DNA from: Patescibacteria group bacterium
Lineage (GTDB): Bacteria > Patescibacteriota > Minisyncoccia > RBG-13-40-8-A
DNA length: 64,000 bases
Reading direction: 5' to 3'
Assembly (NCBI GenBank): GCA_043807255.1
Contig: JAZDGD010000007.1
Location: 17,069 to 81,068, forward strand
The notes below the pieces were generated by a model. It was not told where the DNA came from. It saw only the letters and a program-made list of their open reading frames with translations, and searched no databases. This document shows positions 1-64,000 of the stretch, in pieces; the first letter of the stretch is position 1, and each line of letters begins with the position of its first letter. A program made the position numbers and the translations under genes.

Positions 1-95
1 TTTTTAGCAATTGATTGACGTGCAACATAACCCAAAAACGACCCCACGGCCAAAGCAACCATTGCCACTATAAGTGGAATTAATCCTATTGTCAT
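1..95 (-). CDS. 5' end of a membrane-anchored protein; the N-terminus resembles RNase Y (TM helix, then GY..R.SIAKK). Partial: the gene continues beyond the window start
   Basis: The reverse complement of 1-95 translates as MTIGLIPLIVAMVALAVGSFLGYVARQSIAK, starting at ATG 93-95. The pattern matches the RNase Y N-terminal anchor plus the KxIAEAK-like motif. Confidence 0.4.
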   Translation of the reverse strand, partial: MTIGLIPLIVAMVALAVGSFLGYVARQSIAK

Positions 96-237
96 AAATT
101 TTTACTTTGATCGAAAAACCCATATTTAGTTAAATTAAAATAATAGCTTTTAATATCAAAGAATTAATATTCAATAATTTCAGTTTATCAAAATCGAACT
201 GTTTTGTCAAACTTTTTCCCCGTGTTAAAATAAAAAC

Positions 238-1821
238 ATGCGACCAATAATTCTAACGATTTTAGACGGCTGGGGAATCGGCGAACCAGAACAAACCAAC
301 CCAATTTATCGGGCAAAAATTTCTAATCTTAAAAAAATTGAACAATTATATCCTTTTTGTTCCTTGCAAGCGTCTGGAGGAGCAATTGGTTTGCCATGGA
401 AAGAAGCAGGGAATTCAGAAGTTGGCCACCTAACCATTGGTAGCGGAAGAACAATTTATCAATATTTACCTAGAATTTCTATGGATATTGAAAATGAAAC
501 ATTTTTCACTAACCCAGCATTTTTAAAAACAATCGATCATGTCAAAAAATATAATTCTACCCTACATTTAATAGGATTAATTTCCAGCGGGAATGTGCAT
601 TCTTACCTGGAACATGTTTATGCCCTACTAGAACTAGCGAGAAGGAATAATATTGATAATTTACGACTTCATCTTTTTACTGATGGCAAAGATGCTCCAT
701 TAAAAGAAGGAATCAAAATTATTTCTATTCTTGAACAAAAATTAAAAAATCCAAACTGGAAAATTGCTTCCATTGTCGGCAGAAATTATGCTATGGACAG
801 AAACCATAATTGGGACAGGACCGAAACTGCTTACAATTTAATTGTTAATGGCGCTGGAGAAAAAACCTTTAATCCACTCGAAAGAATAAGAGAATATTAT
901 GACCAAGACATTACAGATACCTACATTAAACCGATCGTAATCATAGATGATAATCAAAATCCGATTGGTATTGTAAAAAACAATGATGCGATTATTTCTT
1001 GGGACTTTAGAGAAGATAGTGCCCGACAATTAACTGAAGCATTTGTTAAAAAAGATTTTAATAAATTCGAAAGAAAATTAATTGAAAATTTATTTTTTTG
1101 CACAATGACTGAATACGAAAAAGATTTGCCAATTGCAATTGCCTATCCGCCAATGAAAATTATTAATCATTTAACGGAGATCCTAAATCAATACAATAAA
1201 AAAATACTAAAAGTTGCTGAAACGGAAAAATATGCCCATGTTACATATTTTTTCAATGGCAATCAAGAAAATTTATTTCCCAATGAAACAAGAAAATTAA
1301 TTGCTTCTAATATTGTTACGCATTACGACGAAACACCAGAAATGCAATCAGAAAAAATTACCGAAACCATTATTGAGGGGCTTAAAGAAAATTATGATTT
1401 AATTGTTGCAAATTATTCCAATGCCGATATGATTGGCCATACAGGAAATTTAAAGGCTGGGATTAAGGCAGTGGAAGCAATTGATAAGGCGTTAAAACCA
1501 TTAATCAAATTGGCAGAAAAAGGAGAATGCGTTTTAATAATCACCGCTGACCACGGAAATATTGAACAAATGGTAAATCTTCATACTGGCGAACCGAAAA
1601 CTGAACACACATTAAATCCGGTGCCATTTTATTTGGTGGGCAAAGAATTTAAAAAAGTGCAGGCGCCACGCCCGACTTCGCAAGACGAAGTCGTTGCGGG
1701 CGGGGGCTGGGGGATGCCCCAGGGCATGCTTTCTGATATTGCGCCAACAATTCTCGAATTAATGCAAATCCCTCAACCATCAGAAATGACGGGAAAAAGT
1801 TTATTGAGTGTTTTAAAATAA
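238..1821 (+). CDS. gpmI: 2,3-bisphosphoglycerate-independent phosphoglycerate mutase. Carries an in-frame GC-rich palindromic insertion near the C-terminus (about 1660-1735)
   Basis: ILDGWG and NSEVGH motifs are present and the protein is collinear with iPGM over 527 aa. The C-terminal segment QAPRPTSQDEVVAGGGWGMPQG is encoded by a GC-rich palindromic stretch absent from E. coli GpmI. Confidence 0.9.
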   Translation: MRPIILTILDGWGIGEPEQTNPIYRAKISNLKKIEQLYPFCSLQASGGAIGLPWKEAGNSEVGHLTIGSGRTIYQYLPRISMDIENETFFTNPAFLKTIDHVKKYNSTLHLIGLISSGNVHSYLEHVYALLELARRNNIDNLRLHLFTDGKDAPLKEGIKIISILEQKLKNPNWKIASIVGRNYAMDRNHNWDRTETAYNLIVNGAGEKTFNPLERIREYYDQDITDTYIKPIVIIDDNQNPIGIVKNNDAIISWDFREDSARQLTEAFVKKDFNKFERKLIENLFFCTMTEYEKDLPIAIAYPPMKIINHLTEILNQYNKKILKVAETEKYAHVTYFFNGNQENLFPNETRKLIASNIVTHYDETPEMQSEKITETIIEGLKENYDLIVANYSNADMIGHTGNLKAGIKAVEAIDKALKPLIKLAEKGECVLIITADHGNIEQMVNLHTGEPKTEHTLNPVPFYLVGKEFKKVQAPRPTSQDEVVAGGGWGMPQGMLSDIAPTILELMQIPQPSEMTGKSLLSVLK

Positions 1822-1861
1822 AGTATGTAGGACATCGTATGTCCTACATAATGTCTTAAAC

Positions 1862-1894
1862 AAAAATGCCCTCGACTTCCGTCGGGGCATTTTT
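1862..1894. terminator. Bidirectional rho-independent terminator between the convergent gpmI and 1901..2158
   Basis: AAAAATGCCCTCGACTTCCGTCGGGGCATTTTT forms a GC hairpin flanked by an A-run on one side and a T-run on the other. Confidence 0.7.
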
Positions 1895-1900
1895 ATGATT

Positions 1901-2158
1901 TTATTTATCTCGATATTTTTTTCTTTTATCGAGATCTTTTTTAATAGCCTCGTTCACTTCCTCTTCTGACTTAAAATATCCTTCCGCGATTAATCCCTGT
2001 TTTGCCTCTTCAAATGCTTCCCGGGCCATCATGCCATGGTGACCAACACTTTCATCTGCCGTTTTTTTCCGATCCAATAAACTTTCAAATCTCATCCAAA
2101 ATTCCGGAGTTTCTCTGTCTTTTGATTCGATTCTTGATTCTTTGTTTTCTTTTCCCAT
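1901..2158 (-). CDS. hypothetical small charged protein (85 aa)
   Basis: ORF only. It is convergent with gpmI and shares the terminator above. Confidence 0.4.
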   Translation of the reverse strand: MGKENKESRIESKDRETPEFWMRFESLLDRKKTADESVGHHGMMAREAFEEAKQGLIAEGYFKSEEEVNEAIKKDLDKRKKYRDK

Positions 2159-2583
2159 AAAATTTTGTTACTTAAAATTTATTTTATTAATCCTCCTACT
2201 TTCCATTTTACCCCCCCCCAGCGGAAAGTCAAGCCCCATAACAAATTATGTAGGACGTCGCACGTCCCACATAATAATTGCCCTAAAAACATTTATGTCA
2301 TATTTGTCACGATCGTGAAAAATATTACATACATCGAAATAATAAAAACGACACCTTTCCACGATCGGACAAAAGTGTCACTTCTTAGAAATGTCAGAGG
2401 TAAGACCTCTGACATTTCTATCTTACGAGGCTAAGCCTCGTAAAGTCATATTCGGAGGTTCCACCTCCGAATTTTGTATCCTGCCATTAATGAGAATTTG
2501 TTTGTCACTGAGACAACTTCGCAGGCAAAATGCATGGTTTCGTCCCGACGAACGTGTCGACACATAAAATAAATCTGAGCGTC

Positions 2584-3171
2584 CTATTTCCGTTTATCAA
2601 TTATCGAATCGATTAAACCGTACTCTTTCGCTTCTTCGGATGACATATAATAATCACGGTCGCTGTCTTTTTCGATTTTATCTATTTTCTGACCAGTGTG
2701 TTTGGCAATGATTTTATTTAAGCGTTGCTTGGTTTTCATAATTTGTTTTGCAGAAATCTCAATATCTGATGCACGCCCCTCAACACCACTAACTGCGACC
2801 TGATGAATCATTACTTCTGAATTTGGCAAAGCAAATCTTTTTCCTTTTTTGCCGGCAGTTAAAACCACTGCTGCACCCGAGGCTGCTAAACCAATACAAA
2901 CTGTTGAAATATCACATTTCACAAATTGCATTGTGTCATAAATTGCCATAGTTGCCGTAACGCTTCCTCCAGGACTATTAATGTAAATCAAAATATCTCT
3001 CTTTGGGTCTTGGTTTTCCAAAAACAATAATTGTGCAATAACTGCATTTGCCGTATCGTCATCAATTGGACCGCCCAAAAAAATAATTCTGTCTTTTAAT
3101 AATCTTGAATATATGTCGTAGGCTCTCTCACCGTTTTGTGATTTTTCTATGACCGTTGGTATTAAATTCAT
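2584..3171 (-). CDS. clpP: ATP-dependent Clp protease proteolytic subunit
   Basis: Full-length match to the ClpP family ([15 protein letters not shown]). Confidence 0.92.
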
Positions 3172-4124
3172 AAAATTTCTGCTTCGCGCTCAATGAGCTC
3201 AAAGACTTTTTCATTAATAATTACACCTTCAGTATATTCTTTTAAAGCTGCCAAATCAATAGTTTTTTTAACTTTTTCCGCGTCTGGATAGCGCATTAAT
3301 TCTTGATTCATTTTTTCTTCAATCTCTTCAGTTGTAGGAATTATTTCTTCTTTGTCGGCGATTGCTTTAATGCATAATCCGATTTTTGCCCTTTTTTCTG
3401 CTTGCACCCTCCAACTGCTTTTTAACTCATCTAACGTTGATTTAATTTGCATTAAATAAGTTTCAAACTCTAATCCGAATTGAGTAATACTTAATTTAAA
3501 TTCATTAATCATATTTTCTAATTCCGTATCAACTAATTCTTTTGGTACTTCGATTTTAGAATCATTTGCAACTTGTTCAATTAATTCAATCCTTACCCTT
3601 TGCTTATTCATTAATTCCTTTTCTTGTTTTAAACCATCAATAACGCTTTTTTTAAATTCTTCTAAAGATTTAAACTTGCCCATAGATATTGCAAATTCAT
3701 CGTTCAATTCTGGAACTTGTCTTTCTTGAACAAGAATCATCTTTGCTTTAAAATCCAAGCCCTTGCCAGCAACCCTTTTGTCTGTCCAATCATCAGGAAC
3801 TTTTAAGGAAAATTCTTTTTCGTCTCCGGCTTTCATCCCTTCTAATTCTTTTTCAAATCCCGGTAAAAATTGTCCCTCACCTAAAATCAAAGGATGGTTT
3901 TTACTTTCACCGTTTTCAACCTTAACTCCACCGCACCTCACTTCGAAATCAATTTCAATGCGATTTCCTTTTTCTGCCGGCTTATTTATGGTTACGGTTT
4001 TTGCCCGAGAATTTTGAATATACTTTAAAGCACTTTCAATTTCTTTTTCTTCAACTTTCGAATCTTTTTTAGTTGCTTTAAGTTTTCTATAATTTGCCAA
4101 TTCGATTTTTATTTCATTAGTCAT
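3168..4124 (-). CDS. tig: trigger factor lacking the N-terminal ribosome-binding domain (FKBP-type PPIase plus C-terminal domain only)
   Basis: Collinear with E. coli Tig from about residue 115 onward (IDFEVR, [13 protein letters not shown], [16 protein letters not shown]). The start overlaps the nusA stop (ATGA), so there is no room for an N-terminal domain. Confidence 0.75.
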
Positions 4125-5800
4125 TTTATTTCTATTTCCTGAATTAATTTTTTAGTTGCCGGAAAAGTTAATTTTTCCATCGCTTCTTCTTTGGTCGCCC
4201 ATTCATATTTATCATGTTCAATAATTTCCTGTTTTAAAGAAATTATTTGCTCCATGTCGGCTTTAACCAAAAACGTATCCGCAATAACATAATTAATTCC
4301 ATCCGCTTGCCATTCTTCTTTCTTCCCTAGTTTTTTAATTACTTTAAATTTTTTAATTTGAGTTTCTTCTGCAATGCCTCTCTTTATCGTTTTTAATGGC
4401 GTTTCTCCCGGCTCAACGGTTTCTTTTAAAAATTCCCAACCATTCCATCTTAAAATTCTGTGAAGAATCAAAAAATACGGTTTATCATCTTTAACGTCGT
4501 ATATAATAGCTCTATACTTTTTTATTCCATCCCCGCCCCCGCCAACATCTGATGAAGTTGTGGCGGGTGGCGGGCCCGCCTGAATGCCCTCTGGGCTTTC
4601 GGCGAGCTTGTCGGCTTCTATCATTTTTTCACTCTTAACATCTATTTTCCAGCCCGTTAGTTTTGCGGCCAATCTTACGTTCTGTCCACGTTGTCCAATT
4701 GCTAAAGAAATTTGATCTTCGGGGACAATTACTGTTGCGCTTCTGTCTTTTTCTTCAGTTTTCACGCTAATAATTTTAGCAGGCGACAATGCATTGGCGA
4801 TATATTTCTCCATATTTTCATTCCACTCAATGATGTCAATTTTCTCTCCACCCAATTCAGCAATCACTGTTTGTACCCTGCTTCCTTTTTGTCCAACACA
4901 AGAACCAACTGGATCAACCCCTTGCTCTTCTGTAAAAACTGCAATCTTTGTTCTTGAGCCAGGCTCTCGAGCGATGGATTTTATTTGCACCGTTCCCGTT
5001 GAAATTTCTGGAACCTCAATAGAAAATAATCTGCTCACTAATTTTGGATAAGCGCGAGACAAAACAATATCAGCACCTTTTGAAGATTTTTCAACTTTCA
5101 AAATATAAACTCTCAAACGTTGACCGATAAAAAATCTTTCCCCGGGGATTTGCTCTTCGGCGTATAAAATTCCTGATGCCTTACCGATGTCCATAAAAAT
5201 ATTTCTGCCTTCAATCCTTTGTACTATCGCGCTCACGACTTCACCTTCTTTGTCTTTATACTCCGCAAACACAACCTCTCTTTCGGCTTCTCTTAATCTT
5301 TGAATAATAACTTGTTTTGCGGTTTGGGCAGCGATTCTTCCGAAATCGGTATGAGCCTCGAGTTTAGTTTGGATTTCATCTCCTGGCTTTGACCCTTTTT
5401 TAATTTTTTGTGCGTCATCAACCATCACATGTTTGAAGGGATTGAAACGAACTTTCTTGTTGCCTTCTGCATCAATTTCTTCGTCGTCCTCAAACTCTTC
5501 CCCGCCCCCACCAACATCTGATGAAGTTGTGGCGGGTGGCGGGCCCGCCTGAATGCCCTCTGGGCTTTCGGCGGGTTCTTCCTTTAACATACTTTCATCC
5601 ACAACCAAAAATACCTGGAAAACTTTTATTTCTCCAGTATTTAAATCGAACTTGACCTTAATATTCTGACCTTTCTTGCCATAGTCCTTCTTGTATGCAG
5701 CGGCAATCGCCATCTCAAGGGTTTCAATAATTTGTTCTTGAGAAATGCCTTTTTCTTCGGCAATTTGACTCATTGCTGATATAAATTGTTTTTGATCCAT
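4121..5800 (-). CDS. nusA: transcription factor NusA (NTD-S1-KH1-KH2) fused to a C-terminal NUDIX (MutT-like) domain. Contains two in-frame copies of a 76-bp GC-rich repeat
   Basis: Recognised parts are the NusA NTD (ISQIAEEKGIS, FGRIAAQTAKQVIIQRLREAERE), the S1 and two KH domains (IGQRGQNVRLAAKLTGWKIDV). The C-terminal 130 aa carry a Nudix box (WEFLKETVEPGETPLKTIKRGIAEETQI) that aligns position by position with the MutT box [30 protein letters not shown]. The peptide AESPEGIQAGPPPATTSSDVGGGG occurs twice. Confidence 0.85.
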   Translation of the reverse strand: MDQKQFISAMSQIAEEKGISQEQIIETLEMAIAAAYKKDYGKKGQNIKVKFDLNTGEIKVFQVFLVVDESMLKEEPAESPEGIQAGPPPATTSSDVGGGGEEFEDDEEIDAEGNKKVRFNPFKHVMVDDAQKIKKGSKPGDEIQTKLEAHTDFGRIAAQTAKQVIIQRLREAEREVVFAEYKDKEGEVVSAIVQRIEGRNIFMDIGKASGILYAEEQIPGERFFIGQRLRVYILKVEKSSKGADIVLSRAYPKLVSRLFSIEVPEISTGTVQIKSIAREPGSRTKIAVFTEEQGVDPVGSCVGQKGSRVQTVIAELGGEKIDIIEWNENMEKYIANALSPAKIISVKTEEKDRSATVIVPEDQISLAIGQRGQNVRLAAKLTGWKIDVKSEKMIEADKLAESPEGIQAGPPPATTSSDVGGGGDGIKKYRAIIYDVKDDKPYFLILHRILRWNGWEFLKETVEPGETPLKTIKRGIAEETQIKKFKVIKKLGKKEEWQADGINYVIADTFLVKADMEQIISLKQEIIEHDKYEWATKEEAMEKLTFPATKKLIQEIEIK

Positions 5801-5855
5801 AAATTTATTTAATGAAAGGCCCGACGAATGTCGGACCGTAAATGATTAAGAATTA

Positions 5856-5884
5856 ATTTTATGATATTAAAATTCGGATGTCAA
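5856..5884 (-). promoter_or_regulatory. sigma70-like promoter for nusA (TTGACA-17-TAAAAT on the minus strand), followed by a 5'-UTR hairpin (5821-5845)
   Basis: The minus strand reads GGTTGACATCCGAATTTTAATATCATAAAAT. No SD is found before the ATG at 5800. Confidence 0.5.
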
Positions 5885-5904
5885 CCCTTCGACTTCGCTC
5901 AGGG

Positions 5905-6282
5905 CTAGTACATATCTCCAACTGCATTTTCTAGATGGCGAATATCGAAAGTTTCATCGCGGTAAATTTCAATTGCCAAAACATCTATTTGCCAATCACT
6001 ATCTAATAATTTTTTCTTGCTTAAGTAAATTTGCGATAATTTAATTAATTTTTTCTGCTTGGTATAAGTAATGTTGTCTTCCGGCCAAAATCCGCCTGGC
6101 CCAGTTTTCATACGTGTTTTAACTTCAAAAAAAACGATATTATCGCCTTTCTTTGCAATAATATCTAACTCTCCTAATTTACTATACCTAAAATTCTTAT
6201 CTAAAATTTTATATCCCTTATTCTCCAAATATTCTCTTGCAATTTTCTCCCCCTTATCGCCCAAATCTTTTTTCTCTCGCAT
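5905..6282 (-). CDS. yraN: YraN/UPF0102 family endonuclease
   Basis: GELDIIA...VFFEVKTR pattern and a size of about 120 aa. Confidence 0.7.
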   Translation of the reverse strand: MREKKDLGDKGEKIAREYLENKGYKILDKNFRYSKLGELDIIAKKGDNIVFFEVKTRMKTGPGGFWPEDNITYTKQKKLIKLSQIYLSKKKLLDSDWQIDVLAIEIYRDETFDIRHLENAVGDMY

Positions 6283-6407
6283 AATTTTTATAAATTTATT
6301 TTATACTGAGACAATCTCGGAAGCTGACCGCAGTCGGCTGAGAGTTAGTGCGATTTTGTAGTGGCAAAATCGACACGTGTCGACATATAAAATAAATTTA
6401 TAAAAAA

Positions 6408-7256
6408 TTAATTATTTTCGTTTAATCTTTCAGCGATTTCTTCTGCCTCATTAAAACCGTCCTCTGTGCCAATGTCGGTCCAAAGACCGGTATGCACATA
6501 GGCCAATAATTGGTTCTTTTTCGCCAATTCTGGGAAAACCTCGTCTTCTATTCTAAATGCTTCTGTTTTTTTCTTTGATTTCAAATGTTTAATTTTAAAA
6601 ACTTCTGGCGATAAAATATAAAATCCGGCATTTACATAACCAGCATATTGATAATCGGGGTCTTGTGAGAAGTCCACCACCTTCTCATTTTTTGTTTTAA
6701 CTAATCCTAAACCATTAACATTTTGGTCATAATATACTGCCATCGCGCCTAAATTTTCTTGATAAGAAACCCTTTTCCTGAAAGGCGAAACTTTTAATGG
6801 TAAAATCCTGGGAGTAATGTTTTTAATAAATTGCGATGACGCAAAAAACCTGGGTTGGGAAATATTTTTTTTATAAAAATCAACATAATCATTTAAATTA
6901 ATATTGGTTAGGGTGTCGCCATTAATAACCATAAAGTCCTTTTTAAGATTTTTGGCTACCAATTTAATTGCTCCACCAGTTCCTAATGCTTTCGAATCAA
7001 TAACATATTCAATGCCAGCAACTTTACCTTGTTTTTTAGAAATGTCTGCTTTGGGATCTTTTGTTTTTAAATATTCCAAAATTTTATCTGCGCCAAAATA
7101 TAAACTTAAACAAATATCATTAAATTTGTATTTTTTTAATAAGTCTAACTGATATTCAATCAAAGGCTTCCCTTTTATTTGAATCAACGATTTAGGCGTA
7201 TTTTTCAATTTTCCTGGCAGATTGGTTTTCCCGCCCGCCAAAATTATCACTTTCAT
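6408..7256 (-). CDS. sugar-phosphate nucleotidyltransferase (NTP_transferase family)
   Basis: N-terminal ILAGGK..L...PK.L G-loop-like motif and GTGGAI. Confidence 0.65.
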   Translation of the reverse strand: MKVIILAGGKTNLPGKLKNTPKSLIQIKGKPLIEYQLDLLKKYKFNDICLSLYFGADKILEYLKTKDPKADISKKQGKVAGIEYVIDSKALGTGGAIKLVAKNLKKDFMVINGDTLTNINLNDYVDFYKKNISQPRFFASSQFIKNITPRILPLKVSPFRKRVSYQENLGAMAVYYDQNVNGLGLVKTKNEKVVDFSQDPDYQYAGYVNAGFYILSPEVFKIKHLKSKKKTEAFRIEDEVFPELAKKNQLLAYVHTGLWTDIGTEDGFNEAEEIAERLNENN

Positions 7257-7318
7257 ATTTTTTGTTTAATCCTTAATCAATATAATAGTTTAGCGCGTTG
7301 AAATCAAATGTCAAGAGT

Positions 7319-7343
7319 TAAAAAAATCCCCAAAGGGGAAAAT
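7319..7343 (-). terminator. intrinsic terminator-like hairpin (minus-oriented) inside the divergent 7257-7545 intergenic region
   Basis: The minus strand reads TTTTCCCCTTTGGGGATTTTTTT. Confidence 0.4.
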
Positions 7344-7545
7344 GTTATACGAGAACAAACCCGTTTTTGAAAGGTTTATTCCTGTTGGACTTCGTTCGCA
7401 CATATTCAATTTTTATTTACTTCCGCCCATAACGGAACCTCCTTAATTCTTACAATAATTATTACGTGGGGGGTAAATATTTATTTCATTTAATTTTTCG
7501 TCTTTACTCTGTCAGAAAATTCTGATATTATTGTAATAAACTAAT

Positions 7546-8700
7546 ATGAAAATCATTATCGCTACTCCGTTATATCCACCAGAAATTGAAACCCTTGCTT
7601 CTTATGTAAAAGAATTGGCAACGAGATTAAAGAAATATCACGAAATCACAATCGTTGCTTATGCAAGTACTGCGGAGCAAATACCGGGAGTAAAATTAAT
7701 TACCGTAAGCAAACATTTGCCGCTTTTAATACGGCTTTTTATGTATACGTTTGTCTTATTGAAAGCATCAAAGCATGCCGATATTATTTATGCCCAAAAT
7801 TCAGCAACTTCTGGATTCGCATCTATAATTGTTCAAAAATTGAGAAAAATCCCCGTTGTTATCAATTTTGCAGAACACGAGGCATGGAAACGTGCGATTC
7901 AATTGCAGGCAACAACCGAACCATTGGAAAGTTTCGTGCGAACAAAATGCAATAATAGAAGAATAAGTTCTATTATGCGATTACAGAAATGGACAATAAA
8001 TCGCGCGAATAACATAATTTTTTCTTCTACAGAATTAGCACAAACAATCTCTAAAAATTACAATATTCCCGATTCTAAGATTATAATAAATTTTAACGCA
8101 CCCAAAAAACCACAAATATTGCCATTTGAAATACATCATATGCCATATCAGATTTTTACCAACGGACATCTCTTTAGGTGGAACAATATTGCGGACATTT
8201 TAGATGCTATATCCACATTAAAACAAAAATTTCCTGACATCAAACTTTTAATTTCCGGAGAAGGACCGGAAAAAGAAAACTTAAAAATGTTAACAGAGAG
8301 ATTAAGTATATCAAATAACATTATTTTTTTGGGCAGAATTTCCGAGGCCGAAGAGTGGTATCTGCTTAAAGCCTCTCAAATTTATATTCATAATTACAAT
8401 TTCATCCACGAGAATTTCCCCAGCATAATCACCTCTTGTTTCTCTGCCGAAACGCCGATAATTAGTTCGAATATTAACAACATACAAGAAATTATCTTTA
8501 ACAACAACGGAGTGTTGGTTAAATCTAATAGCGCACAAGAACTATCAGGCAGTATTACAAAAATATTTAACGATGATAATTTCAAACACGAACTAATCAA
8601 CAATGCCAAGAAATCTTTAATTGAAAAATTTTCTTGGGATATTCACATCGAAACGTTAAACAATCTTTTCGAAAAAATTTATGTCGACAGAACAAAATAA
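7546..8700 (+). CDS. glycosyltransferase family 1 (GT4-like)
   Basis: The C-terminal GT-B domain carries an EGP/EG..E-type motif region (ISGEGPEKENL ... FSAETP). Confidence 0.7.
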   Translation: MKIIIATPLYPPEIETLASYVKELATRLKKYHEITIVAYASTAEQIPGVKLITVSKHLPLLIRLFMYTFVLLKASKHADIIYAQNSATSGFASIIVQKLRKIPVVINFAEHEAWKRAIQLQATTEPLESFVRTKCNNRRISSIMRLQKWTINRANNIIFSSTELAQTISKNYNIPDSKIIINFNAPKKPQILPFEIHHMPYQIFTNGHLFRWNNIADILDAISTLKQKFPDIKLLISGEGPEKENLKMLTERLSISNNIIFLGRISEAEEWYLLKASQIYIHNYNFIHENFPSIITSCFSAETPIISSNINNIQEIIFNNNGVLVKSNSAQELSGSITKIFNDDNFKHELINNAKKSLIEKFSWDIHIETLNNLFEKIYVDRTK

Positions 8701-9772
8701 TCAGTCTTGGCAACAAAATTATAAATCAGAGCTCGAAAAAATCGCGCCAATTTTAGATAATTTAAATATTGTTCTGGATAGATCACAGGTACATGTGAGC
8801 GGAGAACGTTATTACACTAATAATAAAAAATTAGTACTCATTGGCGAAGATGTTAAAAACAAAAAGCGCGTTGCAATTAAGATGGGATTAGATCTCGATT
8901 CCATTAATGAGATACTCGTTGAAAAAAAATGTCGCGAAGTTTTAAAAAAGATAAATTTTGCTTCACACGTTTTTCTCTCTCCGGAAGAAGTATTCTTCGT
9001 CAACAAATCGGATTTTGTAGTTTTTATAACTGCATACGTCGAACAGGAATGTACGTTTTTAGAAAGACCAATGCAAGAACAATTTTTTCTTGCTCTTAAA
9101 ACATTCGAAGCACAAGAGGGGCTACATGCAACAACCTATGAACATGCAAATGTTATTAGTAAAATATTTGGAATTTGGGACGCCAAAAATTACTTAAAAA
9201 CCTTCGATGTTTATAGAAACGAAATCGTTTCGAAATTACCAGGAAACAATAAATTAAAAACACTTCTCACCGAAACGTTTGGTTTTTTAAACAAAAATTC
9301 CGAAATCATTAATCTCTATTCTGGATTTCTAGTACATTGGGACTTTGTTCCACACAATATTCGCGTAGTAGGTCGTGATGTTTATTTTTTGGACCATTCA
9401 TCGATGCGTTTCGGAAACAAACATGAAAGTTGGGCAAGATTCATAAATTTTATGACTCTTTATAATCCGGAACTAGAAAGAGCCCTTATCGAATATATAA
9501 AAAATAATCGTAGCCAAGAAGAAACATTGTCGCTACAATTGATGCGTATTTTTCGTTTAACGGAACTGATAAAGTATTATGTTTCTACCCTTGGAAATTT
9601 ATCTGGAAATATTCTCACTTTAAACAAAAAACGCATTGATTTTTGGGGCAATGCGCTTGAAGCGGTATTACATAATCAATTAATGCGTAAAGAAATAATT
9701 GACGAATATAAAACTACGCGCGATTCACTTCGTAGCGATGACGAAAAGCAAAGACAAAAAAATCTACATTAA
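8681..9772 (+). CDS. protein-kinase-like (APH/choline-kinase fold) phosphotransferase
   Basis: RVAIKMG (beta3 Lys), an HWDFVPHN catalytic loop (HxDxxxxN) and a downstream FLDHS (DFG-like) motif. Confidence 0.5.
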   Translation: MSTEQNNQSWQQNYKSELEKIAPILDNLNIVLDRSQVHVSGERYYTNNKKLVLIGEDVKNKKRVAIKMGLDLDSINEILVEKKCREVLKKINFASHVFLSPEEVFFVNKSDFVVFITAYVEQECTFLERPMQEQFFLALKTFEAQEGLHATTYEHANVISKIFGIWDAKNYLKTFDVYRNEIVSKLPGNNKLKTLLTETFGFLNKNSEIINLYSGFLVHWDFVPHNIRVVGRDVYFLDHSSMRFGNKHESWARFINFMTLYNPELERALIEYIKNNRSQEETLSLQLMRIFRLTELIKYYVSTLGNLSGNILTLNKKRIDFWGNALEAVLHNQLMRKEIIDEYKTTRDSLRSDDEKQRQKNLH

Positions 9773-9775
9773 ATT

Positions 9776-10327
9776 TTATTGAGTTTTTCGCATTTGCTCC
9801 ATAAGTCTTTCGTATTCGTCTATCAAGGGATGTGACCAAGTTTCTTTAAACATTTTCAACATCTCTTCTTCAAACCAAAGCTTTTCTTCTCTTTTGTTAC
9901 TAAATTTTTTCCAAACTTCTGGCCCAATCTGGCTGTAGGTAAAAAGCAAATCTTCCATATTATGAATTTTGTCCGCAATTGAAATCGCTTTCGCCTCATC
10001 AGAACCATTTCGAACCGTTTCCACATATTTAATCTTTTTATCTCTCCATGACAAAGTATCATCGTTCGTAACCATTTTGACCATATCCACAACCTCGTTG
10101 CCCAGCTTATCTCTTAATTCTTGCTCGGTGACGTCCGTGTCTTCTAGGACATCGTGGACTAGAGCAGCAGCAATTACGGCGTCAGAAAAATTATATTTCA
10201 CAAGCTTCATCGCGACTATAAATGGATGAACAACGTAAGGCGAACCATCGTTCTTACGTTTTTGATTTACGTGAGCAATCACCGCGATTCTCGTTGCTTT
10301 TTCAATTAAACCAAGTTCTTGATTCAT
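9776..10327 (-). CDS. HD-domain (p)ppGpp hydrolase-like protein (small alarmone hydrolase, RelA/SpoT-HD family)
   Basis: HPFIVA ... ALVHDVLEDT HD signature. Confidence 0.7.
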   Translation of the reverse strand: MNQELGLIEKATRIAVIAHVNQKRKNDGSPYVVHPFIVAMKLVKYNFSDAVIAAALVHDVLEDTDVTEQELRDKLGNEVVDMVKMVTNDDTLSWRDKKIKYVETVRNGSDEAKAISIADKIHNMEDLLFTYSQIGPEVWKKFSNKREEKLWFEEEMLKMFKETWSHPLIDEYERLMEQMRKTQ

Positions 10328-10344
10328 ATTTTTATAAAATTAAT

Positions 10345-11118
10345 TTAGACGTGAACATCGGGAAAAATATTTTCCACAATTGCTGATCCGTCGGGAGTTA
10401 TTGCTGCTGGATTTCCGGATTCTGTTGCCTCGTGAATTGCTTTAATGTCTTCTTTGGAAAGGATGCGTATTGTTTCTGATTTACTCATTTTATCAAAAAT
10501 TTCCTGTGGAACTTCCAAGGTGAATAATCGGAACAATCTAGCAGTTGGCATTCCCTTTCCACGTTCTGAGGTCTGTACTTTCCATTGGATTGGACTCACC
10601 GTAGATTCATATTCTGTAGAAATCTTGTCTTTTTCTTCTTCAGATACAATGCTCTTTAAATCTCCGATGACTTCTCTCATTGCATCTTCCTCAAATAATG
10701 GATTTTCTTTTTTAAAGAAGAAAGAAAGTACTTTTTCCATATATTGATTACGTTTTTCTGCTGCTTCTTTTTTTTGTTCTTCGGTGTCCCCAGAAAATTC
10801 TTGCATTTCTCTGGGAAGTTCAAGATTAAAACGAGCGTCGTCATTTTCTTCTGCCGGTCTTCCTTGTTTACCGAATTGAGCATTAAATTCTTTTATAAGC
10901 TCTTCTTTCCCTTCTGGCGTAACTTTAACTGCCCCACCCAATGCTTGAAATCTTGGATACTCTTTTCCGTCTTTTTTTAATGATTTATTACGCATTGCAA
11001 TAAAATGAGTCTCTCCAGTTTCTTTAATCCGACATTCGCGCACTAAATTATGAACCGATACATATATTTCTTTATACAGTCCTTCTGGAATTTTAATTGT
11101 TTCTTTTGATTCTTCCAT
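10345..11118 (-). CDS. hypothetical protein
   Basis: ORF only. Confidence 0.4.
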   Translation of the reverse strand: MEESKETIKIPEGLYKEIYVSVHNLVRECRIKETGETHFIAMRNKSLKKDGKEYPRFQALGGAVKVTPEGKEELIKEFNAQFGKQGRPAEENDDARFNLELPREMQEFSGDTEEQKKEAAEKRNQYMEKVLSFFFKKENPLFEEDAMREVIGDLKSIVSEEEKDKISTEYESTVSPIQWKVQTSERGKGMPTARLFRLFTLEVPQEIFDKMSKSETIRILSKEDIKAIHEATESGNPAAITPDGSAIVENIFPDVHV

Positions 11119-11129
11119 GTTTTTTGTTT

Positions 11130-12347
11130 TTAATTAATTTTTAAAATTCTATTAAATATTTTTTGTTGCATATCCTTGGCAACCATATCCCAGTTGTATT
11201 TATTAAATACCATTTCTCGGGCACGATCTGTAATCGCTTTAACTTTTTCTGGATGATCTAAAATGTCTTTTACTGCTTCGGCAATCTGTTCTGGCGAATC
11301 TTTGTCTACGGCCCAAGCGGTTGTCGGTTGATCTGGATTTCGTTTGGCATCAAAGATAAAGTCCGCGAGTCCGCCTTCTTGAGTTGCAACAACTGGTAAG
11401 CGCGATGCCATTGCCGAAAGAAATGCATTGCCAAGACCTTCTGATCTACTTGGGGCAACAAAAATATCAGATATCCTGCGATATTTGGTTACCTCGCTAC
11501 GATCGACGCGACCAGTAAATATAACTCTATTTTCTAATTTTAATTCTTTGGTGATGTCTTTTAATAATTTTTCGTCTTCTCCATCTCCGACAACTAAAAA
11601 TTTAACATTTTCTGGAAGCATTGGCAACGCACGAATCGTATCATCATTTGCTTTTTGATGCACAACACGTGCAGTATTAACAAGAAAGATTTCTCCTGAT
11701 TTTTTACCTACTTTCTTCTTGGTCTCTTCGAGTTCTGCCTCGGTAACATTGTCTGATAAATCACGTGGATTAGCACCATTGTGAATTAATTCTATTCTGT
11801 CTTCTTTGACACCCCTACGCTGCGCCCATTCCATAAGAAACACAGAAATTGGTTGAACAACATCGGCCTTTGTAAATGATCTCTTAAAGAAAAACCATAA
11901 AGGTTTTAGTTTCTTTTCAATGTGTTCTGGTGTTTTTCCCTCTTGCAGGGTTAGAGCATATCCTTTTCGAGGATAAAGCATTTTAAAAATTACCGCTGCG
12001 ATTCCTGCCGTATGCGCCATCATTGCCCAAATTCCATCATAATGATATTTTGCATTGAGAGAAATTGCCTTAAATGGAGCAAGAAACTGATATAACAATT
12101 TATTTAAATCAAGTGGCCACTTACCATAATCTTCGGCTGTCGGTTTTTTCTTGGTTATACCAATACGATGAACCAATACGTTTCCGAATTTCTCAATTTT
12201 AGGTAGGTCAGAATTAAACCTCGCTACAATCATGTGAAATTCAACATCGCTAGGGTTGATTCGGTCGGTGATTTCTTTTAATGCTCCATCGGAACCACCT
12301 ACGTATTCCGGATAATAGGTTAAAGAAAAAATAAGTATTTTTTTCAT
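11130..12347 (-). CDS. glycosyltransferase family 1
   Basis: EGLGNAFLSAMASRLPVVAT..GG motif typical of GT4. Confidence 0.75.
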   Translation of the reverse strand: MKKILIFSLTYYPEYVGGSDGALKEITDRINPSDVEFHMIVARFNSDLPKIEKFGNVLVHRIGITKKKPTAEDYGKWPLDLNKLLYQFLAPFKAISLNAKYHYDGIWAMMAHTAGIAAVIFKMLYPRKGYALTLQEGKTPEHIEKKLKPLWFFFKRSFTKADVVQPISVFLMEWAQRRGVKEDRIELIHNGANPRDLSDNVTEAELEETKKKVGKKSGEIFLVNTARVVHQKANDDTIRALPMLPENVKFLVVGDGEDEKLLKDITKELKLENRVIFTGRVDRSEVTKYRRISDIFVAPSRSEGLGNAFLSAMASRLPVVATQEGGLADFIFDAKRNPDQPTTAWAVDKDSPEQIAEAVKDILDHPEKVKAITDRAREMVFNKYNWDMVAKDMQQKIFNRILKIN

Positions 12348-12359
12348 ATTGCTTTAAAA

Positions 12360-13247
12360 TTATTTTTTATTAATTTTTATTAATTCAATGTATTGTTTAA
12401 GAGTTTTTGTTTGTCTCCATCCCAGTTTTTTGATCTTGTCCACATTAAATGCTCCAGTAGATCTGCTAGTTTTTGTGGCTGGCAACATTTTTAATCCGCA
12501 ATCAAACATTTTTGCTAAATCTAATAAAGAATAAACATCTTTACTACAAATACCATATTCATCACCTTGGCCCCTTTCTCCTATAAACATAATTCCATTG
12601 ACAGTGTCATCTACATGAGTAAACGCACGAGTTTGTGTGCCGGGTTTTCGCACTTCACACGGTTGATTATTTAAATAGCGCTGTTTAAATGTCTCCACAA
12701 TCGTGCCATAACCACCATTAAACTGTCCTGCTCGTTCACGTGGACCATAAACATTAAAGAAATAAGTTATTGCATAATTTAACCCGTACCATTGAGCATA
12801 ATTACGCACGAGTTCAGTATTTATTGCTTTCGCCCAAGTGTAGGGAGCGATGTCCTTGCCATCAACCCCACTTCTCCCTTTGAAAAACTTTGTTGAAGAA
12901 CCGGCATATACAAGTTTACATTTCTTTTTACGCCAAAATTCTAACACTCCCAATGTACCATTAATATTTAAATCCCAAACTAATTCTGGTTCATTTAAAC
13001 TTGGAGCAACACGAGAATATTCTCCTAAATGATAAATAATATCAGGAGTTTCTGGTATATATTTTTCAATGTCTTTGGTGTGTCCTTCGCGATATTCTGC
13101 GCCTAAAACATGGTTTTCTTTTAGGCCAGTGAAATAATTATCGAGTGAAATAACCTTATTGTTTTTATCTCGTACGAGTTTCGCGATTAAATTGGAGCCG
13201 ATAAATCCCGCTCCGCCTGTGACTAAAATTGTTTTTTGTTTTTTCAT
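12360..13247 (-). CDS. NAD-dependent epimerase/dehydratase (UDP-glucuronate decarboxylase-like SDR)
   Basis: LVTGGAGFIGSNL Rossmann motif and LDNYFTG. Confidence 0.75.
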   Translation of the reverse strand: MKKQKTILVTGGAGFIGSNLIAKLVRDKNNKVISLDNYFTGLKENHVLGAEYREGHTKDIEKYIPETPDIIYHLGEYSRVAPSLNEPELVWDLNINGTLGVLEFWRKKKCKLVYAGSSTKFFKGRSGVDGKDIAPYTWAKAINTELVRNYAQWYGLNYAITYFFNVYGPRERAGQFNGGYGTIVETFKQRYLNNQPCEVRKPGTQTRAFTHVDDTVNGIMFIGERGQGDEYGICSKDVYSLLDLAKMFDCGLKMLPATKTSRSTGAFNVDKIKKLGWRQTKTLKQYIELIKINKK

Positions 13248-13287
13248 AAAATTAATTTATATTTTTGTTACAAATAGATATTTTCAT

Positions 13288-14118
13288 TTAGAGTTTTTTA
13301 CAAATAAACATTGACCATCCAATATCGCCTTTTTTCATAAACCCCCACGTTTTACGATATGCAAAAATTAATTTTTTATACGCCCCATGAAATTGCTTAT
13401 TTTTTCCTTTTTTAATTTTTTCTTCCAAAATATCAGCGAGTTTCCAATAACTCATTGCATAATGCCACGACATATCTTCGGCATAGATAATCCTAAAACC
13501 AAGTTTCTGAAGTTCTTGTTGGTATGAAACAAAATTAAAATTTGTGTTGAAAAGAAGTCGTTCATAAACTAGTTTTTCTGCTTCCTTGCTTACTACCTTA
13601 TTCGGTTTTATCAAATCATCAAAAATAAATACCCCATCCCTTTTTAAAACTCGAGCAATCTCCTTTAATACTTTTTTCTTGTTGTGCATATGATAAATTG
13701 CTGCCTGGCTCCATATATTGGAAAAAGTATTTTTCCCAAAAGGCAATTTCGTCGCCGATCCTTGAAAAAACCTAATTTTATCTTTTACTTTCTTGCTTTT
13801 TGTTAAAAGCACTTTCTTTGCATTTTCAATTCTGGTGTCGCTTAAATCAAGACCTACAACCTTCGCATCAGTTTTTTCGTTAATAAAGAAAGAATTATTG
13901 CCATTTCCGCAACCCAGGTCCAGCACACTGGATTTATTATCAATCTGTGAGAGTTTAAGCATCTTTTTATTGAGCTCCATCATCGATTCTAAAAACGAAA
14001 TGTTTTTATTGGAAAAATAACCCCAGTGACAATTGCCCTGTTTGTCCCAAAAAGAACGATAAATTATATCATCGCTATTATAAAAATCTCTTGTTTGTCT
14101 CTCAGTGAATTTCTGCAT
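13288..14118 (-). CDS. class I SAM-dependent methyltransferase
   Basis: VLDLGCGNG motif I. Confidence 0.7.
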   Translation of the reverse strand: MQKFTERQTRDFYNSDDIIYRSFWDKQGNCHWGYFSNKNISFLESMMELNKKMLKLSQIDNKSSVLDLGCGNGNNSFFINEKTDAKVVGLDLSDTRIENAKKVLLTKSKKVKDKIRFFQGSATKLPFGKNTFSNIWSQAAIYHMHNKKKVLKEIARVLKRDGVFIFDDLIKPNKVVSKEAEKLVYERLLFNTNFNFVSYQQELQKLGFRIIYAEDMSWHYAMSYWKLADILEEKIKKGKNKQFHGAYKKLIFAYRKTWGFMKKGDIGWSMFICKKL

Positions 14119-14298
14119 ATTTTTTTATTAATTTAATAAAATCTGGTGCTTGCACCGCGAAGCTCTGAGGTTTTCCGAAGAGCGAAGTGGTGGACTTAGG
14201 CAGAATCCCCGCCTGCAACGCCTTGCGTAGCAATGGCGGGCAGGGAACTCGCCGTCTCAGCAACCTGCCTACCGGCAGGCAGGCTGCCGTCTTGTTAT

Positions 14299-14369
14299 TG
14301 GACTTAGCGGGAATCGAACCCACGTTTCGTCAATGCGAATGACGCGTATTACCACTATACTATAAGCCC
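14299..14369 (-). tRNA. tRNA-Ala (anticodon CGC), no encoded CCA
   Basis: A cloverleaf was derived by hand. The acceptor stem is GGGCTTA/TAAGTCC with the G3:U70 Ala identity pair, the anticodon loop is TTCGCAT and the T-loop is TTCGATT. Confidence 0.85.
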
Positions 14370-14372
14370 GAA

Positions 14373-15620
14373 TTATTCGTGACGCAAGGCCTCGATTGGA
14401 TTTAATTTTGATGCTTTCTTTGCTGGATAGATGCCGAATACCAGGCCAATCACAGTTGCCACTCCAAGCGAAAGAATAACAGCTCCAATTGGAATTGTAA
14501 ATCCCCAATTTGTTTTCAAAGCACTCGTTAAAACAATTGATGCGCCAAATGAGAACAATGTCCCACCTAAAAATCCAATAATGCCACCAAGCAAAGTTAA
14601 GGTTACTGCCTCAAACAAAAATTGATTCATAATATCTTTATTTCTTGCACCAACTGCCTTTCTTAAACCAATTTCTCTGGTTCTTTCTGTTACCGAAACC
14701 AACATAATATTCATAATTCCAATTCCGCCCACAACCAAAGCAATCGCCGCAATTGAAGACAAAAACGCAGTTAAAATTCCCGTAATCTGCGTTAACATTC
14801 CCGCTGTTTCGACTTGACTCATCGCCTTAAAATCGTCTTTTGCCAAATCTCCTTCAGGATTATAAATATTATGATTTTCTCTCAAAATGATTCTAATACT
14901 ATCTACGACTTGATTAATTAATTTCTCGCTTTTTGCTTTAACCATAATTGCATTCAAATAATCTGTCCCCAGCAAAAGTTTTTGCACGGTCGTATAAGGG
15001 AGATAAGCATAATCATCAAAAGTTTGAAAAACTTGCCCACCCTTTTCCTCTAAAACACCAACCACTTTTAGATTAAGCTTGCCCAATCCAACTGATTGTC
15101 CAATTGGATCATCTTCGCCAAATAAATCGCTTGCTAACTTGTGTCCCAAAACTATAACCCGTGCCATTCCCTTTATGTCGTCTTCATTAATACCGCGACC
15201 ACTAAAAATAGATAAATTACTAATATCAAACGAATCCGCACTTCCTCCCATATAAGTAATTTTTTTATCTTCATTCAAAGAGGAAATTCTTCCTGTTCCA
15301 TAAACCATCATTGCAACTTTTTCCACATTCGGGTCTTTAGCAATGGCGATGGCATCCTTTTCTTTTAAACTTTTTTGACTTAATTGATCTATCGCTTGTT
15401 GAGAAAAAGAACCCTGCGGAGAACCAGGTTCTATAAAAATATTATTTGAACCCATTGAAGAAATTTGCCCAACAATTAAATTTTGTGCACCACCGCCCAA
15501 AGACATCATCAAAATTACCGAACCAACACCAATGATAATGCCCAGCATAGTTAATGTTGACCGCATTTTGTTGGTTTTAAGCGTATTAAATGATATTTTG
15601 ATAGATTCTAATAATTTCAT
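14373..15620 (-). CDS. macB: ABC transporter permease, MacB/FtsX family
   Basis: One N-terminal TM, a large periplasmic domain, three C-terminal TMs and an FtsX-like C-terminus. Confidence 0.8.
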   Translation of the reverse strand: MKLLESIKISFNTLKTNKMRSTLTMLGIIIGVGSVILMMSLGGGAQNLIVGQISSMGSNNIFIEPGSPQGSFSQQAIDQLSQKSLKEKDAIAIAKDPNVEKVAMMVYGTGRISSLNEDKKITYMGGSADSFDISNLSIFSGRGINEDDIKGMARVIVLGHKLASDLFGEDDPIGQSVGLGKLNLKVVGVLEEKGGQVFQTFDDYAYLPYTTVQKLLLGTDYLNAIMVKAKSEKLINQVVDSIRIILRENHNIYNPEGDLAKDDFKAMSQVETAGMLTQITGILTAFLSSIAAIALVVGGIGIMNIMLVSVTERTREIGLRKAVGARNKDIMNQFLFEAVTLTLLGGIIGFLGGTLFSFGASIVLTSALKTNWGFTIPIGAVILSLGVATVIGLVFGIYPAKKASKLNPIEALRHE

Positions 15621-15626
15621 AACAAT

Positions 15627-16337
15627 TTATTTTAAAAATCCTTCTCTCGCAATCTTCCTATTTATTACTTGACTATCTTCAATTATTTTACCATCCTTGA
15701 GACGAATTATTCTTTTTGCCATCTCCGCCGTATAAAGTTCGTGTGTAACCAAAATAATTGTATGGCCTTTTTCGTTTAAGTCTTGCAAAATCTCCATAAT
15801 TTGTTGACCGGACTTACTATCTAAATTTCCCGTTGGCTCGTCAGCAAAAATAACCGAAGGATTATTTACAATTGCACGTGCAATTGCCACTCTTTGTTGT
15901 TCTCCGCCCGATAATTGATTTGATAAATGTTTTATTCTGTGTGAAAGTCCAACTGCATTGATTGCATCGATTGCGCGTTGCTTTTTTTCTTCTTCGTGAA
16001 TTTTCGTATAAATTAAAGGAAGTTTTACATTATCAAAGACCGACGTACGCGGAAGTAAATTAAAAAATTGGAAAATAAATCCCAATTTATTATTGCGCAC
16101 AAATGCTAGTTGGTCATCATTTAATTCTTCAATGCCTTGACCTTCAAATTTAAAGATTCCTGAACTTGGTCTGTCTAAAAAACCCATAATATGCATTAAA
16201 GTTGATTTCCCTGAGCCAGATGGGCCCATAATTGCTACAAACTCTCCTTTCTGAATATTAAAAGAAACTCCGTCTAGAGCAATTGTTTTCATCTCTCCGT
16301 CACAATATTCTTTTCGCAAATCTTTTACCTCAATCAT
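15627..16337 (-). CDS. ABC transporter ATP-binding protein (MacB/LolD-like)
   Basis: Walker [13 protein letters not shown] signature [14 protein letters not shown] and Walker B FADEPT. Confidence 0.9.
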
Positions 16338-17965
16338 TTCCCATTTTTCATATACGTAATTATTTCCTCTCCTTCAATTAAACCACTTATGATTTCAACT
16401 TCTCCCTGACTACCGCGCAATCCAGTAACAACTTCTTTTTCAACAACATTCTTCCCATCTAAAATTCTTACATATTTCTTTCCATTTTTAGAAATTACTG
16501 CTCGTTGTGGAACATTCAAAACGTTATCTTTTTCTTCGGTCTGAATTGTCGCGTCTCCGGACATTCCTGATTTTATCTTCGTGTTATCTCCTTCGAATAA
16601 AATTTTAATCTTATAATAAACAACTCCATCAATTATAGTTTTGCCAGAATCCATTTCTATAATTTGCCCTGAATATGTTTCTTCAGAAATAGCGTCCAGA
16701 GTTATCTCCACTAAATCATCCGGACTTACTTTAGAAATATCGGTTTCTGGTACATCGATTTTAATTTGTAAACCCTTAGGATTAATTAACGTAACAATAA
16801 TTTTTTCCGTATTAATTGTTTCGCCAATTTTTGCGTCTATTTTCGCTACCACGCCATCAAATGGAGCAATAATTGAAGCATCTCTTAGTTTGGTCGTGTA
16901 TTCCGTTAAATTTGCTTTATATCTATCAACATCTGTTTGATAAACAGCAATATCAACTTCACGTGGTTTAGCGATTAATTTATCCAAATCAACTTTTGCC
17001 TTATTGTATGTATTTTCTGCGGAGTTAACATTGATCTGGTTAGTAATTTTTTGATTGGCAATTTCGGTTTGAGAATTGGAAACGTTCAAAAACACGGAAT
17101 TAATTTCTCCTGAATCGGTAGTTATTGTGGTTTTATCAGTCACAGAAACCGTTTGCCCAAACGAAGAATCACTAAAAGATGTTTTAACATAATCCAAGAC
17201 GTCTGACGTCTTTTGTAGCGCAATCCACATCTTAGACAACGCTAAATCAATATTTTCTTGAGTTGGATTATCGGTAGCGATTTCAATTAGTTCTTGTGCT
17301 CCCTTGGTGCTCATGACCCCTAAAAATGCATCTTCTGCTTGGCCCTGTTTCTCAATAAACGTTCGAGAAAAACTATTAACGCCATTAAAATATAATTTTT
17401 CTATATCTTGTAAATCAGTGATTGATTTATTGCATTTGCTAGAAGCACCAATTAAATAAACCAAGCCAGAACCATAGTCTTGATTTAAGTCATTTTCTGC
17501 CTTGTCCCGAGCATCGTCGAGAGATTTTGCTGCATTTTCCAAAACTTGCTCACCAACCTTAATTTCTTCGTTGCTTACACCCGCCAACAACTGATCTAAC
17601 TTTGCCTTTGCTTGATTATAGCTTGCTTGTACTTGTAAGTATTGACTATAAATGGTTCCCGAATCCAAGCTTACTAAATATGCTCCCTTTTTAACATTTT
17701 CGCCAACTTTTGTAAAAATTTTTTCTACTGTGCCTGTTGTTTTAAATTTTAAATCAATTTCATTTGTTGATTCCACTGTTCCGTTGGCAGAAATTTCTTG
17801 AATTACGTTTGATCTGACAACTTTTCCCAATTCATAAACCGGTTTTTTGGGTTTTAAAATTGGAATTAAAATTAAAATAATTATAATTAAAATAACGCCA
17901 AGGATTATCTTGGTTTTTTTGCTCATTGCCTTTATTTTTTGTAGTATTTTTTTAATTGTATTCAT
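16334..17965 (-). CDS. HlyD/MacA-family periplasmic adaptor (membrane fusion protein)
   Basis: An N-terminal TM, a long coiled-coil and beta-barrel/lipoyl-like segments. It is operon-linked to the ABC pair. Confidence 0.7.
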   Translation of the reverse strand: MNTIKKILQKIKAMSKKTKIILGVILIIIILILIPILKPKKPVYELGKVVRSNVIQEISANGTVESTNEIDLKFKTTGTVEKIFTKVGENVKKGAYLVSLDSGTIYSQYLQVQASYNQAKAKLDQLLAGVSNEEIKVGEQVLENAAKSLDDARDKAENDLNQDYGSGLVYLIGASSKCNKSITDLQDIEKLYFNGVNSFSRTFIEKQGQAEDAFLGVMSTKGAQELIEIATDNPTQENIDLALSKMWIALQKTSDVLDYVKTSFSDSSFGQTVSVTDKTTITTDSGEINSVFLNVSNSQTEIANQKITNQINVNSAENTYNKAKVDLDKLIAKPREVDIAVYQTDVDRYKANLTEYTTKLRDASIIAPFDGVVAKIDAKIGETINTEKIIVTLINPKGLQIKIDVPETDISKVSPDDLVEITLDAISEETYSGQIIEMDSGKTIIDGVVYYKIKILFEGDNTKIKSGMSGDATIQTEEKDNVLNVPQRAVISKNGKKYVRILDGKNVVEKEVVTGLRGSQGEVEIISGLIEGEEIITYMKNGK

Positions 17966-18101
17966 AGTACAGGTATTATAAACTATTTTTTAAAAAAAGA
18001 AAAGAGCGAAAATTTGACACAACAATTTATTATGCTAAAATTAAATTAAGAGCGAGATTTAAAAATGAATACGATTTGACTGAAAATTAATTCCAATTCC
18101 C

Positions 18102-19094
18102 ATGCTACTAAAAAGCAGGCGGAATTTTTATTTATCCAAAATTGAAATGCTTACGAACAAATTAACCCCATATTTACAAAAATTAACCAAAACTTGCCCA
18201 GCAATCAAGCGCCAATTTGTTTACTCAAAACAAGAAAATTTATCTAAAAATAAAGATAAAAAATCAACATTTATTGACCCATTAATGGAGGAGAAATATA
18301 CTGTTGTGCGTGGGTTGATTCACAAATATGATAATCGTGCCCTGATCTTATTAACCCTAAATTGTGCTGCCTATTGTAGATTTTGTACTAGACGCAGAAA
18401 GGTTTCTGATATAAAAAATGGCCTATTATCAGACGAGGACATAAACAATATTGTCGCTTACATTAAAAAACATTCTGAGATTAAAGAAATTATCCTTTCC
18501 GGCGGAGATCCGTTAACCGTGCCCGTTCTATTACAAAAATTATTATTAAAACTTTCTAAACTTTCGCAAATCAAAATTATTAGAATTGGTACTCGTTTGC
18601 CTGTCGCTGACCCTCAAAAAATAAATTCAAAACTAATTAATATTTTAAAAGTCATAAAAAATAAAACTGTATACATTTTAATTCATTTTGAGCATCCCAA
18701 AGAAATTACCAAACAAACAATTATTGCTGTAAACAAATTAAAACAAGTTTCAACAATGCTTTTATCTCAATCGGTATTTTTAAAAAATGTTAATGATTCA
18801 TTTGATACGCTCTATGAACTTTTTTCTCAGTTAATTGAAATTGAGGTTAAGCCATACTATTTATATCATTGTGATCCAGTTAAGGGCGCTGAGCATTTTA
18901 TTGTTGATTTCAAAAAAGAAATAAAAATTGTTACCGAATTACGAAAAGAATTAAGTGGATTAGCATTTCCAACATATATTATTGATGCACCCAACGGTGC
19001 AGGCAAAATTCCTGTACCCCTGGAATTCTGGAAATTCGATTCAGACAAATACAAAGATTTTAACGGCAAAATCTTACGAGGTTTAACCTCGTAA
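18102..19094 (+). CDS. KamA-family radical SAM protein (lysine 2,3-aminomutase / EpmB-like)
   Basis: CAAYCRFC (CxxxCxxC) and SGGDPL. The size matches EpmB. Confidence 0.75.
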   Translation: MLLKSRRNFYLSKIEMLTNKLTPYLQKLTKTCPAIKRQFVYSKQENLSKNKDKKSTFIDPLMEEKYTVVRGLIHKYDNRALILLTLNCAAYCRFCTRRRKVSDIKNGLLSDEDINNIVAYIKKHSEIKEIILSGGDPLTVPVLLQKLLLKLSKLSQIKIIRIGTRLPVADPQKINSKLINILKVIKNKTVYILIHFEHPKEITKQTIIAVNKLKQVSTMLLSQSVFLKNVNDSFDTLYELFSQLIEIEVKPYYLYHCDPVKGAEHFIVDFKKEIKIVTELRKELSGLAFPTYIIDAPNGAGKIPVPLEFWKFDSDKYKDFNGKILRGLTS

Positions 19095-19121
19095 GATTTT
19101 GCATTTAAGTTCGAATTCATA

Positions 19122-20870
19122 CTACACTTCTATTATGACCGGCAAGACCATTGGTCTTCTTTTAGTTTTGCTATACAAAAATTGACCGATTTTATCGCGT
19201 AGATTATCTTTAACAAACACCCAATTAATTGGCGCCCCGGGAACAGCGCTGTGTTCAACAATATCTTTAACCTTTTTACGCACTTCGTTTAAGAGCTCTT
19301 TTGATTCTTTCATGTAGATAAACCCGCGAGAAATTATATCTGGACTATTTTTAATTTTACCAGTTTGTCGATCAATTGTAGCAATAATTACAAACATTCC
19401 GTCTTCGGCCATTGTTTGACGATCACGCAATACAACGTGACCGATATCACCAATTCCTAATCCGTCGACAAAAACATAGCTCGTGTCAATTTTTTTACTT
19501 AAAATCTTTGCTGATCCACCATGAAATTCAAGCACCGAGCCATTGTCTAAAACAAAAATTCTGTCTCTCGAAATTCCGATCTGTATTGCCAATTTTGCTG
19601 ATTCCTTCAAAAAATAATGATAAGCATAAACTGGCAAAAAATAATCTGGCCTGATTTGTCTAATAATTTCCTTAATGTTTTCGGCATTAGAATGTCCACT
19701 CATGTGTACGTCCATAATTTCGTTATGCACAACATTGTCACACTGACGATACAAGCCGTCTTTCATTTGTTGAATTGTTCTTTCGTTGCCAGGAATGATT
19801 GATGAAGAAAAGATTATGGTATCATTTTTTTTAATTCTAACAAATCGATGATCACCAGTAATAATTCTCGATAAAACTGCATTGCCCTCTCCTTGCGCGC
19901 CAGTACAAATAATTATAATTTTGTTTTCAGGATGTTTGTTGATTTCATTAATTGGAATAAGCGTTTCTTTGTCTGCTTTAATGTATCCCAGCCCTTGGGC
20001 AATTTCTACGTTCATTTTCATGCTATAACCGTCAAGCGCCACTTTTTTGCCAATTGTTTTGGCATATTCAATAATGTCGCCAATTCTTTTTATTTGAGAA
20101 GAAAAAGTGCCGATAATTACTTTGCCTTGTGCGCCACTAATAAGTTTCTCTAGATTAGCATACATGTCTTTTTCTAAAACCATTTCTTTGTTTGTATCTA
20201 ATGAGCCCAAGCTTTCGAGCATTAAAATTTTCGGTCCTGGCAAAGATGCCAAATGGTTATAGGTGACAGCTTGATGTGTATCAGAATTTTTTTCCATCGT
20301 CCAATCGCCTGGATGAATAATCGTTCCGTCGGGAGTATTAATCACAACGCCGACCGCATCCATAATTGAATGTTCAACATTAAAAAATCCAACCCTAAAC
20401 TTCCCCAACGTTAATCGTTCATCAATTGATTTAATTTTGATAATCTTTAATTGTTTCATTGAATCTTTATCATATTCTTGCATTCTTTTTTCAATTAAAG
20501 CAATTGTTAAATCTCTACCGATAATTGTCGGAAGGCCAAGTTTTTTCAAAAGTAACGGAGCAGCTCCGATATGATCCAAGTGACCATGGCTAAAAATTAC
20601 TCCCTTAATATTTTTTTCCTTGCCTTTCAGATAACTAATATTAGGAATAATGAAATCAATTCCCGGCATATCTTCTTCGGGAAACTGAATTCCCATATCT
20701 AAAATCACAATATCTTCGCCATATTCAAAAACAGTCATATTCCTACCAACTTCTTCCATTCCACCTAAAGGAATAATCCTTAAGGTTGGTTGTTTTGGTT
20801 TCTTTTGCATCTGCGGTCTTTGTATTTGTGGTTTTTGTTTCATTTGTTTGTGTTTAAATTGTTGTTCCAT
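19122..20870 (-). CDS. rnj: ribonuclease J (metallo-beta-lactamase/beta-CASP)
   Basis: IIPLGGMEEVGRNM and HGHLDHIGA. It has a Q/K-rich N-terminal extension. Confidence 0.88.
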   Translation of the reverse strand: MEQQFKHKQMKQKPQIQRPQMQKKPKQPTLRIIPLGGMEEVGRNMTVFEYGEDIVILDMGIQFPEEDMPGIDFIIPNISYLKGKEKNIKGVIFSHGHLDHIGAAPLLLKKLGLPTIIGRDLTIALIEKRMQEYDKDSMKQLKIIKIKSIDERLTLGKFRVGFFNVEHSIMDAVGVVINTPDGTIIHPGDWTMEKNSDTHQAVTYNHLASLPGPKILMLESLGSLDTNKEMVLEKDMYANLEKLISGAQGKVIIGTFSSQIKRIGDIIEYAKTIGKKVALDGYSMKMNVEIAQGLGYIKADKETLIPINEINKHPENKIIIICTGAQGEGNAVLSRIITGDHRFVRIKKNDTIIFSSSIIPGNERTIQQMKDGLYRQCDNVVHNEIMDVHMSGHSNAENIKEIIRQIRPDYFLPVYAYHYFLKESAKLAIQIGISRDRIFVLDNGSVLEFHGGSAKILSKKIDTSYVFVDGLGIGDIGHVVLRDRQTMAEDGMFVIIATIDRQTGKIKNSPDIISRGFIYMKESKELLNEVRKKVKDIVEHSAVPGAPINWVFVKDNLRDKIGQFLYSKTKRRPMVLPVIIEV

Positions 20871-20956
20871 TATATTTTTATACTTTTAAGTTGCTTTTAT
20901 TATATCAATATAATACAATAAAAGAAAGGCTGGAGTAATAAATAATTTAAAAAAAT

Positions 20957-21334
20957 ATGAATATTAGAAAAATATTATCAATAATCATTATTGTGGGTTT
21001 TGCGCTTGTGTTATTATTGGCCGTCATTTCAAAAGAAAGCCCGCAAGAACAAGAACTGATTTCGGGTTTGTTTTTTTATGTTTGTCTGGGGGTTGCGATT
21101 TCGACAGCTTTTTTGGTACTCTCGTTATTGTTCCCTTTTCGCACTGACATTGAAAATCAAAAACCCAAGAGCGTTTTTAGGAAAATTATAATTTTTGTTC
21201 TTGGATTAATATTTACAGTAATAACTGCCATAGCCTCATTTTTTATACTGCTTTTTCTCGGGGCCATTAGTGGCATTTTTAGTATTGGATCAGGCACCTA
21301 TGGCACCCCGATATATAGACCAAAAATAAATTAA
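20957..21334 (+). CDS. small four-TM membrane protein with a Gly/Ser-rich C-terminal tail. It ends 3 nt before the radical SAM gene
   Basis: Hydrophobicity profile; tail GAISGIFSIGSGTYGTPIYRPKIN. Confidence 0.5.
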   Translation: MNIRKILSIIIIVGFALVLLLAVISKESPQEQELISGLFFYVCLGVAISTAFLVLSLLFPFRTDIENQKPKSVFRKIIIFVLGLIFTVITAIASFFILLFLGAISGIFSIGSGTYGTPIYRPKIN

Positions 21335-21337
21335 ACT

Positions 21338-22696
21338 ATGGAAATTATTGATTCCATCGCAGATAAAATTTTGGGTGATTTTAAAAAAGAGATACCTATC
21401 GTGGGGCGATATTCTACGAGAAAAGAAAAGAGAGGGTATGCTCTTTTTTTTAATGACAGCCTAAGAATCGTTTTCCTTAGTGATATGGGTTACTATTTTA
21501 TAAAAGAAATAGATGGAATGAAAAACTGTGATCAAGTAGCAAGAGCTGTTGCAAGTTCATTAAAATTTCCTTATTTGGTTTCTTGTAGGCTGTTGATCAA
21601 ATGTTTAAATCATTTTTCTTCGCTTGAAATTGTTTCGTTGAAAACCACAAAAACCACAAAAGTTAAATTAAAAAATTTAGGAAATTTTATTCCATCAGCG
21701 CCAAACCAAATAGCTATTCTTTTAACAAACGAGTGTAATTTGCGCTGTTCTCATTGTGGCAACGAAAATAGAGATCGAAAAGAAAATGAATTGTCGAAAG
21801 AAGAGTGGTTCAAGATTATAGACGAATGTTCGAAAATTGGCGTGTTTATTTTCAATGTTTCTGGTGGCGAACCATTTATTAGAAAAGATTGGTATGAAGT
21901 ACTGTCCTATGCCCGTTCAAAGAAAATAGAAGTTGCAATTACCAGCAACTCAACGCTTATTAATGAAGATGTAGCAGAAAAATTAAAAGAACTAAAGATT
22001 TTTAATATACATTTGAGTGTAGACGGGGTTGGCGAAATTCATGATCATTTTAGAAATCAAAAAGGTGTCTTTGAGAAAGTAGTTAATGCAATAGATTTAT
22101 TAAAAAAATACAAAATCCCATTCGGCATTACAACGGCGGTTTCAAAGAGAAACTTTAGCGATTTGGACAAATTGGTTGAATTTGTTAGAAGTAATAATAT
22201 CTCCTCTTGGGAAATTTACTCCGCAATACCTCTGGGGTGTATGAATAAATTAGAAGCGTTAAGCCAGTCAGAAACGTTAGAATTTGCAAGAAAGATATCC
22301 GATTTTAGAAAAAATCTAAAGGATACAAAAATTTTTGTTGGCGACAATTTGGGATATTTCGACCAATACAATATGCAAGAAGATTGGAGGGGTTGCAGGG
22401 CGGGAATTAGTATTTGCGCGATTGATTCCGAAGGCAATGTCAAGGGTTGTCCCATACATCCCAATTCTTTAATACAGGGGAATCTTAGAAGCAGAACGTT
22501 AAGCGATATATGGAACGACAAGAAATCATTTGGATATAATCGTAATGCTAAATCGAAACTAAAAGAACACTGTAAAAATTGTCGATTTTCAAAAGTTTGC
22601 CGAGGCGGATGCAAGGCTTCAATGTATTCTCAACACAAGAATTTCGAACACAATGACTACTGTTTAAAGTTCATTGAGGAAAGCAGAACTATTTAA
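21338..22696 (+). CDS. radical SAM/SPASM-domain peptide-modifying enzyme with an N-terminal PqqD-like (RRE-like) extension
   Basis: CNLRCSHC cluster, GGEPF, and a C-terminal Cys-rich SPASM region (CRAGISIC ... CKNCRFSKVCRGGCKA). The N-terminal ~110 aa include YFIKEIDGMKNCDQVARAV, which resembles PqqD. Confidence 0.75.
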   Translation: MEIIDSIADKILGDFKKEIPIVGRYSTRKEKRGYALFFNDSLRIVFLSDMGYYFIKEIDGMKNCDQVARAVASSLKFPYLVSCRLLIKCLNHFSSLEIVSLKTTKTTKVKLKNLGNFIPSAPNQIAILLTNECNLRCSHCGNENRDRKENELSKEEWFKIIDECSKIGVFIFNVSGGEPFIRKDWYEVLSYARSKKIEVAITSNSTLINEDVAEKLKELKIFNIHLSVDGVGEIHDHFRNQKGVFEKVVNAIDLLKKYKIPFGITTAVSKRNFSDLDKLVEFVRSNNISSWEIYSAIPLGCMNKLEALSQSETLEFARKISDFRKNLKDTKIFVGDNLGYFDQYNMQEDWRGCRAGISICAIDSEGNVKGCPIHPNSLIQGNLRSRTLSDIWNDKKSFGYNRNAKSKLKEHCKNCRFSKVCRGGCKASMYSQHKNFEHNDYCLKFIEESRTI

Positions 22697-23474
22697 TCAA
22701 AAAATTTTCTATAATTCTAACAATTTTGGGTGCTTCTGTTTTTAAAAATTTGTGTTTTTTGTTCTCAATAATCTTTATTTCGGCGGTTTTTAATCTTGCA
22801 AAAAGATTTTTTGTTTTTTCTGAAAGCGTTTTGTCGTTTTTTCCATAAATTATCAACAGCGGAATTTTTAAATTCTCTAGTCCCAACGCTCCTTCGTAAT
22901 TTTTTAAAGAATAGACAGACCCCAAAAGATCCTTTGTGTTGATACATTTCAAGACATATCTCGTATCGTGGAAATTTGGATTCTCGTAATTTTTTAATTT
23001 AGAATAATTTAGTTTGAATTTCTTATTGGGAACTAAACATCGCCATACAATCCCAACAAAATCAAAGATGAGTTTTTCAAAAAAATTATTTTCTCCTTTA
23101 AAGTAGGGACTAACAAAGATCATAGACTTTATCTTCTCTTGCATTTTTTCTTTTATTAATAGACTGATATGACACGAAAAAGAATACGAAATTATAGAAA
23201 CGGACCCTATTTCTAATTGATTTAAGATTTTTACAATTTTCTCTGCCTGATTTGAAAATGAATATTCGTCTATGGTTTTTGGAGAACCGGAATTACCGTG
23301 CCCAACCAAATCAATGAGAATAATGTTAAATTTATCTTTAAGCGTTTCAACGTAATCGTCCCATACTGACGAGGTCCCTGTGAATCCATGCAAAAACAGC
23401 AAAGTATGATTTTCTTTGCTGTTTTTTAAATATCTATAAAAGATATTTTCAGATTTCTGTTCTATAATTTCCAT
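22689..23474 (-). CDS. alpha/beta hydrolase fold protein
   Basis: LFLHGFTGTS ... HGNSG. Confidence 0.6.
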   Translation of the reverse strand: MEIIEQKSENIFYRYLKNSKENHTLLFLHGFTGTSSVWDDYVETLKDKFNIILIDLVGHGNSGSPKTIDEYSFSNQAEKIVKILNQLEIGSVSIISYSFSCHISLLIKEKMQEKIKSMIFVSPYFKGENNFFEKLIFDFVGIVWRCLVPNKKFKLNYSKLKNYENPNFHDTRYVLKCINTKDLLGSVYSLKNYEGALGLENLKIPLLIIYGKNDKTLSEKTKNLFARLKTAEIKIIENKKHKFLKTEAPKIVRIIENFLIK

Positions 23475-23580
23475 TTCAGTTTCCTAATTATTCGGGCTAC
23501 CGAGACCTGAATATTGATTTAATTACCCCAATCGTGATATAATTAATAGAGAGTAGGCTTCTGTTAAAACAAAAAGTTTT

Positions 23581-24474
23581 GTGACTAATCTTAAAAAGGT
23601 TTATTGTAAAAATTGTAAAAAGCCAATTTATCGAAGCATCGGTCGATTCCATGAAAATTTAAAATTCGGATGGAATTTTTATTGTTCTCCAAAATGTTTA
23701 AGCCAAGACAAAACAAAGAAACAAGAATTAGTATGTGAAAATTGTGGCAAAACTATCAGGCGAACACCTTGTGCAATCTCTCCGCACAATTATTGTTCTC
23801 GATCTTGCGCTATGATAGAAAACAATAAGACAAGACCCAGTAAACCAACCCAATTCAAGATTTGCATAAATTGTAAGAAAAAATTCAAAAAAAGTAGTGG
23901 AAATTCAAAATATTGTTCTATGAAATGCCGAACAGAAGCAGAAAGTCATACTCCCGAACAGCTTATAAGTATTATAACTCAATTGGCACAAAAATTGAAA
24001 AGAACCCCTGCGCGACGCGAAATAGAAAGAATAATTAAGCCGTGCATAAGAATTTTTGGCTCATGGAATAAGGCTGTTCAATCCGCTGGATTAATTCCAA
24101 ATCGTTCGCACAATAATCGAATGTATAAACGCGTTAATGCAAAAGCCATAGATGGTCATTTATGCGATTCTGTCTCGGAACTTTTAATTGATAACTGGTT
24201 TTACAGGAATAATATTTTACACGAAAGAGATGCACATTATCCCGACACACATCACAAGGCAGACTGGAAAATATTCACAAAAAACAAATATGTTTTCGTA
24301 GAATATTTTGGTTTGGCCAATGATGGCCCAAGATATGATCGCTCAATAAAGGAGAAAAAGGTGCTTTGCAAAAAACATAAGATTTCTTTAATTGGAATTT
24401 ATCCGAAAGATATTTATCCTAAAATTCATTTAGAAAATAATCTTAAAAATAAATTCAAGCGTTTTTTAAATTAA
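23581..24474 (+). CDS. triple zinc-ribbon protein with a C-terminal endonuclease-like (DUF559/Vsr-like) domain
   Basis: Three repeats of C.NC.K...CS..C, followed by HERDAHYP...DWKI...VFVEYFG. Confidence 0.4.
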   Translation: MTNLKKVYCKNCKKPIYRSIGRFHENLKFGWNFYCSPKCLSQDKTKKQELVCENCGKTIRRTPCAISPHNYCSRSCAMIENNKTRPSKPTQFKICINCKKKFKKSSGNSKYCSMKCRTEAESHTPEQLISIITQLAQKLKRTPARREIERIIKPCIRIFGSWNKAVQSAGLIPNRSHNNRMYKRVNAKAIDGHLCDSVSELLIDNWFYRNNILHERDAHYPDTHHKADWKIFTKNKYVFVEYFGLANDGPRYDRSIKEKKVLCKKHKISLIGIYPKDIYPKIHLENNLKNKFKRFLN

Positions 24475-24479
24475 TATTG

Positions 24480-24552
24480 TCAGAGCGGAGAGACTTGCAC
24501 TCTCAGTTTCCGACTCCCGAAGCCGGCGTCTTAGCTGTTAGACCACGCCCTG
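24480..24552 (-). tRNA. tRNA-Pro (anticodon CGG), no encoded CCA
   Basis: Hand-folded cloverleaf. Acceptor CAGGGCG/CGCTCTG, anticodon loop TTCGGGA (G37), T-arm GAGAG-TGCAAGT-CTCTC. Confidence 0.75.
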
Positions 24553-24556
24553 GTGG

Positions 24557-26935
24557 TTATTTTTTCTTTTTTAATATTTTTTCTAATTCTTGTTTATCTA
24601 AAACCCAAAAATTATCTTGTTCTTTTGAATTTATATCATAAAAAACTTTTCCTCTAATTTTGAATCCGGAATTTTTCAATACACCCTCTGAAAGTAGATT
24701 CTTGGGATTTGTGAAAGCCACAATTGTGGTTTCTTCTGATTTTTCCAAAAGAGAAAATCCAATTTGTCTAATAGCGCTTGGAATATGTCCTCTTCCTTTG
24801 TTTTCTTCTGGCAAATTCTCATCAAGAAGTCGTGCAAAACTTATTTCTAAAATCTTTGAGTTTCCAGACAAATCAATCAACCTGCTTTCTTTCAAATTAG
24901 TAATTGTGTCTTCTTCTAATTCATAGAGCCAAACAAATCCCTCCATTAGCCCTTTTTCTTTTTCTCCACAAACGCCATAAAATTGTTTTTTAAACATTTT
25001 CTTAATTTCTTCTGTGGTGGATAATTCTTCTGCGTCGTCCATCCATTTTTTTATTATTGGTTGATCCTCGATGCGTTTATATGCATCAATATCGTTTGGA
25101 TTATTCGAGTCTGGTTTTTTTATCCATGCCGATTCTTGCTCAAAAATTTTCACCGGCCCTTCCTTCGGGCTCTTAGGCAATTTACAATCTGCAACCAGGT
25201 CTTCTTCCGTCTCGTCGATTCCTTTTATAAAATTTGATACCCTCTTAACTATCTTGTTCGGTTTACAATTATTTTTTACCCATTTATCGGCTTTTTGGGG
25301 ATTCATTGTTTCGTCCCGATAGAGTTTTAAGACTTCTTTTGATAATTCTTCGTTTATTTTATAAAAAGCATCAACATCGGTTATTGTTGCAGCCCCAGTT
25401 TTAAAATCAAAAACAACAATTCCTTGTTCAAATAATTTATTTAAAGTATAGACAGCAGCATAATAATATTCATCTCCTTCTGGTTTGTCAAAAAGTTCTT
25501 CTAACGAATTTTCTAAAGCCGCAGAAGCCCACTCCTCTTCTGTGCCCTCTATTGCGCCCGCCTTAATCAATTCGGGCAAAAATTGTCGGTAGAATTGTTC
25601 TGCCTTTACTTCATTAATAATCAATCCAGGATCCGCTCCCAATCTTTTTGCTCCCGGGTCACCATCTTTATGAAAGTGACAAAATTCGTGAAACGATGTA
25701 ACAAAAAAGGACATTCTTAAACTGTAAGGTTTTTCGGTATTTCCGATTTTAAAATTCTTTTTTCCCGCCAATGAATTCTGCAACTTTCTCTGTTCTGCAA
25801 GAAAAACCATACCAACCGATTCTCCCATTTGAGCAGTTGTTTTCATCGCTAAACCAGCACCATAGTCCCCAATAGAGTTAACAACTGTAAATTTTTTCTC
25901 TATAACATTTTTCGCCAATTCGGCGTGACCCATTTCTTTAAGTTGCCGAGAAATCACTTCCTGACACATAGAAAGATTTTTTTCCTCCTCCGGAGATCTC
26001 AACGTAATCTTTATCTCTGGATCGAAATACGGTGGTTTAAAATACCCCCCCGTGTATTCCGTTGGAACTATTAAAATTGGGAAGTCAGAAAAAGTTGATT
26101 GTTTATACAATTCGCTTACTGCTCGATAACATTCATCGGTCTTATTTACATCTTTTTCGCGATAGGATTCACTCAGAGCTATTAGATATTTTTGAAAAAT
26201 TTCTCCGCCAGGAAATTTTTTCCATTCAACCGACATTTCGCTAATTTCTTTGAATTTTCTAAAGAGATATTGGGCGTCTTTATCAAATAATTCATTGATT
26301 GTATGTGCTGTTTCGTCTCCAGGCAGATAGAATTTGGTTGACAACGATCCTTCTTTCGGTTTCGGCGATAGTCTTGAAAAGGCGAGAAAACGGATAAAGA
26401 GATTGTCCGCGCGCATCGAAGCGTCGAGAAGTTTTGTGGTGACGTCGCGTAGCTCTGAATTCAGTCCTAATTTTTCAAGATCTTTTTCTTCGGCACAATT
26501 AATAACTTCTTGATAAGCCCTTGTCTCCATATGTTTTATGACATGCCCGGCGACAGCTAATAAAACCTCTCTTCTTTGTCCTTGTATCTCCGGAATTCCT
26601 TCTGGCCAATTATTGACGATCGTATCGATAATTTCTTCTCGAGGAAGATCCTGTATAGATGAAACCTTCCCTTGGAATGCATCGACTTTAGTTTGTATTT
26701 GTTCTAAAACGACTCTTTGAACGTTTTCAAAAAGTTCTAGGGAATTTTCCCAAGGACCAACTTTTTCTGGTAAATCTTTTTTCCATTCAGTATAGCCGTC
26801 CAACAGTCCCAATGTTTTATAAATATCCTTCAATCCGGGTTCAGAATCGATTAATTTTTCTTGTTTAATTTTTGGTTTTGGCTCTCCGCTTTCTCTCATA
26901 ATTATTTTACTCCGCCGTTGGCGGGGTGAATCCAA
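24557..26935 (-). CDS. large hypothetical protein with an HExxH motif (HEFCHFH); possible M3-like zinc metallopeptidase
   Basis: HEFCH, with a Glu about 27 residues downstream. Confidence 0.4.
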   Translation of the reverse strand: MDSPRQRRSKIIMRESGEPKPKIKQEKLIDSEPGLKDIYKTLGLLDGYTEWKKDLPEKVGPWENSLELFENVQRVVLEQIQTKVDAFQGKVSSIQDLPREEIIDTIVNNWPEGIPEIQGQRREVLLAVAGHVIKHMETRAYQEVINCAEEKDLEKLGLNSELRDVTTKLLDASMRADNLFIRFLAFSRLSPKPKEGSLSTKFYLPGDETAHTINELFDKDAQYLFRKFKEISEMSVEWKKFPGGEIFQKYLIALSESYREKDVNKTDECYRAVSELYKQSTFSDFPILIVPTEYTGGYFKPPYFDPEIKITLRSPEEEKNLSMCQEVISRQLKEMGHAELAKNVIEKKFTVVNSIGDYGAGLAMKTTAQMGESVGMVFLAEQRKLQNSLAGKKNFKIGNTEKPYSLRMSFFVTSFHEFCHFHKDGDPGAKRLGADPGLIINEVKAEQFYRQFLPELIKAGAIEGTEEEWASAALENSLEELFDKPEGDEYYYAAVYTLNKLFEQGIVVFDFKTGAATITDVDAFYKINEELSKEVLKLYRDETMNPQKADKWVKNNCKPNKIVKRVSNFIKGIDETEEDLVADCKLPKSPKEGPVKIFEQESAWIKKPDSNNPNDIDAYKRIEDQPIIKKWMDDAEELSTTEEIKKMFKKQFYGVCGEKEKGLMEGFVWLYELEEDTITNLKESRLIDLSGNSKILEISFARLLDENLPEENKGRGHIPSAIRQIGFSLLEKSEETTIVAFTNPKNLLSEGVLKNSGFKIRGKVFYDINSKEQDNFWVLDKQELEKILKKKK

Positions 26936-28793
26936 TATTTTTCCATTCTTTGTCCATTTCCTCGAATCTTTCTCTTTTTTCGAAAATAAATTTTTGTATC
27001 TTCTTTTTTAATTCTTCTAAATGATATTCGAATTGGGGATTGCCATGCGACCCCGCCTTGTGTGCTGCTTCATGAAAATATAAATCTATGACATCTAAAA
27101 AATCTTTGCCAAAATCTTCTTGGGCGATCCAATAAAATAAATCATTGTATTGTCCGGAGAAAATGCTGTTTTCGTCTTTTATATTAAAAAGCCAAATATC
27201 TTTAATGTCGCTTTCGTCGAGACCAATCTCTTTTGCTACTCCTTTTAAATACTCTATTTTTTCGTTTTCTTTTTCGGAGGCTTCTATTTTTGTGTGATTT
27301 TGCAGTTCTTTAAATTTTTCTATAACTCCTTTCATTCCAATTTTCGCCATAAAATCAGGACAAATTTTATATCCTTGAGATTTTAATAAATCAATAATCC
27401 AATTTGGCATTCTGTCTCTTGCTAAAAATTCTTTTTCGAAATTAAATTTTATTTTTTCTTTCGATGCTTTTTCGGCCATCATTTCAAGTAGACTACAACC
27501 TTCTTGTGCCCCGGACATTTCCGGCCAAAGTGATTTAAAGTCATAAATTGATTTTTCTAGGTCTTTTTTGTCCATTGCATCAACGATAAGGGGAAGAACC
27601 TCTTCTTTTAGTTCCCAATAAGTTACCATGCCACGATCGCGATCGGCGCTAGCATCTTTTAGAATCTTTTTCCACGTCCAAATATTTACATCATAAACGG
27701 TGTTCCATTTTTCTCTTTCTCTGCAACTTATTCTTTGACCGGCGTGATAAAAATTTCCCTTAAATCTGCGTTCCCAACTATAATTTCCTTTTTCATTAAT
27801 CGGCAATATTTTAAATCCACCAACATCTGGATCGTTAAAGCTTGGCTCTTGGAAATCCTCGTTTTCTTTGGAATAAAAAAGTTCTCTGGCATCTGTTATC
27901 GCTTGTGCCTCTTCTTTGCTTTTTTCTCCATGGAAAACAATTTCCAATTTATTTCCTTTGATTGGTTTTTCTGTCTTATATTTCTTGATAAAAAGTCCTC
28001 TTAATTCTTTGTCGCGTTTGTCTTTTGCTAGTTGATCTTTTGGAATGTTATCTAAATAAAATTCTAATTCCCAATCATCACAAGCAAATTTTATGTCTGC
28101 ATCGAAATCTCTAAGCATTGTAAGCGAAAGCATTTTTGTTCCTTCGCCAAATCCTCCAGCAGCACGTTCTTTATCTGGCTTGTCGCTAATGCCCGTGTGT
28201 CGCAGAGTGCGCCAATCATAATTGGCATCTCCGTTGATTATCACTTTTGACTTCGGATCTTTTTCGTTATCGTCACTTTCAACAAAAAATTCAATTCCAT
28301 CCAAGGTGCCACCATTGGCATCAAAAAAATTCTGCCAAGAATCGCAAGCCGCTTTTTCTAAACTCCATTCAACGCCATAATCTTCAGCGTATCCAGTGTA
28401 AAAACCTTTTTCTATTTGTTTCTCAAAACTCGTTTTTTCAAAATCTTTTGTCAATATTTTTAATACATTTTTTTCGATATCTGATTTTACATCTAAAAAC
28501 GTTATTTTTCTTAACGTTTCTTCGCCAAGAGATTTTTCAATCAACTTAGAAATTTCTAATGGGTAATTTTCTCCGCTGGCATCCTTTAGTGTTTTTTTTA
28601 CTTCCTTCGCGGATTCAAATCTTTCTGGATTACGATTAAAAAGTTCTTTTGCTATCAAGTCTAGTGTTTTGGGAGATCTTTGTAATGCCTTAAAAACGCC
28701 CATTAATTGTTTTGGCTTTTCTTCTATGTTTTCCTTTTCCTCTTTTTTTTTGTTACCAGATAGCCCTTCGAAAATCTTTGAAAATTTTGACAT
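26907..28793 (-). CDS. large hypothetical protein with a C-terminal HExxH (HEAAH)
   Basis: ORF plus motif only. Confidence 0.4.
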   Translation of the reverse strand: MSKFSKIFEGLSGNKKKEEKENIEEKPKQLMGVFKALQRSPKTLDLIAKELFNRNPERFESAKEVKKTLKDASGENYPLEISKLIEKSLGEETLRKITFLDVKSDIEKNVLKILTKDFEKTSFEKQIEKGFYTGYAEDYGVEWSLEKAACDSWQNFFDANGGTLDGIEFFVESDDNEKDPKSKVIINGDANYDWRTLRHTGISDKPDKERAAGGFGEGTKMLSLTMLRDFDADIKFACDDWELEFYLDNIPKDQLAKDKRDKELRGLFIKKYKTEKPIKGNKLEIVFHGEKSKEEAQAITDARELFYSKENEDFQEPSFNDPDVGGFKILPINEKGNYSWERRFKGNFYHAGQRISCREREKWNTVYDVNIWTWKKILKDASADRDRGMVTYWELKEEVLPLIVDAMDKKDLEKSIYDFKSLWPEMSGAQEGCSLLEMMAEKASKEKIKFNFEKEFLARDRMPNWIIDLLKSQGYKICPDFMAKIGMKGVIEKFKELQNHTKIEASEKENEKIEYLKGVAKEIGLDESDIKDIWLFNIKDENSIFSGQYNDLFYWIAQEDFGKDFLDVIDLYFHEAAHKAGSHGNPQFEYHLEELKKKIQKFIFEKRERFEEMDKEWKNIGFTPPTAE

Positions 28794-28812
28794 AATTAAA
28801 ATTTACTTATAT

Positions 28813-30312
28813 TTATTTTATCCAATATTTTTCACGGATTTTTAGATCTTCTTCTTCCTTTTTTTCTTCGATTTTACCTTTGGCTAATTTGCGAAGAACT
28901 TCTAGGTTTTCTTCGTTTAATTCTAAAACTCTTTTTTCTAAATATTTCTTATTATTGTTCTTCGGCTCTTCAATTACTTCCGCCAACAAAACATCCAAAA
29001 TCGCACCTACTTTTGGACTGGGTTCGATTTTTAACAATTTCATTATATCCGTGCCATTAATTTTCAACATCTTTGCAGAAATCGGATCCTTGGAAATTTT
29101 TTCAATCATATACTCAATTGTTCTTAAACGATAGGGTTTTTCTTTCGGCCTTCCCATTCCCAATCTATCGGCAACTCTTAAATTAATCAAATCAACAATA
29201 TTTTCTTTGCCCACTCTTTTTAATAATCTTCTTGCGCCAGCATCAGTTAATTTTTCTGGGTCGGAAACAAACATATGATTTCTAACCAGCAAAACAACTT
29301 TATCAATAAATTTATTGGAGAATTTTAATCGTTTTAAAATTTTATCGACAAATTTCGCACCAACATAATCGTGATTATAAAAAGTAGAGTCGGGGCCTTC
29401 GCCTTGTTTGGTTTCTGGCTTACCAATATCATGGAATAAGGCCGCAACCTTTACTTCTAAATTAAAATCTTTCTTTGCTGCTTCATCCAACGCCCTTAAA
29501 GAGTGCTCATAAATATCATAAATATGGTGCTTGTTTTGGCTTACGCCAACACCCTTGTCGAGTTCTGGCAAAATGAATTTAAGTAAATTTGTTTGTCGCA
29601 ATAAATCAATTCCATTTGCTGCTTTTTTGGTTTGAAAAATTTTAATTAATTCGTCGTGAATTCTTTCATTGGAAATCATTTGAATTAATTCTGCATTTTT
29701 TTGAATCGCCTTAAAGGTTTTTTCCTCGATCGTAAAATCAAGGGTGCAGGCGAATCTTACCGCTCTTAGCATTCTTAGTGCGTCTTCATCGAATCTTTTA
29801 TTCGCATCGCCAACCGCACGAATTATTTTATTTTTTAAATCTTTCTGTCCATCGAAAAAATCTAATATTCGGACGTCCGATGTCCTACCATTCTTAATGT
29901 CGGGACATCGGACGTCCCCCATTTTTAACGCGAGTGCATTTACCGTAAAATCCCGCCTGGCAAGATCTTCTTCTAACTTTTTAGCAAAAGTTATTTCGTC
30001 AGGATGACGCTTGTCAGAATATTTTCCCTCTAAGCGAAAAGGCGTGATCTCGACAATTTTTAATGTTTCGTCTTTAGAATCAGTAATTACGCTTACTGTG
30101 CCAAATTGATTTTCATAAAAATTTTTAGGGAATAACTTTCTAATTTGTTCCGGTTTAGCATTAGTAGTAATGTCCCAATCGTTGGGCTTAATGTCTCTTC
30201 CTTCGACTTCGCTCAGGACGAGGTCGCGAACACAACCACCAACAGCATAAGCTTCGTAGTCATTCTTAATCAATTTTTCTAATATTAAATTAACTTCCTT
30301 GGGAATTGTCAT
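28813..30312 (-). CDS. cca: CCA-adding tRNA nucleotidyltransferase with an HD domain. Carries two in-frame palindromic-element insertions
   Basis: GGCVRD, RRDFTVNALA and HDIGKP. The inserted peptides are SEVEGRD and KMGDVRCPDIKNGRTSDVR. Confidence 0.88.
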   Translation of the reverse strand: MTIPKEVNLILEKLIKNDYEAYAVGGCVRDLVLSEVEGRDIKPNDWDITTNAKPEQIRKLFPKNFYENQFGTVSVITDSKDETLKIVEITPFRLEGKYSDKRHPDEITFAKKLEEDLARRDFTVNALALKMGDVRCPDIKNGRTSDVRILDFFDGQKDLKNKIIRAVGDANKRFDEDALRMLRAVRFACTLDFTIEEKTFKAIQKNAELIQMISNERIHDELIKIFQTKKAANGIDLLRQTNLLKFILPELDKGVGVSQNKHHIYDIYEHSLRALDEAAKKDFNLEVKVAALFHDIGKPETKQGEGPDSTFYNHDYVGAKFVDKILKRLKFSNKFIDKVVLLVRNHMFVSDPEKLTDAGARRLLKRVGKENIVDLINLRVADRLGMGRPKEKPYRLRTIEYMIEKISKDPISAKMLKINGTDIMKLLKIEPSPKVGAILDVLLAEVIEEPKNNNKKYLEKRVLELNEENLEVLRKLAKGKIEEKKEEEDLKIREKYWIK

Positions 30313-30373
30313 AGCAATTTTTTAAATTTTAAATGGTATTGAAATATTTTAAAGTTATCCACAGGCGAAAATC

Positions 30374-30401
30374 TTGACATCGGTCTTCTTAATGGTATAC
30401 T
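30374..30401 (+). promoter_or_regulatory. sigma70 promoter TTGACA-16-TATACT, preceded 9 nt upstream by AGTTATCCACAG (30353-30364)
   Basis: Read directly from the sequence. Confidence 0.6.
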
Positions 30402-30407
30402 GATAGT

Positions 30408-30486
30408 GCGGTCGCAAGATTGCCCTGCTCGCGGATGCGAGTCCGAGATTTAAACTTCGCCTTTTAAAGGCGAGGTTTTGTTTTTA
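30408..30486 (+). ncRNA. candidate small RNA of about 75 nt: promoter, internal hairpins, then an intrinsic terminator (30455-30485)
   Basis: The terminator CTTCGCCTTTTAAAGGCGAGGTTTTGTTTTT is plus-oriented. No ORF lies between the promoter and the terminator. Confidence 0.4.
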
Positions 30487-31114
30487 TAAAAGTAATTCCC
30501 TTTTTTATTCTTTGAGCATTGATATTCAAATCTGCTCTTTCTTTAAGATAATGCGTAATATATCCCGCACTAAATAAAATTACTTTTTTCTTTCTTCTTC
30601 TTAAAAAATTTAACAAATAGGCAAAATCTGCGTCGCTGGAAAATAAACAAAAAGTGTCATATTTGTCTAAGAATCTTATTGCATCAATACAAATTTCGGC
30701 ATCAAAATTACATTTCGGGATGTAAACGTATCTACCTTGATCGTCTTGATCTATGTTTCTTGTTGTGCTTTTTTCTTCGGAGGAATCTAAATAATGTCTA
30801 ATTTTTTGTATCGGTTTGGTAATTGTTTTGTCAAAATATTGTCTTGCTTTACTGATAATTTTGATAGATTTTTGCTTTGTTGTGTCCAGGCCAAAATAAA
30901 ATCTTTTATGCTCTGAAAATAAATTTATGAAACCTGCTAATTTTTCTATATCAACCACCAACTTTTTGTCTTGTGATAAAACATTATCATCGCCATCTCT
31001 TTCGTCTCTTTCGTACCAATAGTTTACATTCCCAAAATCAACAAAACTATAAATTTTACCAAATTTATTTTTATCTATTTCTAAGTTTTCTAATTTAAAC
31101 TCACACAAATCCAT
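30464..31114 (-). CDS. NYN/LabA-like (PIN-like) domain protein
   Basis: FSSDADFAYLL. A paralogous architecture occurs at 36881..37396. Confidence 0.55.
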   Translation of the reverse strand: MDLCEFKLENLEIDKNKFGKIYSFVDFGNVNYWYERDERDGDDNVLSQDKKLVVDIEKLAGFINLFSEHKRFYFGLDTTKQKSIKIISKARQYFDKTITKPIQKIRHYLDSSEEKSTTRNIDQDDQGRYVYIPKCNFDAEICIDAIRFLDKYDTFCLFSSDADFAYLLNFLRRRKKKVILFSAGYITHYLKERADLNINAQRIKKGITFIKTKPRL

Positions 31115-31178
31115 TATATCTTAACCATACCTTAAAAATGCGTTTATGACAAATAAAAAAATCGCATTGAACACGACT

Positions 31179-31252
31179 TGGTGCCCCCACAAGGAATCGG
31201 ACCTTGGTCAGCTGCTTAAAAGGCAGTTGCTTTACCATTAAGCTATGGGGGC
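31179..31252 (-). tRNA. tRNA-Lys (anticodon UUU) with encoded 3' CCA
   Basis: GCCCCCA...TGGGGGCACCA. Anticodon loop CTTTTAA. Confidence 0.8.
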
Positions 31253-31270
31253 GTATTTATATTATTTAGA

Positions 31271-31921
31271 TTAATTAATATGATTGCATATTTCTTCAAT
31301 CCATGCAAGAATTCTATGCCTTAAATTCTCATTATTGACCTGAATTCTAAGCGTTCCATTGTATAACTTGTTCTTTCTGTGACCAGTGCCTTCTTTTTTG
31401 AAGAAAGTGCTTCCAAATCTATTTGTCGAAATATGAACTATTTTTGACCAATATCTTTTTGCTTTTTTTTCATTAAGACCAGTGTGAAGGTGTAAATATG
31501 GCTTAATCTTGTTTTCTGGCACCATACAAACATCTCGATACCATTTCATCATAAATTTGATCAATAATGGATCAGAATTTGTGAAAGACGAACTTTTAAC
31601 CTTAGATCCTTCGGCCCAATACAATGCCGCACCGATCATTTTAATCTCGTAATTGTTTAAGTGCTTAATTTCTTTCTTCGCATTTTTTTTAATAACTTCA
31701 ATCTCTTTTTGTCTTTTTAGTTGGTTGGCTTTGGCACCACGGAATTGGGTATCATACAAAGAACCCAGACGAGTGATCTGTTTTTTGGTCAATTTAACGT
31801 TTTTACACCATGCGCTAATAGTGCTTTTGCTCACAGGAACCCGTTTCACTATTTCCGAATAGCTGAATCCCTTTTTTCTTAACTCCATAGCACGCTCTTT
31901 CAATTGCCATTTTCTAGTCAT
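31271..31921 (-). CDS. HTH-domain protein with a LAGLIDADG-like motif (putative homing-endonuclease-like), embedded between two tRNA-Lys genes
   Basis: N-terminal HTH (GFSYSEIVKRVPVSKSTIS) and IGAALYWAEGSK. Confidence 0.35.
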   Translation of the reverse strand: MTRKWQLKERAMELRKKGFSYSEIVKRVPVSKSTISAWCKNVKLTKKQITRLGSLYDTQFRGAKANQLKRQKEIEVIKKNAKKEIKHLNNYEIKMIGAALYWAEGSKVKSSSFTNSDPLLIKFMMKWYRDVCMVPENKIKPYLHLHTGLNEKKAKRYWSKIVHISTNRFGSTFFKKEGTGHRKNKLYNGTLRIQVNNENLRHRILAWIEEICNHIN

Positions 31922-31991
31922 AATCGTATATGTTAATTAATACTACATGATTACATATTAAGTATACGATCATAAAATTGTATTGTCAATT

Positions 31992-32062
31992 TGCCCCCAC
32001 AAGGAATCGGACCTTGGTCAGCTGCTTAAGAGGCAGTTGCTTTACCATTAAGCTATGGAGGC
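31992..32062 (-). tRNA. tRNA-Lys (anticodon CUU), no encoded CCA
   Basis: Identical to the UUU copy except at position 4 (C to T) and position 34 (T to C). Confidence 0.8.
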
Positions 32063-32069
32063 AGAAGAA

Positions 32070-32141
32070 TGCCCTCGGCAGGAATCGAACCCGCAATTGC
32101 GCGTCCGAAGCGCGCCGTGTTATCCATTATACCACGAGGGC
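32070..32141 (-). tRNA. tRNA-Arg (anticodon UCG), no encoded CCA
   Basis: Acceptor GCCCTCG/CGAGGGC, anticodon stem GCGCG/CGCGC with loop CTTCGGA, T-loop TTCGATT. Confidence 0.75.
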
Positions 32142-32199
32142 AACAATAAAATCATACCCTATAATTAATTTATGGTCAATTTAATCCGCCCCAATATTA

Positions 32200-32228
32200 T
32201 TGACACGTGTCTTAATCTGTGGTAATAT
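32200..32228 (+). promoter_or_regulatory. sigma70 promoter TTGACA-17-TAATAT overlapping the palindrome GACACGTGTC. A strong SD (AAGGAGG) follows
   Basis: Read directly from the sequence. Confidence 0.55.
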
Positions 32229-32252
32229 TTTAATACCAAAAAGGAGGGCAAA

Positions 32253-32495
32253 ATGCACCCTATTAGACGCATAAAGTACTTATATGTAAGGCGCTTGAGA
32301 AGACCGTGGCGAAAAGTTAAGGCGCGCTTCAAAAATCGGAATGAAGCCAAAAAAGACGTTAAACTAAAACACGAAGCGGCTGAAAGACACCGCAAAGAAG
32401 CATTAGCAAAAAATCACTATTATAAGCGACGACACGAAGAGAGGCTAATGAATTCCGAGCACTCTGAACGCCGCAAATCCCCTCACATCAAATGA
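32253..32495 (+). CDS. small, highly basic (Arg/Lys/His-rich) hypothetical protein of 80 aa
   Basis: A strong promoter and SD precede it. It ends with a TGA stop. Confidence 0.5.
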   Translation: MHPIRRIKYLYVRRLRRPWRKVKARFKNRNEAKKDVKLKHEAAERHRKEALAKNHYYKRRHEERLMNSEHSERRKSPHIK

Positions 32496-32531
32496 ATGGT
32501 GGGAGGGGATATTTTCATACAAAAATTAATT

Positions 32532-33704
32532 CTAAAATATTCCTGACAAATAATAAAGTCCCATTGCCAATAAAACAATCGCTTCAACTAAACTCAACCA
32601 TTTCATTGCTTTGCCCGACACAATTTTTATATTCATCGTGAAAACGGCAATTAGGAAAACGATAATCTCGTCTAACATGTAAAACAAAACATACACTATA
32701 AGATGAAAAATATAACTCGATAAGGAAACTCCCGCATGGGTCATGACTCCCGCAAATAGAACCGGTATCACTGCCGAACAGGGGAATTCTACGATCGTAA
32801 TTACGGCAGCGAAAATTATTACACCCACGATCAATCCCCATATTCCACCTGATTTTTTAAACGCTTCTTGAATTTTTACAGATTGCTTGTTAACGATTTT
32901 ATTTCCTTGACTATCGCAAACTAAATTTTGTTTTTTAGATTTTAAAAATTGTCTTAAAAAATATATTGAACCCAAAATCCCTAAGATTCCTACAAACAAA
33001 TTCATTACTTTTAAAACGGGACTTAAATAATAAAATAATTGATACCACAAAAAAATCAAGGCACCATAAATTATGGCTGTAACTAAAATGTATAATCCAC
33101 CAAAAAGAATAATTTTTGATCGTGATTTCAGGATTAAGACTAATCCCAAAATCATTATTAATGCACCCAAAGAACAAACACTAAATCCATCAAAAAACCC
33201 CAAAATTATTGCTTGCATTAATAACGAATATTTGCTCAAATCTACTTCTCCTAGAATTGGAACATTTATCTTGTTTTTGTCTTTTTCTTCTGGCTTTTCA
33301 GCGTTTAATTGTTTTTCAATTGAATTAATTATTTCTTGACCAGTACTTGATTCGTCGTTAAAGCCCAAAATAAAATCTTCGCCAACAAATGTCATTGGTA
33401 CAGCTCCCAAATATTTATCAGCATTATGTTTTTTGACGGAGTCAATTAATAATTGTCTGTGCGTAATATCGGTGACTAAGTAACGATTAATTTGCACATC
33501 TGGATAATCTGGTGCTATTCTATCCAAAAATGCGCTTTCTGCCTTACAATGAATACACGTTTCAGAATAGAAAAAATTAATCTCTAATTTTATTTCTGCG
33601 GACTTGTCCGCCGAAGCTTTAGCGAAGGCGGGCGCAAAAAAAGGAGCTACGATTGTAAGCCCAATTAAAGCGAACGCAATAAAACCGGATAATCTTTTTG
33701 CCAT
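32532..33704 (-). CDS. secreted thioredoxin-fold domain (CIHC) fused to a CcdA/DsbD-like polytopic membrane domain
   Basis: Signal peptide, CxxC, and two membrane-embedded Cys (FSVCSLG, EFPCSAV). Confidence 0.55.
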   Translation of the reverse strand: MAKRLSGFIAFALIGLTIVAPFFAPAFAKASADKSAEIKLEINFFYSETCIHCKAESAFLDRIAPDYPDVQINRYLVTDITHRQLLIDSVKKHNADKYLGAVPMTFVGEDFILGFNDESSTGQEIINSIEKQLNAEKPEEKDKNKINVPILGEVDLSKYSLLMQAIILGFFDGFSVCSLGALIMILGLVLILKSRSKIILFGGLYILVTAIIYGALIFLWYQLFYYLSPVLKVMNLFVGILGILGSIYFLRQFLKSKKQNLVCDSQGNKIVNKQSVKIQEAFKKSGGIWGLIVGVIIFAAVITIVEFPCSAVIPVLFAGVMTHAGVSLSSYIFHLIVYVLFYMLDEIIVFLIAVFTMNIKIVSGKAMKWLSLVEAIVLLAMGLYYLSGIF

Positions 33705-33814
33705 TGTATTTTAATACTACAATATTTTAATTTTTATTTCCACTGCCTCTTGCTTTTTTCGACGAGACTTGATAGTATGAATACGGATACGCACATTTCA
33801 GAAGGAGGAGATTA

Positions 33815-34132
33815 ATGAAAGATGTAAGCATCGAAAGATTGATTAAAGATGCGCGTCGTGTTCTCGACTATCCTTTTTGGATTCCAGACGTAGAGACGAT
33901 GAGACGATACACGAGAATTCACGATGATCACGATGGAACCTTCCAGGGTGCAATCACTGTGATATTTAGCAAAGATGGCGATGCCTGGGTCGAATTCGAT
34001 CCAACCCACAACGCATCTCCATTGAGATTTCGTGGTGATTTGGGTGGAGGCATGAGTTTACGAACTAAAAATGCTCTTATGATTTTGGCTCTTGCTATTA
34101 AACTGGACAACGAAGAAGCACCCCAGCGCTAG
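33815..34132 (+). CDS. hypothetical protein (105 aa)
   Basis: Strong SD GAAGGAGGAG. A terminator hairpin plus T-run follows at 34166-34196. Confidence 0.5.
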   Translation: MKDVSIERLIKDARRVLDYPFWIPDVETMRRYTRIHDDHDGTFQGAITVIFSKDGDAWVEFDPTHNASPLRFRGDLGGGMSLRTKNALMILALAIKLDNEEAPQR

Positions 34133-34231
34133 CAATCCCAGCAAATTAATCGTTAATCGGTTACGGCCGCATGGTTCGCCCAGCGGCTTTTTTATTTATA
34201 ATTTTGAAAAAGTTATCCACAGACGCCACTA

Positions 34232-34260
34232 TTGATTTTCGGTTTTCTTTCGGTATATAA
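34232..34260 (+). promoter_or_regulatory. promoter TTGATT-17-ATATAA with AGTTATCCACAG 9 nt upstream (34211-34222)
   Basis: Same architecture as the promoters at 30353 and 42506. Confidence 0.5.
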
Positions 34261-34281
34261 TTGTAATATAGTAATGAAATT

Positions 34282-35841
34282 ATGTTAACAGAAAAACAGC
34301 AAAAAATATTCGATTATATCAAGAAATATATAAAGAAAAATAACTACTCGCCTTCTCTCCAAGAGATCGCGAAACGTTTCAAGTTATCATCGATATCTGG
34401 CGTGCACCAACACGTCGAAGCGCTCAAATCAAAAGGCTATTTAAATAAATTTGAAAATCATCCAAGGACAATCCAAATATCAAATAAATTCAAAAGATTA
34501 AATTTTGTAAAAATACCAATTCTCGGAACCATCACCGCCGGACAACCAATAGAAGTTATTGAAACGCTAGGCGAAACAATTAATGTTTCGAAAAACGAAA
34601 TAAGTCCCTATTTTGATTATTATGCCCTTAAAGTCAAAGGCGACAGTATGATCGATGAGGGAATTTTTGACGGAGATACTGTTGTAATTAAAAAACAATC
34701 TACGGCAGAAAATGGCCAAACAGTGGTCGCCATAATAAATCAGAACGAGGCCACCTTAAAGAAAATCTACAAATTAAAAAATATTTTTAAATTGCAACCG
34801 GCAAATCAGAATATGTTACCAATTTATACAAACGAAATTGAGATTAGAGGTGTTCTCGTTAAAACTATTCCTGGTTTTCCAAGCACAAAAAACCAAACAA
34901 CGATCAGAACCCTGGATTTGTTCGCAGGGATTGGTGGCATACGTCTCGGATTCGAAAAGAATGGATTTGAAACAGTATTCTCTAATGATTTTGACGAAAA
35001 TTGCAAGACAACTTACGATTTAAATTTTAAAACCTCAAAACTTGTTACCGAAGACGTAACTAAAATTGGAATCGATGATTTGCCAGAATTTGATTTCTTG
35101 CTAGCAGGATTTCCGTGTCAAGCATTTTCAATTGCTGGATATCGACAAGGATTCAAGGACGAGAAAGGAAGGGGGAATCTATTTTTCGATATTGCGAGAA
35201 TTATTGACGCCCGGAAACCGAAAGGTTTCTTATTGGAAAATGTTAAGAATCTAATTAGCCACGACAATGGAAAAACGTTTAAAATAATAACGGAAACATT
35301 GAAAAATCTTGGCTATCACATTAAACCCGAAGTTTTAAATAGCATGAATTACGGTAACGTTCCACAAAATCGAGAGAGAATCTATATCGTGGGATTTAAA
35401 GACAAAAATAACATAGAGAAATTTAATTTTCCCGAACCCATAAAACTAGAAACAAAAATCAACGATTTTCTGGAAGAAAACGTTGATAATAAATACTATT
35501 ATAACGACAAGCCTCTCTATAAAAAACTCAAAGATTTTGTAAAAGAAGAAAATAAGATTTATCAATGGCGTAGACAATATGTGCGAGAAAATAAAAAAGG
35601 AGTTTGCCCAACGCTAACAGCAAATATGGGAACCGGCGGACACAATGTGCCAATTATAAAAGACAAAAAAGGAATCAGAAAACTGACTCCTCTTGAATGT
35701 TTTAGGTTGCAGGGTTTTTCGAAAGATTTTATATTGCCCAAATTGGCGGATTCTGTTTTATATAAACAGGCCGGAAATTCCGTAACCGTTTCGGTAGTTG
35801 AAAGAATTGCAAAAAAAATAAAAAGCGTAATGGATAATTAA
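34282..35841 (+). CDS. LexA-like repressor (wHTH plus S24 peptidase with Ala-Gly site, Ser and Lys) fused to a DNA (cytosine-5) methyltransferase
   Basis: N-terminal 200 aa are collinear with LexA (ITAGQP, GDSM, TLKK). The C-terminal part carries FAGIGG (motif I), FPCQAFS (IV), ENVKNL (VI), QNRERIY (VIII) and GNSV (X). Confidence 0.85.
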   Translation: MLTEKQQKIFDYIKKYIKKNNYSPSLQEIAKRFKLSSISGVHQHVEALKSKGYLNKFENHPRTIQISNKFKRLNFVKIPILGTITAGQPIEVIETLGETINVSKNEISPYFDYYALKVKGDSMIDEGIFDGDTVVIKKQSTAENGQTVVAIINQNEATLKKIYKLKNIFKLQPANQNMLPIYTNEIEIRGVLVKTIPGFPSTKNQTTIRTLDLFAGIGGIRLGFEKNGFETVFSNDFDENCKTTYDLNFKTSKLVTEDVTKIGIDDLPEFDFLLAGFPCQAFSIAGYRQGFKDEKGRGNLFFDIARIIDARKPKGFLLENVKNLISHDNGKTFKIITETLKNLGYHIKPEVLNSMNYGNVPQNRERIYIVGFKDKNNIEKFNFPEPIKLETKINDFLEENVDNKYYYNDKPLYKKLKDFVKEENKIYQWRRQYVRENKKGVCPTLTANMGTGGHNVPIIKDKKGIRKLTPLECFRLQGFSKDFILPKLADSVLYKQAGNSVTVSVVERIAKKIKSVMDN

Positions 35842-35844
35842 TAA

Positions 35845-36408
35845 TTACCAAACTTTTACATTACACGCAATTGGTTTTAATTTGCATCTTTCAATGATTT
35901 CTTTAGTTATACTAAATCTTGGTCTTCGTTTTTGTTTTTGTTGTTGCCTTAATGTTTGTTTCTTGTTTACTTTGGCATTAAGTATAAATCTAGATGGAAT
36001 TTTATAGACGTTAAAAGTCCCGTCTAGTTTTTTCTCATTATAAAAATCTAAAAAATACAAATCGTCCCATTGAGATTTTGGGCCAAATGTTGTTAAGTCG
36101 TGCTTTATACTAGATGCCTTTATTTGTTCAGCTCTTTTGGTTTTTAAATTAAATGTATCAAAAGATGTTGATGCTTCTCCCCTTAGGGATATAAATCTTT
36201 TCGAACCCGAAAACAAACAAAACGCCACCTCAGACAGACCCTCTGGCAAATTAGGTTCTCGTGATTTATATTCGCGCATACCTAATTTTAATTTTTTCCA
36301 TATATCAAAAAGTGCTTTCCATTTTTTACTGTCTTCTTTGTCAAAGCTCATGAGTTCCACTAAGCATTCCTTACCAAAGATAACGGTTTTGTATTGATCA
36401 ATATGCAT
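35845..36408 (-). CDS. hypothetical protein; candidate cognate type II restriction endonuclease, inferred only from its convergent position next to the methyltransferase
   Basis: Context only. No recognisable motif. Confidence 0.3.
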   Translation of the reverse strand: MHIDQYKTVIFGKECLVELMSFDKEDSKKWKALFDIWKKLKLGMREYKSREPNLPEGLSEVAFCLFSGSKRFISLRGEASTSFDTFNLKTKRAEQIKASSIKHDLTTFGPKSQWDDLYFLDFYNEKKLDGTFNVYKIPSRFILNAKVNKKQTLRQQQKQKRRPRFSITKEIIERCKLKPIACNVKVW

Positions 36409-36541
36409 ATTGTAATTTACAATTATTGTATTATGTTTTTATGATACACCACAGCATCTCCTCTTGGCAAGAGAATTATTATGATGTATAATGTTTTTAT
36501 AATAAAATAAGTAAAATATAGTAAAAGTAATTATTTAATTT

Positions 36542-36808
36542 ATGTTAGGAAAAATTAAGAAGAAGAAAGTTATTACCGAACACAAAATACACGACACCGA
36601 CACTGGATCGGCGGATGTTCAGATTGGGATTTTATCTCAAGAAATCACTGAATTGGCTGAACATTTAAAAAAACACCCCAAAGATAATCATTCCAGGCGT
36701 GGTCTTTTGGGCATGGTTTCGAAACGCAAAAAATTACTTGAATGGCTAAGTTCAGACAATGAATCTCGCTATAAAAAAGTAATCAAAGCCCTCGGCCTTA
36801 AGAAATAA
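36542..36808 (+). CDS. rpsO: 30S ribosomal protein S15
   Basis: HSRRGLLGMVSKRKKLLEWL. Confidence 0.92.
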   Translation: MLGKIKKKKVITEHKIHDTDTGSADVQIGILSQEITELAEHLKKHPKDNHSRRGLLGMVSKRKKLLEWLSSDNESRYKKVIKALGLKK

Positions 36809-36880
36809 ATTTCACGAAGTTAATTTCGCGAACGCAGTGAGCTTATCTCACTTGCGAAGCAAGTAAATTTCAATAAGTAT

Positions 36881-37396
36881 ATGTCTATTATCAAAAACAA
36901 GGATCAAAGAGTGGGAATTTTTATTGACGTACAAAATATGTACCACTCCGCAAAAAATATTTACGGAGCAAGGGTTAATTTTAGAGAAATTTTAAAAACC
37001 GCAGTTGCTGGCAGAAAACTTATTCGCGCAATTGCTTATGTTGTTACTACCGAATCCGGAGATGAAAAAGCATTTTTGGAAGCTTTAACCAAATCGGGAA
37101 TCGAGGTTAAAAGTAAGGATTTACAAATCTTTCCTGGCGGAATGAAAAAAGCAGATTGGGATGTGGGCATGGCAGTGGATGCAATTAGTTTGAATACAAA
37201 ATTAGATAGCGTGGTTTTGGTTACTGGCGATGGTGACTTTGTGCCGTTAGTAGAATTTTTACAATCACAAGGACAGCAAGTGGAAGTAATTTCATTTGGC
37301 AAAAGCGCATCCGCAAAATTGAGAGAAGCAGTTGATGATTTTGTCGATCTTAGCGCTTCCCCACAAAAGTACTTAATAGGAATAAGAAATAAGTAA
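36881..37396 (+). CDS. NYN/LabA-like domain protein inserted between rpsO and pnp
   Basis: VGIFIDVQNMY ... GDGDFVPLVEFL. Confidence 0.7.
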   Translation: MSIIKNKDQRVGIFIDVQNMYHSAKNIYGARVNFREILKTAVAGRKLIRAIAYVVTTESGDEKAFLEALTKSGIEVKSKDLQIFPGGMKKADWDVGMAVDAISLNTKLDSVVLVTGDGDFVPLVEFLQSQGQQVEVISFGKSASAKLREAVDDFVDLSASPQKYLIGIRNK

Positions 37397-37432
37397 CGTT
37401 TTGGTCTGTGAACACATAGATTATGGATTCGT

Positions 37433-39607
37433 ATGAATCGTAGTCTGAAGTTTGCAGATCAAGGCGAAAAATATATGGATGTGAAAACATTTAAAACAGA
37501 GATCGAAGGAAAAGAACTCTCTGTCGAGTTGGGTAGATTGGCTCAACAAACCAATGGCTCGGCCTTGGTAACGTATGGACAAACCACAGTTTTAGCAACT
37601 GCGGTTCTTTCCAATAAAAAAAGCGAAAAAACCTATTTTCCCCTAACCGTTGATTACGAAGAAAAATTTTACGCAGCGGGAAAAATCAAGGGCAGTCGTT
37701 TCATTAAAAGGGAAGGAAGGCCATCAGATGAAGCGATTTTAACTGGCCGAGTTATTGATAGATCAATCCGACCTCTTTTTAATCAAAAACTAAGAAACGA
37801 TTTACAGGTCGTTTTAACCGTCTTATCATTCGACGGTGAAAATGATCCAGTACTACCAGCGCTAATTGGCGCTTCGGTTGCCCTGTCTATTTCTGACATA
37901 CCATTTAATGGACCAATTGCAGGAATTTCTGCTGGTCAAGATGAAAAAGGAGAATGGATTGTTACTTCAACCTTAAGCGCAAAAGCAAAAACTGGTTCAG
38001 AAATTTTTGCAGCCGGAATCGAAAAAGACAACGATATTCTTTTAAATATGCTTGAAGGACAAGGAATACAGGTTCCAGAAGAGCAAATGCTTGAAGGAAT
38101 CGATGTTGTGAGAAAATATATTAAAAAATTAATTGATTTTCAAAAGGATATCATTAAAGAGGTTAAACCAGTCAAATTAGAATTAACAATCCCAGAAATT
38201 GATGCTGATCTTAAAAAATTAATCGATAAATTTCTTGAAGATAAAATAGAAACAGCAATTTATCATAAAGAAAAACAAGCCAGAGTAAAGCAATTAGAAG
38301 ATATTAATTTGGGAATTGAGGTCTTGATCGAAGAAAAATATCCCGAAGAAACAAAGGGAAAAACCGCAATGGTTATGGATTATCTTGAAGAAAAAATTGA
38401 TGAAATCACTCACATCAACATTCTTAAAAACGACAAGAGACCGGATGGTAGAAAAATGGACGAATTAAGAAAATTAAGCGCCGAAGTAGCAATTCTTCCT
38501 AGATTACACGGTTCGGGATTGTTCCAAAGAGGAGAAACACAAGTATTCTCTGCTGTTACTCTTGGCTCTCCTGGCTCGGAACAAATTTTTGACCAAATGG
38601 AGATTCAAGGCAAAAAAGGATTTATGCATGACTACAACTTTCCCCCATTCTCTGTGGGAGAGGTCGGACGAGTCGGAAATCCTGGCAGACGGGACATTGG
38701 CCATGGTGCATTAGCGGAAAAAGCGTTAATGGCGATTGTCCCTTCAAGAGAAGAATTTCCTTATACGATTAGAGTTGTATCTGAAGTCCTGTCTTCAAAT
38801 GGATCGTCTTCAATGGCATCTGTTTGCGGTTCGACATTAGCATTAATGGATGCCGGTGTTCCAATTAAAGAAAAGGCAGCTGGTATTGCCATGGGGTTAA
38901 TGATGGACCCTTCGACGGGCTCAGGGCAAGCTTTAAAATATAAAGTTTTAACCGATATTCAGGGACCAGAAGATCATTATGGCGACATGGACCTGAAGAT
39001 TGCTGGAACAAAAAATGGAATTAACGCACTTCAAATGGATATTAAAATTGACGGGATACCAATGAATATCTTGAAGGATGCATTTCAACAATCAAAAAGG
39101 GCACGTCTAGAAATTCTTGATGTAATCACAAAAACGATCGACGTACCTCGTGCAGAATTATCAACTTTTGCTCCTCGCGTTTATTCGATAAAAATCAATC
39201 CTGCCAAAATAGGATTAGTGATTGGTTCTGGCGGAAAAACAATTAATGAACTTTCCACAGAAACCGGAGCGACCATTGAAATCGAAGAAGATGGAACAAT
39301 CTTTGTTACCTGCAATGATGCTGATGGCGCAAAGCGAGCAATCAACAGGATTGAATCAATGACCAGGGAAGCAAAAGTAGATGAAGAATTTGAAGGAACG
39401 GTTGTTAAGGTTATGGAGTTCGGCGCATTTGTAGAATTGTTTCCCGGACAAGATGGATTGCTCCACATTTCCGAACTTTCGAACAAAAGAGTTGATAGGG
39501 TTGAAGACATAGTTAGACAAGGCGATATTGTTCATGTTAAAGTTAAGAAAGTGGACGATAGTGGTAAAATTAGTCTTGGTTTAATAAAAATTATTTCAAA
39601 AAAATAA
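37433..39607 (+). CDS. pnp: polynucleotide phosphorylase. The start may be the downstream Met at 37476. Carries an in-frame insertion DPSTGSGQALK encoded by a repeat element (38908-38926)
   Basis: Two RNase PH domains, KH and S1. VLTDIQGPEDHYGDMD. Confidence 0.9.
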   Translation: MNRSLKFADQGEKYMDVKTFKTEIEGKELSVELGRLAQQTNGSALVTYGQTTVLATAVLSNKKSEKTYFPLTVDYEEKFYAAGKIKGSRFIKREGRPSDEAILTGRVIDRSIRPLFNQKLRNDLQVVLTVLSFDGENDPVLPALIGASVALSISDIPFNGPIAGISAGQDEKGEWIVTSTLSAKAKTGSEIFAAGIEKDNDILLNMLEGQGIQVPEEQMLEGIDVVRKYIKKLIDFQKDIIKEVKPVKLELTIPEIDADLKKLIDKFLEDKIETAIYHKEKQARVKQLEDINLGIEVLIEEKYPEETKGKTAMVMDYLEEKIDEITHINILKNDKRPDGRKMDELRKLSAEVAILPRLHGSGLFQRGETQVFSAVTLGSPGSEQIFDQMEIQGKKGFMHDYNFPPFSVGEVGRVGNPGRRDIGHGALAEKALMAIVPSREEFPYTIRVVSEVLSSNGSSSMASVCGSTLALMDAGVPIKEKAAGIAMGLMMDPSTGSGQALKYKVLTDIQGPEDHYGDMDLKIAGTKNGINALQMDIKIDGIPMNILKDAFQQSKRARLEILDVITKTIDVPRAELSTFAPRVYSIKINPAKIGLVIGSGGKTINELSTETGATIEIEEDGTIFVTCNDADGAKRAINRIESMTREAKVDEEFEGTVVKVMEFGAFVELFPGQDGLLHISELSNKRVDRVEDIVRQGDIVHVKVKKVDDSGKISLGLIKIISKK

Positions 39608-39611
39608 TAAT

Positions 39612-40775
39612 ATGGCACAACAAAATAACGATCCAATTAATTCCTTGCCCGAATACGAAGTAAGGACGATGCAAGACGACTTAAATAAGATAGAAGGAAA
39701 AACGGTAGAACCAAAATTGGTGAACCTAAAAGTACCCGAAATACAGGTTCCAAAACCAATTATCAAAAAAGAAGAAAAGATACCTGAACCGCCAAAAGAA
39801 TTACCAATAATTGAAGAAGCCAAAGAAACACTGAAAACACCCCTATCGGAAGAAATCGACAATATTCTTAATGCATCGAAACTCAAATCCGAGACCAAGC
39901 CAGAAATTAAAATACCAGAGACCAAAAAATCCTCATTGCCAGATATCGAGGATTTTATTGTACCCGTACCCCCGCCTGCGCCCACGCCAACAGCCACCCC
40001 CATTCCTCCACCAATAAAGCCAATCACAAAAAAAACAATTAAACCAATCACACAAGAAAGCAATGAAATAGAAACAACGATTAAGGCACACAAGACAAAA
40101 AAAATATTAATCATTTTAGGGATAATTGTTATCATTGTCATCGTCATCAATCTGATAGGATACTTGATAATTTCAAAAATAAAAAAACAAGAACCAAATC
40201 CTTTGCCAATTGATAATCAGCCAGAAATTTCTATGTCATTAATTAGGGTTGATGAAACAAAAATTTTTAAAATAGAAAACAACTCTTCTTTGATTGATAT
40301 GTTAATTAATGAAGAAAATTCTGGCCAACCAGAAAAAACTCTAAAAAGAATTGTGCCTACAAAAATTAGTGGCAACGCTCTTTCATTAAATGAATTGACC
40401 CAAGAATTACGGATTTATATTCCCCCATACACGCTTGCGGAACTAAAAAATAATTATACACTTGTTACATATAAACAAGGCGAACAGCAAAGGATTGGAT
40501 TGATCGTAGAAATAAACAATTTAGAAGGATTTATTGAGAAATCGAAATCGTGGGAAAAAACAATGCCCTGGAATTTCCAAGGCATATTCTTAAACCATCA
40601 ACCAAACAATTTAACTACAAATGGCTTTTCTGATAATAAATATAACGAAACAAACATCCGCATTGTCGATCTCTCTGTCCCAGAATTGTCCCTTGACTAC
40701 GCGATCAAAAATAATCTATTTTTAATGTCTACGAGCAGAGAATCAATATACAACATTATCGATAGATTAAAATAA
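39612..40775 (+). CDS. hypothetical single-pass membrane protein with a Pro-rich N-terminal region
   Basis: ORF plus TM. Confidence 0.45.
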   Translation: MAQQNNDPINSLPEYEVRTMQDDLNKIEGKTVEPKLVNLKVPEIQVPKPIIKKEEKIPEPPKELPIIEEAKETLKTPLSEEIDNILNASKLKSETKPEIKIPETKKSSLPDIEDFIVPVPPPAPTPTATPIPPPIKPITKKTIKPITQESNEIETTIKAHKTKKILIILGIIVIIVIVINLIGYLIISKIKKQEPNPLPIDNQPEISMSLIRVDETKIFKIENNSSLIDMLINEENSGQPEKTLKRIVPTKISGNALSLNELTQELRIYIPPYTLAELKNNYTLVTYKQGEQQRIGLIVEINNLEGFIEKSKSWEKTMPWNFQGIFLNHQPNNLTTNGFSDNKYNETNIRIVDLSVPELSLDYAIKNNLFLMSTSRESIYNIIDRLK

Positions 40776-40971
40776 GGAAGTGGTTTACCGCGAGCGAAGC
40801 ACCTTTGGTGCTGAGTCGAGTGGGGATAACTTGTTTAAAACATAATTTTAGGAAAACAAAACTCATCGATGTCAAGGGCGAAAATACTATATTTTAGCTC
40901 TAAAAACACAAGATTGTCTCAAAACCTTGATATTGACGAAATCATTAAAACTTATCCACAACCAGAATAAC

Positions 40972-42507
40972 ATGAATAAAGTTTATTCAGCTGCAACAAC
41001 GGGATTAGACGCCGAACTCATTGAGGTGGAGGCAGATTTATCTTCTGGCCTCCGCTTTTTTAGTATCGTTGGCCTTCCCGACAAATCAGTTGAAGAGTCC
41101 AAGGAAAGAATTGCTGCGGCCATAAAAAATAGTGGAGCCGAACCTCCGCATAAACAAAATAAACGCGTAATTATCAACTTGGCACCTGCCGATTTAAGAA
41201 AAGAGGGTTCGGGATATGACCTACCAATTGCTTTAAGTTTTTTATTGTCATCCCAACAAATAGAATTTGATGCTGAAGACAAAATTTTTGTTGGCGAGCT
41301 TGCCTTAAATGGCGAAGTAAGGAGAGTTAATGGGGTTTTACCAATTTGTTTGGCAGCAAAAGAAAAAGGAATTAAAAATGTTTTTGTCCCAAAGTCAAAC
41401 AGCAATGAAGCACGATTAGTGAAAGATATTAACGTCTATCCTGTTGAATCTTTGGCGGAATTAATCGGATTTTTAGAAAATAGAATTGAAATCAAAGCGT
41501 TAGAACCATTTGATGAAAATTTCTTGGAAGGATTTGAAACTGCATTTCCATCAACAGTAGATATGGCATACATTAAGGGCCAGGAAAACGCTAAACGAGC
41601 ATTAGAAATTGCAGCTAGCGGAAATCATAATATCATTATGACCGGCCCACCTGGGTCTGGAAAAACTTTATTGGCCAAAGCAATTCCCACTATTCTACCG
41701 AGAATGGCATGGAGTGAGGTTTTAGAGGTGACTAAAATTTATAGTGTTTCGGGAAAATTATCCCATAAAAAACCATTCATCCACCAAAGACCATTTCGCT
41801 CTCCCCACCATAGCGCGTCAGAAGCAAGTATGATTGGAGGCGGGGGATTTGCAAGACCAGGAGAAATAACTTTAGCACATCGGGGAGTTCTATTTATTGA
41901 TGAATTTCCAGAAATACATCGTGATGTCTTGGAAAGTTTAAGGCAACCGCTTGAAGATGGAGTTGTGCATATTTCTAGGGCAAAGGCGAGTTATAGTTTT
42001 CCTTCAAGATTTATTTTGGTCGCGGCGATGAACCCCTGTCCTTGCGGATATTATGGCGACCCAGAGAAACAATGCACCTGCAATCAACAACAAATCGGCA
42101 AATATCAGCGCAGAATTTCTGGACCAATTATGGATAGAATTGATTTATATGTTGAAGTGCCACACGTTAAATATGGAAAATTAACCGATGAATCGGTTGA
42201 GGGTTCGAGCGAAGAAATTCGAGAAAAGGTGGAAAAGGCAAGGAAAATTCAATTGGAAAGATTTAAAGATGATAATATTGTTACTAATTCAGAAATGAAC
42301 ATCCCTTTAGTTAAAAAGCATTGCCAGACCGATGAGCAAGGCGAAATGTTATTAAAAAATGCAGTAAATAATCTGCATATGTCTGCGCGTGGATATCATC
42401 GCATTCTTAAGCTCGCCCGCACAATCGCCGATCTCGCCGACATGCCCAATATCACCCACATCCACATCGCCGAAGCATTGCAATATAGACCAAAGATGGA
42501 AATATAG
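40972..42507 (+). CDS. comM: Mg-chelatase-like AAA ATPase YifB/ComM. The track's TTG at 40927 is probably not the start
   Basis: GPPGSGKT and a C-terminal YRPK motif; collinear over about 510 aa. Confidence 0.85.
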   Translation: MNKVYSAATTGLDAELIEVEADLSSGLRFFSIVGLPDKSVEESKERIAAAIKNSGAEPPHKQNKRVIINLAPADLRKEGSGYDLPIALSFLLSSQQIEFDAEDKIFVGELALNGEVRRVNGVLPICLAAKEKGIKNVFVPKSNSNEARLVKDINVYPVESLAELIGFLENRIEIKALEPFDENFLEGFETAFPSTVDMAYIKGQENAKRALEIAASGNHNIIMTGPPGSGKTLLAKAIPTILPRMAWSEVLEVTKIYSVSGKLSHKKPFIHQRPFRSPHHSASEASMIGGGGFARPGEITLAHRGVLFIDEFPEIHRDVLESLRQPLEDGVVHISRAKASYSFPSRFILVAAMNPCPCGYYGDPEKQCTCNQQQIGKYQRRISGPIMDRIDLYVEVPHVKYGKLTDESVEGSSEEIREKVEKARKIQLERFKDDNIVTNSEMNIPLVKKHCQTDEQGEMLLKNAVNNLHMSARGYHRILKLARTIADLADMPNITHIHIAEALQYRPKMEI

Positions 42508-42544
42508 TTATCCACAGTATTAACTATTGACAAACATATCTTAT

Positions 42545-42922
42545 ATGATATATACTGATTCTAATGAATATAAAGTAAAATTTTTCGTTGATCCCAAAAC
42601 AGGAAAAGATCCAGTTATGAAATACATTAATGATTTAGACGAAAAACAGAAAGCAAAAGTTTCTAGATTTATCGAATTTTTAAGACAACACGAAGGCGTA
42701 TTAGATGAGCCATACTCAAAACACATTAAAGGCAAAATTCGCGAATTAAGGATTGATTTTGGCAAAAATAGACACAGAATCTTCTATTTTACGTTCATCA
42801 ACAAGAACATCATATTGCTCCACGCATTTTTAAAGCATACGCAAAAAACTCCTGAAACTGAGATAAAAATCGCTGAAAATAATTATAATATTGTAATTAA
42901 TAATCCAAAATTTTATGAATAA
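42545..42922 (+). CDS. higB: HigB/Gp49-like (RelE/ParE superfamily) toxin. Start uncertain: alternatives are 42617 or the TTG at 42527, which is more likely a -35 hexamer
   Basis: IRELRIDFGKNRHRIFYF ... LLHAFLK, similar to Gp49/HigB-2. Confidence 0.6.
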   Translation: MIYTDSNEYKVKFFVDPKTGKDPVMKYINDLDEKQKAKVSRFIEFLRQHEGVLDEPYSKHIKGKIRELRIDFGKNRHRIFYFTFINKNIILLHAFLKHTQKTPETEIKIAENNYNIVINNPKFYE

Positions 42923-43205
42923 AAAAATAAAAGCAAGAGATTTTCAAAAATACCTTGCTCAACAATTAAAAAATCCCGAATTCAAGAGACACTACGATGA
43001 TTACGGCAAACAATTAGAAATTGCTTACCAGATTTTGAAGTTGCGAAAACAGAGAAATATGTCCCAGTTACAATTAGCCAGAAAGATTAAAACCAAGCAA
43101 AGCAATATCGCCCGAATCGAAGCTGGCAAACAAAATCTTAGCATTCAAACCCTCGACAGCATCGCCCGCGCATTAAACAGCAATTTTACAGTCAACTTTT
43201 CGTAA
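42915..43205 (+). CDS. higA: HTH XRE-family antitoxin (HigA-like)
   Basis: HTH (LRKQRNMSQLQLARKIKTKQSNIARIE). Overlaps the toxin stop. Confidence 0.65.
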   Translation: MNKKIKARDFQKYLAQQLKNPEFKRHYDDYGKQLEIAYQILKLRKQRNMSQLQLARKIKTKQSNIARIEAGKQNLSIQTLDSIARALNSNFTVNFS

Positions 43206-43317
43206 AATCCACATCGCCGAAGCGTTGCAATATAGACCGAAGATGGAGGTATGATAAAATTTTCAATTTTCAATTTCTAATTTACAATGAATTTTTAATG
43301 ATTAAATTTTCAAACCC

Positions 43318-43455
43318 ATGACCAAGAAAATAAAAGCAAGAGATTTCCAAAAATATCTTGCCGAACAATTAAAAAATCCTGAATTTAAGAAACATTACGA
43401 TAAATTCGGCAAAAAATTAAGGCAGAATTATAAAAAAAGCGAAATACATGATTAA
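43318..43455 (+). pseudogene. truncated second copy of the HigA-like antitoxin (N-terminal 45 codons only)
   Basis: MTKKIKARDFQKYLAEQLKNPEFKKHYD, against MNKKIKARDFQKYLAQQLKNPEFKRHYD in the intact copy. Confidence 0.55.
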
Positions 43456-43900
43456 AACATGGCCATTGGGATACAAAGAAGCTAGGCGTAGGGCTAAAAA
43501 GATTTATTCTAAGATAGGAAGGATACAATGCCCTTGTTTAGATAACGAATACATATCATTTAATAGAGACGGATTTGATCATTTAGTATACAAGGGTCGT
43601 ATTTCTAGAACAAAAAATGAACAGAAAAAACGATTTGTCCTAATAGAATATGCTGAGCAAATAATTAAACAATCTACATCTTATAGTTACGAGGAAAGGG
43701 AGATGGAACGTAAAATATTAAATAAATATCGACAGAGGATTCTTGTTAAGTCTAAAGCACGATTCTGGACTTTTTCTCTGTCAATAAAGGGTTGCGAAGT
43801 AAAGCTCGTTGTAATACAAATCGGCGAAGGATTCAAAAGATTTTGTAGCATCATGGGAGATAAAGTAAAAATAAGTCGCGGAAAAACAAAAACCCCCTAA
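43448..43900 (+). CDS. hypothetical protein (150 aa)
   Basis: ORF. A terminator hairpin at 43888-43915 follows. Confidence 0.4.
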   Translation: MIKTWPLGYKEARRRAKKIYSKIGRIQCPCLDNEYISFNRDGFDHLVYKGRISRTKNEQKKRFVLIEYAEQIIKQSTSYSYEEREMERKILNKYRQRILVKSKARFWTFSLSIKGCEVKLVVIQIGEGFKRFCSIMGDKVKISRGKTKTP

Positions 43901-44133
43901 AATAAGAGGGGTTTTGGTGTGCCTGCCATCAGCTTTGATGCCGATTGGAGTCTAAACGACTCCGCAAGCACACTATAATCATAGTTTATGAAAAATATCG
44001 TGTCAAGCCCTTGTACTGGATCTGAAATTTCAGTCTTTAAATTAAATCTTAACCATTTGACTCTTAGGGCAAAACACTTGCTGATTCTAATTTTTAGGAT
44101 TATGATCTGGGCATAAGAATTAAATATAAATTT

Positions 44134-44508
44134 ATGTGGAACATTATTCGCTACATCTTGGAAGTTGCTCTGGGATTTTCAGCTATTTATTTCTATATAG
44201 AAAACAGAAGGCTCAAAGGATTTGAAATTGAAAGAGATATTGATCTTAAAGAAATAGAACTTGATGAATTAAATCGTCAATATTTAAAGGAAACAGGAGA
44301 CGAAATAAATCGTCTCGAAAAAGGACTCGGGGGACATTGGGGAATATCAATGGATGGTGCTGTAGATATCGGGTTAAAGAATAAATACGATATAAAAATT
44401 AAAAAAGTGAATGCCGAAAAAGAATACTTATATAAACTCCGGGATTACAGATGGATTTTTAGTAGACCCAAAAAACAACAAATAAATCTATGGAAAGTAA
44501 AAAAATAA
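44134..44508 (+). CDS. hypothetical protein with an N-terminal TM and a coiled-coil
   Basis: ORF only. Confidence 0.4.
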   Translation: MWNIIRYILEVALGFSAIYFYIENRRLKGFEIERDIDLKEIELDELNRQYLKETGDEINRLEKGLGGHWGISMDGAVDIGLKNKYDIKIKKVNAEKEYLYKLRDYRWIFSRPKKQQINLWKVKK

Positions 44509-44512
44509 ATTT

Positions 44513-44905
44513 ATGACACTTGAAGAAGCGGATAAAATTTTTAAAGTTTGGAAAGAATATGTTTACCCAATAGATTGGTTCTTGAGTTCCGCTTTTTTCT
44601 GTAGTTCTATCCCAGAATCGTTCTTGCCATACCCAATAGATGTTCTCTGGGAAGCATTAGATATTGTTGCTAAACATTATTGGGACATGGGAGATCGTAA
44701 ATATAGCAAAATCGTACAGGAGGCAACGGGTTTATTGGGAGGTTATCAAAAAGATGATGAAGCAATCGATGATATGATAGAAAAATACAAAAGCCGTCTT
44801 ACTAAGCCCGAATGGAGAGAAATTTATATCAAAAGCATCAAAGCAAGTGTAAAGAATTGGATGGATTGGATAGAAAGAGGCAAACAACCACTAGGAGAAA
44901 AATAA
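44513..44905 (+). CDS. hypothetical protein (130 aa)
   Basis: ORF only. Confidence 0.4.
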   Translation: MTLEEADKIFKVWKEYVYPIDWFLSSAFFCSSIPESFLPYPIDVLWEALDIVAKHYWDMGDRKYSKIVQEATGLLGGYQKDDEAIDDMIEKYKSRLTKPEWREIYIKSIKASVKNWMDWIERGKQPLGEK

Positions 44906-44913
44906 ATAAATCC

Positions 44914-45486
44914 ATGGAGCCAGAAAAAAAATTTAAAGAAGAACTGATTAAAGATCTGAATCTTCTTAATTCGAATTGGATTGATGGAGACGAAGAGAGT
45001 GGCTCGAAGAAGAAAGCCGATATAGTAAATCACTCGTTAAAAATAGCCATAGAGATTAAAGATGATACAAATTACAGGATAGCATTTGCGACGGAACCAG
45101 GAGTAATGACTGGACAAGGCATCGACATGGAAAAAATGAATCAAAGATTTAGCGACCACATAAAGTCGGCAGATAATAAGTTCAAAGAATATTCCGACTA
45201 CAAAACAATTCTTATTTTAAGAACGGAGTTTCTCTTAGAAAAAATCATTGGATATGCCATAGAGGGCTGCCACTCATATTTGCTACAAGATAGAAAATTA
45301 ATATATGCGGGCAGAAGAAAAAAATACTCCAAATATTGTGGACGTGAAATAGGTTGCTTTCTCATATTTATCAATAGAGAAAAATATTATCTTTCAAATA
45401 ACCTGGCAAAAGACAATAGAATTGTTCTGAAAAATGACGCGGAGAGTATTTTGGGACTTGCCCTCAATGACGTGCCAGCGATCTAG
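44914..45486 (+). CDS. hypothetical protein with a PD-(D/E)xK-like motif (ADIV...IAIEIKDD). The start is taken at MEPEKKF rather than the track's 44812
   Basis: D-x12-E-I-K arrangement. Sits in a putative island context. Confidence 0.35.
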   Translation: MEPEKKFKEELIKDLNLLNSNWIDGDEESGSKKKADIVNHSLKIAIEIKDDTNYRIAFATEPGVMTGQGIDMEKMNQRFSDHIKSADNKFKEYSDYKTILILRTEFLLEKIIGYAIEGCHSYLLQDRKLIYAGRRKKYSKYCGREIGCFLIFINREKYYLSNNLAKDNRIVLKNDAESILGLALNDVPAI

Positions 45487-45517
45487 ATAGAAATTTAATG
45501 GAAATATAAAGGACCAC

Positions 45518-45784
45518 TTATCGAGTGGCCCTTTTGAGTTTAACGCAGGGGAAGTAGAATTCGTATCCGGACAACATACGTTCTCCGGTTTTTTCGTTGG
45601 TACAAATGTCTTCCAATAAGCACAAGGCGCAGGCAATAAATCCTTCTCCGACGAATTTACTGTCTCCGTATTTTACAAATATAACCTCCTTACCCACAAA
45701 ACATTCTCTTGCTTCGAAATGAAATGCTCCCCCTCCCAGTTCGACAATTTCGCATTTGTCCCCAGGATTAAAAATTTTTTGCAT
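45518..45784 (-). CDS. small Cys-rich hypothetical protein (88 aa). The start is reassigned to the Met that has a GGAGG SD
   Basis: SD GGAGG lies 6 nt upstream. The track's upstream 25 codons are encoded by the palindromic operator. Confidence 0.45.
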   Translation of the reverse strand: MQKIFNPGDKCEIVELGGGAFHFEARECFVGKEVIFVKYGDSKFVGEGFIACALCLLEDICTNEKTGERMLSGYEFYFPCVKLKRATR

Positions 45785-45828
45785 GTGCGCCTCCTTCATT
45801 TCAATATAGCATACGATAATAGACACGC

Positions 45829-45863
45829 ATAGATGTACGGAGAACTGTTCTCCGTACATCTAT
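45829..45863. promoter_or_regulatory. perfect 16-bp inverted repeat with a 3-nt spacer (ATAGATGTACGGAGAA ctg TTCTCCGTACATCTAT) upstream of the small Cys-rich gene; putative operator
   Basis: Read directly from the sequence. Confidence 0.55.
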
Positions 45864-45873
45864 AATTAAATTA

Positions 45874-45902
45874 AAAATGTGGCGGGACAGGGTCCCGCCA
45901 CG
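45874..45902 (-). terminator. intrinsic terminator for 45918..46334 (GTGGCGGGACCCTGTCCCGCCAC plus a T-run on the minus strand)
   Basis: GC hairpin plus TTTTT. Confidence 0.6.
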
Positions 45903-45917
45903 ATCACTTTCTGCCCT

Positions 45918-46334
45918 TTATTGGGGCATTTTCTCGAAATGGTATGCGCAATAACCGTTACCGCGATCTATCTCGCAGAACCTCCAGCCATAATCGAAAA
46001 TGATATCGAGTTCTTTTGCTCCCAGCACACGATGGTCGTAGATGGCGTAATGTCTTCCAATTTCCATCTTTTTCTGGGTCTCGTTCCACCAAGCTTCGTC
46101 ACTGATTTCCTCGACTTCTTCCAGATTCGTTTCTGCTTGCAATTCTTCTTCTGAAGTCGCGCCGGAAACAGCAGGCACGGATGTCTTTAAATGCCTTCTG
46201 ATTCGGCGCATTGCCGTCATGACAACCAACAAAACAAAAAAACCAAAAACAAGGACCATCCACCCAAATGTGCTCATCTTCATCCTCCTAGTGTACATAT
46301 TTGCAGATTGATTCCGCAAATAACAATATATCAT
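45918..46334 (-). CDS. hypothetical membrane-anchored protein. The start is uncertain; MSTFGW at 46277 is more plausible
   Basis: ORF plus TM. Confidence 0.4.
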   Translation of the reverse strand: MIYCYLRNQSANMYTRRMKMSTFGWMVLVFGFFVLLVVMTAMRRIRRHLKTSVPAVSGATSEEELQAETNLEEVEEISDEAWWNETQKKMEIGRHYAIYDHRVLGAKELDIIFDYGWRFCEIDRGNGYCAYHFEKMPQ

Positions 46335-46355
46335 ATGGCTAGTTTTTTGTCAATT

Positions 46356-46386
46356 AAAAAATCCCCTGCAGTTGCGGGGGATTTTT
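46356..46386. terminator. bidirectional terminator (AAAAAATCCCCTGCAGTTGCGGGGGATTTTT)
   Basis: Perfect hairpin with A and T runs. Confidence 0.7.
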
Positions 46387-47419
46387 AGTAGATGTAGCCA
46401 CGTATTCGCCAGTCATCTTGATTTAAAATTCTCACACGCTTAATGCCACGGCCCAAACTCATTTCTGAAATTGTAATCGTGTTCTCTCCTACGGCCTCAA
46501 CATAGGCAACGTGACCATAAATACTTTCTTTTGTAGAAACAATCGCCCCGACAACTGGTTCTGTGCCAGTCGCAAACCCAAATTGTGGTGCTTTTGTAAG
46601 CCAAGTTTTAGCATCTCCGTTCCAAGGAATATACCTTTTTTGAGCAACATACCATGTGCATTGACCCCAAGGGAATCCATGACTTGCATCTCCATATGGC
46701 CCGAGTTCTTCTTGGGTATAAGAGGCATAAGTTCTTGCTTTTGCAGGAATAAATTGAATTGGTTTCTGACCATCGGGAATTATAATTTCCTGTCCAATAG
46801 CCAAAACACCGTTTGCTGGCAAACCATTTAAATTAATGGTCTCGTCGGTATCCCCCTTGTATGTTTTAACAATACCATCTAATGTGTCTCCCTTCTTAAT
46901 CGTGTGTTTAACGCCTGAAACCGGCAATATTGATAATTTCTGACCAATCTTAATCTTGCTTGTTGGGGTTAAATTGTTCGCCCAAAGCAGGGTGTTGGTC
47001 GTAATTCCAAACATTGAAGCGATTTCTGATGGAACGTCTCCTTGCTGAACCTCATAAGCGATAACGCTCCCTCTGCCAGAAGATGAAAACGGCGAAACCG
47101 TTGCTGGAGAATTGTGGGCAACAAAGGCATTGTCTTGAACCATAATTCCTAATTCTTTAAATGATTCATCTATAAAATATGACTCCTCGACTATCTCCTC
47201 GTGTAGATTTAAATAATCAGAAGCATAGACGCAAGAACCACTTATGGCTGAATTTATATCCTCCTGATTTGTGCTGAAATTGCCAGTAAAACTACCAGCA
47301 ATTGTCGTAGTTATGAATAAAACCATTAAAACAATAAAAATAACTGCTGCTACCCCTATATTGGCCGAGCCCACCGGGCTATAGTGCCTAAAATATAGGG
47401 TTTTGAGCAGTTTGCCCAT
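46385..47419 (-). CDS. secreted peptidoglycan hydrolase: two LysM domains plus a CHAP (Cys/His amidohydrolase-peptidase) domain
   Basis: LysM-like HTIKKGDTLDGIV. CHAP motifs GQCTWYV and GHVAYV. Confidence 0.7.
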   Translation of the reverse strand: MGKLLKTLYFRHYSPVGSANIGVAAVIFIVLMVLFITTTIAGSFTGNFSTNQEDINSAISGSCVYASDYLNLHEEIVEESYFIDESFKELGIMVQDNAFVAHNSPATVSPFSSSGRGSVIAYEVQQGDVPSEIASMFGITTNTLLWANNLTPTSKIKIGQKLSILPVSGVKHTIKKGDTLDGIVKTYKGDTDETINLNGLPANGVLAIGQEIIIPDGQKPIQFIPAKARTYASYTQEELGPYGDASHGFPWGQCTWYVAQKRYIPWNGDAKTWLTKAPQFGFATGTEPVVGAIVSTKESIYGHVAYVEAVGENTITISEMSLGRGIKRVRILNQDDWRIRGYIY

Positions 47420-47581
47420 AAAACTACTAGTTGTTTGAATCTTATAAATAGGTTTTTGGTTAAACTGATTACCTAAAATAAAAAATACCTAACTGAGTTT
47501 TGGTACTTTTAATACTATCACAGGAATAAGCCCTTGTCAAGTTTTTTTCGTTAAAATTTTGGCTCGTGTTATACTTGGGTT

Positions 47582-49507
47582 ATGAGCGATATTTTAACTG
47601 ATTTGAATCCAAAACAGCAAGAAGCGGTAACCACGATTGATGGGCCGGTTTTGATATTGGCTGGGCCGGGTTCTGGCAAGACAAAAGTGCTTACTCACCG
47701 CTTAGCATACATGGTAAAATCAGGAATTTTGCCCCAAAACATCTTGGCGGTCACATTTACAAATAAGGCGGCAGGCGAGATGAAATCGCGAACAGCAAAG
47801 CTGCTCGACCATACCAGCTATCTACCTTTTATGGGAACCTTCCACGCATTTTGCTTAAAAACCTTGCGCAAAGAAATCCCCAAATTGGGCTACAGATCAA
47901 GTTTTGTAATTTATGACGAAGACGACCAATTGAGCTTGGTAAAAGACGTTATTAAGCGATTAGAAATTAACCAAGACCAGTTCTCTGCTAAAAGGGCCCT
48001 ACACACAATTTCTTCCCTAAAAAACGAAATTATTGATTACAAAGAATACGAAGATAATGCACAAGAATTTTTTGAGAAAATAATTGCTAAAATTTATAGA
48101 GGGTATCAAGAAGAACTAAAAAAGAACAATGCCCTGGACTTTGATGACTTAATTATGTTTATGGTTAAAATTTTTGAAGAATGGCCAGATGTCTTAGAAA
48201 GATATCAAGAACAATACAAATATATTATGGTTGATGAATATCAGGACACTGACCCATCGCAATACAAATTAATTAAATTATTATCGTCTAAATACAAAAA
48301 TATTTGCGTAGTGGGAGACGACGCACAATCGATTTATTCATTTAGAAATGCGGATTTCAGAAATATTTTGAATTTTGAAAAAGATTATCCGCAAGCAAAA
48401 GTTGTGACCCTAGACCAAAATTATCGATCAACACAAAATATTTTAGACGCTGCTTCAAAATTAATTTCCAAAAATGTTTATCAAAAACCGAAAAATCTTT
48501 GGACAGAGAATCCTTCTGGCCCCTTGATTGCAGTTGTGGGAACCTGGAACGAAAAAAGCGAAGCGGAATTCATTGTTAAAAAGATTGCCGAACTCTCACA
48601 ACAGGGATACAAATTAAGCGATTTTGCAATTTTCTACCGAACCAATGCCCAATCACGTGCAGTTGAAGAGGCGTTTATTAAAAACAACATCCCCTACAAA
48701 TTGGTGGGAGCGATTAGATTTTATCAAAGAAGGGAAATTAAAGATTTGATTGGATATTTAAAATATATTTCCAACGGCGATGAATTGAGTTTAAAAAGAA
48801 TTATTAACACTCCCACTCGAGGGGTTGGCAAAATTACAATTGATAAAATCTTACAAAATGGCATTGAAAAAATCGCTGAAGAAAAAAATGAAGTAGGGTT
48901 ATTCTATAAAATTATTCAAAAAGCAAAAGAACTCGCTCTAAAATCGCCATTATCAAAGCTTTTAAAATTTATTCTCAAAGAAACTGAATATCAGAATTAT
49001 CTTAAAAAAACTTATGGCGATAACGAACTGCAGGCCGGACTTTCTGAAGATGAGGCGCGATGGCAAAACGTTGAAGAGCTCGTCAGTGTTGCTGCCGAAT
49101 ATGATAAACTCCCTTCACCACAAGGATTAAATGATTTTTTGGAAAAAACTGCATTACTTTCTGATGCTGACGAAATTCAAAACAATCAAAATGTTGTACA
49201 TCTAATGACACTTCATACCGCCAAGGGGCTGGAATTTCCAGCAATTTTCATTATTGGTTGCGAAGAGGGAATTTTACCTCATTCGCGAAGCTTACTAAAT
49301 CCTTTAGACATTGAAGAAGAACGCAGACTATTTTATGTCGGCATAACCAGAAGTAAGGTTCATTTACATTTAATCGTTTCTCAACGCAGAACAAGCTGGG
49401 GATCGCAAGAAGCGAATCCGCCATCGAGATTTTTGTCAGAAATACCTGAACATCTAATTCAATACGAAGAATTCGAACCAGACATTAAAGGACTAATTGA
49501 TTTTTAA
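47582..49507 (+). CDS. pcrA: ATP-dependent DNA helicase PcrA/UvrD
   Basis: GPGSGKT, TFTNKAA, DEYQDT and the VTLDQNYRS motifs. Confidence 0.9.
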   Translation: MSDILTDLNPKQQEAVTTIDGPVLILAGPGSGKTKVLTHRLAYMVKSGILPQNILAVTFTNKAAGEMKSRTAKLLDHTSYLPFMGTFHAFCLKTLRKEIPKLGYRSSFVIYDEDDQLSLVKDVIKRLEINQDQFSAKRALHTISSLKNEIIDYKEYEDNAQEFFEKIIAKIYRGYQEELKKNNALDFDDLIMFMVKIFEEWPDVLERYQEQYKYIMVDEYQDTDPSQYKLIKLLSSKYKNICVVGDDAQSIYSFRNADFRNILNFEKDYPQAKVVTLDQNYRSTQNILDAASKLISKNVYQKPKNLWTENPSGPLIAVVGTWNEKSEAEFIVKKIAELSQQGYKLSDFAIFYRTNAQSRAVEEAFIKNNIPYKLVGAIRFYQRREIKDLIGYLKYISNGDELSLKRIINTPTRGVGKITIDKILQNGIEKIAEEKNEVGLFYKIIQKAKELALKSPLSKLLKFILKETEYQNYLKKTYGDNELQAGLSEDEARWQNVEELVSVAAEYDKLPSPQGLNDFLEKTALLSDADEIQNNQNVVHLMTLHTAKGLEFPAIFIIGCEEGILPHSRSLLNPLDIEEERRLFYVGITRSKVHLHLIVSQRRTSWGSQEANPPSRFLSEIPEHLIQYEEFEPDIKGLIDF

Positions 49508-50373
49508 TGATTAAAATTCAAGATATTTTAAACAGATACAATATCAAACCCAATAAATTTATGGGGCAGAATTTTTTGATTGACGAGAATGTTTTGAATA
49601 AAATTATTGAAACTGCAAACATTAAACCAAACGATATTATTTTGGAGGTTGGGCCCGGATTAGGAAATTTAACATTGGAACTAGCAAAAAGGGCAGAGCG
49701 AGTGATTGCGATTGAAAAAGATAGAGAATTGTGTGAAATATTAGAAAAAATTCTAAAAGATAACAACATAAAAAATGTCCAAATTATCAATGACGATATT
49801 TTAAAAATGGGAGACATCGCACGTCCCCATGTAGGACGTGCGATGTCCTACATGGTTGTGGCAAATATTCCGTACTATCTTACTTCGCCATTGATTAGAA
49901 TGTTTTTGGAAACAGAAAATAAACCAAGCGAAATAATTTTAATGATTCAAAAAGAGGTGGCTCAGCGCATCTGCGCTTCGCCACCCACTAAATCGCCAAA
50001 GGCGATCGGGCCCGAACTACGAAGTAGTTCTAGGGCAAAAATGTCCTTACTCGCCGTATCTGTGCAATTTTATGCTAAACCAGAGATAATTTCTTTTGTT
50101 TCTAAAAATAGTTTTTACCCTGTGCCAAAAGTGGATTCTTCAATCATCAAAATAGTGCCCTACAACACAAAGAATGTTGGACGTCCGACGTCCAACATTG
50201 ATACGGAAAAGTTTTTTAAATTGGTGAAAATGGGGTTTTCTGCGAAAAGAAAGATGCTAAAAAACAACATCCCTGAAATTAATTTTGAAAAATTAAATTT
50301 AAATCCAGGTATTCGTGCAGAGAGTTTAACGATCAATGATTGGATTAAAATTTATGAACAATTTAATCCCTAA
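49507..50373 (+). CDS. rsmA: 16S rRNA (adenine1518/1519-N6)-dimethyltransferase with three in-frame palindromic-element segments
   Basis: GQNFL, EVGPGLGNLT and NIPYY. The extra segments are KMGDIARPHVGRAMSYM, TKSPKAIGPELRSSS and NVGRPTSNID. Confidence 0.88.
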   Translation: MIKIQDILNRYNIKPNKFMGQNFLIDENVLNKIIETANIKPNDIILEVGPGLGNLTLELAKRAERVIAIEKDRELCEILEKILKDNNIKNVQIINDDILKMGDIARPHVGRAMSYMVVANIPYYLTSPLIRMFLETENKPSEIILMIQKEVAQRICASPPTKSPKAIGPELRSSSRAKMSLLAVSVQFYAKPEIISFVSKNSFYPVPKVDSSIIKIVPYNTKNVGRPTSNIDTEKFFKLVKMGFSAKRKMLKNNIPEINFEKLNLNPGIRAESLTINDWIKIYEQFNP

Positions 50374-51976
50374 CATTAAAAAAAATTTAAACTTCATATT
50401 ACCCATTACGAGCGGACTGTTGTTGATTTTGTTCCCTTTGTTCGATTTTAATCATCTGATTTGGTTTTCATTGATTCCATTATTTTTATTTATATTTTCA
50501 AAATCAACAACAACAAAGAGGGCATTTTTTGGTGGGTTAGTCACTGGCACAATTTTCGGTGGCGGATTGCTTTTGTGGTTATTTGACACTGTGCCATTTG
50601 AATTCTTGGATGTTAACACTGAGAAAGAAGTTGTTGTGGTATTTTTCGTCTTTCTCCTTCTGTGGCTCATTCACATTCTATTCGTTGGATTATTTATTGG
50701 TGCGTTCTCATGGACAATTAAAAAATTATTGTCTCTGAAAATCAATACAATTTGGCCAATATTCTTAATCCCAGGAATTTGGATAATTTTTGAATATTTA
50801 CGAACTTGGGGATTTAATATCTTGTGGCTGGGGAAAGAAACCCTATGGAGTCCCTATTGGACGTGGGGGAATTTAGCGTATTTTTTGCACAACAATTCTC
50901 CTCTCTCGCAAATAGCGGACATCGGCGGAATTTATTTAATTAGCTTCTTAATTGTTTTAATTAATACTTTATTGTTTTTAATGATCTATAAAATTAAACA
51001 AAAAACCATATCTCTTAAATATTTCGCATCTATAATAATTTTTATCATTTCAATTTTTTCGATTTGGAAATGTTATGGATTTTATAAATTGAACATTCCC
51101 GAGAACGGCAAAATAATTAAATTAGCAATCCTACAAACCAATTTTGCTTCTGGAAACGAACTGAACGCCTATAATCGGCTTGATATTTTTAATATCGTAA
51201 AAAAAATATTTCAAGAACCAGAAAACATTAACCAAAATCCAGACATCATTATTGAGCCCGAAGGATTTAGCATTACAGCAATGGCTGGAAGCAATGAAAT
51301 TGCTAAATATATTCTCAAAGATTTTTGGCGACCAGGACAAATTTTTATTGAGAATCAAAAATTTACGGACAAAAACGGAAAAACAACATCTCGATTGTTC
51401 TATTTTGATTTAGACAAAAAAGAACCAATCGCTGTTTATGACAAGACATTTTTAATGCCCAATGGAGATTATTTGCCATATATTACAAAACTTTTTCTTA
51501 ATTTATATTCTTTCAAAACCGACTTGAAAGAAAAATTCTTTTCTCGTGGAAATTTTTCTTACCCAGCCAAAACATTAAAGGGCAATGTCGGCGGAACAAT
51601 ATGCACTGGATTTATGTCTCCAAACGAAAATAGACGAATGACTAATAACGGAGCCGAGATATTAATGTCGTCTTCTAGCGATGCACCATTTCATGGCTCT
51701 GCAACCCTCCTAAATCAAATTATGGCGATGACAAAATTCCGAGCCATAGAAAATAATCGTTATTTTGCGCAAGCAACCAATGTGGGGTATTCTTTTCTGC
51801 TCAATTCCAAAGGAGAAGTTATTGACAAGTCCCCAACCATAGATAATCGCATAATATTTGTAGATGCCAAACTTTTAACAGACAAATCCTTATATACAAA
51901 ATATGGTGATTGGATAATTTATTTAACAATTTTGATATTAACAATCTTTTTGTTTTTAAAATTTTATAAAAAATGA
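50336..51976 (+). CDS. lnt: apolipoprotein N-acyltransferase-like (N-terminal polytopic membrane domain plus C-N hydrolase domain)
   Basis: TM topology plus nitrilase-superfamily region. Confidence 0.55.
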   Translation: MIGLKFMNNLIPNIKKNLNFILPITSGLLLILFPLFDFNHLIWFSLIPLFLFIFSKSTTTKRAFFGGLVTGTIFGGGLLLWLFDTVPFEFLDVNTEKEVVVVFFVFLLLWLIHILFVGLFIGAFSWTIKKLLSLKINTIWPIFLIPGIWIIFEYLRTWGFNILWLGKETLWSPYWTWGNLAYFLHNNSPLSQIADIGGIYLISFLIVLINTLLFLMIYKIKQKTISLKYFASIIIFIISIFSIWKCYGFYKLNIPENGKIIKLAILQTNFASGNELNAYNRLDIFNIVKKIFQEPENINQNPDIIIEPEGFSITAMAGSNEIAKYILKDFWRPGQIFIENQKFTDKNGKTTSRLFYFDLDKKEPIAVYDKTFLMPNGDYLPYITKLFLNLYSFKTDLKEKFFSRGNFSYPAKTLKGNVGGTICTGFMSPNENRRMTNNGAEILMSSSSDAPFHGSATLLNQIMAMTKFRAIENNRYFAQATNVGYSFLLNSKGEVIDKSPTIDNRIIFVDAKLLTDKSLYTKYGDWIIYLTILILTIFLFLKFYKK

Positions 51977-52027
51977 TATAATTAATTTAACATAGCTTGA
52001 CATTTAAATTTTTGGTATAATAAGAGT

Positions 52028-53038
52028 ATGAAAATCAAAAAATCACACTTAACTATAATCCCGTTAGCATTAATTTTTGCTATTGGGTTAATTTTATTTA
52101 TCGGTGCTTATTCGAAAAGAGATGCTTTCTCCAGCTATAATTTATGGGGAGCAAGACAAACAATTGTTGAATCCCAAAATCTTGATACTGACAACGACGG
52201 ACTTAAGGACTGGGAAGAAGATTTATACAAAACCGACAGGTTGAATCCCGACACAGACAATGATGGATACTTAGACGGCGAAGAAATTAATTCTGGGCAC
52301 AATCCATTAATCAAAGCACCGGGAGACGAAGAAATGTTTTATCCGCTTCCCTTAGGAGATAAATACAATATTACAAATAAAATTTTGAATAGCGAATTTA
52401 TTGACTCGATATTAGAATCGTATGTTGCTCAAAAAAACGAATATATTAATGATCACCAAATCACATCACCGGACGAATATGGTCAGACAATAGACAAAAC
52501 AACGGTTCAAACAATGTTCACAAGAGCAATCGCCGAAGGATATCCATTACTAATTGAAAGCGCTGACCAAATATTACAAAAAATGCCAGAAATCTTTAAC
52601 ATACAGATTTCAGACGACAATATTTTTGTATCCGATGACAATAGTACAGAAAACGTTAAATCCTATATTGAAAAAACCTCGTCTATCTTAAAATCAAAAA
52701 CATTTTTATTGCAACAACAAAGTTTTTCTGCTGTCACTTCCGCATTTAAAGAGGGTGATTTTTCAAAAATAGACACGGTAATCAAAGACAACGCAGGCAA
52801 AATTGACACTTTAAAAGAAATTGTTGTGCCATCTTCCTGGAAAGAAATTCATAAAGAGGGGTTGGGGTTAATTTTAACCATCCGAAACATCTTTATATCG
52901 TTCAGAGACCTTCCCAATGATCCCCTAAAAGCATATGCCGCCTTAAATGAATTTGAAAAATTTTCCGACAGATGGAATGGCTTTATAGAAAAAGCGATTA
53001 ATTTAGCGAAACAACAAAACATAGAAATTAATTTATAA
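52028..53038 (+). CDS. secreted or anchored protein with thrombospondin-type-3-like Ca-binding repeats (DTDNDG)
   Basis: DTDNDGLKDWEED and DTDNDGYLDGEE. Confidence 0.5.
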   Translation: MKIKKSHLTIIPLALIFAIGLILFIGAYSKRDAFSSYNLWGARQTIVESQNLDTDNDGLKDWEEDLYKTDRLNPDTDNDGYLDGEEINSGHNPLIKAPGDEEMFYPLPLGDKYNITNKILNSEFIDSILESYVAQKNEYINDHQITSPDEYGQTIDKTTVQTMFTRAIAEGYPLLIESADQILQKMPEIFNIQISDDNIFVSDDNSTENVKSYIEKTSSILKSKTFLLQQQSFSAVTSAFKEGDFSKIDTVIKDNAGKIDTLKEIVVPSSWKEIHKEGLGLILTIRNIFISFRDLPNDPLKAYAALNEFEKFSDRWNGFIEKAINLAKQQNIEINL

Positions 53039-53043
53039 AAATT

Positions 53044-55980
53044 ATGCTCAACAAATTTCAAAAAATAATAATTTCTTCCATTATATTTTGTTTAATTTTT
53101 GGTTTTGTTTTTAATATATTTCTTACCAGACCAAAAATAGTACAAGCAACTGACGGAGGTGCTGGTTTTTTAAATTTAATGAAAGAGACAGTACTTGACG
53201 CTGTCGGTTGGGGAGTTACGGATATGGTATTGAAACCATTAAAACAAAAAATACAGGATTGGGGGATGGGCAAAACAAGCGATAGCAACACACCATTCTT
53301 TGTTATGGATTGGAAAAAGTTTTGGGACGACGCATTAGATATTGCTTCAGCAAAATTTATAGAAGAACTGGGAGCGACAAAGCTTTGCGGACCATTACAA
53401 ATAAGCATTGGTCAAAATCCAACATTTACTACATATTATAGTGACAAACCACAATACAAAAACTATTCTGCTTGCACGCTTGATAATGTTGTGGATAATG
53501 TTGAGTCGTTTTTTAAAAATCCATCAATTTCTGTTTATGGCTGGGACGCATGGACAGCATTAACTCAACCGAATAATAATTTTTTGGGTGCGTATCTGAT
53601 GGCAGCGCAAAGACAAGATGAATTGGCACAGGAAGAACTTGATGCCAAAAACAAAGAAACCGCAGTAAGCGAGGGGACTAAAAATGAAACAACAACTAAG
53701 GCAACGGACACTGATACTTGTAATAAAAAATGTGATACTGATTTCCCAACCACAACTCCTGGCAACGACATAAAATGGAATGATTGTCTCGACAAGTGCG
53801 AGACAACAACAAAAGGCGTTCCAACACAAAGCGGGGTTAAGAATCTCGGAGCAACAATCAAAGAGAATATGGACAAGGCCCTGGGAGCAGATATGAGCAG
53901 AATCATTAGTGCAGACGAAATCAGTGAACTTGTGGGAGTGTTTTTTAGCGCTGTTTTAAACAAAGCTATTGATGGATTAGGACTAGTCCCATCTTCTGCT
54001 AACCAAACAACCCAAGAACAGAATCGAAACGAAAATAAAGATCTTTACGGATACGGAACATCGGTAGGGCAAACAATTACCCCTGAAATGCAAAAAGACA
54101 TCCGCACTACTATTTTAAATGGCACACTTAAGGGAGTACAAATGATATCGAGAGCAACAGCAAAATGTAAAGATGAAAAAACGATGCTTACTGAATTAGA
54201 TTTCAATAAAAACATTACTGACATGTATTCGGCACAATTAGAAGCATTGTATGTCGGAACAACCGGAATTGCCTTAAAGCCCGACTTTACAGTATTAGAC
54301 TCTCCATTCGCTCCGTTTTCTCTATACGGTTATCGTTGGGGAGAAATTCCTGTAAACAAGATACCAGCTAAGTGCAAAAAGATGATCACTCAGTCAAGCG
54401 GAGGATTAACCGCTTCCTGCAAAGATATTGTTAGCGGTCTTGAGCCAAATTACAGTAAACAATGCACTCAATGTATTTATGATGATAGCGAATTAAATTG
54501 TCCACCTGCACCATATCCGCCATTTTCAAAACCATCCGTATTAACAAAAGCAGTGGTTACTGCCAAACAAGAATTTTATAGTGGTTGTATGAACTGGTAT
54601 GAAGTAACAACCAATAGATGTAAAGAATGTGTGAAAAAGACAGATGAAAAATGCGATCAGGAAGATGGCGCTCAAAAACAAGCATGCATTGAAAGCGTCT
54701 GCAGTAATTACGAAGACCTGAAACCACATGTTGTCTCTACAATAAGCAGTGGCATTGATTTCCATAGTAAGTGTTTGCTTGAAGAAACAAAAACATCTTG
54801 TTTCACCTGCCTTAAAGAATATTTTATGCCTGCGTCATACTGCGATGATATGAGTGCATTTACTGCGCGCGCATTAATAAAATATCCTGGCGTGGTATTG
54901 ATGGGTGACGCCAGAACCAGTGCATATTTTATAGGGAGATACGATTCAACGTTTGCCGATGCATTTGAGGGTGGCACAAAATGTAATAACGATCGAGACG
55001 CAAAGAAAGCAATAGACGTAAGTTTGATTTGTCAAATTATGCCCGACTTTGAAGACAACGGCATAAAGGTCTGTAAACAATATTGTATGGGGCACGGTAT
55101 GACTGAAGCAGAATTAAACGATATTGTGGACAATCGACCAACAAATGAAGATTGTAACAATCAAAAATTAAACATCGGCGGAAGTATAAATGTTTGGAAT
55201 ACTGTTAGCAATGGGAATTTTCAACAATTAAGTAAATGTTGCGCAGCAACAAATACAACAGATCTAAAGAGATACCAAACTTGTATTGGGGGATCAAAAC
55301 CATTGGTAGATGTTCCCCCTGTGTCCCCTTGCACGTTTGCTAAGCCAGTCAATCAAGAACCAGAATGTTATTGTAATGACGGCGAAAGACCGTTGGGATG
55401 GGCTAAGGCAAAAGTTTTTCCAGAATATACCAATGAATCGGATATAAGTTTTTGTACAGATTTCGAATTTCAATCACCTGGCACAAAACGATTAAGAATA
55501 TATACTGACAGCACTCCTGGCGGAGCGGTCGTTTATATCGGCAAAGACAGCTGTACGTATAATGGTACATACAAATTACAAGAACCAACTTCTACTGCTT
55601 GCCCGCCAAGCAACCCATTATTTATGGCCGAGACTTCTTTTGGAACGAATTCACAAGAATTTTATTATAACTTATCAGACACAGGCACGTTGCATGGCGG
55701 AGTATTTAATAATGACTTAACCGACACAAAAGCGACCACAATGCACGTATGCGCTCCCTGTGACCCATCAGATACAGGATATCCCAACTATGGAACAAGC
55801 TTGAATCAATGTTCGGGCAAATTAAGTAGCACTTCTGGAAGCGAAGGGTCTTATGTCCCACCAATCATGCCTGGGGACTGTTCATATACTCCACCAGGAG
55901 GAATGCCATCGTGCCCGAAAGATAAATACAATAGATGCATCCCGCCCCAAGATGATGATCCGATGTGTGAATGCAGATAA
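53044..55980 (+). CDS. large (978 aa) Cys-rich secreted or surface protein, hypothetical
   Basis: N-terminal TM or signal; many Cys. Confidence 0.45.
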   Translation: MLNKFQKIIISSIIFCLIFGFVFNIFLTRPKIVQATDGGAGFLNLMKETVLDAVGWGVTDMVLKPLKQKIQDWGMGKTSDSNTPFFVMDWKKFWDDALDIASAKFIEELGATKLCGPLQISIGQNPTFTTYYSDKPQYKNYSACTLDNVVDNVESFFKNPSISVYGWDAWTALTQPNNNFLGAYLMAAQRQDELAQEELDAKNKETAVSEGTKNETTTKATDTDTCNKKCDTDFPTTTPGNDIKWNDCLDKCETTTKGVPTQSGVKNLGATIKENMDKALGADMSRIISADEISELVGVFFSAVLNKAIDGLGLVPSSANQTTQEQNRNENKDLYGYGTSVGQTITPEMQKDIRTTILNGTLKGVQMISRATAKCKDEKTMLTELDFNKNITDMYSAQLEALYVGTTGIALKPDFTVLDSPFAPFSLYGYRWGEIPVNKIPAKCKKMITQSSGGLTASCKDIVSGLEPNYSKQCTQCIYDDSELNCPPAPYPPFSKPSVLTKAVVTAKQEFYSGCMNWYEVTTNRCKECVKKTDEKCDQEDGAQKQACIESVCSNYEDLKPHVVSTISSGIDFHSKCLLEETKTSCFTCLKEYFMPASYCDDMSAFTARALIKYPGVVLMGDARTSAYFIGRYDSTFADAFEGGTKCNNDRDAKKAIDVSLICQIMPDFEDNGIKVCKQYCMGHGMTEAELNDIVDNRPTNEDCNNQKLNIGGSINVWNTVSNGNFQQLSKCCAATNTTDLKRYQTCIGGSKPLVDVPPVSPCTFAKPVNQEPECYCNDGERPLGWAKAKVFPEYTNESDISFCTDFEFQSPGTKRLRIYTDSTPGGAVVYIGKDSCTYNGTYKLQEPTSTACPPSNPLFMAETSFGTNSQEFYYNLSDTGTLHGGVFNNDLTDTKATTMHVCAPCDPSDTGYPNYGTSLNQCSGKLSSTSGSEGSYVPPIMPGDCSYTPPGGMPSCPKDKYNRCIPPQDDDPMCECR

Positions 55981-56007
55981 AATACAAATATTGAAAAATA
56001 AAAAAAC

Positions 56008-58164
56008 ATGAGAATAAAAATGAAATCAAAATTAAACATAAAAACAATATCCGTTATATCTTGCGTGGCTTTAATCTGCCTGATTGTGCCAATAGCCACC
56101 CACGCTGGTGTTGGCGAGACTATAGCAAGATGGCTTTTTAATGGATTGGCAAGCGTCGTGATGGAAATAGCTAAATTGTTTGTGAATTTGGGAATAAAAA
56201 TAATTGATACAATACTGAAGATTGGCTTTTCTGGCGCCTACAGAAGCATAGCGGAAAGTGGTTGGAAAACCTCTCAAGGCATTGCCAATATGTTTTTCAT
56301 TTTAATAATGGTTTTTATTGCGTTCGCAACAATATTGAGGATTGAAAAGTATGGAGTTAAAAAATTATTGCCCAGACTACTTGGTGTGGCCTTATTGATA
56401 AATTTCAGTTTACCTTTAACATATCTGATGATAGATATTAGCAATATAACAGCAAGAACATTTGTAAATCAACTGACCGGATTAGAGAACAACCTTGGTG
56501 GTAGATTAGTAGACGGACTGAGGGCGAATCTTATGTTGATAGATGATACTTGTGATTTGCCAGATAATGAGGTTTGCCCCGGATCAATGCAACGAGAAGA
56601 ACGAGAGGCGTGCTGGACAAAAGTTTACGATGACGAACATGAGTGCGAAAGAAAGCAGAAAATAGCAAAGGCAGCCCAAGCCACTGCGCCCCCTGTTCAA
56701 GATTTTTGGGAAATAGTAGCAACGTCGCTCGTTTCAGCTGGATTTATGATGTTGGCCGCATTAGTCTTAATTGCCGCAGGGTTAATGCTTATAGTTAGAT
56801 TGATATCCTTGGCAATTCTGGTGATACTTGCTCCTCTGGCTTTTATTTGTTATGCAACCCCATCCTTAGATAAATATGCGAAGGAATGGTGGTCTAATTT
56901 ATTGAAATGGTGTTTCTTTGCTCCTGTCTTTACCTTCTTCTTTTGGTTGGCAGTAAAAAATATTGAGAATTTAAAGTCATTAGGACAATACAACTCAAAA
57001 GTTGACGGAGGGTTGACAAGATTTATAGCAAATACTTCGGATTCTGCTGCTTACTTTATATTTCTTGGTTTAATTTTGGGAGGAATGATAGTCGCTCAAA
57101 AATTAGGAGTAACCGGAGCAGCTGCAACGATGGGCATCGCCAAAAAATGGCAAAAAGGTGCAACCGATTGGGCGAAAAGAAAAACAGTCGATAAAGGAGT
57201 TCGCTTGGGTCAAATGGCTGGTGGTGCAGCACAAAGAGCAGGAGGTGGTCTGATTAAAAAAATTCCTGGGTTCAGAACTTATGGAGCAAAAATGGAGGTT
57301 AAAGGAAAAGAAATGCAACAGAAAATGCTTAAAGCCAAAGACGTTGAAAAAGCAAAGAGAATGTATGAGCAATTTTCGCCCGAAGATCTATCTAATGCAA
57401 TGAATAGCAAAGTCATGAATCTAAGTCCTGCTGAAAAACTAGCATTAGCGCAAGTTGCATCTAGCGATAAATTTAAAAATAAAATTGATGCGAAAGCAGC
57501 CGACAGAGCTGCGGGCACTCTTAAGACTTTTGGCTATGGAAAAGAAGCTAATGATCTAAGGGATGCTAGAATAGACAGCGAACAAACTCAGACAGGACTA
57601 GAAAGCAGAATTGATGAGATGCGAGACAAAGGAGAACTTACAAATATGTCAGCAAAAGCACTTGAAGACCCAAGAGTCATTCAGTATTTAGCAAAAATTT
57701 GTAAGGCAGAAGAATTGGAAGCAATACGTAATAAATCAGGAAAACACGGACTTGCCCTTGTCGGCACAGCACCAACCACCGCGAACCCGATGGGTAGTGG
57801 CCTTACAGGAATGGCAAGCACCATCAGCACCACCAATCCAAATTATCAGGCAGTACAACATGCCTATGCATCACAGTCTGGAGACGCACAGTCACTGATG
57901 GCAAGAGGTCAGTTAAATTCATACGCTGCGACAGCTGGAATTAATGCGTTCAGGAGAGATAGATTTAAATTTAGTACTCCTCCAAGTCCTCAAATTGCAG
58001 GATCGCTTGCTGCCAACATCCCGCTTGCCGATCTAAAAGAAACCCTCCAAAAGGCAGATCCAAAATTAGCTGTAGCGGTCGTCGCCGCAATCAGGAGATT
58101 ATTCCCGACGGGACATCCAAAAAGAGCAATGGTGGACAATGATCAATGGCTAAAATCACTGTAA
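56008..58164 (+). CDS. VirB6/TrbL-like polytopic membrane protein with a long hydrophilic C-terminal extension
   Basis: Signal plus at least five TM segments, in a T4SS-like context. Confidence 0.5.
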   Translation: MRIKMKSKLNIKTISVISCVALICLIVPIATHAGVGETIARWLFNGLASVVMEIAKLFVNLGIKIIDTILKIGFSGAYRSIAESGWKTSQGIANMFFILIMVFIAFATILRIEKYGVKKLLPRLLGVALLINFSLPLTYLMIDISNITARTFVNQLTGLENNLGGRLVDGLRANLMLIDDTCDLPDNEVCPGSMQREEREACWTKVYDDEHECERKQKIAKAAQATAPPVQDFWEIVATSLVSAGFMMLAALVLIAAGLMLIVRLISLAILVILAPLAFICYATPSLDKYAKEWWSNLLKWCFFAPVFTFFFWLAVKNIENLKSLGQYNSKVDGGLTRFIANTSDSAAYFIFLGLILGGMIVAQKLGVTGAAATMGIAKKWQKGATDWAKRKTVDKGVRLGQMAGGAAQRAGGGLIKKIPGFRTYGAKMEVKGKEMQQKMLKAKDVEKAKRMYEQFSPEDLSNAMNSKVMNLSPAEKLALAQVASSDKFKNKIDAKAADRAAGTLKTFGYGKEANDLRDARIDSEQTQTGLESRIDEMRDKGELTNMSAKALEDPRVIQYLAKICKAEELEAIRNKSGKHGLALVGTAPTTANPMGSGLTGMASTISTTNPNYQAVQHAYASQSGDAQSLMARGQLNSYAATAGINAFRRDRFKFSTPPSPQIAGSLAANIPLADLKETLQKADPKLAVAVVAAIRRLFPTGHPKRAMVDNDQWLKSL

Positions 58165-58186
58165 TTTGTATTTAAAAATAATCTAG

Positions 58187-58600
58187 ATGCAATTTCAAGT
58201 ACCACAATTTATTGATATTGAGGACAAGGTTATTGGTCCCATGACAATCAAACAATTCCTGTATTTATTAACATCAGGAGTAACAATATTTATTATTTAT
58301 AAGATATTAAATATTGTTGCCACGATAATTTTAGCGATACCAATTGCCGGAATCGGAATTGCTCTCGCCTTCGTAAGGGTTAGCAACCAGCCATTTGTTA
58401 ATTTTATTAAAAACTTTATGGGCTTTATCAAAAAACCCGATTTCTACGTTTGGAAAAAACCGATTGGCAAAAACAATCTTCCCGAACAAACAGAAGAACG
58501 CGTCGAAATCATAAAGAAAATGCCAGCAAAGACCAAATTAAACCAAGAAACAAAAGATAATTTGCAGGATATGAGTTGGAAAGTAGAAATTGAAAAATAA
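58187..58600 (+). CDS. PrgI-family (VirB3-like) small membrane protein
   Basis: MQFQVPQFIDIEDKVIGPMTIKQF followed by two TM segments. Confidence 0.6.
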   Translation: MQFQVPQFIDIEDKVIGPMTIKQFLYLLTSGVTIFIIYKILNIVATIILAIPIAGIGIALAFVRVSNQPFVNFIKNFMGFIKKPDFYVWKKPIGKNNLPEQTEERVEIIKKMPAKTKLNQETKDNLQDMSWKVEIEK

Positions 58601-59243
58601 TAATTCTATGCCCACAAACACAAAACTTCCGAAGAACGCCAGCGCGGTGCAAAAATTTGTTGAAATCCAGGAAATCAAAAATGGATTAGCAATAATGAAA
58701 GACAACAGCATCAGATCTGTCTGTGCTTGTTCATCTATAAATTTTGATTTATTAAGCCAAACCGAACAAGAAGCTGTTATTAATCGTTTTCAAGAATTTT
58801 TGAATTCCATTGACTTCCCCCTGCAAATCATCGTTGCCTCCCGTCATTTTCAAGTTGAAGGGTATTTAAATCAAATTCGCGAATTAGAAAAAGTCCAAAC
58901 CAATGAATTGTTAAAAATCCAGACCAATGAATATATCAATTTCGTCGATAGCTTTGTGGAATTTGCAAACATAATGAATAAATCATTCTATGTAATCGTA
59001 CCGTTTAATATTGTTGAAACAAAAGATGAAGGATTTATGACAAGAATAAAGAATATTGTTAGTTCCAGTAAGCCAAAAAAAACTAGATTCGAACCAGAAA
59101 AACTAAGTCAGTATAAAGCACAATTAGATCAAAGAATTAATTTGGTCGCTCAAGGACTTCAGGCGTTAGGAATAAAAACCATTCCCTTAAATGATGAACA
59201 GCTAACGCAGTTATATTTCGAGTTTTATAATATCGAAAAGTAA
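58590..59243 (+). CDS. VirB4/TrbE-like N-terminal domain, encoded separately from the ATPase domain
   Basis: Same reading frame as 59289..61067; separated from it by TAA and TGA stops. Confidence 0.45.
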   Translation: MKNNNSMPTNTKLPKNASAVQKFVEIQEIKNGLAIMKDNSIRSVCACSSINFDLLSQTEQEAVINRFQEFLNSIDFPLQIIVASRHFQVEGYLNQIRELEKVQTNELLKIQTNEYINFVDSFVEFANIMNKSFYVIVPFNIVETKDEGFMTRIKNIVSSSKPKKTRFEPEKLSQYKAQLDQRINLVAQGLQALGIKTIPLNDEQLTQLYFEFYNIEK

Positions 59244-59288
59244 TCATCCGCAATCCGCTGATTAGCATTAAATTCGCATATTCGCATT

Positions 59289-61067
59289 ATGTTCAGAAAA
59301 AAACAAACAATAGATAAAATTGCTGAAATTGAGGAAACAAAAGAAATTGAAAGCACGTTGGCAGATACAATTTCTCCTTCGGCTCTTCAAATTACTTCAA
59401 ATTATATTCAAATCGGTGAAAAATTCGCCCGAACGTTTTTTATAATTACCTATCCCCGATTCTTAACTGTAAATTGGTTATCGCCGATTATCAATTTGGA
59501 CAGAATATTTAATTTGGCAATGTTTGTGCATCCTACTGACACGGGAATAATTTTAAAAAAATTAAGACGCAAGGTAACTCAAATTCAATCACAAATCAAC
59601 TCCGAACAAGAGGCGGGAAAAGTTAGAAATCCGATTTTGGAAACTGCCAGCAGTGATGTTGAAGACCTGCGAGACAAATTAATTCAGGGAACGGAAAAAT
59701 TTTTTAAATACTCACTTTATATCACCATCTTTGAAGATTCTCTTGAAAAACTCAATGAAGCAGAAGAACAAATTATGGGAATCTTTGAGGCAAAGATGAT
59801 TTATGCCAAACCAGCGATATTCCAACAACAAATTGGATTAAATTCTACATTCCCGTTCGGCAAAGACCAATTATTTATTACTAATTCTCTAAACACCGCC
59901 CCACTTTCAACTATCTTTCCATTTGTCTCTTCTAATCTGTCGTCAAATAAAGGAATCCTCTATGGAATCAATCGCCACAATAACAGCTTGATAATTTTCG
60001 ATAGATTTTCGATGGAAAATGGCAATATGGTGATTTTTGGAAAATCAGGAGGAGGAAAGTCGTATGCAGTAAAAGTAGAAATTTTAAGATCTTTGATGTT
60101 TGGAACTGACGTAATAGTTGTTGACCCAGAAAACGAATATCAACATTTGGCCGAAACAGTTGATGGCGCATACTTTAAAATATCACTAACCTCCGATAGT
60201 CATATTAATCCTTTTGACCTTTCAATTCCCGATGGAGACGAAACAACCGAAGATGTTGTGCGTTCAAAAATAATGGATTTAATTGGCCTTTTAAGAGTTG
60301 CCCTGGGAGAATTAACCCCCGAAGAGAATTCCATTTTAGACAGGGCATTAACCGAAACATACGCCTCAAAAGATATTACTTTCCAATCAGACCTTAAAAA
60401 TATCACGCCACCACTAATGCAAGACCTGGAAACAGTTTTAAATAATATGGAAGGAGGTGACAGAATTGCTAAGCGACTCGAAAGATACACCAAGGGCAGT
60501 TTCGCGGGATTTTTGAACCAGCCCACAAATATTGATATTAACAAAGGCCTTATTGTTTTCAGCACTCGAGATATGGAAGACGAATTAAAACCAGTAGCGA
60601 TGTATTTAATCTTACAATATATATGGAATTTAATCCGCTCTCAATTAAAAAAACGCATTATGATTGTCGACGAGGCCTGGTGGATGTTAAAGAGTGAGGC
60701 GGGGGGATCATTTTTGCACGGCATAGCCAAAAGATGCAGAAAATATTGGCTTGGGTTGACCACAATTACTCAAGACATCCCCGATTTTATGAATTCTGCC
60801 TACGGCAAACCAATTGTCTCTAATTCTTCGATTCAAATACTTTTCAAACAATCCCCTTCAACGATTGAGGTTGTGCAACAAACATTTAATTTGACTGATG
60901 AAGAAAAATATTTATTATTGCAAGCAGACGTTGGTGAAGGAATTTTCTTCGCTGGATTAAAACATGCCGCAATAAAGGTGGTTGCATCCTATACTGAAGA
61001 TCAAATTGTTACGACCAATCCAGAACAAATCGCAAAAATTAATCAAGCAAAAGAGGATTTAAAATAA
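59289..61067 (+). CDS. VirB4/TraC/TrbE-family conjugation or T4SS ATPase (C-terminal ATPase part)
   Basis: Walker A FGKSGGGKS and Walker B VVDEAW. Confidence 0.75.
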   Translation: MFRKKQTIDKIAEIEETKEIESTLADTISPSALQITSNYIQIGEKFARTFFIITYPRFLTVNWLSPIINLDRIFNLAMFVHPTDTGIILKKLRRKVTQIQSQINSEQEAGKVRNPILETASSDVEDLRDKLIQGTEKFFKYSLYITIFEDSLEKLNEAEEQIMGIFEAKMIYAKPAIFQQQIGLNSTFPFGKDQLFITNSLNTAPLSTIFPFVSSNLSSNKGILYGINRHNNSLIIFDRFSMENGNMVIFGKSGGGKSYAVKVEILRSLMFGTDVIVVDPENEYQHLAETVDGAYFKISLTSDSHINPFDLSIPDGDETTEDVVRSKIMDLIGLLRVALGELTPEENSILDRALTETYASKDITFQSDLKNITPPLMQDLETVLNNMEGGDRIAKRLERYTKGSFAGFLNQPTNIDINKGLIVFSTRDMEDELKPVAMYLILQYIWNLIRSQLKKRIMIVDEAWWMLKSEAGGSFLHGIAKRCRKYWLGLTTITQDIPDFMNSAYGKPIVSNSSIQILFKQSPSTIEVVQQTFNLTDEEKYLLLQADVGEGIFFAGLKHAAIKVVASYTEDQIVTTNPEQIAKINQAKEDLK

Positions 61068-61068
61068 T

Positions 61069-61359
61069 ATGAACGAGAGAGCAATAACCGAAAAACTAAA
61101 TCAAGAGAGAGCTAAAACTCAGAGACAAGACGGAGTAGGAGCAAAAACCTCTTCCGATAAAACACCGAACACCGGTCTCGGGATTATTATGTTAATGTTT
61201 GCAATTATTGGATTGATACCTGGCATAGGCATGATCGTGAGAGGAACACTAAAATTACAGCAAAAAATGGGGCATCCAAAAAATAAAAATAGTTTAATTT
61301 CGAAATTGCCTGGCAATATTCCCAATGTATTATCTATGTTTTTTACAAAATCAAAATAA
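61069..61359 (+). CDS. small membrane protein, hypothetical
   Basis: ORF plus TM. Confidence 0.4.
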   Translation: MNERAITEKLNQERAKTQRQDGVGAKTSSDKTPNTGLGIIMLMFAIIGLIPGIGMIVRGTLKLQQKMGHPKNKNSLISKLPGNIPNVLSMFFTKSK

Positions 61360-61386
61360 AAATAATTTTAAAAATTTAAAAATTTT

Positions 61387-62124
61387 ATGAAAGAGAAAAT
61401 TTATCTTGTAATGGCAATCATATTAATCTTCATGCCATCAATGAATGTTTTGGCGGAAGATTCTATTCCTTTGATACAGAACTTATTGCCATCAAGGACA
61501 ACCACGAACGCAGATCAGCCAGCGATTAGTTTGAATATGCTCGAACTGGTATGGAACGCTGAGACATACACTCCTTTAGAATACCAAGGCAGAGCACTGC
61601 CAACCAAAGGATCAATGGTTGATGTTGACGCCGTAATATCTGTCTCTGGGGGGAGTACGAGCAATTTAAAATTTAGTTGGTTCTTAGATGACACGTTTCA
61701 AGAATCTAAGTCCGGATATGGAAAGACCTCATTTAGGTTCGGCGTAAGAAAGTTCAGTGGTTCATCGCACAATGTATTGGTTAAAATTTTCAACGACGAC
61801 AGGTCATTTTACACGGAAAAATCAATCGACATACCAATCTGCGAACCAGAAGTTGTCCTAACGCAATCCAACACCAACTTGCTTTCCATCGTTGCCAAAC
61901 CATACTTCTTCTATATTAAAAAATTAACTGATTTAATTTTTGAATGGACGCTTGCGGGACAAGAACCAATTATTTCTTCTAATTATAATGCTAGCATCCT
62001 AGATATCAGTATTTCAAACAGAGATACCACCGAAACAGCAGAGCAGACAATTAATCTCAGCGTCAAAAGGAATTCAACACAAATTATACAGAATGCGTAT
62101 AATTCAATTAAAATTAACCTCTAA
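61387..62124 (+). CDS. secreted hypothetical protein (signal peptide)
   Basis: ORF plus signal peptide. Confidence 0.4.
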   Translation: MKEKIYLVMAIILIFMPSMNVLAEDSIPLIQNLLPSRTTTNADQPAISLNMLELVWNAETYTPLEYQGRALPTKGSMVDVDAVISVSGGSTSNLKFSWFLDDTFQESKSGYGKTSFRFGVRKFSGSSHNVLVKIFNDDRSFYTEKSIDIPICEPEVVLTQSNTNLLSIVAKPYFFYIKKLTDLIFEWTLAGQEPIISSNYNASILDISISNRDTTETAEQTINLSVKRNSTQIIQNAYNSIKINL

Positions 62125-62492
62125 TGAAGATGAAAAAAACTATACTTTTTACAATTATAATCTTTACATTTTTAATAATTGCTCAGAATTGCTTGGCGGT
62201 TGAATTACTATTGAAATGGCCAGAAATCGGAGGAGCAAAACTTGGAGAACAAAGCAGTGTGCCTGAACTTATAAAATATATTTACACATTCGCCTTAGCG
62301 ATTTGTGGAATAACCGCATTGATATCTATCGTTTATGGTGCCGCACAATACACTTTCTCTGCCGGTAACGCTTCTAAGGCAGAGGACGCCAAAAAAAGAA
62401 TAACCGACGCATTGTTAGGAATTTTAATACTTTTATTCGCAGTCTTAATTTTAAATACAATTAACCCGGATTTAATTAATCTGACACTATAA
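62124..62492 (+). CDS. VirB2/TrbC-like pilin candidate (signal peptide plus two TM hairpin)
   Basis: Topology and size. Confidence 0.45.
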   Translation: MKMKKTILFTIIIFTFLIIAQNCLAVELLLKWPEIGGAKLGEQSSVPELIKYIYTFALAICGITALISIVYGAAQYTFSAGNASKAEDAKKRITDALLGILILLFAVLILNTINPDLINLTL

Positions 62493-62509
62493 TAAATTTA
62501 TAAAACCAT

Positions 62510-63685
62510 ATGAATACAAAACTTAAAAAAATCTTAATCATTATCGTAATAATCCTAATTATCGCCTTAGCTGGACTATTAATTTATAATTTTTTAATCA
62601 AAAAAGATGCCCAGCTAGACGACAACAATGGCAATCTCCCTGGCGAACAACCAAACTCAAATAACGACCAGAATCAAAATCAAGGAAATATTGAGCAACC
62701 AATATCAGAACGAAAAATTATAGCAATTAGTATGGACCCCGTGCTTTCTCCAACAACAACTAACAACAAAACCAGTGTAATCTATTATTCTAAAATCAAT
62801 GGCAATATTATTCAGTCAGATTTCGATGGATTAAACAAAATTACAGTTTCTGATACAAATTTAGATAATCTAATCAAGGTTATTTGGTCGCCAGATAAAA
62901 ATAAGACCCTGACCACATTTCAAGACAACTTAGAAAATGTTAGCAAGTACCATTATAATCTTTCTGACAAAAAGAGTTCTCCTCTAAATCAAAACATTGA
63001 TTATATTTCTTGGTCTTCAGATAGCTCAAAGATTGCCTATCAATATCAGAACGCGACCACAGACGAAAACACAATTAACACGTCGAACCCTGACGGATCA
63101 AGGTATTCTGCAATTTTTAAAACCAGAATGAAGGACTTAATCGTTGAATGGCCAAAGGGCTCAACTATTTATTTGCGCGAAAAACCCTCTGGGCTAGCCA
63201 AAAGTAACCTGTATTCGTTAAATTCTCTGTCTAAAGCGTTTAATAAGGTAATTTCCGATATCTATGGCTTTAGTTTAAAATGGTCGGTTGCCGGGGACAA
63301 AATACTTTATTCAAAGACAGGTTCTAAGGGAGAAAATATTGCTTTATTTATTGCTAGTGCTAATGGATCCGGAGAAAAAGCAATGAATGTTCAAACATTG
63401 GTTGAAAAATGTACGTGGTCTCAAGACACCAGATACATATTCTGTGCGATACCAAACAATATTAAAGATGCAAAAGTTTTACCTGATGATTTTTACAAAG
63501 GAACATTTGTTGGGGATGACGGATTCTATAAGATTAATACGGAAACCGGCGAGAAAATCAATTTGCTTGAAAGTGAGGGCCTAAACGAATTTTATGACGC
63601 AAACGAACTATTTCTTTCATCAAATGAAGATTATCTATTCTTTGTAAATAAAAATAACGGCTTATTATACCGCATAAAGATTTAA
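62510..63685 (+). CDS. secreted protein with an Asn/Gln-rich linker and TolB/PD40-like beta-propeller repeats
   Basis: WSPDKNK and WSSDSSKIAY repeats. Confidence 0.45.
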   Translation: MNTKLKKILIIIVIILIIALAGLLIYNFLIKKDAQLDDNNGNLPGEQPNSNNDQNQNQGNIEQPISERKIIAISMDPVLSPTTTNNKTSVIYYSKINGNIIQSDFDGLNKITVSDTNLDNLIKVIWSPDKNKTLTTFQDNLENVSKYHYNLSDKKSSPLNQNIDYISWSSDSSKIAYQYQNATTDENTINTSNPDGSRYSAIFKTRMKDLIVEWPKGSTIYLREKPSGLAKSNLYSLNSLSKAFNKVISDIYGFSLKWSVAGDKILYSKTGSKGENIALFIASANGSGEKAMNVQTLVEKCTWSQDTRYIFCAIPNNIKDAKVLPDDFYKGTFVGDDGFYKINTETGEKINLLESEGLNEFYDANELFLSSNEDYLFFVNKNNGLLYRIKI

Positions 63686-63717
63686 CAAATTATATCTTAA
63701 AAGAGTCCTCGATTTTA

Positions 63718-64000
63718 TCAGGACTCTTTTTTATTTACTAACATTAATCCGATAATAACCCAAAAGACAATAGATAAATCGTTTTTCCAATAAGTTGTAT
63801 CAACTAATCCGTGAGCAAAAATATAAACCATTAGACACAGGACTACCAAATGGCGCCAGCCTACGGCTGGTCGTCCGCAGGACGAAAAGAACCATATCAA
63901 TATTAATAAAAATCCAATAAATCCAATTAATCCTGTTTGAATCAAAAATGCTAAAAATATATTATGTGGTTGTGGCACCCCCCATTTGGGATAGGGCGGA
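63718..64000 (-). CDS. C-terminal part of an O-antigen-ligase (Wzy_C) family membrane protein. Partial: it continues past the window end
   Basis: HNIFLAFLIQTGLIG matches HNxxL..L.E.G..G. The frame stays open to position 64000. Confidence 0.5.
   Translation of the reverse strand, partial: PPYPKWGVPQPHNIFLAFLIQTGLIGFIGFLLILIWFFSSCGRPAVGWRHLVVLCLMVYIFAHGLVDTTYWKNDLSIVFWVIIGLMLVNKKES

What the first reader, a model, noticed from the sequence alone, without database searches (positions are those of the whole stretch)
49813..50199. rsmA carries three separate in-frame palindromic-element segments
The segments are KMGDIARPHVGRAMSYM (49813-49853, family A), TKSPKAIGPELRSSS (about 49975-50040, GC-rich with two hairpins; roughly 15 aa longer than E. 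coli KsgA here) and NVGRPTSNID (50173-50199, a perfect 27-bp palindrome). The first shares the peptide start KMGD(I/V)..P with the insertion in cca, because the same element is read in the same frame.
Basis: partly seen in the sequence, partly recalled or inferred. Interest (0 to 1): 0.6.

Follow-up and report, generated by a model that had tools for sequence, protein, structure and literature searches.

The report
REP palindromes translated inside rsmA
The 16S rRNA methyltransferase gene of this candidate-phyla-radiation bacterium carries, in frame, two copies of a 25-base palindromic repeat that elsewhere flanks a REP-type transposase gene, plus one unrelated GC-rich insertion in an rRNA-recognition loop; this is a known kind of selfish DNA in an unusual place.

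Summary
rsmA (49507-50373, +) contains three GC-rich, hairpin-forming, in-frame segments. They are not three separate kinds.

Segments 1 and 3 belong to one family, the 25-nt palindrome ATGT[AGT]GGAC[AG]T-nnn-A[CT]GTCC[ACT]ACAT. Segment 3 is a single copy. Segment 1, and the cca insert, are inverted dimers.

This palindrome is found almost only in Patescibacteria MAGs. In 13 fetched loci it flanks, in inverted orientation, a 220-250 aa gene with an HUH motif and a conserved Tyr. The predicted fold of that protein best matches the E. coli REP-associated tyrosine transposase (4ER8). So these are GTAG-type REP/REPIN elements.

Unusually, 86 of 143 copies lie inside long ORFs, including tRNA synthetases, DnaX and MurD. 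Of those, 74 are in the one symmetric frame that reads VG[RH]x[TM]S[YHN].

In RsmA orthologues both REP sites are patchily occupied, needing at least 6 and 15 gains or losses on a rough tree.

Segment 2 is a clean 51-nt insertion unique to this genome. No second copy was found anywhere searched. It lies in KsgA loop12, which contacts h45 and h27.

All three segments coincide with the only low-confidence stretches of the AlphaFold model.

Verdict: a real feature, and a new variant of a known kind. No RAYT gene was found in the window.

The parts
49507..50373 (+). rsmA/ksgA coding sequence (288 aa), host of the three segments
   Evidence: ORF list. Pfam RrnaAD E 2e-51. 100% identical to an NCBI Patescibacteria MAG RsmA. 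Closest solved structure is B. subtilis KsgA 6ifs, E 2e-43.
49807..49830 (.). Segment 1, left unit: a degenerate REP copy (ATGGGAGACATCGCACGTCCCCAT, centre CGC), read as M-G-D-I-A-R-P-H
   Evidence: Arm 49813-49826 is perfectly complementary to 49834-49847. The same half-REP plus REP arrangement sits at the same nucleotide position in orthologue P0030/L128.
49829..49853 (.). Segment 1, right unit: an intact 25-nt REP (ATGTAGGACGTGCGATGTCCTACAT, centre GCG, inverted relative to the left unit), read as (H)VGRAMSY(M)
   Evidence: Family D8.. The dimer hairpin folds at -28.7 kcal/mol, z -5.8.
49987..50037 (+). Segment 2: an orphan 51-nt GC-rich insertion (T161-A177, TKSPKAIGPELRSSSRA) made of three mini-palindromes (49992-50006, 50006-50015, 50014-50030). 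It lies in KsgA loop12, directly before the conserved Lys
   Evidence: Clean codon-level insertion against 6 orthologues. Absent in 110 of 120 orthologues. No other copy found. Loop12 mapping. Fold -21.7 kcal/mol, z -3.5.
50173..50199 (.). Segment 3: a REP monomer (core 50174-50198, ATGTTGGACGTCCGACGTCCAACAT, centre CCG), a perfect 27-bp palindrome read as NVGRPTSNI. [quoted passage not shown]
   Evidence: Orthologues carry variant REPs at the same nucleotide position, with compensatory stem changes. Fold -16.6 kcal/mol, z -5.8. AlphaFold places it between strand 211-218 and helix 233-243.
29865..29922 (.). REP inverted dimer (centres CCG/CGG) inside cca (ORF 28813-30312, minus strand), read as MGDVRCPDIKNGRTSDVR. 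This is the comparison element named in the finding
   Evidence: A 15-aa insertion absent from 117 of 120 cca orthologues, with one orthologue carrying the same dimer. Fold -33.3 kcal/mol, z -7.8.
1825..1849 (.). Intergenic REP copy (ATGTAGGACATCGTATGTCCTACAT), 4 nt after the stop of ORF 238-1821
2248..2272 (.). Intergenic REP copy (ATGTAGGACGTCGCACGTCCCACAT, centre CGC, the same variant as segment 1)

Best explanation
Segments 1 and 3 of rsmA, and the cca insert, are copies of a Patescibacteria-wide REP-type element. It is a 25-nt palindrome with a GT[AGT]G head, an 11-bp stem and a 3-nt centre.

By analogy with E. coli REP/RAYT and with IS200/IS605, the element would be recognised as a single-stranded DNA hairpin and moved or copied in trans by a REP-associated tyrosine (HUH/Y1) transposase encoded elsewhere in the genome.

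Copies that land in coding DNA persist only under two conditions. First, they must fall in indel-tolerant loops. Second, they must be in the one symmetric reading phase, which has no stop on either strand and gives the peptide VG[RH]x[TM]S[YHN]. Dimers give ..D[IV]xxP..VG[RH]xxSY...

In RsmA two such loops are repeatedly occupied and emptied across lineages: the variable loop before motif IV, and the inter-domain linker.

Segment 2 is a separate event. It is a lineage-specific 51-nt GC-rich triple mini-palindrome inserted in loop12, another recurrent insertion site. Its source is unknown.

What is shown: family membership, the association with RAYT-like genes, the coding-frame bias, the patchy occupancy and the loop locations. 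What is inferred: RAYT-mediated mobility, translation of the segments, and that the modified RsmA still works.
For: 1. One family. Four 25-nt copies plus a dimer lie in the window.

2. Distribution. My own estimate of the chance expectation is about 0.15. Nearly all hits are Patescibacteria MAGs.

3. The palindrome is maintained. The two stem pairs left free by the search pattern are complementary in 135/143 and 141/143 copies, against 52 and 73 expected.

4. REPtron architecture. In 13 loci a 220-250 aa ORF sits next to REPs. In 9 of the 13 a REP is seen on both sides. Where a flank is present, it lies about 20-70 nt upstream of the start or about 10-50 nt after the stop. In several loci, for example L005, L053, L075 and L114, the centre triplets show the two flanks are inverted relative to each other.

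5. The ORF is a Y1 transposase.
- The HUH histidines and Tyr136 are invariant.
- NCBIfam REP_Tyr_transpos scores E 1e-6 and Pfam Y1_Tnp E 0.007.
- Some family members carry PF01797.
- The AlphaFold model's top Foldseek hit is 4ER8, the RAYT-REP complex (E 1.5e-5, probability 1.0), followed by IS608, ISDra2 and IS200 TnpA.

6. Genome-specific variants. The stem type is identical in 72% of within-genome pairs against 17% between genomes.

7. Coding bias. 86 of 143 copies lie inside ORFs of at least 150 codons. The frames split 74:7:5, and the binomial p between the two always-open frames is 8e-17.

8. Real host genes. The hosts checked are Tgt, MnmA, DnaX, PheT, ArgS, ValS, MurD, Dus and AlaS.

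9. Patchy occupancy in RsmA. At least 6 changes at site 1 and 15 at site 3 are needed on the tree. The nearest neighbour, P0005, is empty at both sites.

10. Loop location. The three segments coincide with the only low-pLDDT blocks of the RsmA model.
Against: - No RAYT-like gene lies in the 64-kb window or in 7 syntenic loci. A cognate transposase for this genome is therefore not shown.
- The RAYT-like proteins fall below the curated cut-offs of NCBIfam (28.6 against 80 bits) and Pfam (16.9 against 23 bits).
- 'Filled' alleles at site 3 are only 3-8 aa longer than 'empty' ones. The REP replaces the loop rather than simply inserting into it.
- An identical composite sits at the same nucleotide position in distant orthologues. 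This could equally be ancient retention with losses.
- Most surveyed copies come from loci with GC of at least 48%, where spurious long ORFs are likelier. In loci below 40% GC only 5 of 13 copies are intragenic.
- Low pLDDT in lineage-specific inserts is partly expected from the alignment itself.
- Segment 2 fits no family.
Confidence: 0.78

Rival explanations
1. The hairpins are kept in place because they act as RNA or DNA signals inside the gene. Possible roles are translational pausing at a domain boundary, mRNA stabilisation or processing, or a protein-binding site. On this view they are not passively tolerated selfish DNA.
For: - The palindrome is maintained by compensatory changes.
- RAYT-like genes keep an in-frame REP at a fixed position before the HUH motif, which could be autoregulatory.
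- The hairpins are stable, at -16 to -33 kcal/mol.
Against: - Occupancy is patchy among close orthologues. The nearest relative has none.
- The same element occurs in intergenic DNA and in dozens of unrelated genes at unrelated positions.
- Genome-specific variants point to copying within genomes.
- The frame bias implies that the constraint acts on the peptide, not only on the hairpin.
Confidence: 0.1
2. VG[RH]x[TM]S[YHN] is a functional protein motif, for example a binding or modification site, recruited into many proteins. On this view the DNA palindrome is secondary.
For: The reading frame is strongly preferred, 74 of 86. The peptide is conserved across hosts.
Against: - Identical DNA occurs outside genes and flanks transposase genes.
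- The peptide varies exactly as the palindrome allows, R with T and H with M.
- It lies in low-confidence loops.
- It is absent from most orthologues.
Confidence: 0.03
3. The segments are not translated. They would be bypassed by the ribosome or removed from the mRNA, as with the GC-rich 'byp' inserts of yeast mitochondria.
For: They are GC-rich hairpin inserts in AT-rich genes, which superficially resemble mitochondrial bypass elements (my own knowledge, not tested here).
Against: - All three are multiples of three, free of stops and in phase.
- Across genomes the stop-free symmetric frame dominates and no stop-containing intragenic copies were seen. If the inserts were skipped there would be no such constraint.
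Confidence: 0.03
4. The palindromes are assembly or amplification artefacts of metagenome-assembled genomes.
For: All data come from MAGs. Palindromes can arise as chimeric artefacts.
Against: The same family is found at orthologous sites in independent assemblies from JGI, ENA and NCBI, with variant-specific compensatory changes and associated transposase genes.
Confidence: 0.01

Closest known systems
GTAG-tagged REP elements and their RAYT 'REPtrons' (E. coli TnpA_REP, PDB 4ER8; Pseudomonas REPINs; Di Nocera et al. 2013, PMC3733652; Bertels and Rainey 2011, PMC3116915)
   Same: - A short palindrome with a GT[AG]G head.
- Monomers and inverted dimers.
- The transposase gene is flanked by inverted copies.
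- An HUH plus Tyr enzyme with the Y1 fold.
- Variants specific to each genome.
- A minority of intragenic REPs has already been reported.
   Different: - A perfect 11-bp stem with a 3-nt centre.
- The head is GTAG in only 67 of 143 copies, and otherwise GTGG or GTTG.
- A third to two-thirds of copies are inside genes, in one preferred frame. Published REPs are mostly intergenic.
- The transposase is about 225 aa with an extra C-terminal region, scores below the curated HMM cut-offs and carries an in-frame REP itself.
- The host clade is Patescibacteria, for which I found no published description.
Rickettsia palindromic elements (RPE-1 to RPE-8), 'selfish DNA in protein-coding genes' (my own knowledge; RPE-4 and RPE-6 are linked to CGTC REPs in PMC3733652)
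   Same: Palindromic repeats inserted in frame into housekeeping genes of a reduced genome. They are tolerated in surface regions and also occur between genes.
   Different: RPEs are about 100-150 bp. They are unrelated in sequence and have no dedicated transposase identified. Here the unit is 25 nt (8-9 codons) and is tied to a RAYT-like gene.
GC-rich palindromic clusters and bypass ('byp') inserts in AT-rich fungal mitochondrial genes (my own knowledge)
   Same: GC-rich hairpin mini-inserts sitting inside coding regions of an AT-rich genome. This is the closest analogy for orphan segment 2.
   Different: A different domain of life with no sequence relation. The bypass elements are not translated, whereas the frame statistics here argue for translation.

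Membership tests
REP (repetitive extragenic palindrome), GTAG class | Short (20-40 bp) palindrome able to form a stem-loop | tested here: met
   A 25-nt unit with an 11-bp stem and a 3-nt centre. Folds at -15 to -17 kcal/mol, z about -6. Free stem pairs are complementary in 135/143 and 141/143 copies.
REP (repetitive extragenic palindrome), GTAG class | GTAG (GT[AG]G) tetranucleotide at one end | tested here: inconclusive
   Position 5 is A in 67 copies, G in 40 and T in 36 of 143. So GTAG or GTGG occurs in 75% and GTTG in 25%. Whether this tetranucleotide is the cleavage site is untested.
REP (repetitive extragenic palindrome), GTAG class | Dispersed, multi-copy within a genome | tested here: met
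   Five loci (seven units) in the 64-kb window. Total copy number per genome was not measured.
REP (repetitive extragenic palindrome), GTAG class | Extragenic location | tested here: not met
   86 of 143 copies lie inside ORFs of at least 150 codons. In loci below 40% GC, 5 of 13 do. In the window, 3 of 5 loci are intragenic. The element therefore works like a REP but is not 'extragenic'.
REP (repetitive extragenic palindrome), GTAG class | Association with a RAYT gene flanked by the same repeats | tested here: met
   13 loci carry a RAYT-like ORF with the same REP adjacent, on both sides in 9 of them. The flanks are inverted where the centre triplets allow orientation to be read. Not met within the window itself.
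RAYT / IS200-IS605 Y1 HUH transposase (the gene next to the repeats in other genomes) | HUH metal-binding motif and catalytic Tyr | tested here: met
   H77, H79 and Y136 (in YxHxNP) are invariant in 12- and 63-sequence alignments. The HUH region aligns to ISDra2 TnpA.
RAYT / IS200-IS605 Y1 HUH transposase (the gene next to the repeats in other genomes) | Y1 transposase fold | tested here: met
   AlphaFold model with pLDDT 77.7. Foldseek top hit is 4er8_A (E 1.5e-5, probability 1.0, TM 0.38/0.50), followed by IS608, ISDra2 and IS200 TnpA.
RAYT / IS200-IS605 Y1 HUH transposase (the gene next to the repeats in other genomes) | Score above curated family thresholds (NCBIfam NF047646, Pfam PF01797) | tested here: not met
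   28.6 bits against a cut-off of 80, and 16.9 bits against 23, for the L005 protein. Some relatives do carry a precomputed PF01797 hit. This is a divergent subfamily.
RAYT / IS200-IS605 Y1 HUH transposase (the gene next to the repeats in other genomes) | Binds and cleaves its REP as single-stranded DNA | not testable with these tools
   Needs biochemistry.
Rickettsia palindromic elements (RPE) | A 100-150 bp element of the Rickettsia RPE sequence families | tested here: not met
   The unit is 25 nt (dimers about 47-58 nt) and the host is Patescibacteria. The resemblance is functional only.
MITE | Terminal inverted repeats with target-site duplication | tested here: not met
   The whole unit is one palindrome. 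No duplicated flank is visible at the rsmA or cca sites in codon alignments.

The most novel reading that the evidence does not exclude
Patescibacteria host a REP/RAYT system that has adapted to living inside genes.

- The 25-nt palindrome has evolved so that its symmetric frame encodes the same benign loop peptide whichever way it inserts.
- It can therefore colonise, and precisely leave, loops of essential proteins. This makes it a standing generator of loop-length variation in the translation and replication machinery of these reduced genomes.
- The affected loops include RNA-recognition loops such as KsgA loop12 and the inter-domain linker.
- The conserved in-frame REP inside the RAYT gene would let the transposase sense or regulate itself.
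Probability: 0.25. Interest if true: 0.75.

Novelty: new variant of a known kind. Interest (0 to 1): 0.55.

Why it matters
REPs are the textbook extragenic repeat, and what REP/RAYT systems do is still debated. This family is tied to a divergent RAYT, spread across a whole superphylum of reduced-genome bacteria, and found largely inside essential genes in one preferred reading frame.

- It gives a natural data set for asking how Y1 transposase-driven hairpin elements choose or survive at their sites.
- It explains part of the many unexplained small insertions seen in CPR proteins.
- It warns annotators and structure predictors that such loops are mobile-DNA scars, not lineage-specific functional motifs.
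- For RsmA specifically, one insertion sits in an rRNA-recognition loop. That is testable for an effect on substrate recognition.

Tried and rejected
- **Segment 2 as a member of a repeat family.**
  - No similar sequence in the window at up to 3 mismatches.
  - None in 0.93 Mb of fetched CPR DNA by blastn-short.
  - None for TCGCCAAAGGCGATCGGGCCCGA in metagenome contigs.
  - The single hit for GAACTACGAAGTAGTTCTAGGG (L124) is a terminator hairpin after efp in an unrelated, non-CPR-looking contig. I treat it as a coincidence of short palindromes.
- **Looking for the cognate RAYT.** tblastn with 13 RAYT-like proteins found nothing in the window or in 7 syntenic loci. Attempts to extend beyond the window ends failed because the end ORFs are not on record with exactly those products.
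- **Known RNA families.** Rfam at gathering thresholds finds only four tRNAs in the window and nothing in rsmA.
- **Restriction-site or uptake-sequence idea (GACGTC).** Rejected because the GGACAT...ATGTCC variants lack the site yet keep the palindrome.
- **Literature.** No paper was found on REP/RAYT in CPR or Patescibacteria. The hits for 'RAYT' plus 'Patescibacteria' were unrelated microbiome papers.
- **Simple ancestral insertion at site 3 with vertical descent.** Disfavoured by at least 15 state changes on the tree and by an empty nearest neighbour. It is not excluded for the site-1 composite shared with P0030.
Full report
**Observation**

The window is AT-rich (about 35% GC). It matches a Patescibacteria (CPR) MAG contig of 98.6 kb. 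rsmA is the ORF at 49507-50373 (+), 288 aa, with Pfam RrnaAD at E 2e-51.

- Segment 1 has 14-nt perfect arms at 49813-49826 and 49834-49847, plus an overlapping 11-nt pair at 49827-49837 and 49845-49855.
- Segment 3 is a perfect 27-bp palindrome at 50173-50199.
- Segment 2 is GC-rich, with mini-palindromes at 49992-50006, 50006-50015 and 50014-50030.
- None of the long patterns appears in 100 shuffles of the window.
- As RNA the segments fold at -28.7, -21.7 and -16.6 kcal/mol, with z-scores of -5.8, -3.5 and -5.8.
- Rfam finds nothing there.

**Orthologue comparison**

I aligned 120 close RsmA orthologues, 52-74% identical and apparently all from CPR-type metagenome bins. I also made a codon alignment with six syntenic loci.

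*Segment 2* is a clean 51-nt insertion at 49987-50037 (T161-A177) between CCACCC and AAAATG.

- It is absent from all six loci and from 110 of 120 proteins.
- At least ten other orthologues carry unrelated, also GC-rich and hairpin-rich, inserts of 5-24 aa at the same place.
- P0030 has one a few residues upstream.

*Site 3* has a 5-aa ancestral-looking state, of the KQIPE type, in 59 of 120 orthologues.

- About 20 orthologues instead carry [x]VG[RH]xxS[HY].
- At the DNA level this is the same palindrome at the same nucleotide position, with fully compensatory stem changes: GTT..AAC, GTG..CAC, GTA..TAC, and CGT..ACG against CAT..ATG.

*Site 1* is hypervariable, at 8-38 aa.

- In several lineages it is built from short tandem repeats.
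- The window, P0023, P0030/P0043 and the P0062 group carry the palindrome there.
- P0030 has the same half-unit plus full-unit composite at the same nucleotide position as the window.

On a neighbour-joining tree with the inserts masked, occupancy needs at least 6 changes at site 1 and at least 15 at site 3. The window's nearest neighbour, P0005, is empty at both.

**One family, not three**

Segments 1 and 3 share the 25-nt unit ATGT[AT]GGACGT-nnn-A[CT]GTCC[AT]ACAT with two intergenic copies, at 1825-1849 and 2248-2272.

The non-palindromic centre triplet gives each unit an orientation.

- Segment 1 is an inverted dimer: a degenerate left unit with centre CGC and an intact right unit with centre GCG. 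This is the same variant as the copy at 2248.
- The cca insert at 29865-29922 is an inverted dimer with centres CCG and CGG, the same variant as segment 3.

The cca insert reads MGDVRCPDIKNGRTSDVR. It is a 15-aa insertion absent from 117 of 120 orthologues. One orthologue carries the same dimer.

**What the family is**

My own estimate of the chance expectation is about 0.15 matches.

- Nearly all hits are Patescibacteria MAGs: Paceibacterota, Kaiser-, Nomura-, Saccharibacteria and others.
- A few bins are labelled Omnitrophota, Planctomycetia or Chloroflexota.
- There is one single copy in an Amycolatopsis.

Several loci had three copies at fixed spacing.

- There, two copies flank a 220-250 aa ORF and a third lies in frame inside it, just upstream of an H-x-H motif.
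- The flanks sit about 20-70 nt upstream of the start and about 10-50 nt after the stop.
- In several of these loci the centre triplets show that the two flanks are inverted relative to each other.
- Thirteen fetched loci have such a gene next to REPs. In nine of them a REP is present on both sides.

The protein has the marks of a Y1 transposase.

- The HUH histidines and a Tyr in YxHxNP are invariant.
- It scores weakly against NCBIfam REP_Tyr_transpos (E 1e-6, below cut-off) and Pfam Y1_Tnp (E 0.007).
- Its profile aligns its HUH region to ISDra2 TnpA.
- Some relatives carry PF01797.
- An AlphaFold model (pLDDT 77.7) has as best PDB match 4ER8, the E. coli REP-associated tyrosine transposase bound to a REP hairpin (E 1.5e-5). 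IS608, ISDra2 and IS200 transposases follow.
- The family has 326 clusters at 50% identity with E of 1e-30 or better.

This is the REPtron arrangement described for GTAG REPs (PMC3733652).

Two further statistics fit copying within genomes.

- The two stem positions that the search pattern left free are complementary in 135/143 and 141/143 copies, against 52 and 73 expected.
- Stem variants are shared by 72% of within-genome pairs but only 17% of between-genome pairs.

**The unusual part: location**

Published REPs are mostly intergenic, with a minority inside genes. Here 86 of 143 copies lie at least 20 codons deep inside ORFs of at least 150 codons.

- Ten host ORFs were checked with Pfam. 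They are Tgt, MnmA, DnaX, PheT, a class-V aminotransferase, ArgS, ValS, MurD, Dus and AlaS.
- 74 of the 86 are read in the one phase that is symmetric on both strands and gives VG[RH]x[TM]S[YHN].
- Only 5 use the other always-open phase (p = 8e-17) and 7 the third.
- Dimers give the recurrent ..D[IV]xxPTS[DN]VG[RH]xxSY[MI].. peptide. The window's MGDIARPHVGRAMSYM is a compact version of it.

A caveat applies. 110 of the 143 copies come from loci with GC of at least 48%, where long spurious ORFs are likelier. In loci below 40% GC, 5 of 13 copies are intragenic.

**Structure mapping**

An AlphaFold model of the window's RsmA has a mean pLDDT of 85.9.

- Its only weak blocks are residues 101-110, 161-180 and 221-230, which are the three segments.
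- Low confidence in lineage-specific inserts is partly expected from the alignment.
- Segment 3 lies between the last strand of the methyltransferase domain (211-218) and the first helix of the C-terminal domain (233-243).

Against B. subtilis KsgA (6ifs/7v2l), segment 1 causes no net length change, segment 2 adds 12 aa and segment 3 adds 5 aa.

Segment 2 aligns inside B. subtilis A163-S175.

- The cryo-EM paper on KsgA-30S calls this loop12.
- K169 of loop12 contacts h45 and A901 of h27.
- Loop12 together with the C-terminal domain forms the pocket for G1516 (bioRxiv 10.1101/2021.09.15.460497).
- So the expectation of 'surface loops' is right. For segment 2, though, the loop is a substrate-recognition element, and the insert is net basic (+3).
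- Whether this changes rRNA recognition is untested.

**Mechanism**

*Shown*

- Segments 1 and 3 and the cca insert are members of a REP-type family associated with RAYT-like genes.
- They sit in recurrently variable loops.
- The family is strongly biased to one reading phase.

*Inferred*

- The elements are recognised as single-stranded hairpins and copied or moved in trans by the RAYT-like enzyme, by analogy with E. coli TnpA_REP and IS200/IS605.
- They are translated.
- Selection removes all but loop-located, symmetric-phase copies.

*Not explained*

- The REP replaces the ancestral loop at site 3 rather than adding to it.
- The site-1 composite shared with P0030 may be ancient or re-targeted.
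- No RAYT gene is seen in the window or in syntenic loci.
- The origin of segment 2 is unknown. It has no second copy in any search.

**Rivals**

- An in-situ RNA or DNA function is not excluded, and could coexist with the main explanation. It does not explain the patchiness or the frame bias.
- A protein motif, non-translation (bypass) and assembly artefact are each contradicted by specific results. See the rival entries.

**Comparison and novelty**

The closest known system is the GTAG-REP/RAYT REPtron, including the reported minority of intragenic REPs. Rickettsia RPEs are the closest functional analogue for in-frame palindromes in housekeeping genes.

Membership as a REP/RAYT system is supported on the stem-loop, the dispersal, the RAYT association, the HUH/Tyr motifs and the fold. 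It fails on 'extragenic' and on the curated HMM thresholds.

I therefore file it as a new variant of a known kind. I found no description of REP/RAYT in CPR bacteria in the searchable literature. That is absence of evidence only.

**Verdict**

The main added value is threefold:

- identifying the family and its transposase;
- recognising that segments 1 and 3 are the same element;
- placing segment 2 in KsgA loop12.

Interest is moderate at 0.55.

Noticed in passing
window 4530-4604 and 5499-5573 (ORF 4121-5800, minus strand, NusA-like): Two 99%-identical 75-nt GC-rich copies lie in frame in the same gene. Both encode AESPEGIQAGPPPATTSSDVGGGG, 969 nt apart. This is another in-frame repeat family, unrelated to the REP.
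   Followed up: partly
window 5875-5905, 30197-30246 (cca N-terminus), 38893-38935 (PNPase): A 'CCCTTCGAC...GCTCAGGG' family is read as LSEVEG on one strand and as PSTGSGQA or FDFAQG on the other. The cca copy is absent from 118 of 120 orthologues. The same family appears at RsmA sites 2 and 3 in other genomes.
   Followed up: partly
window 14141-14303: A 163-nt GC-rich intergenic block full of CCTGCC..GGCAGG palindromes lies next to a tRNA gene (14299-14369). Peptides of the same kind (LPAGRQG, PASRQGG) occur as inserts in RsmA orthologues.
   Followed up: no
window 45829-45863 and 45879-45901: A perfect palindrome with 17-bp arms overlaps the start of ORF 45518-45859 (minus strand). It is followed by a GC-rich 10-bp hairpin.
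   Followed up: no
window 1825-2272: The two intergenic REP copies bracket an 86-aa ORF on the minus strand (about 1901-2158) and a bidirectional terminator-like hairpin (1862-1894).
   Followed up: partly
L005 3010-3034; also L053, L075, L048, L033, L059, L114, L094: The RAYT-like genes of this family themselves carry a conserved in-frame REP (for example LHVGRTTSYIR) just upstream of the HUH motif. It falls in a low-pLDDT loop of the model. In L012, L099 and L120 the site shows decayed remnants.
   Followed up: partly
L002 / L003 / L122 / L123, rsmA site 1: In orthologues the loop corresponding to segment 1 is built from lineage-specific short tandem repeats: ACAAGCT x5, CAATTACAA x3 and TTTTCAAT x4. 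The loop is a general indel hotspot.
   Followed up: partly
window 30464-31252 and 31271-32062: A duplicated unit of a 216-aa ORF plus a 97%-identical tRNA gene.
   Followed up: no
window 42460-42505 / 43207-43252 and 42915-43016 / 43318-43419: Direct repeats of 46 nt (91% identical) and 102 nt (85% identical) lie downstream of the Mg-chelatase-like gene. They suggest a local duplication.
   Followed up: no
L118 6637 (Amycolatopsis sp.), and L006, L008, L009, L057, L075, L104, L117: A few pattern hits lie in genomes not labelled Patescibacteria. One is a single copy in an actinomycete, possibly by chance. Several copies are in MAGs labelled Omnitrophota, Planctomycetia or Chloroflexota, which may be mis-binned CPR contigs. 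L075 carries a full REPtron.
   Followed up: no
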